From NCBI GenBank assembly GCA_015680685.1, contig MNCI01000651.1, positions 1,603,832 through 1,667,831 of the forward strand: a stretch of 64,000 nucleotides of DNA, read 5' to 3'. Both the position numbers and the translations under genes were made by a program. The notes under the pieces were generated by a model. The model saw only the letters and a program-made list of their open reading frames with translations, was not told where the DNA came from and searched no databases. Numbering within the stretch: position 1 is the first letter of the stretch; every line of letters starts with the position of its first letter. This DNA comes from Gnetum montanum (taxonomy: Eukaryota; Plantae; Gnetophyta). This document shows positions 1 to 64,000 of this stretch, in pieces.

Positions 1-907
1 AAATACATCTTAGCAGTTTTGGAGAGAACTCAGAAAAAGATGTCTTCTAAAATAGCAAGATGTATTTCATAGACAAAGACATTTTTCACAAGGCAGAGAC
101 ACCTTTACAAGCTGTAGACTAAGTCTAGAAAGATGTCTTCCACAAGAAAAAGACATCTTCCAGAGTAGAGACTTCAGAAATATGCCTTTTAGGAAACAAA
201 AATGTCTTTCTAGATTTGAAGGAGAATTCAAAGAGATGTCTTAGGCATAAGAAATGTCTCCTAGGACTATTAGTGATTGTTAGCTAGCCATTGTATGAGT
301 TTCAAGAAGGATTTAGCAACACGACAACTATAAGAAGACTTGATGTACATTGGGAAAAGTGCAAGCCTTATTGTATTCATTATATAATCACTTGTAATCA
401 TTGAATTCTATGTTACTCTTCATTGTCATATCATTTTGACATTGTAAGGTGTGTTGTATCTAATTGTACAAGGATTAGAAAATTAAGCTATAATAATTCC
501 TTGTAATTCTTGTTGTTGTTACCCTGTAGGATTGAGTTGCTTAAGCTTATTAGGATGCTACAAGATTGAGTTGTTGGTGTTGTAGTACACATTCCGGTGA
601 AGAGCTTAAGATTGTAAAGGTTGTGGAAGCCTTGAAACCACATTTCCAAGCCTAATAGGACCTTGCAGGATTGAGTGATAGGTGGTGTGGTACAACACTC
701 TAGATTGAGGCTTGAAGATTATATAAGGTGTGGATCCTTCAACCACATTTAGAGAGCAATGTAGTCCAGAGGTGTGCTTGTGATCTACCCTCTAAGCATG
801 GAGTACCCATGTTGGGGAACCACATAAAGTTGTGTGTGTGCTTTGTTTTAAAAAGGTTCAATTTGGGAAGCTTATTCATCCTCCCTTTTTAAGTTCTACA
901 ATCCACA
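1..907 (+). repeat. LTR (3' or solo; start lies outside the window) of a SIRE-like Ty1/copia family related to the LTR at 13523-14710
   Basis: Same layout as 13523-14710: AGATGTCT/AGACATCT clusters, CTATAAGAAGACTT TATA box (~328), duplicated GGATTGAGT..CCACATTT blocks, and an end CTTATTCATCCTCC..AAGTTC..ATCCACA. No PBS follows it. Confidence 0.8.
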
Positions 908-2212
908 TCTAGCATCACTTGGAATGATGTAGCATTCCCAGAAATCTATTGTGACCATTCTCCCCCTCCTCTTGACTGTAATAAGATTTGGCCACTAGTA
1001 GGATCTATTGAGATTTTTGGCCTAGTTGCATCATCAATTACTTTATAAAGGTTGTCTCCTTCACGTGTTCCCTAGCTGATAATCTCTACAATCTATAGCA
1101 GATGACTCATTGAAGGTCTATAATCTTACAATGGTGGTGGTGGAGCTTGTTGTTGTTCTTCTTACTATTATTGTTGTTGCTGCCAGTAATCAATTAGTTG
1201 CTAGGTATTGGGTCTTGCTTGCTATTGTTGAACTCTAGTTTGGATGGTTTTAATAGGAGTTGAGTTTGTTGCTCCCCTAGTACCTACCTATTTATGCACT
1301 TAATCTTTTTTTGGTGGCATTGGCTTTGACATCTTAGCATAGGAAGCATTTTATGCTTTCCTTAGAACATCATTGGTATAGCTTGAGATTCCTGCATATT
1401 TGCATAATTTCTCGATAAGGCATGGGAATGGTAGTGTAGGTTTCTCTACCTTCTTTTCTTCAATTTCTAGGAAGTAGAGATGGGTAGTGTTGATGTTGAA
1501 TTTTGCATGAAAATGACACTTCCTCTAGCTGCATATGTAGATATTCTATTCAATCTCTTTGTAGGGAACAAGTGATAGGTGCCAATCTTGAAATAAATTT
1601 TCTTTTTGGTAGTTAGCTCACTATATTCTTTGTTCTTGTTGCCATAAGATCTGTGTAGCCACAATCTTTTAGCATTAGTGTTAGATGTCTTGAGATTTGT
1701 ATAACATTAGCCCCTTCATTGGAAAAATTTAGAGCTTTGGCTATCGCCTCTACTAAGTATGGCTCAAAAATTCCTTCAATTTTCGCCATGGCATCTACTT
1801 GTTTGTTTTGCCAAAATTGTAGTGTCTCTCTTGAGTATTAGTCTCCACTTGTTGTCAAGGTTGATCACAAGGAAGATGATTGGAGTTGGGTCTTGACAAC
1901 ATATAGGGAAAAATCCATAAATGGACCAAAGTCAAGTTCCACAATTACTATGGACATGATAAACTTTTCTTGAAGGTATTCATGTTAGAGCATGAGGTGT
2001 AGTCCTTGTTTTGGTGCTTGTGGTGCCTCAACCTCAACTTTGGTAGGTTGTTTGGTAGTAGGTGTTTGTTGATGGATGCTAAAAGACTATGCCTCCTACT
2101 CTGCATGTTCTACTGGTGGAGTTTGTTCTCTAGTGCAACCTCTTCCTTAACCTCTTGGTCTTTTGATTCCCTATTGTGAGGGTCCTCCTTCAGATATCCT
2201 TTTTGGTGCCAT
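908..2212 (-). pseudogene. Athila-type env-like/accessory ORF, degenerate
   Basis: Reads MAPKRISEGGPSQ*GIKRPRG..., VDAMAKIEGIFEPYLVEAIAKALNFSNEG and FPCLIEKLCKYAGIS (Athila env-like FP-LI--LC--AG motif). Homologous to the + strand ORF at 26173-28700. Confidence 0.7.
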
Positions 2213-2963
2213 CTATAATCAATAAGGATCAAAGATCATTAAAATTTTCATATTATTTTTGTATAAGTCTTTGCCTTATTCATTCCTTTTGTTAGATCAA
2301 GTGCTTACTATATTATGATTACAAAATTACAGAAATTTCCAAAAGAAACCCCTTATATGTCATGTCTTTTGTTTTATGATCTCCCACACTTATTATCTTT
2401 TAGCTCATAATATCTTAGAATTGATTGGAATTTGTTATTAGGATAGTTTATTAAACGTATTTAGCTTAAATGTACCAACTTTATTCATGTTCTATCTTAC
2501 TTACCCTTATAAACTATCCTCCAGAGTTAGATAATTATTTGAAAAATTTGGCTTAGATTTTCCTTAAGGTCATCCCCAATGAGTAAGATGAGCACTTTGG
2601 GATTAAATAAGTTTAAAAATAATAAAAATTGGAGCTTTATGATGCAAGTTATAGCTTGGGAAAGGGAGGAGATTAGAGCTCAAAAGAAGAAAATCAAAAA
2701 ATCCTCTTGTACCAAATGATGAAAATGAAAAATTTGTCTAACTTCCCACCACTATATATACTATTTTTGCCATGCGACATCATTGATATGACATCTAATC
2801 AATGATGTATGAGGGCCTCATACATTGTATCAATGAAAAATTTCAATTTTCATTTTTAAGTTTTGGTGGAAAAATGAGTTAAACTAAAGGATAGGAAGAT
2901 AGTAAGCATTCTGAGAGGATCTTGGAGTATATATGATGCTATGGTTGTGAAAATGGTTTAGGG

Positions 2964-3922
2964 TGTTGCACCTTAATAGACCACAATAGGACCAAATCCA
3001 TAACTTTCAAGCAGATCTAGCATAGAAAATAAGAACAACATAATAAAATAGAGAAAATCTTCCTTATATTAAGATAATTTTCAAAATACATAGAAAATAC
3101 ATCAAACATGAGGAGCCAAGCTCAACTCACAACTCTTGCAAGGATCTTAGAGGCCACACTTGTCCTCTCTTAATCCTCAATTGCTCATAATGGAGCCCAA
3201 GCTTAATACAAGACACTTATAAGAGATTCTCCTAATCTTTCTTAAGTGTTCTCCCTTGCCTCTCACTCAACTTCCTTGCACAAGCTCTCTTCCCTCAAGA
3301 GCTCTCTCTCTTGCTTTCTATTGGGATGTTTGGCCTTCGGTGTTTTCCCTATGACACTTGGCACTTTGACACTTGGCACTGTGGCAACAACAATAATGAA
3401 TTACATTAATATTTATAAGAAATCGAAAGGTAAAAATCCTAGAAACCTTTCCTCAACTCAACTTGAGGTTCTCCAACCATTTCCCAAGTCTTCTCACCTT
3501 CTCTTTGGTTGTTTCCATCTTGCTTCAATTGTTTCCATCTTACTTTTGCTATTTCCCAAATTGGAACAGGCGTTTTTGGAAGTTTCCCCATGCGTTTGGG
3601 TTGTCTCTAGCTTCATGTAGATGTCTCCTATGAAAGCCTTGCTGATGAGAGAGATGTCTACTATTTTTGATAAACATCTGCACTTCAAAAAGACATCTCT
3701 TCTGAAGCTGCCAAAAATAAAAGTTCTCATTTTGATGCTAGAAGCCTTCAGATGCCTCCCAACAATTCCCCATAGATCCTAGAACCTCCTAAACTCATCA
3801 AAATAAACCAAAAACACCTCCAAACATGCCAAAACATCCAAGAATCATCCTCAACAAAATAAACTTGAAAAGATAAATAGAATGTAGGGTAGAACAAAGG
3901 GATTAGAAGAGGTGTCCCTACA
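2964..3922 (-). repeat. Solo LTR of a separate family inserted in element A
   Basis: TG..CA termini (minus strand starts TGTAGGGACACC and ends GGTGCAACA), minus-strand TATA near 3411-3418, AGATGTCT/AGACATCT cluster at 3619-3700. No clean TSD. Confidence 0.55.
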
Positions 3923-5100
3923 CTAGAAGAATAGTCATCTAAAGTTCATAAGGAGGGAATCTCAGGCTATGAAAAGTTTATTAAGTGTTTTGGATGGATA
4001 AGAGATGGGTAATGAAGTTTTATTGTTTGAACACATTATGAGATGTTAAGGGAAGTATTTATTGAGTTACTTAGTATTTTGGAAGGCCTAAGATCATGTG
4101 AGATTGCTTGCCAGGTATAAGATACAACAACTATACAAGTGGGTCCTCCCCAAAGTAGGCTCCAACCCTTAATGCTGTTGTATAACCATACCTAAAAGTT
4201 TCCGTAGGCACTCAAGGAGTTGAATGTTACACATAATTATTTAGCAAAACACATGTATTAGTATTACAAGGTTGGGAAAATTACTTTATGTCATACAAAA
4301 CCACAAGTTATAATTAAATATACAGTGAGGTGAGATGGATCCTAGAAAGAATTGTAGAGGACTAGGGAATGAGGTATCTTACCATTGGAAGAACAAACTT
4401 TCACATTTTATTAGTGGTTAAAGTAATCATTAGCCATTCTATCCAAGATTTGAACCAAGTCCAAACCATGTCGAGTCACATCGCATTGTTTCACCTCTTA
4501 GATTCACAACCATAAGACTATCACAATGGCAAGGAGTATCATCACTTGGTGTTTTGTCCAAGTTAGGAGTTTATTCAGTGCACCTTTTTTTTTTGAAATT
4601 TCTTAAAAGTTTCCTACCTTTAGGAATGGGTAACATGTGTTTTTACTGGGACCCCCAAAAATTTATTTTGTACATGTATTTTATTTTTAGTTATGTCAAC
4701 CATACCAGAGGACTACCTTCAAGCATGGGTAATATTTCTTTCTAGTGACATGGTAAGGTAGCATTTATTGTACTCTTACTTCCATTTTTCATTAGATCTA
4801 CAAGGATATAATACAACCTTATCAACATGATAGAACATACAGTAGTGATCCAAGAGATTCCACAAATCCCCTTGATTTCACACCCTTCACATTTCCACTT
4901 AATTCTTCACTCTTCTATCTAGGCATAATGATCACAATTTTATTCTTAGTTTTATTAGAAAATGAATATCATTATGGCCATGGTAAGAACCTCTTATTCT
5001 TGGAATGATTGGATGGATGTTATGGTCTCACTATACTATTAATCAATCCCTTAGAACTTGACAACATAGAGAAATCTTCATTTTATTGGACTACATCTTG

Positions 5101-5232
5101 CCTTATTCCTGGTGTTTTATTAACAATAAAAAATATGTACATAGAGAATGAAAACAAAGTGACCACATCTTTCCTTATTCTTGGTGTTTGATTAATAATA
5201 AAAAATATGTAGAAAGAAAATGAAAACAAAGT
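5101..5232. repeat. Direct duplication of a 60-bp unit (5101-5160, 5173-5232), followed by an A-rich low-complexity tract to ~5430
   Basis: CCTTATTCYTGGTGTTT..GAAAACAAAGT occurs twice. Confidence 0.8.
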
Positions 5233-5879
5233 ATGAAAAGAATTGTAAAATTTAGTAAGAATGGAAAAAGATGAAAAGAATGAAAAATGTTAGAGGAATG
5301 GAAAATTAGTAAAGAATCAAAAAAATGTCAAGAAAGTACGAAATTATTAAGAAATTGAAAAGTATAAAAGAATGGGCAAAATGTATTAGGAAAGTAGAAA
5401 AATGAAAAGAAAATGAAAATTAAGGAAAGTAACTATGTGTCTAGATAGACACCTCCATGACTATTATGAGGACTAATTATTCTAAACATGGAACAAGCCA
5501 AAGATGTTTGGACTGATTGGGTAGATCCCTTGAGAATATTAGGATATTCATGATAGGGTTTGGCCTATTGGATGTTGACAAGCATGAGCTTATGTGGGTT
5601 CAATAGGTGATGAATGTGTAAGGCACCTAAAGGATAAGTTGATTGAACAATGTATGGTCCTTCCCAAAGCATTTGAATTTAGCCTTTTGTGACACATGAT
5701 TTGGATTATAGTATAGGATCTTCTCTCATGGTTGTATTATCACTTTCCTTATCTGTGTGTCATGTCTATGTTTGGAGTAATGCTTATGGACTTCGTTGTG
5801 CATTAGTGCTACTAGCCCATTTTTCTCTAAGAGATTCAAATTCATCAATCATTCCTTTTGGGCTAGGCTCAGGCTTAGG

Positions 5880-8800
5880 TCAAGTTCATTGGTAGTAGCT
5901 AACGTTCAGAGCTCTACTTGGATAGTGAGTCTCGGTAATTTTTTGTAAACTAGCTTGTATGGTGAATATCCAATAGGTAATTTCCATGATGTTCTATAGG
6001 CCCATAGAGCATCATTAAGTTTAGTGCTTTAATCCTTCTTAAGTTTACTAATTATCCTAGTTAAGATTCTGGTAAGTTTATGATTAGTAACCTTAGTTTG
6101 ACCATTGACTTATGGGTGATATGGTGTAGTCAAGTTATGATTGACCCCTAGTTCTTACATGAGCTTTTTAAAGGTAGCACTATTAAAATGAGTTCAATTA
6201 TCTAATATAAGCATTCTAGGCACTCCAAATTTGTTCACCATATTTTGTTGGAAGAAGTTCGTAGCTATCGTGGCTATGCAATCTTCAACTATCGCAACCT
6301 TTGCCCACTTAGTATGGTAATCCACGGTCATAATAATGTATGCTTTTCCATTCGACATAGGTGTTACAACTTCTATAAAATTAATTTTTCAAATATTGAA
6401 TGGCTCCAAAGGTTTGATCCACTACTGTGGCCCTTCATTTTTGGATGTCATTCCTCTATCTTTCTAGCACCTTTAGCAAGACTGTGCAAAGTTGTGGACA
6501 TCTTTGGACAAGGTAGGCTAGAAGTAGCCTACCGTCATTAGTTTGAGTGCCATTATACACCCTACATAGTGGCCCCTACATGGACTTGCATGGGCATCCT
6601 ATAAGATTTGTTGTTGGTTACATTGTGGCACATACCATCTAACTAGCTTATCTGCATAAATCTTATATAGGTTTTCATTGATTTCCATGTATCTTTTTAA
6701 TTTATGAAGGAATTACTCTGTTTTCTTTTTGCTTCATTTAATAGGAAGTTTTTGTGTAGTTAAGTAAGTCATGTAATCAACCATCCATGACTTCCCTGTT
6801 GATTCTACAACCTTCATTATTTGAGTAAATAGGTCCTCATTAGGGAATTTGTTAGATAATGGTTCTGTATACTCCTGGGAATCCCATCTGAGCCTTGATA
6901 AATGATCAGCAACAACATTTTTAGTGTTCTTTTTATCAATCATTATGATTTAGAATTCTTGCAAAATTATAAGCCACTTGATCACTCTAGGATTAACTAT
7001 TGGATTGTTCATGAGAATTGCATTGTGATCGATATGGACATAAATCTAATACCCAAGAATAGAATGTTGAATCTTTTCAAGTGCATACATCATGGCCATG
7101 ATATCCTTTTCCATTGTGGTATAGTTTAGTTGTACCTCGATGATGCCAGCATAGTGTATATAGTAGGGTGTCTTCTAATCATCTAACTACGTCAACACTA
7201 CACCAAGCGCATAGTTAGAAGCATTTGTCATAATATGAAAAGGCTTGGACCAATCTAGATCTTGAAGGATTGGTGTCTTGATCACTTTTTTATTTTAGGG
7301 TTTCAAATGCCTTTTCACAAGAGTCATACCATAGATAGTGAAAGATGTTAGATCATTCTTAGGCCATATGAGATACTATCGGAGGTTCATAGAGAATTTC
7401 TCCAAGATTGCAAAATCGTTAGTAGAACTAACAAACAAGGATGCATCCTTCAAGTGGATAAAGGATCTACTTCTATTCCTTTCTGAGAAACTTTATGTCC
7501 CAATACAATCCCATTCTAGACCATGAGATGGCTTTTCTACCAATTGAGCTTGAGATTTATTTCTACACATCACTTTAATACTTACTCTAATCAGTCTAGT
7601 GCTTACTTAAAATCTAGCCCATATGTTGAAAAATCATCCATGAACACTTCAATGCCATTTCATATTTGCTTTTTGAAGATACTGAGTATGAGTCTTTGGA
7701 ATGTGGTGGGCATATTGCAAAGACCAAATGGCATTTGTTTGTAGACAAATGTTCCACATGGACTGGTAAATGTTATTTTCTCTTGGTGTTTTGGTACAAT
7801 TTAAATCTGATTGTATCCACTATATCCATCTAGAAAACTATAGTAGTTGTGTCTTGTGATAGTATCCATGACCTGATCAACAAACAACAAAGAGAAGTGA
7901 TCCTTGAATGTGGCAACATTCAACAATTGGAAATCAATGCACACTCGTGACTTGCCTTCCTTCTTTGGAATGGTTACTAAAGGACTTACCCATTCACTAT
8001 CCATGATAGGATAGATGAATCCTACCTTTAGTAATTTCTCCAACTCTTTCTTGATGAATTCTTTTAGTTTGGCATTAAGCTGTCTTTGGAGTTGGTGTCA
8101 TGGTTTGACTGCTGGATTTGTATATATCCAATGTTGACAAATTCTTGGATCAATACCTATGATCTCATCATAGGACCACAAAAATGCTATAGGCCACTGT
8201 TTGATGACTTCCAATAACTTCTTCTTCTAATCTTCATTTAGGTTGATGTTTATTATTATTAGCTTCTTGTTATTTAAGAAAGCATATTCTAATGTTGCCA
8301 ATAGGGCCTTTTGTTCAAATGGTTCTAGTTCTAGAGTATATGGGATTTCTAATTGTCCCCAATTTGTTTCTTCTACCTTCATGTGAATAGGAATGCCTCT
8401 TTCTTAAGTATTCCAATTTATCAATTTCTTCTACATAGGCACTTTTAATTTGATCAGTTGGTTCCATGTATTTGCTAGATTTTATCTCTGCATCTGTAAA
8501 TAGCCACTGGGTACCTTCTTGTTGGGTGGCTGCTGCATATAGACATTTCTACACACATTTCCTTTATACATATCTTGCATGTTTTAGTATTTTTATTTTG
8601 AACTATCCATATCCTTTGCACATAGTTGCACCTATTATTGTTGTATGTGATACATTGAACTCTACATCTTTGAATGATGCCAGCTTTATCTTCCTTGGAG
8701 ATTTCCAAGGAACAATCTTGAATACTGAGCTTAGCATCAATAGTGCTAAGCCAAGCTCTTTCGATTATGATCAAGAACTTTCCCTTGTTTTTACCTACTT

Positions 8801-9060
8801 GGATAACTAGAAAATTAGTAGGGTAAGACCAACCATTGATGGTAGTAATCACGTTATCCACTTGTCGTAAAAAAATTGTGATCGACTAGTTTGCAATCTC
8901 TAACTAAATATTACTCTTCTTCAAGGGTGGTAGATTCTAGGCTTGGTACATGTCTTCTAAGATTAGGTTCACCCCTGACCCAAAATTGAGTAGAGCCTTG
9001 CATGATTTTTTCCCTACTACTTGAAGGTATACCAAGGGACTCCCTAGATTTGTTCATTTC
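5880..9060 (-). pseudogene. pol: pol (PR-RT-RH-INT) of element A, with many stops and frameshifts
   Basis: RT EWVSPLVTIPKKEGKSRVCIDF..YYSFLDGYSGYNQI (7801-8043); RH NVVADHLSRL (6734-6943); INT zinc finger and core at 5900-6600; protease at 8700-9060. Confidence 0.92.
7333..7460 (+). other. Inverted RT/RH-connection segment inside the minus-strand pol
   Basis: The + strand reads VKDVRSFLGHMRYYRRFIENFSKIAKSLVELTNKDASFKW. This is the piece missing between minus-strand KGIEVDP (7462) and WYDSCEKAFETLK (7331). Confidence 0.85.
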
Positions 9061-10100
9061 TGTGGAAGTGCTCATGCCTTAATCCAATGGGTAATGGTTT
9101 ATGTTAGCTTGATAGTAGTGATGTTTGATTAGTTGATGATTATGGAAGCTTGTGACTTTTAGGAGGACTGGATGTGGATGAAGTAGGAGTAGATGTAATG
9201 GCCATCCTTTGAACCCTTTCTAGACTCATTTGAAAGAATAATCATTTTCTAGATTATGGTTCATGTGAGGTTACTTTCTTCAACATTTTAACCATTCTAG
9301 TTGTACTTTTCTATTGTTGTTAAGATGATACTTCCCCTTGCATTACCAGAAGGTGGCACTAGTGGTAAGGAATTGGGATGTTGGTTTGAGGAACCAATTG
9401 GTTGAGGATGTATGTATGAGTTTGAGTCTTTCCTTGGTGGTGTCGGTCTATGGTATTAATCTAGATAATATTGTGGAGCTTGAACAACTGCATTTCTTAG
9501 ATAGATTGGATGTTGCACATAGTATCCATATGGGTCTGGTTGCTGATATGGATACTATTGATGCGATTGTGGCATGGCCTACAATTGGAATTGTTACTAC
9601 TACTGATGATACTACACCTAGGGGTATGGGTAGGCTCCACTAGGATAGTGCATGGGTTGGAAGGCTTACTTGTAGTTACCTTGAGGGTAAGGTAACCATT
9701 TTGGCATTTTTGTCTTGATAAAGTTAGGTTTAAGTGCATATACCCCTATTTCTTGTGAGGGTATCATTATAGGACAACATCTTTGGGATGTTCGTATTGG
9801 CATATGACACATCCTTCCTTATCCCCGAAGATGGTTTTTGAACATTTAGCCATTGAAGCCACTTTTTTCTTTTTTCCAAAATCTCTTTTCTTCTTCTTGT
9901 TCTTGCCTTTACTGAAGTCTTTCTCAATTCATTCCTCCACAATCTTTAAATTTGTTGCAAACTTCTCATCAACTAAATCCCACATTTTTTCTACCTCAGC
10001 TACTATGTTAGTGATAGATTTCTCAATAGGTAGAGTCTTCTTCTAAATCACCTAGTCCAAGGTCTCTTCTTCTTGTGGATCAAAAACTCGTGCATCCATT

Positions 10101-13100
10101 TTGAGAGAAATAAAATCTAGAGGTATGGAAGTGAACTACCCTCCAAGTGTGAACTACCCAAGTTAGGGAACCACAATCAATTTGGTTGTGGTTTTTGTGG
10201 TGATTAATCTCTGATTTAGTAAACTTATTCATCCTCCTCTTCTAAGTTCAATGATCCTCAAGTGGTATTAGAGCCTGGTACTCCTAGTTTTGAGTGTAAC
10301 AACTCAAGAGTGAACAATGGAAGGAGGATTTTAGATCAAGTCACCAATGTTCAATGGTATCACCTTTACATGTTGGAAGACTCAAATGAAAAAATGTTTT
10401 AAGTACATGAGGTTCATAGTTTTGGTTTTCATCTTCGATTAATGCACTAAACTCATCAACAACATTTTGAGTAGTAAAGGTAAGAGAAGAGGTAAGAACT
10501 CTAAACTTTCAAATTTTGATAGTTTTTTGACAGAATGCTGGATATGTGGTGGAAGAGGCTATATGGCCTTTGAATTCTTCAATGCTTACAGGTTTCAAGA
10601 GAAAGAGTATAGTGAATAAAGAAGAAGTAACATCCATAAAAGCTAAAATGATGAAGAGGAATAAGCTCAAGAATATAAGATGGAAAGAATTATCTACACC
10701 AGCTGGGATGATGGAGAAAAAAGTGAGGAAGAGGTAGATAGCACTATAAAGGACTTACACCTCATCTTCATGGTCCTTATAGATGATGATGCTAGCATCT
10801 TAGATGATGAATTCAAAGTTGAACAAGAAAGGTTTGAACTTATGTGCAATGAACTTTTATCACTTCAAAGTCTTTGCACCAAGGTGAGTAAATAGGTAAA
10901 AATTAAGGATTAGGATATCTATTCCTTAAATTCAAAGATTTTAGATCTCACAAAGAAAATCACAAGCTGCAGGGCTAAGAATAAAGAGCTAACCAAATCT
11001 TGTAAGTAGATGAAGGAAGAGCTTACAAATGTAAAACTTGTAAATGAAAAGCTAGTTAAAAGGAAAGAGTCACTTTGGATGGTCCTAGGTCAAGGAAGAA
11101 GTCCACATGATAAGAGTGGGCTAGGATGTTGTACACTAGACATATCATCCACATTATCTCCATCTCAACCAATAGCAGCCCCAAGGAGTGACGAATCAAT
11201 GGGAACAACATCTTAGTCAACAATAGCTTCAAGGTATGATCATTTTAACTACTATAGGAAGATGAGATGTTATTATTCTCATAAATTTTGGCATAAGCCA
11301 TGGGAGTACAAATTAAAGTTTTATCATATGAATATTTGGTCATACGATAAGGCTCCTTGGTCTTAGCAAAATGTACTAAGAAAGGAAATTGGTAGGACCA
11401 TAGGAAAAATTGAAGAACTTAAAAGGAAAAGGCTGTTAAGAAAGAATGGAAAGCCAAAAGAAAGAAACATGGAAAGGAGGAGACTCTCTTCAACAAATTT
11501 GTGAAAGGAAGCCAAGCCTTGAAAGTTGAAGAAGTCTATTGATGAGCAATGGGGCAATCTAAAACCCAACCATACAAGTCACAAGTGTTCATGCATTACT
11601 TGATCATAATCCATGGATGACCAATGTTATTATGCTACTAATTGAGTTGAAGTTGGAGACTTTTATATTTCCACTTTGAGTTTTGGTGAAAGCTAAGTAT
11701 ATGGTTTAACTTGTAGTGAGGCATATGATAACTAATGTTGTTAAGTCCATTTTACTCCTAGTGATAAAAGTAATTGAGTGAAATTAGATCCAAGTCTAAG
11801 TAATTACAAGTAAGTCTACTCTAGTCTAAGATAATTGGTATTTGGTTTTGATTTTTCATACACACCTTGGACTTCATGTAACCATTACTAGGCTACGAAG
11901 CATTATGCTACTGGGCATACCAAGCAATAACACCACTAGGCTTACCAAACAATTACACTTAAGAATTCAAAATTAGTCATACTCATTCTATTTTGTATTA
12001 GCAAGTAAAAGTAAAGTACTTTGGAAAAATAAAGTGCTATGCTAGGAAAGAATTAAACATTATGCTAAGTGAAATAATAAACTAGGAGAATGCTGCAATG
12101 GTGGAAACTAGCTTGATCTTTATTTTTGTGCATAATTCATGTCCAAGTACAAACTATTCAAACAAAGATTCCATTCACTATGACACACCACACTATAAGC
12201 ATTCACATTTGTAATAGCTAAGTCTAAATTTGAGAAACAAAACTGTAAGAATCTAGTTACTATTGGAATGGAAAATTAGCAGATTGTGCATCCAAGTATT
12301 GTATTTATAGGGTTGCACACATCCCAAGACATTGTATCAACGATGATAGATCATGGAAAGTGACATTGGATTAATGATATCATTGATTCGATGTTGTATG
12401 ACTTCAAAATTTGACTTTATCATTTATGTAAGAAGAGAAACCTTGAAAGAGGAATCTCATTCTCTAGCACTCTAGGCATCTTAATTCTCAATTGCAAGTA
12501 ACGTAAGTCAAGGTAAGTTTCTATTTCCTTGCTTGCTAAATATCATGTCAATATGTAATTTGGAGAATTAAGAAAGACTAAATTTTGTTGATGTGTGCTT
12601 ACTTTATTTCAAGCTATGGGATGTTAGCTTCAGCAATATACAAATTTTAAGATAAGTGTTTACAAGTGAAGATATTTGGTACTGGTTGAATATTTGATTA
12701 TGGTATCTTTTGTGAATGTATGAGCATGATGTGATTAATCTTATAATTAAATGAAAGCTTGTGGTACTTGTAAAATTTTAAAAGTTTTTATTAAAAAATC
12801 TTCTTTTGATATATTAATTTCAAGTGGTTTAAAATCCTTGGATAAATCTCATGATATGAAAATCCTTTTGCCTTGAGATATGGATTTGTTTTGACATCAT
12901 AAAGTCAAATTTCTTTTGGAAGATTTTTGTAGTATTAATATTGAAGAATTTGAATTAGTACCTTTGATGAAATTCATGAATCTTTTGAGAAAATAATCCT
13001 TGCAAAAGAAATCATTATGAAGACCATTAATTGAAGACCCTAGTCTCCACACTTGGTCTTAATGTTGTATTGCAAGGAAAATTCTTGATGATAAATGATC

Positions 13101-14710
13101 AAGTTGACCAAAAATAAGGATATCTACATATATGCAGGAGCAACATGTACCTCATCAACAATTATCATCTATAGGCCACTAGTGTAGGGGGAGTCTTTTT
13201 ATACTCTTACCAAAAGATAGTCAAGCAACAAGACTTTCCTCTCCAACTCCCTTAGCTTAAAATGAGAAAGGAAGAGCATATTCATCTACTAAATGTTTGT
13301 ACTTCTATGGGATTTTGATATGATGATGGTGGAACTTTATTAAGCATTATTGTTGGTCTCCTTCTTTTTCCCCACCTCTTTTTGGATGCAGTCCAAAAAG
13401 AGGGAGAGTATAGAGGATATGGTAACCTTATATATTTTGTTTATGGAATAACTATCTCATATCTTTATGTTATATACTAATCCATTTTATTAAGTTTTGG
13501 ACATCACCAAAAAGGGGGAGATTGTTGACATTTTGGTATGTTAAAATATGAAGAAAAGTAAACAACAAAGAATGTTTGTGTGGTTGTTGTGTTTGTAGAA
13601 CAAGCATAAGGATAAGGACTAAAGGAGAGCTCAAAGAATGACATCTACAAGAAATGTGAAAGTAAAGACTACAAGGACTCAAGGAAGTATGGATAAGTAC
13701 TAGGTATCTAAGTGAAGACAATAAGCACTCAAGGAAGCATGGATGAGTAAAGCAAACTTCAAGCTAAAATAAGATGCTCTGATGACTGAAAGGAAGCTTT
13801 GGAATCATGCATTTGAATGTAGAGAAGGTGTCTCTCAAAAATAGAAGACTTTTCCTATCAAGTGAAGATTCTTCATGAAGAAGATTTCTTGGTCAAAATG
13901 GAGGACACCCAAAGAAGACATCTTCCAAAAACAAGAGACATCTCCTTTTAGAAGAAGACATCTCCCTAGAGATGTCTCTTTAGAGATGTCTCTCTTGAAT
14001 TGAAGTGTATTGTAGAGATACGTCCCAATCTTGAAGAAGATGTTTTCACTAGCTGTTAGATAGCTATTGCACAAATTTTGAGGTATTGTTGGAAACTCCA
14101 AGGCTATAAGAAGACTTCATTCTCTTGGGAAAGAAGCAAGCACTATTCATATTTAAGCTTCTAATTGTCTATTCTCTAAATTATAATTTATACTTCATTG
14201 AACTATCATTTGCTTGTATTATTACTTGTTGTATTAAAGTGAGCTTCAACTACAAGGACTTTGTAAATTTAGTCACATTTTTCCTTGTGTATTTTTCTTT
14301 TTCTTGTTGCCCTATGGGGTTGATGTGCTTCTTGTGAGAAGGCATCAATATTGAGCTTGTCGAGATCCTACGGGATTGAGTGTTTGTGTAGCGTCAAGAT
14401 ACTCTAGAGTGAATTTGTAAAAGTTGTGGGATCCTAGAAATCACATTCTAAGCTTGTCAAGACTTTCCATGGTTGAGTGGATTAATGGTGATCAATTACT
14501 CTGGAGTAAAGCTTAGAGCTCTTACAGGGTGTGGTATCCTTCAAACTGAATGTTGAGAGAAATTAATTCTGAAGGTATGAAAGTGAACTACCCTCTGAGT
14601 GTGGACTACCTAAGTTGGGAAACCATGTTAAATTTGGTTGTGGTTTTTGTGGCAATTAATATTTGAGCTGGGGAAATTATTCATCCCTCTTCTAAGTTCA
14701 GTGATCCTCA
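10101..14710 (+). mobile_element. Non-autonomous SIRE-like Ty1/copia element (gag remnant only, 5' LTR truncated)
   Basis: 5' LTR remnant 10101-10260 matches the end of the 3' LTR. PBS TGGTATTAGAGCC at 10263 (tRNA-iMet type). Gag with knuckle remnant CWICGGRGY and coiled coil at 10317-11500. No recognisable pol. Several PPT-like tracts (~13186, ~13395, 13509-13522). Confidence 0.8.
13523..14710 (+). repeat. 3' LTR of the SIRE-like element (~1.19 kb)
   Basis: Follows PPT AAAAAGGGGGAGAT, starts TGTTG, ends ATCCTCA, TATA CTATAAG at ~14104. Confidence 0.88.
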
Positions 14711-16244
14711 ATTGGGACTCCTGTATGTGGTAGACCTTCATGCAAATGGAGTAGGATGTGTTCCTTGCTATCCATTCACCAAGATGCTAAAAAAGAACAA
14801 GTTTTTCTTTGGAAACCACCATCATTAGTCCCAGTGAGTAGGAGAAACCTGAAATAGAGACTGAAAGAGTTACTAGAATGGATCTAGGAATTGACATCGG
14901 CATTGCATGTTGTAATGAACCCCTTACAGGGGTCACATGAATTGATGTAAAATATGGTGATCTAAATGGAGAAATGGGAGATGAAGGAGTGGCAGTTTGT
15001 TCAAAATCTACACCTACGGTATTATCTCTATCCATTTTCTAGATGAAGTACCTTCAACCTGTAGATCTACAATACAAAAAGAGAACATCACACAAGTAGA
15101 AGGAAGAAAAAGGCAAGTATTCGAACTTTAAAATTAATTAGATTTGCCTTTGGTTCCTTTCCTTTATCGTTTCTCATATCTTTTTTTTGGTACTTAAAAC
15201 TACTAGGCTAGTAGAACCTTGCCCAACATCTTACCTTTGAAAAAACAAAATTTATTAGAAAAACAAATATGCAAAGTAAAAAAATCAAGTGGGCTATTAT
15301 CTATATATATATATATAGACAAAAAATTTAGAGTTGGTAAGTTTGATTTATGCTTTGGACTAAACCCTTCCAAAGGATGAAGCACCTTGAACATCTTATG
15401 TTTGTGCACCTCCAATTTGTGCACTTTGGATTATTTCATTCTATAGCCTAGATTGCATTATTAATAAATACATGAAGAATAATAAGTAATAATAGAAATA
15501 TAAAATGTATAAACATATAAAAATACCTCACTAGTTCCCTCTTGATTTTGAGTCTATTGCAAAGCCATTTGACCCTTCTTGCCACCCTCGATTTTACTCT
15601 TTACAACTCTATCCTCTTTAAGAAATTTGGGATGTAAACTAGGATTTCAATGACTAAAAAGTTTAGTTGAAGGGTTGTAACTTAGGATTAAATACATGAT
15701 CAAGGGAATGCAACATATGGTATAAGGTTTATTATGATTTTTTTGGATAGCAGCAGCTTCATTCATGACATGGTACAAGGTAGAAAAACAAGACAAGGAA
15801 CGATTATAACTCTACCAATTTTGGCATGATGGAGGAAATAAATGGAATAAGCACTAACATAAGTCTAGTGTTTATGCCATAAGACCTTACTATGAATGAA
15901 TTGACACAAATCAAAGTGAATTTCATTAATCAGATCACCACAAAGGAATTGACTTTTGCTGTTGGTTGTGGTAGGACCTACCATGATGCTGCACAGTAGG
16001 GCTCGTAGGCCTTGTTGTGCAGTGATGTAGTTGGCCACTAACTAGCTCTAATGGCTAACAACCACAACATGCCATTAGGTCATCAAAACCCTTACCGTTG
16101 CCTGGCACTTCATCACCATGCTACTGCCACTATGCTACCTCTGCATAGGTGCTGCTCCCACTACTTCACCTCTACACACGCACCATCATCCATCCACTGC
16201 CCTCTGTACATATCGCTGCCTATGCATGAGCCATTTGTTAGCGC

Positions 16245-16895
16245 CATCCATAAAGGAAATATTTGATGCTCTGTAGGCACTGATAGTGCTACCCATAAAG
16301 GGCACCTTTGATGCTCTAAGAGTATGGATGGTGCTATTCATAAGGGCATCTTTGATGCTCCATGGCATTGATGGTGTCACCCATAAAGGACACCTCCTAC
16401 ACTCTATGGGCATTGATAGAATTCCTCATAAAGGACACCTCCAGCACTTTATGAGCACTAACAACTTTATCCATAAAGGGCACCTCTAGCACTCCATGAG
16501 CATTGATGATGCTGTCCATAAAGGGCACCTCTAGCGGTTTGCATTTATCAATAATTCCATCCATAAAGGACACCTCCAATGCTCCATGGGCACCGATGAC
16601 ACCATCCATAAAGGATAGCTTTGATGCTTCGTGGCCATTAATGATGCTGTCCATAAAGGGCAACTTTGATGCTTCATAGGCACTAACAATGTTGTTCATA
16701 AAGGGTACCTTTGGCGCTCTGCAGGCACCAACAATGCTATCCATAAAGGGCACCTTTGGTGCTTCGTGAGCATCAATGGTGCCATCCATAAAGGACACCT
16801 CTAGTGCTCCATAGGCATTGATAGCATTGCCCATAAAGGCCACTTTTGACACTCCATGGGTGTCAATAGTGCCATCCATAAAGGCTAGCATTGAT
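16245..16895. repeat. Tandem array of a 45-bp unit, about 15 copies
   Basis: CCATAAAGGRCACCT-type cores recur at 16426, 16471, 16516, 16561, 16606, 16651, 16696, 16741, 16786 and so on. The overlapping ORF shows 15-aa periodicity. Confidence 0.95.
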
Positions 16896-17481
16896 ACCCC
16901 TTGGCATTAGAAACCCTTACCACTGACACACACTATTTCTGCTAGTGCTGTGAGCCACAAAAGTCCCACTTGCTTTGCGTAGACCCTTGCATGAGGCACA
17001 CAAGCCCTGCTTGGGATCAAGAAAGTCCTTGGAAATCTATGTTGGCCTTGCACATGCCATGTTGGCCCCTTCGCAGGCTTTGCAAGCCATGCACAAGCTG
17101 CATAAGCCCTCACATGTGCCATGTGGTAGAGAGAGAGAATAAAAAACAACACTAATCTACTTTGCTCTAGGTTGCCTCTTAGACATTAATTTGCACTAGC
17201 TGATGATGATCTTCACCCAATGTCACTGATCTACTCTTGACACCACCACTAGCACATCATTGTAGCCATTGTTGCTAACATCCCTGCCTTGTTGCATGAC
17301 AAAAAAATTCTCCAACAACTAACAAAAGATTCAAAATCTTCATCAACTGACAGAAAATTCAAAATTTCCATCAACTAATGGAAAATTCAAAATTTCCATC
17401 TTTGAATTGTTAGTTTAAACTAAGAATGCAGAAAAGTAATTTAAAAAAATATAATTTTGCGCATTGGCAACATGTGAGATA

Positions 17482-17548
17482 AAAATTTTGTAATTAAGCA
17501 CACTTGTCTTGAAGTGTTACTGGGATGGATGACCTCTTGAGAAGTCTC
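17482..17548 (+). promoter_or_regulatory. 5S rRNA-derived Pol III internal control region (A box-IE-C box), copy 1
   Basis: AATTAAGCACACTTGTCTTGAAGTGTTACTGGGATGGATGACCTCTTGAGAAGTC aligns without gaps to recalled plant 5S AGTTAAGCGTGCTTGGGCGAGAGTAGTACTAGGATGGGTGACCTCCTGGGAAGTC. Confidence 0.78.
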
Positions 17549-17861
17549 AAAAATCATGTAGTTTTTACAAACTTAAAGTAGCCATAATTTTTGATTTTGG
17601 AGTCCATTTTCAACAAAAAAAAATGATTCTAATTGATTTGAACCTTGTAGACATGATGAAATGGTCAAATTTAGCTCTTAGATAATAGAAAATTAGTTTT
17701 AATCCATGATTTAGGATCCCAAAATAAATTAGAATTCCATGGTTGAATAGAAATTCATGATAGTTCTAACCTCCTCTAGTACCAATTAACTATCTTGAGA
17801 TCCATAATGAGGGCCATAGAGGCTAGGGATTGCCAACATGCCTAATTTCTTTAATTTACCA

Positions 17862-20800
17862 ATGTCTAGAACGTGAAGAATACATTGGAGATCAATGTAG
17901 ATCCAAGTCAATGACTAGGTGAATGAACTTAATGATCAAATTAATCAGATCAAGGGTATTCAAGAAGAGCTTCATCAGTCAAATCAAGGGCTCAAGATGG
18001 AGATGCAGAATATGTTCAAAGAAATTAGGAAATTATCCCAAAGTTTAGAATATAAATAGTTAGATGTGCAAGGAAAAATGGATTTCTTTGTAGAATCCAT
18101 CAAGCAATTAATCAACTATCTCACCCAGGCTTAAATTCTCAACCATGTTCTACCAAGGGATCAATGCCAAGATCAGTCCCCACATTATAGAGAATAAAAT
18201 CAAGATGAACTTCCCTCTAGGAATCTACATAGAAACCAACCCCCACATTTTGGACATTAAGATGCTAGTGTTCCTTCATTAGATTAAAAAATAGAAATAA
18301 AAGGTGAGGGATACTAGAATTGTCATAATGCACCCAGAGAGTCACTAACACAAGTTCATATTAAGAAGGTAAAATTAGATCATTATGATGGAGCCCCTAA
18401 ATCAAGTGCCAAGGCAAAAGATTGGCTTAATACAATGAAAAATTACTTTAATATGTTGAATCTGTCAAGCCAAGAATGTTTAGAAGTTATCTCCCTATAC
18501 TTAAGAGGAATTGCAACAACGTGATGGAATGGAATGAGATCTCAAGGTTTGATTACAAATTGGCTCAACTTTTGTTGAGATTTTGAACAAAAATTTGCAC
18601 CAAATTCTTTCCTTAAAGAGCACAAGATGAGATTTGATTCCTTAAGATTGGGATGGCGATCTATAGAAGATTACTACAAGGAATTGTGTGATCTCTCTTG
18701 ATATGTAAGCCATTGAGATAAGGGAGAGTTAGCTTCAAAGTTCATTGGTGGACTACATGCACAATTGTGTCCCAAACATGAGCATATAATCCTTAAATAA
18801 TTGATGAAGCCTATAGAATTGCTAAGGATTATGAAGAATTGAATCAAGTATGAACTATTCTTCGACAAGCAATGGTAGAAGAAACACTAATCAAGAGAGC
18901 TTGATTAGGATCAAGATGTCTTGCTTATGGCAAAGATCTTTTTAAATGAGACTATCCAGAATTGTGAGCAAAGGTACAAATAATCAATTAAAATAGGAAT
19001 TAAAAATCCAACTCAAACATGCATAAAGAAAAAATCAAAACCACCACCACAACTGTGAAGATGATTTCTACATCAAGTTAGGTTTGCAAAAATTTCAATT
19101 TTCTTTATTTATTTTTGAAGGTTCAATTAAAGGTAAAAAAGTAAATTTTTGATTGATAGTGGTGCGGGTGATAACCTTATTTCTCTAAAGTCAATTAAGT
19201 TATTGAAATTAAGTTTATGTTCCAAGGAAATTATTAAGGTAGAACTTATAGATGGAATGATTGTGAGTAAGCATACTAGGTATAGAGAAATCACCTTTAC
19301 TTTGTAAGACATGCCTTTTGTTGATGAATTTTTTGAATTTAAATTAGGTGATGTCAATGCAATATTAGATATATCTTCTACCCACTTTGAAAATCATCTT
19401 TTAAACGTGCCAACCACTAATAGAGTTAGGGTTTTACAGGGGGTACGAATAGCAAAGCAAATTCATACGATAATTATTAAACAAGCCAAGAGATTAGTCA
19501 AGAATGATGCTATGATGTTGATTGTCAAAGTAACTTGACCTTAGAAATCTTTAGGTATTGAGATTCCAAAAGAACTTAAGAAATATAAAGACTTAGTATT
19601 TGGTGAAATGAGTGAGCTACCTCCAAAAAGAAATGTTGAGCATGTTATTGATATTTCTCTTGGTGTACAACTTGTTTCAAAAGCCCCTTATAGATTTTCC
19701 ACTTTTGAATTATGAGAATTAAAAGTTTAATTAGATCAATTGTTGTAAGAAGGAAATATTTGACCTAGCATATCACCTTGGGGTGTATTAGTCTTATTCA
19801 TTAAAAGGAAAGATGATACGTTAAGATTATGCATCAATTATAGGGAATTGAATAAAGTAATGATTAAAAATACTTGTCCCTTGCCTAGGATCGATGACTT
19901 ATTTGAAAAACTTATAGGTAGATGTTATTTTTCAAAGATTGATTTAAAATCAAGTTACAACCAAATAAGGATTATGGAAAAAAAAAAAAAAGACATTGAG
20001 AAAATTGCATTTTGAGCTAGATATGAATTACATGAATTTGTAGTGATGGCATTTAGATTAACTAATACACCTACAATATTCACGGCATTAATGAGTAATA
20101 TCTTTGGTGAATACCTTGATCAATTTGCTATAGTATTTATGGATGATATACTTGTTTGCTCTAAGTCAAGAGAAGAAGATGTTAAACATTTAAAAATTAC
20201 AATGGAAGTCCTTAAAGAACATCTATTGAAAGAAAAATTAAGGAAATGTGAACTCTTTATAGAAGAAGTTTCATACTTAGGCCATATAGTTTCTAAGAAA
20301 GGATTACAAGTGGATCTAGCAAAAGTTAGTGCAATTCAGGATTGGCCATAACTAAAAGATGCCATAGCAGTTTGTAGTTTCTTAGGCTTAATAGGTTTTT
20401 ACCAATGTTTCATTAAAGATTATTCTACTTTGGTAGCCTCCTTGACTAACCTTTTGTAGGAAAAATATGTGTTTAAGTTTGATAAAAAATGTAGGGAAGC
20501 TTTCCTCAAATTAAAGATTCCACTCAGAATAGAACCTATTCTAAGAATTCCAAATGAAGAAATACAATTTGAAGTATCTATGGATGCATGTGGAATAAGA
20601 ATCGATGTAGTTCTTTCTCAAGAAGATGAAGTGGTATATTATGAATCTGGTAAATTGTGAGGAGTTGAGGTAAATTACTCAATCCATGATTTAGAGTTAT
20701 TGGTAATTGTTCATGCTTTGAAAGTTTGAAGATACTATCTTTGTGGAAAAAGATTTGTATTAAAAATACATTAGAAAAGTTTAGAATAATTGTAGAGAAA

Positions 20801-22350
20801 ACCTTTTTTGAATACTCGACAATGACGATGGGTAGAATTATTGGCTAAATATGATTTTGAAATCAAATATATTCCTAGAAAATAGAATGTAGTAGCTAAT
20901 GCCCTTAGTCAGATGTGGAACTTGATGATTAATTTTGTGAAAACTCCCATGGAAGAAGAAATTAAGGAAAAAATAAAAGAAGATCCTTACTTTTAAGAAT
21001 ATTTTAACTAATATTTCTTCTAAGCCTCATTATCAACTTGATCCTAACAGTTTATTGATGAAGAGACAAAGAGTGTGCATTCCAAAAGGAAATTGGAGAT
21101 TGAAGCTATTGTGTGAAGTTTAGGAAGTACCATATGTAGGGCATCTAGGATATATCAAGACTTATATGATGATATAAAATTTCTATTTTTAGCCTAGAAT
21201 GAAGAATGATGTATCCTTGTACATTAAAATCTGCCCAACCTACCAAAGAATAAAAGTTAAATAAAAGAAACCTAGTGGGTTACCATGGCCTTTAAAAGTC
21301 CCAACCTAGAAATGGGAAGACGTTACCATGGACTTCATTGTGGGATTGCCAACAACCAAAAAGGGAAATGATTCGATCTTAGTAGTGGTTGATCATCTAT
21401 CAAAGATGGTACATTTAATAGCTTTGAAATTTGCAACCATAACTGAAGAAGTAGCCTAGAAATTGATATGAGAAGTATTTTGATTACATTAAGTGTCCTA
21501 AATCTATCACTTCAGATTAGGGTCCCAAGTTTATATGTGCATTTTGGCAAACTTTCTTGAAAGAACTTGGAACCCAAATGAAATTTAGCATAACTTACCA
21601 CTTAGAGATAGATGGAGAAATCAAATTTCTAAAAACAATATTAGAATATATTCTATGAAGTTATGTTGGGAGGGAACCAAGGACATGGAAGAATTACTTC
21701 CACTTAGCAGAATTTGCCTATAATAATAATTATCAAGATTCCATACATCGAATGCCATTTACAGTGGTATATAGACATAATTGTCGCACATCACTAACTT
21801 GGGTAGATCCAACCTTAAGAACCAAATGGAAGAAGGAAGAAATGAAGACAATGGAAAATATTGTTACAAGAATTAAATAAAACTTACAACCTACCCAAGA
21901 AAAATATAAAGGATATGTGGACCAACATCGACTTGAGAAGGAATTCCAAGTGGAAGATCAAGTACTATTGAGAGTAAAATCCATTGGAAGTTTCCTTAAA
22001 TTTGAAAAATATACTAAGTTCGTTCTAAGATATTGTGGGCCCTTTGAAATCTTTGAAGGAATTGGTGAAGTAGCATATGGATTAAATACTCTGTCAAACT
22101 TAAGAATTCACCCAATTTTCCATGTAAGTTTGCTGAAGAAATTTTATGAAAATGATGTGCAATACATGCTAGATTGGAATACTTTGCCCTTGAGATCCAA
22201 TGCCAAGTTTGAGGTCAAACCAATTACAATTAATAATCACTAAACCAAGAAGCTTCAAAATAAAACTATCAATGAAGTACTTGTTCAATGGTCAAATTAT
22301 GATCAACAAACTTGGGAAAACAAGAAGTTCATTCTTAACACTTACCCCCA
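17862..22350 (+). pseudogene. gag-pol: gag-pol with C-terminal chromodomain, degenerate
   Basis: Gag AKDWLNTMKNYF; protease FLIDSGAGDNLIS (~19145); RT IVFMDDILV (20043-20351); [13 protein letters not shown] and RYCGPFEI..HPIFHVSLLKK; chromodomain-like KLQNKTINEVLVQWSNYDQQTWE (~22250-22320). Confidence 0.92.
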
Positions 22351-22564
22351 AATTTTTGATCATCATGATATTGAATGATAAATTGTATTTATTATTAAGG
22401 TAATAAATTATATTTTATAATTCTAGTCTTTTGTTTGTACAGATGATAAGGAGGATAATAATTAAGTTGAAGGTAAGGAGCTTAATTGAGGAAGTAGCAA
22501 CAACTGAGTAGTTGGATATAGAGGAAGCGCTCAAGGATGAGCTAGATGCTTAAAGGGGGTAGAT

Positions 22565-23058
22565 TGTGATGTCCCATCCCTTGTTAAGGGTGGAAATGTA
22601 TTATAAATAATATAAGAAACCTTCAAATGTAGGGGTGCCTCATTATGATGAGTTATGATTATATATGTACCCTACAGGAGTGGGTTTGACCTATTCCATT
22701 TAATGTCAGGTTTAGAGGTTGTGCTAATTATGGAGTTGCAAAGCCTAGAATGGTAAGTGATGGGAGCCAGGTGAATCAGGATCAGAAGGGATTGATCACC
22801 CCTTTGGCTGGATAGCCTAACCATGGTGGTAGTGTTGGATTGCCTCTAAGACTTAAGTGGCATGGGAAGATAACCCAGAGGGTGTTATAGTATACCACTC
22901 TAATTAATAAAATTTATCTATATTTTTCCTTCTCATTAGGTGTACTAGTTATTCATTTATCAAGTATTTTATGATATTTCCATTATAATGCTTACAAATG
23001 TGATGAATTAAATGATGAATGATCTTGTTTTTATGACATATGGAAATGGGATGTCACA
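22565..23058 (+). repeat. 3' LTR of the chromovirus (494 bp)
   Basis: TGTGATGTCCCAT..ATGGGATGTCACA terminal inverted repeats directly after the PPT. Shares blocks with the LTRs at 29628 and 34675. Confidence 0.9.
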
Positions 23059-25263
23059 CTTTGACTATCTTAAGCAAGTGCTAAAATGTTTTTTGGAGAT
23101 AAACTTAAGGCTCAATTAGTAGAAGAGCCATCTAATGGTTGAAGAAGGCATAGTCTTGGGGCACTGAACCTTAGAAGAAGGGATCGAGATTGACCTAGAG
23201 AAAGTATGGGTCATCCAAGGAATCACAAGATAACCTGAAATGTTTAAAGACATGAGGTCATTCCTTGGACACATTGGTTACTATAGGTGATTCATTAATA
23301 ACTTCTTCAAAATTGCCAAGCCATTCATAGAATTAACCAAGAAGGATGCACACTTTGATTAGTTTAAGAAATGTGAGCATGAATTCTAATAATTAAAGTA
23401 AAAGCTCATAGAAACTCCTATTCTACATGCTCCAGATTGGTCTAGATCTTTCCACATTATGGTAGAAGCATCCAATTATGCATTGGAAGTAGTGCTCACA
23501 TAATTGGATGATAAAAAATGTCCATACTATATCCATTATATGAGTAGAAGCATTGCTAGTACAGGGGTAAATTATACCACCACTAAGAAGGAGCTCCTGG
23601 CATTGGTGTACTCCTTGGAAAAATTCAGGCACTATGTGCTTGGATATAAAATATTTGCGCACATGGATTACAATGCTATCCATTTCCTGATGAACAAGCT
23701 AGTAGTGAGTCCTTATTTCATTTGGTAACTAGTGATTTTGCAGGAGTTTCATCTTATAATGATGGATAGAAAGAAAACTAAGAATGTATTTGTTGATTAC
23801 TTGTCTTGGTTGTGCTAGGATAGCAAAAAGGATGAGGAGCATGTATCTGATCAATTCTATGATGAACTTCTCTTTGCAAAATCTCTTGAAGTTCAAAATT
23901 TTATGGGTACCAACTGGTACAATGATTTCCTCTCTTAGCTTCTCACTTAGGAGACTCCACAAAAATGGGCTAATAAGAAGAAATAATAGTTTCTTGACCA
24001 AGCCAAACACTACATAGAAATCTAGGGCAATCTTTACAAGGTTTGTGTTGATGGGTTGGTGTGATGGTATGTACTTGATGCTAATCAACTATGAATCCTC
24101 TAGGATGCTGATGAAGATGCTTGTGGGAGCCATTATGCAAGCAAGAGGACTATTATGAAGATCCTCATGGTAGGGCACTTTTGGCCCATCATTTTCAAGG
24201 ATGCCTATTATTTTTCTCATTCATGTGAATGTTGCCAATGAGATAGAGGAATGAAAGCTCGAATGGAAGGGTCTCAATAGTGGATTTAATCACTAAAGCC
24301 CTTGGACATATGGGGCATTAACTTCATGAGATCGATCACACCCATGTTCAATGGAAGGCATACATCACTGTAGTTGTCAACTACTGCATTAATTAGGCCA
24401 AAGCTATAGCCATCACCAATTTTTCATCTTCCACTACATCATAAGTGATCTAGATAAATGTGATAAATAGGTTTGGTGTGTCAAGAACACTTATTTATGA
24501 TAATGGAACTATTTTATAGGGGCTATTTTTTTAAAAACTAATGTAATGCTTGGAGGTTCAACATAAATTCACAACCCCCTATTATCACCAAGCCAATAGT
24601 GAAGTTGAATTTACCAATAGGAAGATAATCCAAATACTAACATGTATAATTAGTAAGCATAGGAAGGATTGGAGCACGAAACTCAATGAATATCTATGGA
24701 TTTATTGATCTACATGGAAACTTCCTATAGGGTACTCTCCTTCTAAGTTGGTGTATGGGAAGTTACATATACTTCCAATCTAAGCTGAGCTTCATACACT
24801 TTTAACTAGTTCTGAGCTTGACCTTGATCTCAATCTAGCACAATGAAAGCACCTCATGACATTAAATATGTTAGATGAAAATTGATAAGTATCCTTAACT
24901 ATGAATTAAGTGCACAAGGCACATGCTAAACAATATCATGATGCATGAATAAGAAGAGTTAAGTTTCAACCTAGCAATAAGGTCTTCTATTAGAATTCAA
25001 TGCATGAATCCCAACACACTAAATTCCAAATATTGTGGAAAGGACTTTACATAATTCATCCAAGTTTTCCTTTAGGTGCCATGACCATTTACCACCCATC
25101 AAGCTTAGAGAAACAACTGCTAGTAAACATCCAACAAGTGAAGCCTTTCATAGAACCTCAAATAACTAGTGGTGCTTACACCTCAACACCTACGTAAGCA
25201 CCCTCTATTTTTTGGATCTCTCTCTTTCAACTTAGTTTTGGGGGAGATGACCATCCATGCTAA
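23059..25263 (+). pseudogene. pol: Partial pol (RT end, RH, INT) of element B
   Basis: ORF fragments 23504-23728 and 25000-25197 (KQLLVNIQQVKPF) are homologous to pol of elements A and C. Confidence 0.9.
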
Positions 25264-26172
25264 CACCTTATGAAGACTAATCCATTTTTCACCTTTTTCT
25301 TTTGCAGAATTCCTCATATGTTTTCATTTTCTTGACTATTTTATCAATTATTTTATATACTTTTAATTTTATCTATCTTATTAGTATTTTATCTTAACTT
25401 TAGAAAATCTTTAATTTTTCTAATATTTTTGTTAATACTAGGAGTTAAAGAATGTAGCTATTAATGTAATGATTGATTTGCTAAATGGACAAATTTTTTG
25501 TCTTTGGATTATGGCCTCTATTTACAAATTGTTAGTTTTCTAATGGTAGCAGGTAGTGGGACCATGACATCTATCTATTCCATCTATTCTATAGAAGTTA
25601 TGCATCTTGGAAGCATGAGGTCATTCTAATTAAAATTGAAAATAACCAATGATCTCGCTACTTAACAAACTCAGAATAGATTAAGAAGGTATGAGAAATG
25701 TGTGACTTCAAGGGGACTTGTCTTATTTTGTTTACAACTTCTTTCTCAAGTTTAATGATTCTTCTCCATTAGTATATCACTACTCCTACTATTGACCATT
25801 AAAGGAAGCATGTATTTGCATGGTTTTTGAATGTCATGCTACTAGAGGTGAGCTCAACATCATGGGGAATCCAAACGTTTAGTTTCTTGTAGAAGATTTT
25901 TCTATCTCCCCATGGTTAACCTATTTAAATAATAATTAAGATCATAATTAAAATTAACTACCATAAAGGGCTAATACCATTACATAAAATTTAATAGATA
26001 ACAAATAAAATATTATTAAAATAATATAACTTGCCAAGATCACAAACAAAGCATTAAAGTAATCAACTCTTAACACCTAAGATATAACATAACCTAGTCT
26101 AATGAGAAAGATATTAAAATAACTAAGGATTATAAAGTAAAGGCTAATCATGGGCTATGTTTTTTATCATAG

Positions 26173-28700
26173 ATGACATTGAAATGAGGATCATAGGTTG
26201 GAGGACCTTCATAGTCAAGGGGGAAGTGACCATGAGGAGGAAGGATCTTGGAGAAATAATCACAACAACCCCAAGAACAAGTATCAAACGTAACCCATGC
26301 CACTAGACCCCTTTAGGAGAAGCTTGAAGTGGAATTTGTTCACCAGATTTCCACTACTAAAATAGGCTAATCTAGGCAAGATGAGGTTCCTAGGCTAAGG
26401 CCTAGCCTAAAGGTCACTATGATTAAGGGTTGCTTAGAAAAGATAAGGACCAAGGAGGTCCAAAGTTTAATTCCTTAAGAATTGAACTTTAGACCATTCT
26501 TGAAGCTGGTGCTAGAAGAGGTCTGCACACAACTTTAGGGGTCTTCCATATGGCCTATTGTCTCCAATAGTAGAGAATGGTACATGGGGGAGACTTACCT
26601 ATTCTTGAGCAATGGAAAAGAAGATGCGTTAGTTAAAATTAAGGATATTATCATCTCTTACTTAGTTGAGGCCATTATAGAGGCCCTTGGGTTGCCAAAT
26701 ATTAGGGTAAAACCAATGGAAATCTCAATTTAGATGGATCTAGAATTAAAGAAAGAAAGAATGTAGTAGTGCTATAGAGTGGATTAAAAGGAGTACATTG
26801 CTCTTACTAAGATAGAGAAAGCATACTTAAAAATTACGGCCTATCACCTAAACCTAATAGTGAGGCCCAACTAAGTTAGTACTTTCTTTGCCCAAGCATG
26901 CATTGCTATGAGTGTGAAGTTTCCAGTTAACCTTTTTAAGCTTATTTTCTTGGAAATAGAAAAAATGTTTCAAGGAAAATGAGAAGAGAAGGAATATTCT
27001 CTCATTTCCATGCCTCATTTGCAAACTTTGAAAAAGAGGAGGAATAATCCACTACACCAATGATATGGTTTGTCATGGTCCTACCACATCATAACAGGAA
27101 GTGATGAAAGATAAGGTAGTAGGCAAGTTGCAAGAAGAGGTGTAGCCACCACCACTACTTGTAGCTCTAGAAACTACACAAGAGGCATGTGCAATTGCTA
27201 AACAATTAAGAAAATTTAGGAATAGCAGTTGTAACAACAACATAGCTCTACAAGTGATGGAGAACCATTTGTCCACCATCCAGCCATGAGCCACTTGAAC
27301 GAGATCGCAAGGATCATTAGTTGGCTAGACAGTGAGATTGCCCTATGATTCTTAGCTTAGAGAAACTAGGTACCTATAAGGTCTAATTCTAGTGTCAAGG
27401 AGGTAAGAGTGTCCATCCAAGGATTCCCTAAAATCTTAGAAAATGCTCTAGCCTTTTCTATCATGTTGAAGGAAGATGAGGGTGTGACTGTCTTATTCAT
27501 GTAACATAAAGGTAAGGAGATAGTAGTGGAAGTGGTGGCTGATAAGGTTGCTAAAGCCTTGAATGCTCTTAGAACATCAATACCTAACATTGCTATCATG
27601 ATAGACATCCATGCATCTTTAGGAGTAGGAAGTGATTAGATGAGTGCTACCCAACACAAGGAAGTATTGGAATGATTGGTTGGGATCAAGAAATTGCTTC
27701 CATAGAACTTTGATGTCTCAGATGAGGTCACTGCAAATCATTCATAGTTGCTCAAGATAAAAAAAAAAAAAACTCCTCATTACCAATGTGTAACTAGAGA
27801 AGGCCACCACAACCAATTGTTAGTTGGCCACCAAAGTTGCTGAGTTGCATGTCTGTTTCTCCAAGCATACCATTCTCCGACTTGAGATTACTAGAGATGA
27901 AGCTTTCAATAGCTTTAACAAAGACTTGAGAAGCTTAAGAATGCAAAGGAGGCTATAGTATTTGATGCATATTTATTAGAAGCTATGTCTTTAAACATTG
28001 ATAAGGACCTATTGTAGGTTTGGAGGGAGAACTTGGCCTTGATAAAGGATAATCATTGGCTATGCAACATTGAGCAACAAAAGTACCAACTGGTTGAATT
28101 AATACACTAACAATAGGAGTAGCTTGCTATGGTAAATCTAGATATGAAAAGGTTGATAGTAGATAATTGAAATCTCCCAATGGAGAAAGTTTGTACTCTT
28201 TGCTAGAAAACTACGATTGAGGTAGCCACCTAGAAGAATGAAGCCTTGAAATTTGAATGCATGAAAAATCACTACAGGGACCAGGTTGGGCTTCTCAAAG
28301 AGGTCAATGAGAAAGAGATTCAATTAGCAAAGAAAAAAATGAACAAGAGACTACAGTAACTCCAGCAAAGAGGTGACATATGGTAGCTCATTTTTGATGG
28401 ACTAAATATGTTCAACAAGGTAGAAATCCACTTGAAGGAGTTATAGATTGAAGAGCTTATTGGGTACATGGAGCTTTCCAATCTCCATTACACAAACTTC
28501 ATAATACTGATAATAGGAAGACTAGGAACTGAGTTGGAAAAGTAGGTGGCTAGTTTCTACTTCTTGTATGAGGCAGAATTCAAGCTTCATAAAGAGACAA
28601 AGCAAAAGTTGGAGATAGCTAACACAGAGCTTGAAGTTCTTAGAAGCAGATTTACTAACTAATGATCTATATTAAAGAACCTAGCTAGGAGGATGAATAA
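26173..28700 (+). pseudogene. env-like/accessory ORF with long coiled-coil-like C-terminus, degenerate; end approximate
   Basis: MTLK*GS*VGGPS.., DALVKIKDIIISYLVEAIIEALGLPN (~26620-26700) and FPCLICKL (~27005) match the ORF at 908-2212. Confidence 0.68.
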
Positions 28701-29627
28701 CTACTAGGAGCTTTTGAACCTTATAAGAATGTTCGATGTAGAATGTAAAAGTTTTGTAGTCTAATTTATCAATGTAAAATAATTATTTCCTTCAATATCG
28801 TGTTAGTGGAATATATGCACTAGCCCACATCAATGAAGCCGAATGGACCATGTATGACCCATGAGGTAAAGAAAAAAGATGAAATAATTTTTAGTTGCTT
28901 TCAAACATCCAATTAAAGCAGAAGTAGTAATAGGCCAACCTCAACGTCCACTAGTGCTAGGATGGGATGATGAACCACCAAAGCCATATGAGAATCCTCC
29001 TTTGGGCACTATTTTAGAATTAATCCCATCTTTGGCTATCATAGTTAGTTATTTTTTGTAATTATGTACAATCTAGCACTCATAGTTAGTTAAGATTTAG
29101 TTTGTCTTGTAATAAATTTTATACCTTCCAATTTTGTAAGAAACTCAATCCTAATTTTGTTCACTTGAGGATGAGTTTTTAGTTAGTTATGAGGATATGA
29201 TGAGACATCAATAAAATAGGTTGATTGATGCAACCTTGTCAACATATCACCATCGATGCATGGTAGGATGCATTGACATAGATATGTCAATGTTGATGAG
29301 TCACTGCCTATATAAATGCATGCATCCCTCACATTTATGATACTTTTAAGTCATAGTTTTATAATAATTGAAAAATTTGATGCTAGAAGAACCAAAAATT
29401 TGAGAGAAAAATTTTTTAGCTCATGGATCCATAGGCCTTGGAAAGGACTTGTGAGCACCTCAAACAATCTTGTCAATCACTTGAGAACTTGAAGGATTTG
29501 TTACCAAATGTTATGAAAATAAGCAAAAATGTATGAAAATGTGTTTCAAATGTTAAATCTAAGAATAGAAATATGGATGAAATGATATGTAGAAACAAAG
29601 AAACTAGAACTTTGTATAAAATGATAT

Positions 29628-30197
29628 TGTAATGTCCCCATTCCCAAATGATGCTGTTGCATAACCAAGATGGTGCCTCTTCATAAAGAGTGTTACTACT
29701 ATTGTAACAAGACCCAAAAGGATAGTTGTAATTAAGACCCTAAAGGGCACATTGTAATAACAAATGTGTCTCATAAGGTGACCTTTGGGGATTTGACCTA
29801 AGGTAGTTATATCTAGGCTTAGAGGCTTTTCCAGCATGGAGTGGTGGAGCCAGTACAGGCAAGTCATGAGAGCCAAGTGAAGTAGGATAGGAAGTGGATT
29901 GGCCATCCCTTTTGGTCAATTGTAGGCCTAATTTTGATGGTAGTGCTGGATTACCTCTAAGAAATAGATGTTAAAGGAAGAAAACCCAAGGCATACTCTT
30001 AGAGCATGATTTAGATACTCTATTCCATATGAATAAAGCATTCTTTTTTCTCTTTCTACATTTTTCTTATTATTTTCTTTATGCTTAATGTTGAATGTTA
30101 CATATATTTGACATTTGGTATATTTTCTTTTTAAGCATAATGTCTAATATCACATATATTTGACATTTTTGATGACATCCAGGAATGGGATGTCACA
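29628..30197 (+). repeat. 5' LTR of the CCR4-carrying element
   Basis: TGTAATGTCCCCATTCC..GGAATGGGATGTCACA, a direct repeat of 34675-35247. About 84% identical over the first ~140 bp by hand count. Confidence 0.93.
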
Positions 30198-30922
30198 ATT
30201 GCTACTGGAGAAAATCATGATCCAAGGGCCATTCAAAATCATGGGCCAACTAGAATGTGAATCGTATGATGAACCAAGAAGCCATGACATAGGGAAAGTC
30301 ATTAATCATCACTAGATGAACCTTATGTCTAAGGTGTAAGTCAGAAGATACATTGCCATTGATTTCATGAATAATGGAACAAGCATCTGCAAAATACATA
30401 GATCCCACCAACAAAATTCTTTCATGGATATCATAGACTGGTAAAGATATGATTACTCCTTATCAAGATTCATCAATTATAAGAAATTTGGTAAGACAAG
30501 GATACACCGCTCTAGGTAACTCTTACCCATCTTAATACCATAAATACTAATTAATTAAGGTCATCGTTAAGTTTCTTCCAAAACATTAGTGACCATGACC
30601 ATAGCTGAAATTAATCTTATTCTATTGAACTCATTATCCTAAGCAACTTAGAGTTATTTATAAGTTATCATGTCATCCATACATCAACCCAATAATGTTG
30701 TTTTGGTAGAATAAACTAGCTGGACCTTTCAAAATCTTGGAAACTTCAACTTTGCTTTTGAACCCTAAGACTATGTCTAACGCATAGAACTCATCAAAAG
30801 GATTCCAATGGTATAAATTTGTCTTGATTGGACTTATGGGTTGAAAGATATCACTATTTTAAGTTTCATTTTATGCATGCATTAAAATAATTTTTAATTA
30901 TTAAGTTATTATAAAAAAATGT

Positions 30923-30952
30923 GGGAGGTCATGGGTTCAAACCCAAGCTCCC
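30923..30952 (+). promoter_or_regulatory. tRNA T-arm/B-box-like hairpin
   Basis: GGGAGGTCATGGGTTCAAACCCAAGCTCCC contains GGTTCAAACCC (B-box GGTTCRANYCC type) inside a GGGAG..CTCCC stem. Confidence 0.4.
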
Positions 30953-31669
30953 TAGTTTAAATAGAGAAAAAAAGTAGTAGGGGCAGCACTATCCCTATTT
31001 GAGGGTTGCCTTTAACTGACACCATGCTTGTTTACCTAGAATAGCACCACCACCACCCAACATCGCTGACACTATGTCTTACCTTCTTCTTTGCCCATGC
31101 CACTTGCTACGCTCTTACTGACAGTGTTGCCCTACCTAGAGCCACCTATTGTGACACTATGTTTCTAACAGTGGTTGATGCCTACAACATAGCTTTTCCT
31201 GGCTATAACATAGTGTAACATAGAGGTGGTGATAGAAACTTCTGTGGTCTCCATTGCTACAAACTTTAGAAGAAAAAAATTGTAGGCTATGTAGACTTGC
31301 TAGGGCCACACTGCCACATAGCCTTGTAAAGGGCTGCATTGGTTGTTAGGGTCATACAAGTTTGTAGGGTTGATCATGTAGCCAATGCCAACATCATGAT
31401 CTGCACCCTTAGTTGCAATGATATCTACTGATTAATGCCATTTGCTACAAAACCCTCAACATTATGTAGTCCTTGCATGATACCATAGCCATTGTCTATC
31501 CCATGTCCTCACCTATGCCATTGAAACCCTTGCCACATTTCTCACCATTTGTTGTCTTCATTGGCACTTGTACTACTATTGTCATCGTCATTGATTGCAC
31601 AGCTACCAATGCCATTGCCTCCATCATTGTAAAAAAATCAACCATGATTTTTGCCTACCCATGATGTTC

Positions 31670-31945
31670 TCAAACACCAATGGTGCTTCCCATAATGGCC
31701 CATTTTGGCACTCTGTGGGCAATGATAGCAACACCCATAATGGCCTATTTTGCCACTCCATGGGTACCAATGACACTACCCATAACGGTCCATTCTAGTG
31801 CTTTGCAGGCATCGATTACACCATCCATAATGGCCCATTCCAATGCTCCGTAGGCATCAACGGTGTTGTCCATAATGGCCCCTTTTGATGTCCTGCAACT
31901 ACTGATGGTGCCATTGATAATGACCCCTTTCGGTGCCCTTTGGCC
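31670..31945. repeat. Tandem array of a 45-bp unit, about 6 copies, related to 16245-16895
   Basis: CCATAATGGCCC-type cores recur every 45 bp. Confidence 0.9.
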
Positions 31946-32577
31946 TGTAGAAAATCCTTGCTGAAAACATGTGTGTAGGCTTCCTTTATTTAGTGTAGCC
32001 CTTGCACAGGTTGTGTAGGCCTTGCTTTGGGCTCCCTAGGCTCTTGTGTGGGCTATGCAGATCCTTGTGTTGGCCCTACTTGGGGCTGTTCAGGTCCTAG
32101 GCATGGGATGCATTGGCCCCTATACGAGCTAAGTAGGCCCACATGTAGGCCATGATGGCCCCTATGTAGGTCCTCATGTGGGCCATGCAACTAGATACAA
32201 ACATCATCGCTGTGCCACACCAATATACTCTAATGCACCTTTGCTAGCCATTACTACCTTCTACCTCTTTGCATAACCATCCATCGCCATTGAACAAGAA
32301 CACTGCCAATGTTGAGTGCAAGCCAACACCATTGTGGAAATGTTTATCACCCCTGTATTTGCTTAATAATAGGAAAATTGTTCATCAACAGATGAAACAT
32401 TTGAATTTTTTAGTTAATTAGTGAAAAATTTGAAATTTCCATCAAGTAATAGGAAATTAAGATTCTCATTAGCTAACTAGAAATTAAAATTTCCATCTTT
32501 AAACCATTAATTTTAAATTAGGAACACAAGAAATTTTTTTTAAAAAAGAATTTGGTGCATTGGTAGCATGTGAGATA

Positions 32578-32650
32578 AAAATTTTGTAATTAAGTGTGCT
32601 CATTCTGGAGTAGAACTGGGATGGGTGACCTCTTAGGAAGTCTTTTTTTT
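32578..32650 (+). promoter_or_regulatory. 5S rRNA-derived Pol III internal control region, copy 2, followed by a T8 tract
   Basis: 32588-32642 matches the recalled plant 5S segment at 43/55 positions without gaps. The C box GGATGGGTGACC is perfect. Confidence 0.85.
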
Positions 32651-33128
32651 GTGCCAAAGGTTCTAGACTCTAGAAGCCATAACAATTGACTTTGAAAGCT
32701 TTTTTGAGCAAATGAAGAGTTTTTTCCTAAATTTTTTACCCTTCTAAACTTAATGATGAGGTTAGAATTTATCATCTGGGTACTTGAAATTTGATGATAT
32801 CATGAAACTATGCCCTAAAAGCCAAACACATAAGGATAACTAATCATGCCTTGTTGGGACTAACAATTTAACCTTATGGGCCTTGAGATCAAATGCTTAA
32901 TCTTTGCCTGTAGTCATAAGATCTCTATAGCATGTCATTAGTTACACTATCGGAGTTAGTATTCTTAAGAGAGGGGGGTGAGGGGTGGGAGGGAAGGTAG
33001 AAAGGTTATTAAGAAAGAAGTAATGTAGTAAATTATTTGGAGAATCAATTGATGTATTAGTTCAATGATCAAGAAGAATATATAGATACATCAATTCATC
33101 CTTCAACCAAATCATATGATAGAACAAC

Positions 33129-34265
33129 ATGGAGACTCAAAATCTCATTTTGACAAGGCGTATGATACCCATGAAGAGAAATTATTGAGAAGAGGATCCA
33201 AGATTGAGAATGAAAGTTGCAACATACAACATGCTTTCAAGATCCTTAGTGAGAGAGAAACAACATTTGCTATGTCCACCATGGACCTTGGATTGGCATG
33301 AATATTGATACCTATTGATCTAAACAAAGTTACAAGGATTGGATGTTGATGTTTTATGTCTACAAGAAGTTTTTCCATGAGAATTTTTATACCAATTCCA
33401 ACCAGACTTGGGAAAGATGGGATACATAGGTATTTATAAGCAAAAAGATTCTTGTGGAAATTCTTCTTTTGAATCATATAGATTAGCCTATTGTAGAAAT
33501 CACAACATGGATGTTTGTTCTATCTTTTATAAAGAATCCAAGTTTGAATTAGTACAAAGATTCAAAGGGAGTTTAGAAAATATGATTTTTGAAATTCTAG
33601 AACTTCAAACCATGGAAAAGAAAGAATAGTCAAGATTTTAGAAAAATCACATAGCCTTGAAAGTAATTCTAAATATCCATCTATCAGGGAGATGTATGTG
33701 TAGTCAATACACATTTGATTGCTAAAAAAACATGTGCAGATGTCAAACTATGTCAAGGAGCATACTTGATTAAGAAAATAGAAGAAAGTTTGAAGAATAA
33801 GTTATTCCTAGTGCCATTTGTTCTTTCTGGAGACTTAAATGCAAAAGTTGGAAGTAGTATTTATCAATTCATAAAATATGGATGTGTAAAGGAATCCTTG
33901 GGAGATGAACTTGATTTGAAGAAGATGTTTCTGTTTACTTTGAATGTTCAATAGATAAATCAGATTTTAGAATTCAAGAATAGATGATGTTGATGGATAG
34001 TACTCATCAAGAATCATACTTTAAGAATTACTCTATTGTGATTAATGAGGATGGAGCACCAACATTCTTCATTGAGATCTTAGATTATATTTGGTATGAT
34101 GTCCAATTCTTCCAAGTTACCATGTTACTTGAATTGATTTCTAGAGAAAAAATGAAGAAAAATCAAGATTAAGCCCTTCCATTCTAAACAAGATCATATG
34201 ATCATATACCACATATGGAAGAATTACAATTACTCCCATCAGTTCGTAAAGTTGACGAATATTAG
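33129..34265 (+). pseudogene. CCR4: Intronless CCR4/nocturnin-family EEP deadenylase (catalytic domain), disrupted by stops and two frameshifts
   Basis: Colinear motifs: KVATYNMLS, CPPWTLDW, DVDVLCLQEV, LGKMGYIGIYKQK, DVCSIFYKESKF, NHIALKVIL, VCVVNTHL, DVKLCQ, PFVLSGDLNAKVGSSIYQFI, ILDYIWY, ALP and SYDHIP. Confidence 0.9.
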
Positions 34266-34674
34266 GAAGTATGTCACTCTTTTATTGATGAATATTATTA
34301 TTTTCTTCGTTGTTTTATTTATATTTTAATTAGATAAATAAAATATCTAAGGTAATGAAAGTTGAAAATAAAGGATTTGCCCTACCTTCACTTGGATAAC
34401 CAGATTAAAGTTGCACTTGTGTGACCCTAGTTAGGATTGGTGGTTGGTAGATCTTTAATTCACCTCTTGTCATTAAGTATTAAGAAAGTAATATTTAATT
34501 TTCATATATTTTTCTTACTTGTGTGTTGTTTATAGAATAAGCAAGAAACAACTTCGATATCAAAAGGAGAAATCAAACTATTGGAGCATAGGAGCATGAC
34601 AGAAGTACTAGAGCTAGAAAAAGATAGTGAACATGGACTCGTTTGAGGATGAATGAAACCTAAGAGGGGTAGAT

Positions 34675-35247
34675 TATAACGTGCCCATTCCCAAACGATG
34701 TTGCTACATAACTAAGATAGTTTCTCTTCATAACAAGTGTTACTGTTATTGTAACAAGACCTAAAAGAGTAGTTGTAATTAAGACCTAAAAGGGAACACT
34801 GTAATAAAAAATGTGTCTCTCAAGGTGATCTTTGCAGATTTGACCAAAGGCATTTGTACTTGGGCTTAGAGGTTGTGCCAACATGGAGTGGCGGAGCTAG
34901 TACAAGCAAGTCACAAGAGCTATGTGAAGTGGGATAGGAAATGGATTGGCCATTCCTTCTAGTTGGTTGTAGGCCTAACGATGATGGTAGTGCTAGATTT
35001 TCTCTAAGAGATAGACATCAAAGGAAGAAAACCCCAAGGAATACTCTCAGAGCATGATCTAGCTATTCTATTCCATATCAATAAAACATTCTTTCCTCTC
35101 TCTTTCTACATTTTTCCTGTTATTTTCTTTATGCTTAATATCAAATGTTACATATATATGACATTTGGTATATTTTCTTTTTAAGCATAATGTCTAATAT
35201 AACATATATTTGACATTTTCCATGACATTTGGGAATGGGATGTCACA
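34675..35247 (+). repeat. 3' LTR of the CCR4-carrying element
   Basis: Follows the PPT, is a direct repeat of 29628-30197, and ends GGGATGTCACA. Confidence 0.93.
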
Positions 35248-35589
35248 ACTGTGAGAAAAAAGTTCAAAAAATAGAGATCATAGGCTATGAAAGCTCAAGA
35301 ATACAAAGGTGTCTTTGAAACTTGATGTAGATGGCAGGGTGTATTTTACCACTAGATTTTCATTGTCTTTCTTTACTTGATTTGCTACTGAGCTTCACTT
35401 GCCATTGGTTCTCTCTACTCTATATGTTCTGCATTAGATGACAATGATTATGAACTCTTGGATATCTACACTGCTTCAAAAGTCTCAAGTTCAGCCAAAT
35501 ATAAAAATGATGCAAAAGTTTTTGAAAATGATGCAAACTTTAGTTTAAATAGGTCACTTATTCATTGATTTTTTGATGGCTTGATTATA

Positions 35590-35970
35590 CCAAATTTCTT
35601 ACATTATCTACAACATTTTGGAAGGTTTTGGTGGCCAAAATTTGCAACATGTGGCATACCAACTTTTTCCACTTTTTAAGTTTAAAATACCAATGTATAT
35701 GACATTTTTCACTATCCAAAACTACAACATATGGGCCACCAACATGTGAAGCATGTTCTACCATATTTGGTAATGTATTTGGGCTATTTTTAAGGTCCAA
35801 ATTTTGTTGCACATGGGTTGCCAACATGTGAGACCTTTGTTGCCAAATTTGATGACATTTTGAGCTATTTCCATGGCCCAAATTTGTAGCCTATGAGCCA
35901 CCAATGTTTTTGGCCTTTGCTAACAAATTTGGAAATGTGTTTAACTTCTTGGGCTTCTACATATTGGCAT
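35590..35970. repeat. Degenerate short-motif array (CCAACATGTG/GGCCA)
   Basis: Repeated CAACATGTG and CATATGGGCCACCAACATGTG variants. Confidence 0.55.
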
Positions 35971-37699
35971 AAGTAATATTTATAGAGTGTGAACTATAAG
36001 TCATACCTTTACATACCAAAAATTGTCAAAACATTGCTAGAAAAAGGTTATAGGATAGGATTTTTGATGGGCAATAATGCAATTATTTCTACCTTTAAAT
36101 TTCCATCAAATTAAAATAGTAGGTTTGGCTACAAAGGCTTTCACATGAATTTTCCTTAAGGTGTTTCATTAACCCCTATTTGTTAATGTTTGGAGGATTG
36201 ATCCAAGAGACATTAACAATGAATGCAAAGCACCACCACAGGTTCATTACCAATCCTTTGTTTCCACATTCGATGTGGTAGCTATTGAATCATGCCAAAG
36301 AGAGCTCACGAAGGTCATGATAAAATGTTATGAATTTGGAATGAGATGATGGTTATATTGGCTATGAGAGAATGATCAAATCAGATAACAATGAATTCCA
36401 AATGTTGACATCATGGCTATAGCATGACAATAAGATGCTTATTGACAAAAAAGTTTTTTATGCTTAATACTTAAACTGTTGGTTGCTCGATGATGTCTTA
36501 GAGAAATTAGCACTTTACTCTTAGGCTTTTTTGGCCACTTGGCTCTTTTGTTTTAGAGCCATTAATTTGATTGGCTTCAAGCTACATTGGCCTCTTGGCT
36601 ATCTTGGTAATTTTCTTCCCCATTCTTTTTTTTGGGTGAAAAATTCATTGGGTTTCATTGCCAAAGTTGAATTTTTTTTCATTTTCTCATTGAATGAGAT
36701 GTTTTACGTTCAATGAACTTGATGATAGAGATGATAGAGCATGTCGAAGGAGTTATCACACAACCATGGTACATGAATGTCAAACATTGGTTTTCGTTGT
36801 TAGAAAGGTTAGGAACACTATGGTTGGCTATGGGGTCATGGCTAAAAAGGAGTAATGGAAGTGATGTAAGGAAAGAAATTTTGACATAGTTGAACAAGCT
36901 AACGAAATCTCATGCATCAAGGTCACATGGTAACTCATTGTTGTGATGAGTTACATCCTTGTGATGACTTCAGGCTTCATCCTTCAAGCACAACTCTAAG
37001 AGGATAAGAAAACAAGTTAAAGAATACATGTGATTACAAGAGATTACATAAGGTCATAAGAGATAACAAGAAGAATACATGCCATTATTGGTTAAATTGG
37101 TAAAATAGGAGAAATGTGTACTTTATTTCATAGGTTTATACAAATTTTGTAGTGCTTTGAGGTATTAAAGAGAGATAGGAGCTCATGTAGGCTTGCTTGT
37201 TATAGGCTACATGGACCACCAATGTCACATTCTCATTCAAACCTACAAATGAAGGCTAACCATACTAGAAGTAAACATGTTAACATTAGATGTAATTAAG
37301 GTTTTGTGAAGGTTTTCATGTTTCTATGTAAGGATTTGATGATGTCTTGGGAAAATTGAGGTTCTAGTGAGGAACTTAATTTTAAGTTTTTCTCCTTGCT
37401 ATTGTGGTTCAAAATGCTAAATTCGATTTAGGAACTCTTTGAGATGGTTTTGATTTTCAAGGTTATGAGTAGTCATGCTACTTTAAGATATTAAGGCTAC
37501 ATGGTCAAAGGTTTTGGGGCTTAAGGCTTAAGTGTTCAAGGTCATTTGGTCAAATAACATCATAAGAAGTGTCCATTTAAGCTCCAAGGCTAGTTGAATT
37601 TGCTTCCTCATCTTCCTAGCTCAATCTTGCATGCCAACATAAGCACATCAAGTGGCATTTGCATGATAAAATTGTTAAATAATACAAAGTATTCTAATA

Positions 37700-37910
37700 A
37701 TAGATTAAAATAAGGCAACATAAGGCTAAAACAAGGCTAAATAAGACAAAATTGTGTAAAATAAGGTCATAATGAGGCAAAATATGGCTAAATAAGATCA
37801 AAACATGATCAAAACAAGGTAAAATGAAGTAAAAACAAAGCAAAATGAAGTTAAAACAAAATATAATATGGCTAACAAGGTGGAAACAAGGTCAAATAAG
37901 ATTGAAAATA
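37700..37910. repeat. Degenerate A-rich minisatellite with ~10-11-bp period (AAAAYAAGGY)
   Basis: taaggcaaca taaggctaaa acaaggctaa ataagacaaa and further units. Confidence 0.7.
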
Positions 37911-38279
37911 ATAAAGATACCAATATTTTTTGTTTGTTTTTTGATTTATTTTATGATTAAAATAAACAAAAATATAATAAAAATAAGTTACAAGTTGCTA
38001 AAATAAGTAAAAATCTAATCCAAACCAGTTGTAAATATTTAAAATAAGTGGAAAAAACTAGCAAAAATTTTTAAAACAAGAAAAAATCTTATAGAAATAG
38101 AAAAAATCTTGTAAAAATAGTTTGTAGGCTACCAAAATAGTGGTTTTTTTATTACCAAAATAATTAGAAAAGTTAAAATTGGTATTACCAACCTATGCAC
38201 ATTAAACCCTCAATGTATAAGCTTAATTGGGTGGATTTTTAGTACTTGGAAAATTTTCCATTTTTTTTTATGTTTAGTA

Positions 38280-38760
38280 GGTCTTGGGCAACATGTGATC
38301 AAATTTAGTATGGAGAGTTTCTAATTCCATTTCCCACACCTTGGTTCATACATTGGGGCATTGTTTTTTAACATATGGGTAAGGTGGTTTCAAAGCTTAG
38401 AAACTTTCCTATTTTATTTCACACATTGGCCCATATGTTAGCAGGTGATTTTTCAATATATGATGTATTTTGATTAAATTTAGAAATTTTTGGCGTCTCT
38501 TAGGTTGGCCCACACATTGGTACGTTTTTCTCCAACATGTGAGATTTGAGATGGTAAGTTTCTAGGCCTACTCCTCACACCTTGGCCCATATGTTAGTAG
38601 GTGGTTTTGCAATGTGTGGGCAAGGCTTATGGTTCTACACATTGGTCCATACATTACCAAGTGGTTTTGCAACATGTGAGCTTAATGGTAAGAAATTGGT
38701 AGCAAAAATTCAACTCCCAAGGCTTATTTTTGATTTATTTTCTATATCCAATGTGTGAAG
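38280..38760. repeat. Degenerate short-motif array (CACATTGGCCCATATGTT), largely the reverse complement of 35590-35970
   Basis: Repeated CACAYYTTGGCCCATATGTTAG and CAACATGTG. Confidence 0.55.
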
Positions 38761-39082
38761 GGATTTTCTTAGCTTTTTTTTTCAATGATGCAAGGCAAGT
38801 GAAGTGTAGCACTCAAGTGTAAGTGCGATCGTGTGGTTTGGTGATGGTAGTGTGGTAGCTTAGTTGTAGGCAATGGAGTTTAAAGATGTGGGGGGCAGTG
38901 GTAGTGAGGGTTTTGTGTATCAAGGTAGTAGTTGGCAAGGCAGAAGTGTACTTGTGAAGAGTAGAAGGCAACATGGATTGGTAGTGTAGGATAGTGGCAT
39001 AGGAGAGAGTAGCACATACCCGCGATAACAAGGTGGAGTTTTGGTGGTAGTGCAAGGATTTGGGGCCAAGGTGTGATGTGGG

Positions 39083-42000
39083 TGTGGGAAAATGATCTAA
39101 AATTATTTTTGCATCTTTTTGCCAACATTGTGTTTATTTTGGATTCTTCCTCACTAATTTTGGTATTTTTCATGGCTGGCATGTTGTAAATTTATCAAAT
39201 TTAATTTAAGGAGGCTCATTGTTTTGGGGCTTTCCATGTTTAATCCTATTCCTAGCCTTATATATGTGTTCCTTTGGAAGGACCTTGGGCATCGGTGTGT
39301 GTGATTACAAAGTGTTATGAGCTTTTGTTGTTGGAGGAATTGTTGGTGGAAGTTTGGTGATCTGTTGGTGAAATGTTGGAGTTGTTGTATTATGGAGCTT
39401 GCTATTATCTCTCCCTTTCCTTTTCTACTACGAGAAAGGCAAATCCTCATTCTTGTGTAGTAGGCATATTGCCAAACCACATTAAATCTAGGTGTTCCTT
39501 TTGTATTGTTTGTTTTGGTTTGCATGTTATTCTTCATTGATTTCTTCTTGCACCATCACTATTGTGTTTTTGAGTTTTTTACATTTAGTTGTTTCACCAA
39601 CTCACCAAGTTTGGTTGGGCTTTGTTATTTTGCTACTATTTCATTCTATGCATCAATTGGTATTGAAGTGATAGTTATGTGAAACACTATTAGAATGGCC
39701 TCAAGACTTTCAAATGCAAAGTTTGAGGTGGAGAACTTCAACGGCAAGAATAACTTTGGCTTATGATAGAGTAAGGTCAAAGATCTACTCATTCAACAGG
39801 GCTTGCATAAGGCATTGTTGGGTAAGGTTAATAAGCCTATTAGTATGTTAGATGAAGACTGGGAAGATTTGGATAAGTCTTGTAGATCAAGTTTTATTCA
39901 ATGTGGCAAAGGAGGATTCTACTATTAGGTTATGGACTAAGCTGGAGAGCTTGTACATGATAGAGTCCTTGACAAATAAGTTGTATTTGAAGACAAAGCT
40001 CTATGAATTCAAGATGAAGGAAGATACGTCTATTGTAGATCATTTAAATGCTTTGAATAAACTCATTTGTCATTTTTCAAGCATCAAGGTTGAATAGGAG
40101 AGGAGGATTAGGCTCTTATTCTTCTTATGTCACTTCCAACTTCTTATAAACCTTTTGTTACAACACTACTCTATGGTAAGGACACCATAGAACTAGAAAT
40201 AGTGACTACAACTCTCTTGTTAGAAGAAAGGATAAATTCTACAATTGTAGAATAGACTGCTAAAGGTTTGATGGCTCGAGGTCATACCATGGAAAGAGGG
40301 TTTGAGAAATGTCCTTTTAGATGAAAGTCTAGATCTGGAAAGGACAACAAGAAGAATCTGGAATGCCATTATTTCTACAAGAAGGGGCATTTCATGAAGA
40401 AGTGTAGAAAGCTAAAGGAAAAGAAAGAAAACAAGCAAAAACATGAGGAGGCATCTAGTCCTAATAATAAAGAGGAGGTTAATACTATTAACATCGAAAA
40501 ATTAGAAGATGTTCTTGTAGCCACAAAATTATTTGAACAAGGTGAGTGGATTCTCAATTTAGGAGCTTTCATGACATATTACTCCTCACAAATCTTGGTT
40601 TTATACAAGTTGATGGCGGATCACTCCTAATGAGAATGTATGATGAAGTAAGAATTATGTATGTTGGCATGGTTCGAATGAAGTGTCAAGATGACACTAT
40701 TAGGACTCATATATGTGAAACATGTGTTGAAAATGAGGAGGAATCTCATCTCTTTGGGAGCTTTGGATGGATTGGGTTGTAATTTTGTTGGAGATAGTGG
40801 CTTTCTCAAAGTTAGTAGAGGATGCCTAGTAGTTTTGAAAGGTCACGAAGGAAGGAAACCTCTACAAGTTGCTGGGACATACAGTTGCTAGAGATGTGGA
40901 TGCATTTGATGGACACGTTGCTGCTACATCAATGTTATGGATAGACATTTGGGTCATGTTAGTGAGGATGGATTGAAAAAGCTCTTGGAGAATGTACTTC
41001 TTCTAGGTTTTTAGAAAATTGAGTATGACTTTTGTGAACATTGTATGTATGGTAAACAATGTAGAGTGAATTTTTCTCGTAGCACATTGAGAAGTAGAGA
41101 TGTGTTGGATTTGGTGCATAGTGATGTTTTGGGTCCTTCTCCTCAACCATCTTTGGGAGGTGCATGATACTTCATCACCTTCATTGATGATACATCAAGA
41201 AAGGTATGGGTTTTTCCTCTTAAAGGTAAATCAGATGTTTTTCAAAAGTTTATGGAATTTAAGGACCATGTAGAAAGAAGTACTAGAAAGAGGGTTAAAT
41301 GTATTTGAATAGATTATGGTGGTGAATACATCCCTAAAGTATTTGAGTCATTTTGCAAATATGAAGGTATTAGAAGATATCTTACAATTCTAGGTACTCC
41401 TCAACAAAATGGAGTTGCAGAAAGAATGAACCATACACTTTTGGAACATGCTAGGATCATGATGAGTTTTGTGGGAATGAACAAAGTCTTTAGGATGGAG
41501 GCAATTAACACTACATGTTACTTGGTGAAACAAACCCCATCTCTTGCTATTAATGGCAAGATTCTAGACAAGGTGTGGAGTGGAGTTTTAGGAAAATATG
41601 AACATCTTAGAATCTTTAGTTTTTTAGCATATGCTCATGTTCTAGACATTCAAAGAAGCAAGCTTGATCCAAAATCCAAGAAATGTGTCTTTCTTGGATA
41701 TGTAGAAAATACCAAAGGATATAGGCTTTAGGATCTTGATTCAAGAAAGGTCATCTTCAGTAGGCATGTCATCTTCAATGAGTCATCCATTCAGCAAGGT
41801 GACAACAAGGATGAAAATGAATGAAGCTAATGTAGAGAAGATGCTTAAGTCAAAATGAAGACTTTTAGAAATGACGATGAGAAGAAGAATGAAGAGGTAT
41901 CACAACAATGGAAGCTTGGTGATACAAAGATTGAGCTAAGTATCCAAAACCTCATGTTGAGCCTAGAAGCTCTTCAAGACCTAACAAGGATATGTTGGTA

Positions 42001-44233
42001 GTCAGGTATGATGATGAGTATGCATTTCTATCATTGATTGTAGAAGTAGATGAGCCAATTTCTTATTAAGAGGCATTGAAGAGTGGCCAATGTAAGAAGT
42101 GGCAAGCTTCTGTGGAGGAGGAAATGCACTATCTTTTGAAGAATCGAACATGGGATTTAGTTAAGCTTCCTAAAGGAAGGAAAGCCATAGATTACAGTTG
42201 GTTATATAAGGTAAAGCATGCAACAATTGGACAAGTTGATTACTTTAAGGTAAGGTTGGTTGCCAAGGGTTATCTTCAAAATTTTGGAATAGATTTCTTT
42301 GATGTGTTTACACCAGTTGCAAAACTTGCAACCATTTGAGTTATTTTGGTGTTAGCTATTGTGGAAGATCTTGAGTTAGAGAAAATGGATGTTTGAACAA
42401 CCTTTTTACATGGAGATCTCTAAGAAGAAATCCACATGAAGCAACTAGAGGCATTTGTGGTTAAAAGAAAAGAAGATCTAGTGTACAGGCTCAGGAAGTC
42501 CCTCTACAATTTGAAGTAAAGTCACAGATAGTGGTACAAGAGGTTTAATTATTTCATGTGTAAGATTGGTTTCTAGAAGAATCCTACAGATCCTTGTGTG
42601 TACAATTACAAGTGTGCATATAGTACTATTGTGAATTTGATCTTATATGTGGATGATATGAATATTACAGGAAATAATAAGGCTAAAATTAAGAAGTTGA
42701 AAGAGCTTTTATCTTCAGAATTTGATATGAAGGATTTAGAAGAAGCCAAACAGATTCTTGGCATGGATGTCACTCGAGATAGAAAAGAGAGGAACTTGTG
42801 GTTATCTCAAGAGCAATACATCAAGAAATTTTTTCAAAGGTTCAGAATGTAAGGTGCTAAACTAGTTAGTAATCCTATTAGTATGCATTTTAGATTATCT
42901 TCTCAGCAATGCCCAAAGATTGAAAAAGAAGAGGTAGATATGTCTCGAGATCTTAACTCCAATATTGTTGGTAGTTTGATGTATGTCATGGTGGAAACAA
43001 GACTAGAAATTGCATATGCAATAGGTCTTCTTAGTAGATACATGAAAAATCCTAGCAAGAAGAATTAGGAGCAATTTAGTGAATCCTTCATTACTTGAAA
43101 GAAACATCCAAATTCTGCATTTGCTATAATAAACTTAGAAATACTATTATACATTATTGTGATTCAGATTTTACTGATGATCTAGATAAAAGAAAGTCTA
43201 CATTAGGTCATGTGTTCACCATAGCTAGAGAACCTATTTCATGGAAGTCAAAGCTGCAATTGGTGATGGCCCTACAACAATGGAAGTAGAATACATTGCT
43301 ACTTCATTAGCATGCAGCGAAATTATTTGGTTGATGAATCTCATGGAAGGATTGGGACAACATCAAGCAAAGATATCATTGTTAAGTGATAGTTAGAGTG
43401 CTATTTTATTGGCACATAATTTAGCCTTGCATGAAAGGTCCAAACACATCCAAGTAAAGTATCATTTTGTGTGGTAGCTAATTGTTGAAGGATGTGTTCT
43501 TTTTAAGAATATTTCTACTTTGATAAATCCAGTAGACATGCTAACAAAGAAACTTTAGTTGGAGAAGTTCAATGATGTTTGCACTTTTTTCCACTTCTGT
43601 AAGAATAGTTGAATAGTTGGGGATTTTCTGTAGAAAGGAATTTTGGCTCAAGCTGGAGATTGTTAGGAAATGACCCAAAATTATTCTTGTGTCTTTTTGC
43701 CAACATTGTGTTTATTCCTAATTCTTCCACACTAATTTTGGTATTTTCTATGGTTGGCATGTTGTAAATTTATCAAATTAAATTTAAGGAGGCTCACTGT
43801 TTTGGGGCTTTCATGTTTAATCCTATCCTTAGCCCTATATATGTGTGTGTTTAGAAGAACCTTGGGCATCGATGTGTGTGATTACAAAGTATTAAGAGCT
43901 TTTGTTGTTGGAGGAATTGTTGGTGGAGTTTTGACAATCTATCAATGAAATGTTGCAGTTGCTGTATTGCGAAGCTTGTTGTAATCTCTCCCTTTCCTCT
44001 TCTACTCCAAGAAAGGAAAATTCTCATTCTTGTGCAGTAGGCCCATTGCCAAACCATGTTAAATCTAGGTGTCCCTTTTATGTTGTTTTCTCCTATTTGC
44101 ATATTATTTTCCATTGATTTCTTCTTACACCATGGCCATCATGTTCTTAAGTTTTTTTGCAGTCATTCAGTTCACCAACTCACCAATTTTGGCTAGGCTT
44201 TGTCCTTCTACTATGATTTCGTTCTACGTATCA
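39083..44233 (+). mobile_element. Complete Ty1/copia retrotransposon (Tnt1/Tork-like), decayed
   Basis: LTRs 39083-39655 and 43661-44233 (TG..CA); PBS TGGTATTGAAG at 39658; PPT-like tract before 43661; TSD GTGGG/ATGGG (4 of 5). Confidence 0.95.
39695..43600 (+). pseudogene. gag-pol: Copia gag-PR-INT-RT-RH polyprotein, degenerate
   Basis: KFEVENFNGKNNF, SLTNKLYLK, RSKLDPKSKKCVFLGY, RLVAKGY, LYVDDM, YCDSDF..DLDKRKST. Confidence 0.95.
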
Positions 44234-44519
44234 ATGGGCTACCTGATGAAAGGTAGCATGTTGATGGGCCTGCGTGGACCTCTTTTAGGTGCTACAACAA
44301 TTTTAATATATATATATAGCTATTAGTTGGAAATCATGTTGATTTTTTTATATACCTACATATTAGTAAATAGAGGAAGAGATGGGAAAGAAGAGATTGT
44401 CATGTGGCTTAATTGATTAACTGATACAAATATAGTATTGAACAAACATGGATGTAATGATGTGTTGAAAAATATTGATTTATTTTTTTATTATTTTATT
44501 TGAATTTTATCATGTGCAA

Positions 44520-45660
44520 CTAGATTAGCAACATCACTCGGTACTTCTTCTATAAGGTTGGAAGAAGAAGTGACTTTAAAGGGTAATAAAATATTATTGT
44601 CTTCCTTAATGAATGTTCATTGGTCACACATGTCAAGTTCCATTGTAGATGATATGGTTTCACATTCAGATTGATCCTCCTAAATTTCTTGGGATACATA
44701 GACTCTAGATGTTGAAAAGTTTTCCACAATTGAGTCAACCTGTGGTTTTGGTATCTCATATCTTGTTTCATGTTCATGTAGGGATTCTATGTTATGAATT
44801 AGCATTTCTATAGTTCTAGATGAATGCTTGATATTGAAAATACAGGATTGAAATACTTGATACTTATGAATGCAATAAGATATGATTTCCACAAAGTCAC
44901 AGAATAAAAAGCAAATCACTTTTGTAGGAAGAATTTTTCAGATTCCATCAACTCACCATATCTTGAACCTACTTGTCGAGAATTATATTTTGATTCTCTA
45001 CCTTTATGGATAAACTTGTTAATGAACATCTCAATAGACTGCACCTTTGGTTGGTAGTAGTGGGGAACCATTCGTGGGCTTGCATGAAATGTAAAATTGT
45101 TTATGCATTCGTTACACATGTTTTCTAAGAGCATTTTCTTTTGATTTTTTTCTTTATGTACCCTTGTAGTTGTGATCCTTCAGTTGCTAGGATAACCACT
45201 TGGCCATCATGTTTTCTTATAGTTGTTCCACAACATTGGCTCATGTGTAAAGGACAAACATTTGCATCAAAGCATATCAGAAAATCAACCTTCATCATAT
45301 CAAATCCCTCCCTTGATTAATGTCACTACAATTGTATTGTATCCTTCTAATTGAAATTTTTGCAAAAATTCTTGTTGAAGTTTTGACTCTACTCCTTTGA
45401 TGTTTTACCTTAGCTTTGTCTTATAAATTCAACTATCTTCACTGCATCATTGACATTTTACAATGTATCCAGAATATGCTTCAGGCTTTCTTTGAAGCTA
45501 GTAAAAATAATCACTCTGGTACTTGTAGGATCTTTTACATTAAAATGTTTCATGATGATTTCCTTCACCTTTGATAATTTAGGATCTAGTGAATGAATAT
45601 GGTGACTCTAGCAACATTTCCATGTGGTTTGTTGTTTAAATTGGAATATGCCAAATTGAA
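44520..45660 (-). pseudogene. FANCM: Intronless fragment of FANCM (helicase C-terminal domain and downstream region)
   Basis: PKLSKVKEIIMKHFNVKDPTSTRVIIFTSFKES, VEFIRQS*GKTSK, DMMKVDFLICFDANVCPLHMSQCCGTTIRKHDGQVVILATEGS, NFTFHASPRMVPHYYQPKVQ and LIAF..KHSSRTIEMLI are colinear with plant FANCM as recalled. Confidence 0.9.
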
Positions 45661-45687
45661 TTTGTCTAGGGAGTCTTCTATCAAAAA

Positions 45688-45843
45688 AAGCTCAAGAGAT
45701 TCAGGCACATCTTCCAATGCTAGGCATCATATATCTCCTAACTCTTATCTACATGTAGGGTACTTGTTGTGAACTCTGGACTTATAGCTAGAGCACAAGG
45801 TATAGCCATTATGACACTAGTGAATAGGAGGGTACATGGAATT
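45688..45843 (-). pseudogene. SINAT: Fragment of a SINA/SINAT RING E3 ubiquitin ligase
   Basis: NSMYPPIH*CHNGYTLCSSYKSRVHNKYPTCR*ELGDI*CLALEDVPESLEL versus SINAT NSMYPPIHQCHNGHTLCSTCKSRVHNRCPTCRQELGDIRCLALEKVAESLEL. Confidence 0.93.
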
Positions 45844-46479
45844 TGATGTACTTGTTTTTATGTATGATTTCCTCTTGGCTATTGTTTTGGTATTTTAATT
45901 CATAGAATATGTTAGATGTAAATGTTTATCTCATTGTTTATGCTCTAATTTATTTCAAGTGATTTTATGTTCTAATTTTATTATTATTTTTCTTATCTAT
46001 AGGCCTCCAGTGTTGATAGTGATGAAATTGGTGACAATGTTAATGATGATGATCATCCTTCCCCTCCTATGCCTAAGTCTTGGTTACTTTTGGACATGTT
46101 ATTATTTTGCTATTTTTGTTACATTGTTATAATTATTTTTATTTTTGCTACCATAGCTATGGAGACTATGTATTATTTTTTATCATTGCACAATGCAACT
46201 ATGGATATAGAACATTGACATTTTATTTTTTATTACTTATCATACAATGTGACCATGACTAATATTTTACTTTAAAATTTTTGGTTATTTTTATATTTTA
46301 TATTTTATGTTTTATACTCTTTGTGTAAACACTACAAGTTAGAACAACAAGGTTACAAAATAAAATTTGGTGCAATATGAGAAATGTAAAAATGTAATAT
46401 GAATCATAAATTTTAAAGCAAAAACTTTAAATAATGTGATGAGGCTAACAAGTCATAACATGTACATAAGGGAGATAAA

Positions 46480-46630
46480 AGGGAGGGCATAATTTTGCCA
46501 AATTTAGGTCTTGGTAGGCCATGGTGTTACTGGTTTTAGACCTTGGCGGGCCATCGTGTTACTAGTTTTAGGCCTTTCTGGGCCATTTTTATCCAATTTT
46601 AGACCTTGGTGGGCCATGGCCATATTTTTC
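46480..46630. mobile_element. Probable Mutator-like (MULE) right terminal repeat
   Basis: Four ~31-bp subrepeats (TTTAGRCCTTGGYGGGCCAT..) ending ATATTTTTC, which is typical MULE terminus architecture. No partner TIR found in the window. Confidence 0.5.
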
Positions 46631-46989
46631 TAACAAGTATGGAATGGCCTCAAAAAAGCATATAAGAATAAAACAAACAATGAAACATGATATAAGGTCA
46701 CAAAAGTAAGCAAATGGTTGTTGATAAATGAGGGAATAAGATGCTTAAGATGGATTTGTCACTTGATCTTTGATCAATCAAGGGGATTGTTTTGTACAAT
46801 CCTAGTTTTATGGTTCTTTCCATTTAATATGACAATTGGTAGGTGTCCTTGTTGATCATTTAACATTTTAGAGTTGGCATTGTTAGCATTGTTGTCATTG
46901 TCATTGTTGTCATTGGGCTTAGCTTGAGCATCAAGAATTTCATCCTAAAACTTTACCTTTGAACCTTAGTTAATGTTACTATTATTGAC

Positions 46990-47195
46990 TAATGGTGAAC
47001 ACATGTTATCCCCAAGAATCAAAATTTCATCACCTTTGTATGATAAATGGATCTCTTGGTGTATAGGAGATGAGATTGCATGAAAATTGGCTAACCATAG
47101 CCTTCCTAGGATCAATTTGAAATCAGGTGTCTCTTCAAGTACTAGGAAGTTGACAGATGTGAGAAATTACACTTGCACTATAAAATCCAAGGAGA
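46990..47195 (-). pseudogene. Fragment of a Tat/Ogre-type retroelement aspartic protease
   Basis: VNFLVLEETPDFKLILGRLWLANFHAISSPIHQEIHL (LLGRPW..S-LHQ motif). Confidence 0.7.
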
Positions 47196-47200
47196 GTCAA

Positions 47201-49716
47201 CCATTAAAATATTAAATTTATCATGCGTTGCTGTAATGGGATGTTCAAGAAAAAACTTAGTGGCCATGGCATGACACATGGTGTTGATTCAAGCTTTAGA
47301 ACCTTAAAAAAAGGATTCCAATAGTGCCATCATCTCGGATCTATTGACCTTTAGGATTAAACCCTCACATCCTTAAGAAGTAATATTGGCATCCATGGCC
47401 TAGGTAACTTGAACATAACTCATATGTATGGTAGATTTGGTGTTAGGGTTGCAATGGCCATGTGCATTGAAGTATGGATTTTAGCAAGTTTAATGGAATA
47501 GTCCATGAGGATCATTTCATAGAGCACCGGGCTCATCTGAGAATTAATACTCTTGGATTCATGGCATTCATGGCCGTTGACAATGACACATTTACAAGGA
47601 ATCTGCTACTACAAAGTTTCTTCATCCACAAAATCCTTGACATCAATGCACTTGGAACACTTGTGCTACGTACCTTGGATGAGCTTCAATGTGTTTCTAT
47701 ATGTTAGTATCTTAGCAGAGGTCATCATGGAAAATCATGATGGAAATGTGCAGAGGCTTGGTGGATGATTACTTGTCAATGATGATGCTCACATTGGCAA
47801 TGAAGATGATGTTGTTTTCTTTGATCTTTCATGTTGCAAAGTGGTATTGGAAAACTTAATTAAAAATTATGCACCACTACGCTCATCATAGAGGCAGAGA
47901 TGAAGTCACGAATAAGTGGTCAGTACCTTGCAGAGGCATGTGGAGTTAATGGAATATGTTGCAAACACATCATGCTTGCTTCTTGGTAGTTTGGTCATGT
48001 TTACTTTTGTGTTTTACACCCATGATTTTTTCCATAATATTATGATTTTACATTCCATACATTTGTATTAAGGTTTTGGTATGGAGTTATAAAATGACCA
48101 AAAAATAATAATCATAAAATGAAACTATGATATAAAATAGAAGGATAATAAAATATAATAAATAAATTTGAAAAATGAAGTTTAGATTGAGGGAACATAT
48201 GTAATAAACCATAGGTTGGCTATCTTGCATTTGTATCTGGGTGACCTAAAATTGAAGAAGACACCTTGAATTAGAGTTAGCTTTGCTTTAAAGGCTTAAA
48301 TTATGTTTTTCCCCATAGGAAGATATATTATAAGGGTTGATGTGCTAAAAATGGTGAACTCATATTAAGGATAGAGCCTCAAGAATATTAGGAAAAATAA
48401 AATAGAAGATTTATAAGTTAGTTATTGGACAAGACACTTGCCAACTATGGCTTAAATTTCTCATAGAAGTTATAACTTCTTAGGATGGTTATGCATTAAT
48501 CCCCTAGATATTTGTAACATTCTTAATGTCTCATGATGATTATAACTACCCTAATGCCACTATAAAAGGAGCTTCAAAGATAGAATTAGAGGAGGATTTG
48601 GGGGGAAAAGATACTTGAAAAAATATTGAAGATTGTAAAGCATGGCTTGCTAAAGACATCAATTCCGCTACTTTGTCTTAATCCTTTGAGTTTATTTCTT
48701 CCCATTTTGTTTTAGTTACTTAGCTAATGGTTTAGATAGTATTGTGCTTGGCATTTAATTTTTGGATTTTCTAGGTTTCTTTTATAGCTCTCCTTTTTGT
48801 AAAATATTAGACTTCTATTAGGTTTTCCATATAAGAGCTTATGTTATATTAGAAAAACATCTTGAGCAATTTAATAGTAATGAATTATAGAAATTGCTTG
48901 TTTGAGTCTAGGGAATTAAGAGAATCTTTAATACTTTGTAATGACTGGAATAACTTTATTTCTTTTAAAGTTTATTATCTTAATATTTCAATCTTAAAAT
49001 TGTTAAATTTTTTTGGAAGTTCTAGTGTTTGTAATTCTTGACCGATATTAACTAGCCAAATAGAAGCTTGTATTTTGTCATTTAGAAACGATTTTGGTAG
49101 TTAAATAAGAGTGTCTTTTATGAAATTGCTTATTGAGCTTAGAGGGTTTGAATGATTCATAATAGATTGAATTGGAATAGCTTTATTACAAAGTCTTTCC
49201 TCATGTCAATTTATCTTGCTTAAATGTTTAAGATTCTACATAAATTTACTTTTTTTGTTTGAAATCCATTGAATCTCACTCTATTTCTAGTTTTCTTGTG
49301 AAACTTTTTCTTTGGGGGAAATTAGGAGTAGATTGGCAGAATTGTGCTCAAGTATTTTTGTGAAATTATATTTGTTTCAAGTAATGTACTATAGGGACTA
49401 TGTAGACTAAGTGATTCAACAAAATAGGAATCTTCAACAACTCGTAGTATTTGAAAAAGCTAGCTGAATTTCTTTTATGATAGCCAATTACATTTTCATT
49501 TATAAATCCAATCATTTCAACATTCATAACAACAAACACATACTCATTATTAGTTCATTTCATAATCATTGAGTTTATTTAGAGGTATCTTGGCCTTGGT
49601 GTTGCCAGAACACTAGCAAGCACTGAAACCTTGTTTGATGAACACCTTCACATTCCATGATCCCAAAGTCATGAGATTAGAGGCACCCATGCATTAGTAG
49701 TCCAAAATGGCTAACA
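47201..49716 (+). repeat. 5' LTR of the Tat element, lacking its first ~300 bp
   Basis: Colinear with 56781-59274 and ends GGCTAACA before the PBS. Confidence 0.9.
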
Positions 49717-50084
49717 ATAGTTTTTTTGGTGCTAGAAGGAGGGCAAGAAACTTTGTTGCACAAAAATAGTTCATTATGTTCAAAGAGATTTATAGTTCTT
49801 GCACAACAATAGTATTTTTCATTGTTAGGAGAGCTTGAAAGAATTCGCTAGTATATTGAGTTAATGATCGAATAGACTAGTACTTTAGAATATTTATAAT
49901 TTTATGGTCATAAGTTTTATTATTCATTAGAAGAAGAATAGAAAAAGGTTCTTGAGTTTGGAACAAGTAGTGAAGTAAAAACTAGAAGAATAAAGAGAAC
50001 ACCTTTTTTTTTGGTTTATTAGTCTATAAGAGAAGGCCGAAGAAATATAAGAGTTCAACAATCAAAAGAAATTCTAGTAAAATT

Positions 50085-53000
50085 GTGAATCCACAACCAT
50101 TGAATCCTTGGCAAGGAGCTACACCATTAAGGTTTCAAAATTACAATGATATTCGTAAGGTAGTTTACAAATATTTACCTCAACCTTTTATTCTTGGAAA
50201 AGCTTACTTAGCTAAAGAATACATTCACTTATTTGTGTTTACTTTGGGTCATGCAAATGTTGAACACCAAGACCAAGCTTGTACATTGTTTGTAGCAAAT
50301 TTAAAGGATATGGCTCAAATTTGGTATTCAAACTTGGAAAGAAACAATTCACAAGTTGGGATGATATGAAAATTCTTTTCTTGGCCTAGTTTGAAAATCA
50401 ATTAGATCAACAACAATTGTACTATGGGCTAGTACAAGCTAAGCAAGGACTTTAAGAGTCAATTAGATATTTCAAAATCATATTTTAGTGAACTTGTGGG
50501 CTCTGTCAAAGATAATATGGAACATAAGATGAAGTGCTTAGGCATACTTATCTTAAGGTTGTGAATGCCAATATTTCAATCTAGTTAAGGAGAACTCCAA
50601 ACTTGCTAACGTTGAATGACTACTATAGTGAAGCTATACAATTAGAGAGACAATTGAACTTCAATAATGAAGAAATTATCACAAATCAAAAAAGAGGAGA
50701 GAAAATGATGATTCTTGTACAAGATTTTGCTCAACTTAGGGCATTACTTAGGCCATCATGTATTAAGATAGAGAAAGAGTTAGAAAGCAAAGAATCTAGA
50801 AAAAAGATAGTTAATGAAAGACTTGTCCAACAAGGTAGTGAAACTAGAAAAAGCTTTGGTAAAAGTTAAAATCAAGGAAGAAAAGAAAAATAGAAAGTAT
50901 AAGCATCAAGATACTAGGTTAATAGAAGATGAGGATGAAAATGATCTTGTTATGTCTAACTTGATATTGAATTGGATAATGAGCTATCTAGTGTTCATTA
51001 AGCAAGCAAATATTTTAACAATGGATCTAGTGATACCTCTTCCCTATCAAGTTCTGAAGAGGATATATCATTAGATGAAGAGTGTAATAACAATGAAGAA
51101 AATGGATATAGTTTGCGATCAAAAGAAAGATTAACTACTTCTAGGCCTTCAAATTTCATTTCTGATCCATCTACTAGGAGGAAAGTTTTTGAACTATGTA
51201 GAAAGGAGAAAAATAAGAATAAAGAGGATAGAGCAAAGCAAAGTACTCAAAATCAGACTTTTAATAAATGGATGAAGAAACTAGGCTTTTATGGAGATGG
51301 AGAATATGGGCTAGTTGAGGATCTTAATAATGTCAAGGCCAATATTAGCATTTATTAATTGTTACAGATAAGTAATCAAAAAAATAAGGCCTTGGAGTTC
51401 ATTAAAGGAAAAAGGAGAGTTGGAGAATTAGAATTAAGCTATGTATCCAACATGGATAAGACAACAAAAACTAGTTAAGATTGTACTCTTGATAAGGAAG
51501 GTCCTCCTTTTCTTTTGACAATGAAGTTAAGGAACAAATATCTTCATAATTATTTAGCTAATTCTAGAGCTACATCTACTATCAGGCCACTGTCTATATC
51601 CAAAAATCTTGGTTGGACTTATGAAAAATCCAATAAAAAGATTGTTAAAATGGACAAGAGTAGAGTGAAGATTATGGGTCAATTACCCAATTTTTGGTTA
51701 GAAATTGCTTCTAAATCCTGTATAAAAAGTAGAGTAACTATTCAAGTAGCATATATACTAGATTCATATAGCCTTTTATTAAGTAGAAGTTGGAGTAAGA
51801 ATTTCTTAGGTTACATATCAATAGATTATTCACATATGTGGCTACCCTTGAAAGGGAAACCAAATCAAATCTGCATATATAGTGAACGTTTGATGTTGGA
51901 TTACATTACTTCAAATGAAAAGAACAAGGTTGTTGAAAAAAGCTCTTGTGAATTCAAAATTTGCACATTTCAAGAAGTTTATAACATAATAAACGTGAAA
52001 GTTCAAGATGAGAGCAAATGGGAATTATATTTTGATGGTTCCTATAACTCCAAAGGTGCAGGAGATGGAGTAGTTTTACTAAAAGATAATTCCTAAAAAA
52101 TATTCAAGACAATTCATGTATCTTTCCATTGTATGAATAAAAAGGCCAAATATGAAGCTTTAAGTATTGGAATTAAAGTAGCATTGGAAATGGGGATCAA
52201 GGTAATCACCATAAAAGGAGTTACAAGATTGATTTGTGAGCAAGTCAAAGGAAATTGTGTAGTCAAAAGATCATTCTTGTGGCCTTATAAACAACTTGTT
52301 TGTAAAAGGTTGGATCATTTTCATCACTATCAAATAGAATATATAGGTAGGAAAGATAATTATATAGTAGATGATTTAGCAAAATTAGCTTCAACTTTAG
52401 ATGTGAAAAGGATAGAAAATTACAAGGGGGTAACGATCAAGAATGAACATCATCCATCAATACTAGATAATATAAGATATTTACAAGTATTTGTAGATAA
52501 TGATCAAGTACTCAAGTTTATAAAGAATAAGCAAGAATTCAAAATTTAGGTCACACCAAAAACAACATCAAGTTCTAAGTATAATTTAATTCCCAAAGAG
52601 GTGATTAGTTATGAACATGATTTTAGTAAAAATTAGTTCACAAGAAAGGATATACAAAATTCTAAAGATCGAGCTTATGAAGTAGTGAATCTTGGATCAA
52701 CTGAGATGCCATAGATGTTAAACATCACAAAGGAAGATAATTCAATTTTCAAGAAAAAAATTGTTATTATTGTTAAAGAATAATCTAAAGAATTTTGCCT
52801 AGTCTTATGATGATCTTAAATCTTTTAGATTTGATGTATTGACACATAAAGTTCCTTTAATAGATGGTTTAAAATAGTTAAGCAAAAGCAAAGGAAATTT
52901 AGTCCATCATTTGAGTGAGCTCTGGAAGTTGAGATTAAGAAGTTATTACAAGCCCAAATCATATATTTAGTCCGTATTTGACATGACATGTTAATATAAT

Positions 53001-55380
53001 TCTAGTAAGAAAGAAGAATGGTGATATTAGGCTTTGTGTGGATTTTAGAAATTTGAATGAAGCATTTGAAGAAAAGAAGTACCCACTCCATAGACTTGAT
53101 GAAATGTTGATCAAAGTATTAGGATGTCAGGTATACTCCTTCTTAGATGAATTTTTAGGTTATAATCAAATCATGATAGATAAGGATGATAGATATAAAA
53201 CAACATTTATCATTAAATGGAGAACATTTGCTTATGAAAGAATACCATTCAAATTATCAAATGTTGGAGCTACTTTCCAAAGAACAATGGACTTAGCTTT
53301 TTAAGATTTGATAGGCGAGTTCATTATGGTTTATCTAGATGATATCATTATCTACTCATAAAGGAAGGAAGATCATATTTTTTATCTACAACAAATTTTT
53401 GAAAAATGTTATCAATATTGTATTTCATTAAATCCTAAGAAATGTATTCTTGGGGTTAAGTTTGGAAGTTTGTTGGGCCATGTAATTTGTTATGAAGGAA
53501 TTGCTATAAATAATGAATGAATTCAAGCAGTATAGAATATCAAACATCCTACAAATAAAAAGTCTTTTAGATCTTTATTTGGAAAGATAAATTTTGTTAA
53601 GAAATTTATCCCACGATTCATCAAAATTACTAAACCTTTGATGCATATGCTTAAGAAAGATATATCGATAAGGAAATCACTAGAATTAGAGAAAGCTTTA
53701 ACACATTAAAAAGGCTATTCAAGAAGCCCTATACTTGGTAAAATCAAAATTGAAGGAAGATTTCTGGTTATATGCTTTTTCCTCAAAGGATTCAATTGTT
53801 GCCGTTTTAACTTAAAGAGATAATGGTTAAGATGAACCAATTGGATTTTTTGGATATCAATTGAAAGGTTCTGAGCTAAACTATTTTGATTTAGAGAAAC
53901 AAGCATTCATAGTCATTAAAGTACTTCTACATTTCAAATATTACTTAGAAAGCTCATTAGTCCATATTATGCTAATAGAGCCAAAGGTCAAACAACTATT
54001 GACTCAAAATCAAATTGGATTGAAAAGAGGGAAGTGGCTTATAAAGCTTTAAGGTCTCATATTTTCATTGGAAATATGCAAGATTATTAAATGAATGGGA
54101 TTAGCCAAGTCAATAGCTAGAGAAGACAAAATATTCGTACTAAGGACCCATGAGGAAAACTAGTACGATGAAATTCTAGAATTCCTTAACATAAGAAAAG
54201 TTCCAAATTAGTTAATTGCAAATTAGAAAAGGGCTTTCCTCAAAAAGAAAAATAAATTTGTAGTTAAATATGGGATCTTATATAGAAAAGACTTTAGAGG
54301 GATTTTGTTGGAATGTGTTCAGAATAATCAAATCAGTTCTATTTTATAACAATTCCATGATCATTCTAATTTTTTTCATGAGTCTCCTAAGTCTACTATG
54401 CAACATATACTCCACTATGATTTTGATTAGCCTTGTATGTATCAAGATATTATTTTAAATATCCAAAGAAGTTACAAATGTCAAATTCATGGAACAAAAA
54501 TTAAAAAGGCTAGAGCTCCCTTAAAACTGGTAATTGCGGATAGATCATTTTAGCAATGGGGCCTAGATTTTATTGGTACAATTACTTCTTCAAGAGTTGG
54601 GCATAAGTTTATTCTCATAGCCATCAATTACTTTAGCAAATGGTCTAAAGAAACTCTAAGAAAAAGTTTAGCATTAGACATAATTAAGTTCTTAGAAGAA
54701 CAAATTCTAAGTTGCTTTGGTTTGCTAGAAGTGTTGGTATTTGATATGGACCTACTTTTCAATTTGAAGAATTTATAACATGTGCATCAGAGAAATCCAT
54801 CTTTATATTTTATTCTTCAAATTATTATCCTAAAGGGAATGGATTGTCTAAATCTACAAATAAAAAGCTTATTTTTCTACATCAAAAAGTCGATGGAAGG
54901 AAATCTAGGAAATTGGATTGATTATTTACAATTTGCATTATGGAATGACTGTATTAGATTTAAAAAGGCTATTGGAACATCACCTTATAACTTGGTCTAT
55001 GGTTTTCCCAAAAGAATTATGAATAAGATTATAAGGTTGACCTTAGTTTTTGTGCAAAAGTATGGTGAGAAAATCAATAAAGATAGAATTTTCATGACCT
55101 TGCTTATTAAAAGAGAAGTTGGAATTGATAGATATAAGGATAATTTATTAAAGAATGCTTCTCAAATTAAAAGATAATTTGATAGAAAGGCTTTAAAAAG
55201 AACTTTTAAAATTGGTGATCATGTGTTATTGTAGAATATGAAGAATCCAAATAAATTTTTGACAATATGGATAGGTTCGTTTCAAATCGAAGGACAATTA
55301 TCAGAAGATACGTACAAGCTATCAACGTTAAGTGGAATGAAATTATAACTTTTATATAATGTTTTACATATAAAACATTA
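50085..55380 (+). pseudogene. gag-pol: Tat gag-pol with archaeal-type RNase H between protease and RT, degenerate
   Basis: Gag ACTLFVANLKDMAQIWY; PR YLANSRATSTI..LLLSRSW; aRH WELYFDGS..YEALSIGIKVALEMG..NYIVDDLAKLAS (52015-52400); RT VDFRNLN..FLDEFLGYNQI..VYLDDII; RH YFDLEKQAF; INT WGLDFIG..GTSPYNLVYG. Confidence 0.92.
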
Positions 55381-55424
55381 CTTTGGGCAACCACCCACAA
55401 TTTAATATATATATATGTGACCAA

Positions 55425-55435
55425 NNNNNNNNNNN
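55425..55435. other. Assembly gap (11 N)
   Basis: Run of N. Confidence 1.
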
Positions 55436-56482
55436 GAGGTAGGAGTATTAGTTAAATTAGAGTGTTAGTTGAAAATTTAAATTTACATTATCTCAGGTAA
55501 TCATTAATTGTTATGTGTGTTAACTACACTTTAGTGGGATTAGTGCTTTGGATAACCACATAATGTAAAATTAGTTTACAACTAATACATAATGGAAATT
55601 AATTTTATCAACTGTATGATGGTGGGAAGTAAATAAGTTTTGGTTGAGTAAGAAAGTTGGTTATTTGGATGGTGGGAATTTCATATTTTTTTGCATTATA
55701 TAAAGAGTTGTAGTTTGCTTGAAAAGACATCTTCCAATTCAACACTTGAGCAAGAAAAGCATTTTTAGTTTGAGGTAGAAAGTGAGCTTAAGAAAGATGG
55801 CAGTGAGAAGGCCTTTTATTTCTTATGTGACTGGCTGCTATCTAGAATATGTCATGAGAGTGTTGTGCAAGGCAATTGCTCATGGTGCATTATATGAAAG
55901 TCCATTTTTACTTTGGCTTTTGGATGAAATTAGCTTTCTCACCAGTGGATGCTCCATCCATTCAAATGTTTGGGGTTGTTTCCACCAATGCACCATTGAA
56001 GTTGACCACCAAGGAGAGTCCAGTCAAGATGATTCTTAGGGAGAGGTTTTCATGTCTCAAGATACATAAACAATTGGGTATGAAGAACCTTAAAAATTAG
56101 CAACCAAGGATCAAATGAGAAAGAAACAAATACAGTTGTTGGAAACAATGGTGAAGAAGATCGAGTTGAAGCTCTAATGAGGTAAGAAGAATATGTAGGA
56201 ATTAACAACATGAGGATCCCTAAAAGGGTTATCGTAACTATTCTTTTCCCTCCTACTAAATTGTTTGTATAAGGCTATTTTTGTATAGTTTCCTTATTTT
56301 ATAGGGGTGAGATTTTTATATTGTCATACCTTATGTTTGATGGAAATCTTCCTTAAAAAAGATTTATGGTTTTGTAAAAATGTTCAATAGATCCCTATTT
56401 TGGTGATGATTTAGTTGGTGTACATTGTTGAATTATCTTAAACATCTTAGGTTTTAAAGAAATTTAAGAAAGGGAAAAGAAA

Positions 56483-59274
56483 TGTTGGCACAATTTTACC
56501 ATTTTTATGGAGCAATGATGGTGCTTGATCATCTTTGAAAAGTTGATAAATTTATGTTATGTTGGTTTTCTAAATTTTTTTTAAAGATACCTTGTCAAAT
56601 ACCTTAGCTAAGGTGAAGATTTTGAAGGTGATATTTTAAATAAAATATCAAAGGAATGTGAAGAAGAATATCAATTTTACGTCAGGGATATATCTTAACA
56701 TGGTGGCTTATATTTTAATTTGAAAATTTATAAGCTTATAAAGTTTATCAATCAAGTTGTAAAATTTCCAAACTAATGTAATCATTAAAATATTAAATTT
56801 GTCATGTGTTGCTGTAATGGTATGTTCAAGAAAAAAATTAGTGGCCATGGAATGGTGCCTAGTGCTGATTCAAGCTCTAGAACCTTAATAAGTGGATTCA
56901 AACAACATCATCATATTGAATATGCTAACCTCTAGGATTAAACCCTTGCATCCTTAAGAAGTAATATTGGAATCCATAGCCTAGGTGTCGTGAATGTGGC
57001 TCATATGTGTGGTAGATTTGATGTTAGGGTTGCAATGGACATGTACATCAGAGCATGAATTTCAACAAGTTTAACAAAATAGTCCACATAGATCATTCCA
57101 TGGAGAATTAGGCTTGTCTAAGAATTAATGCTTCCAAATTCATGACATCTATAGCCATTGGCAATCATGTGTTTACAAGGAATTTGTAGCTGCAGAGTCC
57201 CTTTATCCACATATCCCTTAATAGAAAAGCCCTTGGAACCCTTATGATACTTACCTTGGACAAGCTCCACCATGTTGCTATATGCTAGTTTCTTAGCAAA
57301 GGAAATCATAAAAAATCATGGTTAAAATGTGTAGAGGCTTGGTGGCTGATTACCTATCAATGACCGTGCTCACATTGGTGATAAAGAAAATTTCATTTTC
57401 TTTTATCATTCATGTTGTAGAGTGGTGTTGGAAAATTTAATTTGAGATGATGCATCACTCTGCTAATCATGGAGGTAGAGATGGAGTTACAAACAAGTGG
57501 TGACTACCCTATAGAGAGATGCGATAGTAATGGAGTATGTGGCAAAAATAGCATGCTTGCTTATTGGTATTTTGGACATGTTTACTATTACATTTTACAC
57601 CTGTGATTTTTTTCCATGATATTATGGTTTTACATTTCATACATTTGTATTAAGGTTTTGGTATGGAGTTATAAAATGACCAAAAAATAATAATCATAAA
57701 ATAAAACCATGATATAAAAGAGAAGGAGAAAAAAATATAATAATTGAATTTGAAAAATGAATTTTAGATTGAGGGAACATATGTAATCAACCATAGAATG
57801 ACTATCTTGCATTTGTATCTAGGTGATCTAAAATTAAAGAAGGCACCTTGAATTAGAGTTATCTTTTCTTTAAAGGCTTAAATTATGTTTTTTCCCATAG
57901 GAAGATATATTATAAGGGTTAATGTGCCAAACATGGTGAACTCATATCAAGGATAGATCCTCAAGAATATTAGAAAAAATAAAATAAAAGATTTATAAGC
58001 TAGTTATTGGGCAAGACACTTGCCAACTATGGCTTAAATTTCTCATAGAAGTTATAACTTCTTAGGATGGTTATGCATTAATCCCCTAGATATTTTTAAC
58101 ATTCTTAATGTCTCATGATGATTGTAACTACCCTAATGCCACTATAAAAGGAGCTTCAAAGATAGAATTAGAGGAGGATTTGGGGGGAAAAGATACTTGA
58201 AAAAATATTGAAGATTATAAAGCATGGCTTGCTAAAGACATCAATTCCGCTACTTTGTCTTAATCCTTTGAGTTTATTCCTTCCCATTTTGTTTTAGTTA
58301 CTTAGCTAATGGTTTAGATAGTATCATGCTTGGCATTTAATTTTTGGATTTTCTAGGTTGCCTTTATAACTTTATTTTTTGCAAAATATTAGACTTCTAT
58401 TAGGTTTGCCATATAAGAGCTTATGTTGTATTAGAAAAGCATCTTGAGAAATTTAATAATAATGTCTTATAGAAATTACCTGTTTGAGTCTAAAGAATGA
58501 AGCAAATCTTTGATACTTTACGACGAATGAAATAGCCTTATTTATTTTAAAGTTTATTTACTTAATATTTCAATATTGAAATTGTCAAAATTTTTTGGAT
58601 GTTCTAGTGTTTGCAATTCTTGACCGATATTAACTAGCCAAATAGAAGTTTGTATTTTGTCATTTACAAAGCATTTTGGTAGTTAAATAAGAGTGATTTT
58701 TATGAAATTAATAATAGATTGAATTGGAATAGGTTTACTACGAAGTGTTTCCTCATGTTAATTTATCTTGCTTAAATGTTTAAGATTCTACATAAATTTA
58801 CTTTTTTTTTCTTTTTCTAAAATCCCTTGAATCTCATTCTATTTCTATTTTTCTTGCGGAACTTTTTCTCTAGGGGAAATTAGAAGTAGATTGAAAGAAT
58901 TGTGCTTAATTTGTTTGGTGAAATTTTATTTGTTTAAAGGAATGTACTATATGGACTATGTAGACTAAGTGACTTGACAAAATAGGAATCTTTAATAACT
59001 CACAAAATTTGACAAAGCTAGATAAATTTCTTTTATGATAGCCAATTACATTTTCATTCACAAACCCAAGCATTTCAACATTCATAATAGAAAAAACATA
59101 CACACAATTAGTTATTTTCATAATCACTAAGTTTATTTAGAGGTATTTTGTTCTTGGTGTTACCAGAAGACTAGCAAGCATCTAAACCCTACTTAAAGAA
59201 CACCTTCACATCATGTGGTCGCAAAGCTACAAGACAAGAGGCACCCAAGTGTTAGTAGTTCGAATTGACCACCA
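56483..59274 (+). repeat. 3' LTR of the Tat element (~2.8 kb)
   Basis: Starts TGTTGGC after the PPT and repeats 47201-49716. Confidence 0.88.
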
Positions 59275-59721
59275 ATAGGAAGGGACATTAAACAAAAAGA
59301 CACCAATAACAAATGGATTCAAGTTCAACAATTTAAGAGCTAGATTAACAAGATTCATCAAATTCATCTTGGAGAGCTACATTCAGTTTATCTACCATAA
59401 AGGTAAGGTAAGAGGTAAGCAATGTATATTTTCTGATCATAATAATTTCTCTATGCAATGTTGGATATGCAATGGAAGAGGCTATATGAGCTCAAACATA
59501 TCTTGTACTTGTAGGTTTCATGAAGTGGAATTTAGTAAAGAAATAAGGACTACCAACATCAATACTAAGTGGGATGAAAAAGGAAAAGAAAGCTATGCAT
59601 ATGAAGACTCTTATTATTTATGTCTTGCCATGGCAAATCAAGAATCCATTAATGATCCAACATATTATGGTGAAGTTGAAGAAGATGAGATTACTTTGGA
59701 AGAAAGGTATGAGATGCTTTG
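59275..59721 (+). pseudogene. SIRE-like gag fragment related to 10500-10870
   Basis: CWICNGRGYM and ERYEMLCDE versus CWICGGRGYM and ERFELMCNE. Confidence 0.7.
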
Positions 59722-59855
59722 TGATGAGTGGCAAGGTATCCCTACATCCAACCATATGAATCACAGGCATTTGCGTGCGATTTAGTTAAATTCCGCAGAG
59801 TTTAATTACCAATTATGCTAGTGCTAAATAGTGCATGTGTGTTGTCCATTCATTA

Positions 59856-60150
59856 CCTTCCCAGTCCCACTTGTGAAATGCAATTTTATGGTTAAGTGTG
59901 ACTGAGGCATAAGATTTTTATTATTTTGTGTTTTATAAATTTACTCACCTAGAACAAGAATGAAAATAAGAGTAATTAAGTGCTAAGTAAACTATGATCT
60001 CGTTTCCTTCCCAGTCCCACTTGTGAAATGCAATTGTATGGTTAAGTGTGATTGAGGCATAAGATTTTTATTATTTTGTGTTTTATAAATTTACTCACCT
60101 AGAACAAGAATGAAAATAAGAGAAATTAAGTGCTAAGTAAACTATGATCT
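59856..60150. repeat. Near-perfect 145-bp tandem duplication inside the LTR
   Basis: 59856-60000 and 60006-60150 differ at 3 positions and are separated by CGTTT. Confidence 0.95.
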
Positions 60151-62752
60151 AATCTAGCCTAACATAAGTAACCATTCCCACTTCCTGGACACATCTTGAA
60201 CTTTGTGTAAACACTGTTAGGTTGTCAAATGCTAATCATTTTTGAGCTACCAAGTGTCACACATATGTTCGAAGGGGTTGTGCTTGTGTATTTTAATTAG
60301 TTGCTTAATGAATCAAAATTAATTTTTGAATGAATAACATTAATGTAAATAGAATGAAATCACAATATATATAAATGCATAAGAAAGAAAGTCTCAAGTG
60401 CTGTAAGGTGAATCAAAGAGCTCATCTTTATTACCAACACAATGGTGTGTTCAAGTACATCAATGTTTGAATAAAGATCTGATCACACTTAGATCTCCAG
60501 CTACGAGCACTTGGAAAATATTCTAACTTTCAAATGGACAAACTGTAAGAGTTTTGCTACTTGACTACCAAAAACTACTCCCAATCATGTGCTTGGGGGC
60601 TGTATTTATAGACCTAGGAATAACCCTATAATTTCCAATGCACAATATCGCATCTTGGGCCACAATATCACGTACCTGATATCATTTACGCAATATCATG
60701 GCCACTCTGATATTGGAGCATATGAAAAACATGATTCATCATACCCCCATGATTAAATGAAAACTCGTCCTTGAGTATAGAAGAAGAGGAACAAGTCCTT
60801 TACAAAACATATTAGGAGGTGTGGAAAATTTGACTAGCATGCAAAGTGACATAGAGAAAATAGACAAATACAGAAGTGCCCGAGCATACAACATTATAAT
60901 TGTGTAAAAAATTGGGTGTTTAGGATAATAGGAAAGGACACCCTTAGATCTAATGGACATCCAATCGCTCTTGGTAATAGAAGAATGAGGGAGAGGTAGA
61001 AAAGATCCAATGGTCATGAACAATCTCCCATGAATGATATTGTTGCATCCTCCTTGGTAAAGACAGTCTTGCTTCCAATCCATGCTCCCCACTGCAATCA
61101 CAATAAAATCAAGGATTAGTATATAAAGTGTAATAGATAATAGCTAAATACCTTGTCTTGTCAGTGATTTTATGAAGTCGAGTTGTGATTGTGATAGATT
61201 GGTTACTTGATAGTGTTAGTGGGAAGACTGACGAATGGGTTAAGTAAGAGAAGTGGTCCATGAAATTTAGAAAAAGCTTAACACAAGGAATATTGGAAAG
61301 AGGGTATAGGAATTCACAACAATAAAAAGAAGGAATTCACTAATAACATTTGTGAACATGCATATAATTGGATGGCATCGATGGGGTAAATAAAAAGAAT
61401 TTGATTGTAAAAATGTTTAATGATAAAGAACTTAACTTAACCAAACCAAAAGATATGCAAGTGGGTCCTCCCCAAAGTAGGCACAAGCCTTTTATGCCCT
61501 TGCATAACTTCAAACTAAGGAGTCTGTGGGCACCATGGATGATTAATGGTTATGGAAAGTTAAGTAAAAAAACCTAGAAATAACTGACTGAGAAACTTGA
61601 CACATCAAACTAGAACATTGAATCTAAACATGAAACCGTTAGTGAGCTGAGGCATGAAAAGAATAGATGGATGAGAGAGCGAATGGAATGGAGTTCCTGA
61701 TTATGGTCACATGAAGTCCCTTGTGGAGTTTGTGATTAAATGACTTGGTAGGATCCATCCTCAATCCAAACGAAAACCAACCACATTCAATGACTTTGCA
61801 TTGAAATTCTAAGACTAGTCCATCCCTTGAGACACAAGAATGCTCCCACAAAACAACCACCATTCCAAATTGAAGATAAAGTAGGAAGTAAGAAAGGACC
61901 TTAGTTAGAGGAGATAAGATAAGTTCCATAACTAGTGCTTGTAGCACTTTTATTTGGTCTAAGAGGTGTGCTTTGAATTTCCATGTTTTTTTTTGTATGG
62001 GAACCATACCATGCAAAGACCCATGCATTTTTGTATTTATTGTGTCCAAGGGATGTGCTTTAAATCTTCATCTCTCTTCTTTTTTTTTTGATGAGGACCA
62101 CACCATGCAAAGGCTTTTTTGACTTCCTATTGTGGAATGACACAGAATGGTGTGAAGCTCACGAGAAAACTCCCACACATAGGAAAATAGAAAAGTACAA
62201 AGAATAACACATTACTTTAAAGCCACATCTTGTCCAAACCTTTGATTCCTTTCCAATTTTGGAAACTGTACAAGTCCCCAATTTATTAAGGTTGCATTAA
62301 TGAAAAAGGAACTGCACATTTTCAAAATAAGGAAAACCATGGAGTATGTGGATGGGTGGATGATGTAGACTCACTACCTGTTACATGAAAAGAAACCATG
62401 TCCTAGTTGTAATTAATGACATTGAAAGTCAGAAACTAGACATCAACAATCAAATTACAAATGAAACATACCACCATCGAGTAGCACATTACCATTGTAC
62501 CTAACACCTTATTAGCAAAAAGAGTAGATAGATACATCAAACACAAGAAAATATATAAAAAAGTAAAAGATTATACAATAAATATCAAATATATTAGCGA
62601 TTGTGTAAAAAAAAAAACTTAGAAAAGATCAATAACCTGAAAAATACAAAGATGTAAAACAAAGATGCAAAACAAAGAATATGAAAATGAAAAGTTGTAA
62701 AACTAAAAATGTGTACAAAAAAAGTCAAAAGATTGAGGAGCCATGTAAAGTA

Positions 62753-64000
62753 TTAGTATGAGTGTCCATCTCCCCCATGACTAAGTTGGAAGGGGGAGAT
62801 CCGAAAGATTGAGCATGGTTGTCCATTTGGCGAGGTGTCTGTGGAGTTGGTTGGATTGGGCTTATGGAAAGGTTTTACTTGTTGGATGTTGACTAATTGT
62901 TTCTTATCTGGGTTGTCAAGTTTATAGATAATCATGGTCCTAAATTAAAAAGTCTCATCAATAATGTAAGGTCCTTCACAAAATGTTTGAAATTTGGTTC
63001 ATTGGGGTACGTGTGCAGGATTCTAGTAGAGGACCTTGTCTCCTAGTTGAAATGTGAATTTTCTTATTTTGAGGTCATGACATTTCTTATTAAATGGCTT
63101 ATGAATTTCATTGGATGATAGGACCATTAACTAATTTTCATCTAGCAAGTTGAGGTTCATTAATCATTTTTTCTATGCTAGACTTAGATTCAAGTTAAGA
63201 TCATAGGCTGTAGAGAGTGTACAGAGCTTGGATTGGATGGGTAGTGTTAGTAGTTTTTCATACATAAGCTCATAGGGAGAATAACCTATGGGAAGCTTCC
63301 ATGTGGAGTAATAGGCCCAAAGGGCATCATTTAATTTGGTGCTCTAGTCCCTTCAGTATTTGCTAATGGTGTGCATTAGAATTTTTGTAATCTCCCGATT
63401 AGTGACCTCAGCTTGACCATTGGGTTGGGGTGATATGGTGTTGTGAGTTTGTGCTCAATCCCCAAGCATTGCATAAGTTTTCAAAAAGTGGCACCCATAA
63501 AATGAGTTCCATTATTATAAATTAATGCATGAGGCACACCAAACCTATTTATGATATTTTGTTGTACAAATCGAGTAGCAGTAGTGGATGTATAGTTGGT
63601 TATAGCTACTGCTTCTGCCCACTTAGTGCAATAGTCAATTGTGACTATGATATATGAATTTCCATTTGACAAAGGTGCGATTGGACCCATAAAGTCAATG
63701 CCCCAAATATCAAATGGCTTAAGAGGCTAAATCCATTACTATGGCCCCTCCATTCAAGTTGTCATCCCACTAGCCCTTTGAAAATGATCACAAGCACAGA
63801 TGAATTGGTGTACATCCCTAAAGATTGTTGGCCAATAATATCCCGCCATGAGGATTTTTATGGCTGTGCATCTCCCAACATAATGGCCCCCACAAGGGCC
63901 TTCCTGAGCATCCTGGAGAATGCGTAGTTGATTTGTGTCAGGGACACACCAGTGTACTAGGCCATCAGGATAGACTTGGTAAAGGTTCCCATTAATTTCC
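62753..64000 (-). pseudogene. pol: Integrase region of element C
   Basis: ORF fragments 63481-63690 and 62753-62935; zinc-finger remnant GPCGGHY..CDH. Confidence 0.92.

Follow-up and report, generated by a model that had tools for sequence, protein, structure and literature searches.

The question raised by this locus is whether an LTR retroelement has exchanged its replication genes for a host-type RNA-decay enzyme and, if so, whether the enzyme served the element or merely rode along. The locus occupies positions 29628 to 35247 of a 64,000-nucleotide stretch of Gnetum montanum DNA (the window); features are on the forward strand (+) unless stated otherwise.

The element is bounded by a 5' LTR at 29628-30197 (570 bp, ends TG..CA) and a 3' LTR at 34675-35247 (573 bp, ends TA..CA), in line with the two LTRs of about 570 bp recognised in the initial annotation. 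The pair is identical at 486 of 570 columns (85%; K2P 0.168), with two indel events. A polypurine tract (PPT), AAGAGGGG at 34662-34669, lies just upstream of the 3' LTR, as had been claimed, and resembles that of a neighbouring chromovirus. A putative remnant of the primer binding site (PBS) lies at 30200-30210, a weak match (7 of 11 positions) to a tRNA-iMet PBS motif; contigs of the element family that extend beyond the LTR end start with a PBS-like motif. The claimed absence of gag and pol also held: no Pfam family was found in any of the six frames of 30200-33132, and gag/pol of the neighbouring chromovirus as the query reached a best E-value of only 0.51 against the element. With paired LTRs, a PPT, no gag/pol and multiple copies, the element is a non-autonomous LTR retrotransposon. 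A target-site duplication is absent in this copy (flanks GATAT vs ACTGT). Under decay alone this has a probability of about 0.025; thus the two LTRs possibly come from different copies, and 29628-35247 may be a recombinant of two element copies.

Internally, a 5' non-coding region (30211-30987) is repeated in the genome, at a depth below that of the cargo, and has no Pfam match. A tRNA-like piece near 30920 was dropped, as an Rfam tRNA search gave no match. The GC-richer stretch 30988-32464 is near single-copy at 80% likeness, judged by contig depth. Within it lies a decayed 45-bp tandem array (31650-31945), which occurs a second time at 16233-16884. Units of a 28-bp repeat at 32397-32467 recur at 17298-17424, and a weak 5S rRNA-like fragment at 32551-32659, below the gathering score, recurs at 17472-17562 (E-values of the 5S-like pieces against Rfam RF00001, 0.11 and 0.81). 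Contigs placed on 32551-32659 run on into a 5S-like 3' end. Cassandra TRIMs are defined by 5S-derived sequence within their LTRs; here the 5S-like piece is internal, and identity with Cassandra was therefore rejected. A 3' untranslated region (34266-34661) separates the final stop of the cargo from the PPT.

Contigs placed on the whole window numbered 42,870, 51,936, 46,988 and 64,323 in four of four runs, which bear four species labels. Of the 11 cargo sites listed, 10 were covered by 68-127 contigs in each run and the last by 17-28, the unique middle of the element by 0-3. In three runs the summed cargo depth was about 2,600-3,800 times that of the unique middle, a figure that is not a copy number. 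The ratio of LTR to cargo depth was 1.3-2.7, where about 2 is expected for a cargo that is a regular part of the element, and cargo, 3' UTR and LTR had gapless high depth in all four runs. We read 29628-35247 as one decayed member of an abundant non-autonomous LTR family in which a CCR4-type gene replaces gag-pol. The missing target-site duplication and the near single-copy middle would suit a one-off event, in which host CCR4-1 left a processed pseudogene, or a LINE the remains of its endonuclease, by chance between two solo LTRs. The gapless high depth contradicts this, and with a cargo at high copy in four species labels the single retrocopy that the initial annotation had set against its own reading does not apply. 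Together with the protein matches and the uneven decay described below, this makes a one-off event hardly credible. Cargo depth also exceeds that of its flanks; we did not take this as a sign of selection, since the parts of an element cannot be ranked by contig depth.

The cargo had been described as an intronless frame of about 1.1 kb at 33129-34265. It is intronless, but instead of a single open frame it consists of three segments with two frameshifts and 8-9 stops. Segment 1 (33129-33689, six stops) carries YN-L, CP-W-L-W, LQE and KNHIAL; segment 2 (33697-33951, no stops) NTHL, DVKL-Q and GDLN; and segment 3 (33984-34265, two stops before the final one) LDYIW, LLELI and DH. The reported motifs, from YN-L and CP-W-L-W through LQE, NTHL, DVKL-Q, GDLN and LDYIW to DH, were all found in the same order. 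The frameshifts lie near 33690 and within 33952-33983. There are 8 in-frame stops per 365 codons, plus one at 33952, vs 31 expected off-frame; a forward simulation scaled to the LTRs gave 3.0-5.5 (95% up to 7-10), and the pol of the neighbouring chromovirus has 21 in 707. The two frameshifts compare with about two indels expected from the LTR pair. This load, near the LTR-scaled expectation, suggests that the frame was open near the time of insertion, and the damage matches what decay after insertion would leave. The full-length reading is that of this one copy, from which all evidence on frame and selection comes.

The best solved-structure relative of the cargo is CNOT6L (E 3e-13). With regard to a LINE origin, which the initial annotation had also considered, none of the 12 solved-structure matches is an APE endonuclease, the names of the 10 best representatives inspected include no LINE APE, and CCR4 proteins score best. 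The domain is followed by a stop, the 3' UTR and the LTR, with no LINE-type RT downstream. NCBIfam returned no family for the three segments and Atlas a single EEP lead (0.88) for one cargo piece, while a word-based homologue search passed none of 293 candidates. With segment 2 as the query, metagenome and viral sequences yielded seven loci, six of them clamp-loader-type ATPases (chance matches) and one a distant EEP protein. The proposed placement in the CCR4/nocturnin/Angel branch thus stands as to EEP membership and could be narrowed to CCR4 itself, bearing signature motifs of the plant type. Judged by sequence, the cargo is a CCR4-type enzyme with the catalytic domain only, and a predicted nuclease.

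Upstream of the cargo no remnant of a zf-MYND or LRR N-terminus was detected with nine N-terminal queries, nor was there a Pfam match. As zf-MYND is the CAF1-binding domain in plants (PMC7105381), the cargo, judged by the interface known so far, would not belong to CCR4-NOT. This weakens the suggested role as a CAF1/NOT decoy, which is unlikely with the binding domain absent. Cross-silencing of host CCR4 by siRNA was likewise judged improbable, at 32% protein identity.

Of the 10 EEP active-site residues listed in PMC8216464 the cargo retains eight; a Thr and a Ser position are changed in this decayed copy, and the HWDP-type loop is altered. Segment 2 matches Angel2 best (E 4e-7) and also PDE12, but no CCR4 structure, so specificity for poly(A) is not assured. 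The enzyme could therefore have served the element on another substrate, in the manner of Angel, nocturnin or PDE12 (2',3'-cyclic phosphate, NADP(H) or tRNA primer 3' ends), rather than by poly(A) shortening. Besides the segment 2 matches and the lost loop, this would accord with segments 1 and 3, where nocturnin (48.5 bits) comes close behind CNOT6L (52.6 bits), and with other activities reported for CCR4-family proteins without zf-MYND (PMC12557515). Yet CP-W-L-W, KxNIAL, DVKL-Q and LLEL are CCR4-type motifs, and the named matches listed are CCR4-1/2, CNOT6, poly(A)-specific ribonuclease or generically named proteins. We regard a different substrate as improbable.

Far divergence from plant CCR4 between surviving motifs, as first noticed, is evident: overall identity to plant CCR4-1 is 32%, yet the cargo keeps 33 of 41 invariant columns vs 14 of 99 variable ones (Fisher p 8e-14), a count somewhat inflated for conserved columns, as the homologues were chosen by likeness to the cargo. 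Uniform decay is rejected (P 2e-10), which also speaks against a one-off event. That invariant columns were kept and variable ones were not supports the proposed selection before decay and points to purifying selection on the enzyme until about the burst of copies.

Identity of the cargo to the CCR4-1 proteins of Ginkgo, Araucaria and Ceratopteris is 32-33%, and among 1.84 billion representatives the best listed matches do not exceed 41%. The branch of the cargo is very long (3.1). Its three top matches in the set belong to a clade of divergent plant-type CCR4s that lack an intact zinc finger and are 33-37% identical to the cargo (P0172, P0170, P0169 and kin). The cargo is sister to this clade with 85/72 support in trees built without Angel, nocturnin or PDE12 sequences. 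Six diagnostic columns are shared with this clade, one with canonical plant CCR4-1 and 17 with neither; another comparison of diagnostic columns favoured LRR-type proteins 6 to 2, with 6 for neither. Two signatures, RRMI and LLEL, favour plant-type CCR4; LLEL occurs in 25 of 27 plant sequences, 9 of 9 of the zinc-finger-less clade and 0 of 39 LRR sequences. Placement tests on 31 rows rejected no donor (LRR-type p 0.13, land-plant CCR4-1 p 0.055, zinc-finger-less clade p 0.76). P0172 resembles CCR4-1 (Atlas), and viral scans with P0172 and P0169 found nothing. It is possible that this multi-copy clade represents the same cargo elsewhere among plants.

Alternatively, the enzyme could have been a mere passenger: a fast-evolving intronless host CCR4 paralogue, selected in the host, captured once shortly before the burst and copied thousands-fold without benefit to the element. 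The existence of the zinc-finger-less sister clade and the diagnostic columns shared with it would fit this, as would the origin of all selection evidence from one copy. Gene-fragment capture is moreover reported to be very common in gymnosperms, including conifers (PMC13477047), and this makes a passenger more likely from the outset. On the other hand, no listed donor is closer than 41%, the whole catalytic domain rather than a fragment is present, and the composition of the cargo equals that of retroelement pol (codon GC1/2/3 0.40/0.26/0.29 for the cargo, 0.40/0.28/0.26 for the neighbouring pol). This match is a weak sign of long residence in an element, partly explained by shared decay. Selection may have been seated in the element lineage or in a divergent paralogue of the host that was taken up not long before the burst; we rate a passenger as the less likely.

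A related element of the probable helper type lies in the same window. The decayed Ty3/gypsy chromovirus at 16233-23058 comprises arrays, a 5S-like piece, gag, protease, RT, RNase H, integrase, a chromodomain remnant, PPT and LTR; the window contains no 5' LTR for it. It shows the order PR-RT-RH-INT, with Chromo at E 2.6e-4, below the curated cut-off, domains which the cargo element lacks. Its LTR (22565-23058) is 62% identical to the LTRs of the cargo element (E 1e-23), and 34467-34675 resembles 22383-22565 of the neighbour (score 60 vs a maximum of 56 in 300 nulls). LTR, 3' end, 45-bp and 28-bp arrays and 5S-like piece are thus common to both, and the neighbour likely represents the helper type. 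Likeness between the far 5' regions was not significant (P 0.56 and 0.35). One comparison hinted that the start of the cargo had been fused to the gag leader, without significance (P 0.08).

The reading that we prefer, with a probability of roughly 55%, is that the CCR4-type enzyme was functional cargo: probably intact, selected in the element lineage, in an element moved by a related chromovirus. A fragment of CCR4 mRNA, already without the CAF1-binding zinc finger, would have been captured long ago, and the element RNA would have been packaged and reverse-transcribed in trans by Gag and Pol of the helper. Not bound into CCR4-NOT, the enzyme would have worked as a free, Mg-dependent nuclease of RNA 3' ends. 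The benefit that we favour, by analogy with a plant rhabdovirus, is the removal of polyadenylated host or helper RNAs competing for Gag; even if the cargo was functional, this specific role is doubtful. Copies would have been inactivated by neutral decay after the burst, about 38 My ago if a gymnosperm rate holds. Against any benefit, host CCR4a of Arabidopsis is reported to suppress retrotransposons and to feed RDR6 siRNA production, and thus an additional deadenylase could harm its carrier. A bolder version, for which the chances are somewhat short of even, is that a host anti-transposon enzyme was turned into the sole gene of an element, a NOT-independent CCR4 nuclease that was selected across subfamilies and set off the burst to thousands of copies; relatives that are intact may still exist.

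Maize Bs1 and the transducing retroviruses likewise carry captured host sequence in place of replication genes and are moved by helpers. Bs1, in contrast to the cargo element, carries gene fragments and is not known to contain an RNA-decay enzyme.

The closest precedent is found in Phalaenopsis, where autonomous Ty3/gypsy elements of 25 kb carry an AlkB m6A demethylase of shown activity (PMC9289625). There, too, a gypsy lineage of plants has taken on an enzyme of host RNA metabolism as a fixed extra gene, with a proposed role against control by the host; however, AlkB is a recent, host-like extra domain, whereas here an EEP enzyme about 32% like host CCR4-1 replaces gag-pol, and the copy is dead. 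The domain-screen section of that paper, which used RT as the marker and covered angiosperms only, names no EEP/CCR4 domain. LARDs are described as non-autonomous elements of more than 4 kb with LTRs, PBS and PPT, no gag/pol and likeness to an autonomous partner (PMC13570524). The cargo element shares their size class, LTR/PPT layout and partner likeness, but they contain non-coding DNA or gag/pol remnants; with a whole host-type EEP domain inside, it is not a LARD in the strict sense. Gymnosperm captures likewise amplify host coding sequence within LTR elements (PMC13477047). Those fragments are recognised by their DNA likeness to living donors, whereas the cargo lacks a close donor and bears signs of selection at its motifs; the passages and supplements searched contain no mention of CCR4. 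With plant CCR4a/b (CCR4-1/2) and human CNOT6/6L the cargo has the EEP domain and CCR4 motifs in common, RRMI and LLEL being the plant-type signatures, and it differs from them by the lack of zf-MYND/LRR, the long branch, the absence of introns and its broken frame.

A precedent for CCR4 activity aiding a parasite is BYSMV, the rhabdovirus, which is reported to rely on barley CCR4 for freeing its nucleocapsid protein of cellular mRNA (PMC7105381). The virus recruits the host enzyme via zf-MYND and encodes none, whereas the element carries its own gene. The Evade retrotransposon is reported to have evolved an RNA structure that resists host CCR4a; an element-encoded CCR4-type nuclease, if true, would be a move at the protein level in the same conflict. 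The family would be the second example that we found in plants in which an LTR element has fixed an enzyme of RNA fate. RT-based screens miss such a gag-pol-less family by design, and its thousands of copies make the question whether a captured gene serves the element or rides along directly testable.

Two other gene fragments had been reported in the window. The FANCM fragment was not found in a five-motif scan; the SINAT fragment was located near 45700-45840 on the reverse strand (-), with SIAH1 as the match (E 8e-5).

The element at 29628-35247 is bounded by a 5' LTR (29628-30197) and a 3' LTR (34675-35247). A PPT occupies 34662-34669, and a weak remnant of the PBS is seen at 30200-30210. 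Six-frame scans gave no Pfam family in 30200-33132, and queries with the gag/pol of the neighbouring gypsy element recovered no gag/pol remnant. The cargo at 33129-34265 encodes a whole EEP domain, split over three frame segments that were positioned by tblastn of 166 homologues. Thus the LTRs, the PPT and the EEP domain described in the initial annotation are present, but the frame is broken (two frameshifts, 8 stops in 365 codons and one further stop in the junction), and no target-site duplication is found at the flanks (GATAT versus ACTGT; P 0.025 under decay alone). Because of the latter, the two LTRs may derive from two copies. They are identical in 486 of 570 columns (62 transitions, 22 transversions, K2P 0.168), with two indel events between them. 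At the gymnosperm rate of 2.2e-9 stated in PMC13477047 this gives an age near 38 My, which depends on the host and on the rate; with LTRs from two copies, the date may reflect the age of the family.

The assignment of the cargo as CCR4-type rather than as a LINE APE endonuclease is supported. Its solved-structure matches were led by CNOT6L (E 3e-13) and nocturnin (5e-12), followed by yeast Ccr4, CNOT6, PDE12 and Angel2, and none of the 12 was a LINE endonuclease. At E 0.001, 614 representatives among 1.84 billion matched the cargo, the best 150 of them with 23-41% identity over the matched stretches; PF03372 was found in all 50 representatives scanned. Eight of the ten EEP residues that PMC8216464 lists for human CCR4a are kept. 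Angel2 was the top structure match for the middle segment alone. That the cargo has an activity other than poly(A) shortening, resembling that of Angel, nocturnin or PDE12, appears improbable. The protein starts with the linker ahead of the nuclease domain, and no zf-MYND or LRR remnant lies upstream. As zf-MYND is the CAF1 contact of plant CCR4 (PMC7105381 and PMC12557515), a role as NOT-complex subunit or decoy is unlikely judging from the sequence.

The window or part of it was present in 17 of 24 listed sequencing runs with six species labels. When the contigs of four runs were aligned to the window at 80% likeness, 42,870-64,323 aligned per run, most of them 80-95% alike. Depth was gap-free and high across the LTRs, the cargo and the 3' UTR, and about 10 or less across most of 30988-32253, where contigs of runs X1 and X2 showed no differences and hence represent this locus. 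Cargo depth exceeded this unique middle 3,463-, 3,836- and 2,633-fold in three runs; the ratio of the fourth run, which does not contain this locus, is not meaningful. Contig depth is not copy number, and only the order of magnitude is used here, backed by contig counts: 10 of the 11 cargo sites listed had 68-127 contigs in each run, the middle 0-3. The summed LTR depth was 1.3-2.7 times the cargo depth, and no contig of the four runs bridged cargo and LTR. The cargo element belongs to a family and is no one-off insertion. A single processed pseudogene or LINE remnant is contradicted by these contig numbers as well as by the structure matches, and we consider it very improbable. No indel within the cargo was found among 12 of the 13 rows listed at 30% share, which may mean that the frameshifts are shared or that gaps are poorly called in short contigs. 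In two further species labels (X2 record 16, X7 record 22), contigs over the junction between the 3' LTR and its flank were almost identical, which indicates that the insertion is older than the split of those labels.

The cargo contains 8 stops versus 31 in off-frame and shuffled controls. When decay was simulated forward over half the LTR divergence, 3.0-5.5 new stops arose (upper 95% limits 7-10) and about 15-16% of residues changed; from the LTR pair, about two indels are expected in 1.1 kb. Thus the damage is accounted for by decay after insertion. In the neighbour's pol, 21 stops fall within 707 codons. Of the 41 columns conserved at 90% or more (135 homologues), the cargo keeps 33, whereas it equals oak CCR4-1 at only 14 of 99 columns conserved below 30% (101 of 319 overall; Fisher p 8e-14, with a mild bias from picking homologues by likeness to the cargo). 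Conserved columns being kept and variable ones not, the enzyme therefore diverged far under purifying selection, in the element or in a host paralogue. The initial interpretation, selection as retroelement cargo followed by decay, is to this extent supported, and the copy number reinforces it. It is possible, though less likely, that selection acted in a host CCR4 paralogue which was captured before the burst and gave the element no help. A diverged plant-type CCR4 clade (P0172 and kin), found in Logan, JGI and ENA records, speaks for this. However, no close donor was found: the CCR4-1 proteins of Ginkgo, Araucaria and fern are 77-91% alike to one another and at least 74% to Chlorokybus or Psilotum, yet just 32-33% identical to the cargo. 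This would argue for selection within the element, as would, weakly, a codon make-up equal to that of the neighbour's pol.

In a careful tree of 52 rows picked out of 136, the cargo fell on the non-LRR side at 100/100 with a branch length of 3.1 and had the P0172 clade as its sister at 85/72. FastTree with all 136 rows gave it no fixed place inside the non-LRR side, and AU tests (31 rows) rejected neither LRR-type (p 0.13) nor land-plant CCR4-1 (0.055) nor the P0172 clade (0.76). Sequence motifs favour plant-type CCR4; diagnostic columns tilt to LRR-type, 6 versus 2. The P0172 clade (P0172, P0170, P0169, P0021, P0002, P0014, P0167, P0168, P0171) is about 50% identical to CCR4-1 across the nuclease domain, its proteins show no Pfam zinc finger, and it forms clusters of up to 40 members. 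The proteins are often fragmented and lie on 10-40 kb metagenome contigs; the clade could be repeat-borne.

The neighbour at 16233-23058 is a decayed gypsy element; its domains comprise gag, protease, RT, RNase H, integrase and SH3, plus a remnant of a chromodomain. The neighbour's LTR shares 62% likeness with each of the two cargo-element LTRs (E 1e-23, 2e-21), and the 3' ends and PPTs of the two elements match as well. Both elements have, directly before the coding region, a 45-bp tandem array (about 14 units at 16233-16884; 6-7 units at 31650-31945), 28-bp repeats and a 5S rRNA-like fragment (17472-17562 before gag; 32551-32659 before the cargo), best kept at GGATGG-TGACCTC. A Pol III promoter role of these fragments is possible. 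In Cassandra the 5S-derived sequence lies inside the LTRs, whereas here it is internal. Since the array-and-5S block is near single-copy by contig depth, it could be a separate repeat inserted into both elements. By sequence likeness the neighbour is likely related to the helper, though it is too divergent to have been that element. At 16397-16906 (-) the array can also be read as an open repeat frame of 169 codons, and both 3' UTRs contain an AT-rich GT..AG stretch that by eye only resembles a short intron (22383-22445; 34467-34530).

With a probability of roughly 55%, we interpret the cargo element as helper-dependent: it would be mobilised in trans, and its single gene would make a free CCR4-type RNA 3'-end nuclease. 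The benefit we favour, a conjecture, is that the nuclease clears host or helper mRNAs competing for Gag, by analogy with BYSMV, where host CCR4 frees the viral N protein from cellular mRNA (PMC7105381). Against this would count that Arabidopsis CCR4a shortens and destabilises TE RNA (bioRxiv 2023.03.23.533991, PMC12501189) and promotes RDR6 siRNAs (bioRxiv 2024.08.23.608929). Hence the RNA of the element would have to be protected, or the enzyme would act on a shifted substrate.

We found no report of an LTR element with a CCR4 gene in the open-access literature. The text section of an angiosperm screen of extra LTR domains (PMC9289625) names no CCR4, and CCR4 is absent from the available text and two supplements of a gymnosperm capture study (PMC13477047). 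Deadenylation appears in two GO rows alone of these supplements; in Table S37, the term deadenylation-dependent decay is enriched among processed pseudogenes of Cryptomeria (13/922). Other extra ORFs and non-autonomous families are treated in PMC11963269 and PMC13570524.

At 34% GC the window is AT-rich; CpG reaches 0.14 and CHG 0.34 of the expected frequency, and several old LTR elements are present. We infer that this fits a large, heavily methylated plant genome, probably that of a gymnosperm. Two further LTR pairs, 39083-44238 (LTRs about 570 bp, 83% alike) and 47199-59278 (about 2.5 kb, 84% alike), are similar in age to the cargo element and enclose integrase-like and protease/RNase H/RT-like frames. 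A decayed SINA/SINAT RING-zinc finger fragment lies at 45700-45840 (-) (SIAH1, E 8e-5).

Follow-up and report, generated by a model that had tools for sequence, protein, structure and literature searches.

A 5S rRNA-derived module in the internal leader of a chromovirus family, tentatively read as a once-selected Pol III unit

The stretch of DNA analysed here, called the window, is 64 kb long. It contains a non-autonomous chromovirus derivative of 5.6 kb in which a CCR4/nocturnin-type deadenylase gene (33129-34265) replaces gag-pol. The leader of this cargo element carries a segment resembling 5S rRNA, at a depth of 2.4 kb inside the element. The element and its leader comprise the following features.

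29628..30197, plus strand: 5' LTR of the non-autonomous CCR4-cargo element, with a decayed primer-binding site and no clean target-site duplication
31675..31923, plus strand: 45-bp tandem leader repeats, in common with 16233-16884
32397..32467, plus strand: 28-bp tandem repeats just 5' of the module, in common with 17298-17424
32512..32517, plus strand: TTTAAA at -27 of the predicted start (32539), also found in two family contigs
32551..32575, plus strand: 5' part of the module, non-5S or changed past recognition, the best-kept stretch between the two copies
32576..32645, plus strand: 5S rRNA-derived module, copy 1, 5S 38 to about 107, in the sense of the element (5S position is window position minus 32538)
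32588..32599, plus strand: A box, 5S 50-61; position 51 has the A of the host lineage, and two changes are of CpG type
32608..32609, plus strand: core of the intermediate element (IE), 5S 70-71, intact in the alignment to L058, a full-length plant 5S gene
32618..32627, plus strand: C box, 5S 80-89, identical to host 5S in the alignment
32643..32650, plus strand: T8 run, a candidate terminator; same-subtype family copies have T4-T5 at about +108 to +112
33129..34265, plus strand: broken, intronless CCR4/nocturnin-type nuclease cargo with stops and frameshifts
34675..35247, plus strand: cargo-element 3' LTR with a polypurine tract ahead of it; its identity to the 5' LTR is 85% (K2P 0.17)

At conifer substitution rates, the divergence between the two LTRs presumably represents tens of millions of years. 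The best relative of the cargo with a solved structure is CNOT6L (E 1.6e-11); 613 relatives, sharing 27-44% identity, came from a full HMMER search and none from a word-index search. A literature search found no report of a CCR4 cargo. The element appears to have inserted downstream of a pol fragment at 23200-25270. This fragment and those at 5568-7276 and 62746-63999 are related, decayed pieces of another gypsy lineage, two of them in opposite orientation. Other LTR elements, with LTR identities of 82-85%, occupy 10098-14715, 39090-44238 and 47199-59278; a copia-like one ends at about 14715, one has 570-bp LTRs and one has 2.5-kb LTRs.

The 5S origin of 32588-32642 is real. An earlier note on this DNA, made from its letters, had claimed a gapless 55-nt match to the 5S internal control region with 43 identities, and the same count (43/55, over 5S 50-104) was obtained against L058, a conifer-type gene a few letters from host 5S; by this resemblance the host is likely a gymnosperm. 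The five 5S loci tried gave 40-44/55, and over 5S 48-104 the match to L058 is 44/57, again gapless. The binomial expectation for the L058 match is ~3e-12 for the window, or 2e-10 once the choice of start is allowed for. This statistic is partly circular, because L058 was taken from metagenome contigs with 18 nt of the window as bait (127 loci were obtained, many of them plant 5S genes). The non-bait positions of 5S 48-104 match L058 at 26 of 39 in the same register, and the bait 18-mer occurs twice in the 64-kb window at up to three mismatches, versus an expected 0.01.

The host's own 5S sequence was read by hand from ~3,100 RNA reads of run X18, under the same species label, in which 5S sequence extends past the segment in either direction. 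Its differences from L058 are at 5S 49 and 51, which were read from loose ends, and at 95, which is inferred from the lack of a row at 32633 among the best-supported rows and from 2620 of 3351 reads in the 90-95% class. Copy 1 agrees with this host sequence at 47 of 57 positions (hand count), a comparison that the earlier note had proposed. Its observation that half of the mismatches fall between the A box and IE was reproduced (5/12 against L058, 5/10 against host 5S), as was that of a perfect C box, 32618-32627 being the host 5S sequence. The homology is a little wider than the 55 nt described earlier and runs from 5S 38 to about 107. The IE core is taken to lie at 5S 70-71. Box letters are those of supplementary table 2B of PMC10853983.

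One of the two 18-mer occurrences marks a second 5S copy, at 17480-17549, which the earlier note had overlooked. It precedes the coding region of a related element.

17414..17419, plus strand: TTTAAA at -29 of copy 2
17480..17549, plus strand: 5S module, copy 2 (5S position is window position minus 17442; RF00001 15.9 bits)
17492..17503, plus strand: A box of copy 2, from alignment
17512..17513, plus strand: IE of copy 2, damaged, from alignment
17522..17531, plus strand: C box of copy 2 with one change, from alignment
17562..17566, plus strand: T5 at +120 of copy 2, the place of the 5S gene terminator
17997..22372, plus strand: decayed gag-protease-RT-RNaseH-integrase region of the coding relative, with a chromodomain-like end, a Ty3/gypsy chromovirus, from Pfam and translation
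22565..23058, plus strand: the coding relative's 3' LTR, which has the same termini as the cargo-element LTR and 70% identity to it

Copy 2 agrees with host 5S at 45 of 57 positions (hand count) and lies 466 bp upstream of the gag ATG. The coding relative has the gag, protease, RT, RNase H, integrase order of a Ty3/gypsy chromovirus, with Pfam matches to Retrotrans_gag (E 5e-11), protease (E 0.001), RVT_1 (E 3e-22), RNase H (E 4e-20) and SH3_Tf2-1 (E 2e-15); the integrase core was recognized in translation only. Its chromodomain-like end gives a Pfam Chromo match under the cut-off (E 0.007), and the sole homolog found carries PF00385. The best matches of its RT are 40-51% identical and mostly from angiosperms, and its clade is provisionally taken as Tekay/Del-like from RT motifs. 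No 5' LTR of this element was found within the 64-kb window. In both elements, the 45-bp and 28-bp leader repeats vary in copy number and lie 5' of the 5S module.

Because the module also stands before gag in the coding relative, it is a leader trait of the chromovirus family and is older than the CCR4 capture. The earlier note correctly placed it in the internal leader ~500 bp upstream of the cargo (502 bp from the C box of copy 1 to the cargo ATG), but had tied it to the CCR4 element; that link was rejected on the strength of the second copy. The module is independent of the cargo. This bears directly on the reading that selection kept it as a promoter or enhancer for expression of the CCR4 gene, which the 502-bp spacing might suggest. 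The equivalent position of copy 2 before gag largely refutes such a role. Family depth also drops about tenfold just ahead of the cargo (32821-32860 versus 32861-32900), four T runs lie between module and cargo, Pol III RNA is uncapped (PMC12786077) and the cargo is broken, so that a cargo promoter is barely credible.

Neither copy is a 5S rRNA gene, which is full-length at 120 nt. No Rfam match over the whole 64-kb window reaches its gathering score. RF00001 is the top of six weak matches in 32000-33200, although its score for copy 1 (20.6 bits, E 0.22), like the 15.9 bits of copy 2, is under the gathering score of 38. The region of 5S 1-37 matches at only 9/37 and 10/37 positions in the two copies, and the five-helix 5S fold is absent from both by helix check and folding.

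Words of the cargo element are present in 17 DNA runs under six species labels, mostly in small shares; no RNA run is listed as carrying them. Six DNA runs under five species labels (A, B, D, E and F) were aligned to the two copies. Contigs aligning to copy 1 number 2336 and 2846 (organisms A and B), true 5S genes included, and those aligning to copy 2 number 533, 335, 773 and 385 (A, D, E and F), true 5S genes over 5S 70-104 included. In run X1, the element-only A-box part has a summed depth of 2,100-2,600, versus ~5.5 for a single locus, from read tables that lean towards the reference and, over 5S 70-104, also take in true 5S genes. Summed depth is not a copy number; the family has roughly hundreds of copies, of which two were aligned in full. 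No insertions or deletions in the module are listed across four runs, and the variable box positions are the CpG or CHG sites 57, 59, 60 and 80, plus 70 and 87. The lack of rows at 17447-17482 was given no weight as a sign of conservation, since local alignments are cut back at that stretch.

Three letters, T49, A51 and T95, are common to host 5S and both copies, with no alternative letter at 12% or more in four runs; the same is true of 5S 49-56 and 95 in the copy 2 family runs. A51 occurs in none of the 60 full-length 5S-like sequences fetched, and the donor was therefore a 5S gene of this lineage. The three letters could also be products of methylation decay; their fixation favors inheritance. 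The family has a G69-C106 pair that differs from the present host gene and is found in 28 of 60 5S sequences, and an older or minor host 5S variant is suggested as the donor. The host 5S A-box start (T49, A51) is itself unusual, and some host 5S reads of X18 have T28, a letter that would offset A51 in helix III.

None of the 127 metagenome loci with the 18-mer has the host A-box variant, and the gag-pol flank, searched with five pol proteins as queries, is absent from all of them. Viral contigs gave no match for a degenerate module pattern, and none of 97 RT pattern matches among them was confirmed. Several of the metagenome loci (L031, L121, L124, L025, L045, L017 and L047) are dispersed repeats with a 5S core and common non-5S flanks; they are Cassandra-like LTRs of another plant, and their flanks are unrelated to the module of the window. 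L048, L097 and L113 have 5S cores with non-5S 5' sides and come from other plants, the core of L113 being diverged and followed by T4. The 5S of L048 and L097 resembles the moss type. Others (L014, L016, L019, L021, L023, L032, L035, L043, L066, L067, L073, L085, L099, L108-L111, L118 and L120) have only the 5S C-box region in common, inside a different conserved repeat, and are probably animal SINE-like elements.

The module covers the same ~70-nt 5S window as the Cassandra core (PMC10853983), as the earlier note had recognized, and Kojima proposes SINE insertion as an origin of such modules (PMC10886601). The module might accordingly be the remnant of a Cassandra-like LTR or 5S-derived SINE nested in the ancestral leader. 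However, no second pair of LTR termini surrounds it, the only LTR ends detected being the four that belong to the cargo element and a further two in the coding one, and no flank similarity to the fetched Cassandra-like loci appears among the matches listed. Both copies lie in homologous leader sequence, whereas a SINE3 element would show independent insertion, a 5S head, a tail and a target duplication. No Cassandra has been reported from gymnosperms, nor is a 5S SINE known from plants (PMC10946416, PMC3692318), and the host-lineage letters point to capture within this lineage. Overall, a nested remnant is very improbable. The two 5S 18-mer matches of the window are both internal: the LTRs at 29628-30197, 34675-35247 and 22565-23058 have none, nor do the LTR elements at 10098-14715, 39090-44238 and 47199-59278.

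Between the two copies, the module (93 nt) has three transversions and no gaps, whereas the other homologous non-coding parts have 143 transversions in 986 nt and 42 gap openings. The transversions are distributed as 13/155 in the 5' flank, 38/172 in the 3' flank, 18/179 in the 45-bp repeats and 74/480 in the inter-subfamily LTRs. With module limits set after looking, and with poor flank alignments that inflate transversions, Fisher tests give p=0.0012 against all parts, 0.003 without LTRs and 0.18 against the 5' flank alone; the 5S part alone (2/68) gives p=0.005. In contrast, raw identity over 5S 50-89 is 27/40, versus 70% and 63% in the flanks. Thus, the module is better conserved than its flanks in transversions and gaps only. 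The best-conserved part (32/36) is 5' of the boxes, and the non-5S stretches at 32551-32575 and 17455-17479 are the best kept between copies, a pattern that a promoter-only model does not predict.

Changes from host 5S that are common to both copies, counted by hand from the alignments, fall at 0 of 24 box positions and 10 of 46 others (p=0.012). Leaving out position 69 and the CpG-type sites weakens the value to 0.087, and treating A58 as a family change weakens it to 0.083. Of the 19 differences between the copies, 16 are transitions, and in the genome CpG (0.14 of expected) and CHG (0.34) are strongly depleted; both copies are fossils decaying through methylation-driven C-to-T change. Selection, which the earlier note had read from the pattern of mismatches, thus receives modest support for the time when the lineage was active, from shared changes that avoid the boxes and from the few transversions and absent gaps, but not from the raw box identity.

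The same comparison can be read as neutral. A 5S fragment could have been captured once and spread late between subfamilies, by recombination of co-packaged RNA or by gene conversion, in which case low divergence would reflect youth. The cargo element's own two LTRs have 22/570 transversions, the same per-site rate as the module (3.9% versus 3.2%, p=1.0), so the module has diverged to just the extent of decay after insertion, which is what a late swap would produce. Sequence outside the boxes is conserved too, the box statistics are borderline, and no discrete RNA was found in the runs aligned. Gene capture by LTR elements is common, and this same family also captured CCR4. However, a mere passenger is harder to reconcile with the 10 shared differences from host 5S, all outside the boxes, since they imply that the module changed for a time before the split while its boxes were spared. 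The spacing is gapless, and TATA-like and T-run elements stand at 5S-like distances in both subtypes despite differing 3' flanks. We regard the passenger reading as doubtful, though it is the main rival.

Another possibility is a function in RNA, as a structured leader domain of the Pol II genomic RNA, for example a 5S mimic binding TFIIIA or ribosomal protein L5, or a packaging or dimerization signal. The module has the sense of the genomic RNA, and the upstream non-box part is the best kept (32/36). Helix IV pairs at 7/7 in copy 1 and 6/7 in copy 2. Helix II is possible in copy 1 with an 11-nt shift (7/7), but the shifted helix reaches only 4/7 in copy 2, and unshifted copy 1 reaches 6/7 by chance. 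Copy 1 can also close a 9-bp terminal stem, in which one change is apparently compensated between subtypes; a common family variant at 32555 breaks this stem without compensation. The G69-C106 pair looks compensated but can be inherited, because it is found in so many real 5S sequences (28/60), and it was rejected as proof of RNA selection. A complete 5S-like fold was likewise rejected: fold z-scores are -1.39 (copy 1) and +0.73 (copy 2), helix V pairs at 2/5 and 4/5, and helices I and III are incomplete. A role of this kind in RNA is improbable on present folding evidence.

The surroundings of the module resemble those of a 5S gene. TTTAAA stands at -27 in copy 1 and -29 in copy 2, with a chance of 0.6% per 7-nt window for a motif that was picked after looking and in two copies that are not independent. 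In plant 5S genes, a TATA-like motif occupies -28 to -23 and TTTT serves as terminator (PMC8264772). T runs occupy +105 to +112 in copy 1 (T4-T5 at +108-112 in the family) and +120-126 in copy 2; a run of at least four starting within 25 nt is expected by chance in 22% of cases in this sequence. The T8 run that the earlier note had seen after the match is present at 32643-32650 but is not conserved: of the 4367 depth units that the family has in X1 at 32645, 3918 (~90%) show G or A instead of T, so the T8 length is private to copy 1 and was rejected as a family trait. A T4 run stands at +44 in both copies, a place at which the pyrimidines of host 5S include C, and copy 2 has another T4 at +13. 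Because of these internal runs, a full RNA is not expected from either copy today.

Two of the seven RNA runs listed were aligned, X18 (2% read) and the oligo-dT run X21 (26% read). The 3351 partial reads of X18 are nearly all true 5S, none is at least 95% identical to the module, and depth at 32561-32580 is zero while ~3,100 true 5S reads aligned. X21 gave 13 reads on both strands, a few of them family-like and none 95% alike. Neither run shows a pile-up of read starts or ends at the module. Only the absence of abundant module RNA in these samples is thereby shown. The earlier note had envisaged binding of TFIIIA/TFIIIC that might yield a short Pol III RNA, an insulator or a chromatin-opening site. 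No discrete RNA appears in X18 or X21, and present-day Pol III activity finds no support in view of this result, of LTRs that are 15% diverged, of a cargo full of stops and of T4 at +44.

The 5S origin of the piece, its place before gag and before the CCR4 cargo, and its family-wide spread are observations. To account for them, we propose that in once-active source elements a 70-base 5S piece with A box, IE and C box was fixed in the chromovirus 5' leader and served as a self-contained type-1 Pol III unit under selection, the element benefiting from the complex bound there. Judged from sequence, this reading has a probability of about 0.45. Entry may have occurred by template switching onto 5S RNA during reverse transcription, a route suggested by a piece that has the same sense, is cut at both ends and carries no recognized spacer. 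TFIIIA, TFIIIC and TFIIIB would assemble on the module with the upstream TTTAAA, and Pol III would initiate ~50 nt 5' of the A box and terminate in the T run to yield an RNA of 110-125 nt. Such an RNA could be neither replication template nor gag message, so the likely benefit would be the bound complex itself, which might form a nucleosome-poor barrier that separates the coding region from the leader with its many repeats. Pol III genes serve as heterochromatin barriers in yeasts (PMC1635290). The position of the copies at the same relative place in related elements supports the Pol III unit reading. A primer-binding-site role was rejected, the module lying 2.4 kb from the LTR in the same sense as 5S RNA.

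A bolder form of the Pol III unit proposal is that, in an autonomous plant chromovirus lineage, the leader retained a functional 5S-type Pol III gene, which acted as a barrier against silencing and tracked the host 5S promoter variant. Such a leader module would then be raw material for Cassandra-type elements and the first 5S-bearing LTR retrotransposon of gymnosperms. Extrapolated this far from sequence, the proposal becomes unlikely.

Within the literature searched, which lay outside subscription journals, Repbase and gymnosperm repeat libraries, the position of the module has not been reported before: no coding LTR retrotransposon was found to be described with a 5S core in its internal leader. 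The 5S-bearing retrotransposons in table 2 of a 2024 review are all SINEs or tiny TRIMs that need the promoter, and none is from a gymnosperm (PMC10946416). A protein-coding LTR family must use Pol II; thus, selection on the module, if there was any, would have been for a different function. The finding also bears on the open question of a single or repeated origin of Cassandra (PMC10853983). The host-lineage letters show a separate uptake of the same 5S window by an LTR element, which weakens the argument from a shared window to a single origin. Hundreds of module copies would also confuse 5S annotation and FISH in this genus.

The nearest known systems are the Cassandra TRIMs, reportedly described by Kalendar in 2008. 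Both they and the present family are LTR retrotransposons with ~70 nt of 5S that include A box, IE and C box, and in both the changes gather between the boxes and follow host 5S, with statistics that are modest here. In Cassandra, the ~70-bp core lies mid-LTR and never at the termini, its letters vary between the boxes, and it mirrors changes in the host promoter (PMC10853983). The core is thus inside both LTRs, whereas here it is internal only. Cassandra is a non-coding element of 0.6-1 kb (563-968 bp in the supplement of PMC10853983), whereas here a 5.6-kb cargo element and a gag-pol element carry the module. The Cassandra 5S promoter transcribes the whole element from LTR to LTR and is a named exception to Pol II transcription among LTR elements (2025 review, PMC12786077); here a 5' LTR lies upstream and T runs follow directly, as far as sequence can tell. 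Under the proposed reading, the module would work as the Cassandra promoter does, but its position and the size of its carriers set it apart from Cassandra.

Ajax and Helenus (TRIMp3; PMC10886601) are also LTR elements with a small-RNA-gene fragment that keeps its Pol III boxes and has no functional RNA fold. Their 5S or tRNA pieces, however, lie within the LTRs of elements shorter than ~1.3 kb, and their autonomous partners are expected to rely on Pol II and to have little sequence in common with them (PMC10886601). SINE3, the animal 5S-headed SINEs, likewise place a 5S internal promoter on a mobile element, but are non-LTR, built of head and tail, independently mobile and without known plant members (PMC10946416). 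Plant chromoviruses (PMC3605345) have the same gag-pol order, C-terminal chromodomain-like region, polypurine tract and long leader. They differ in that the literature searched shows no 5S-derived module in their leaders.

P5SM, the plant 5S rRNA mimic in TFIIIA pre-mRNA, keeps an L5-binding fold. It, too, is 5S-derived sequence in a Pol II transcript; what is left in the present module is the promoter boxes, its helix III region having disappeared. Finally, the tRNA-gene and TFIIIC barriers of yeasts are host genes with type-2 promoters, and the available part of PMC1635290 includes no 5S-type or plant case, but they are alike in the essential point that a Pol III complex blocks heterochromatin, the role proposed here for the module in its once-active source elements.
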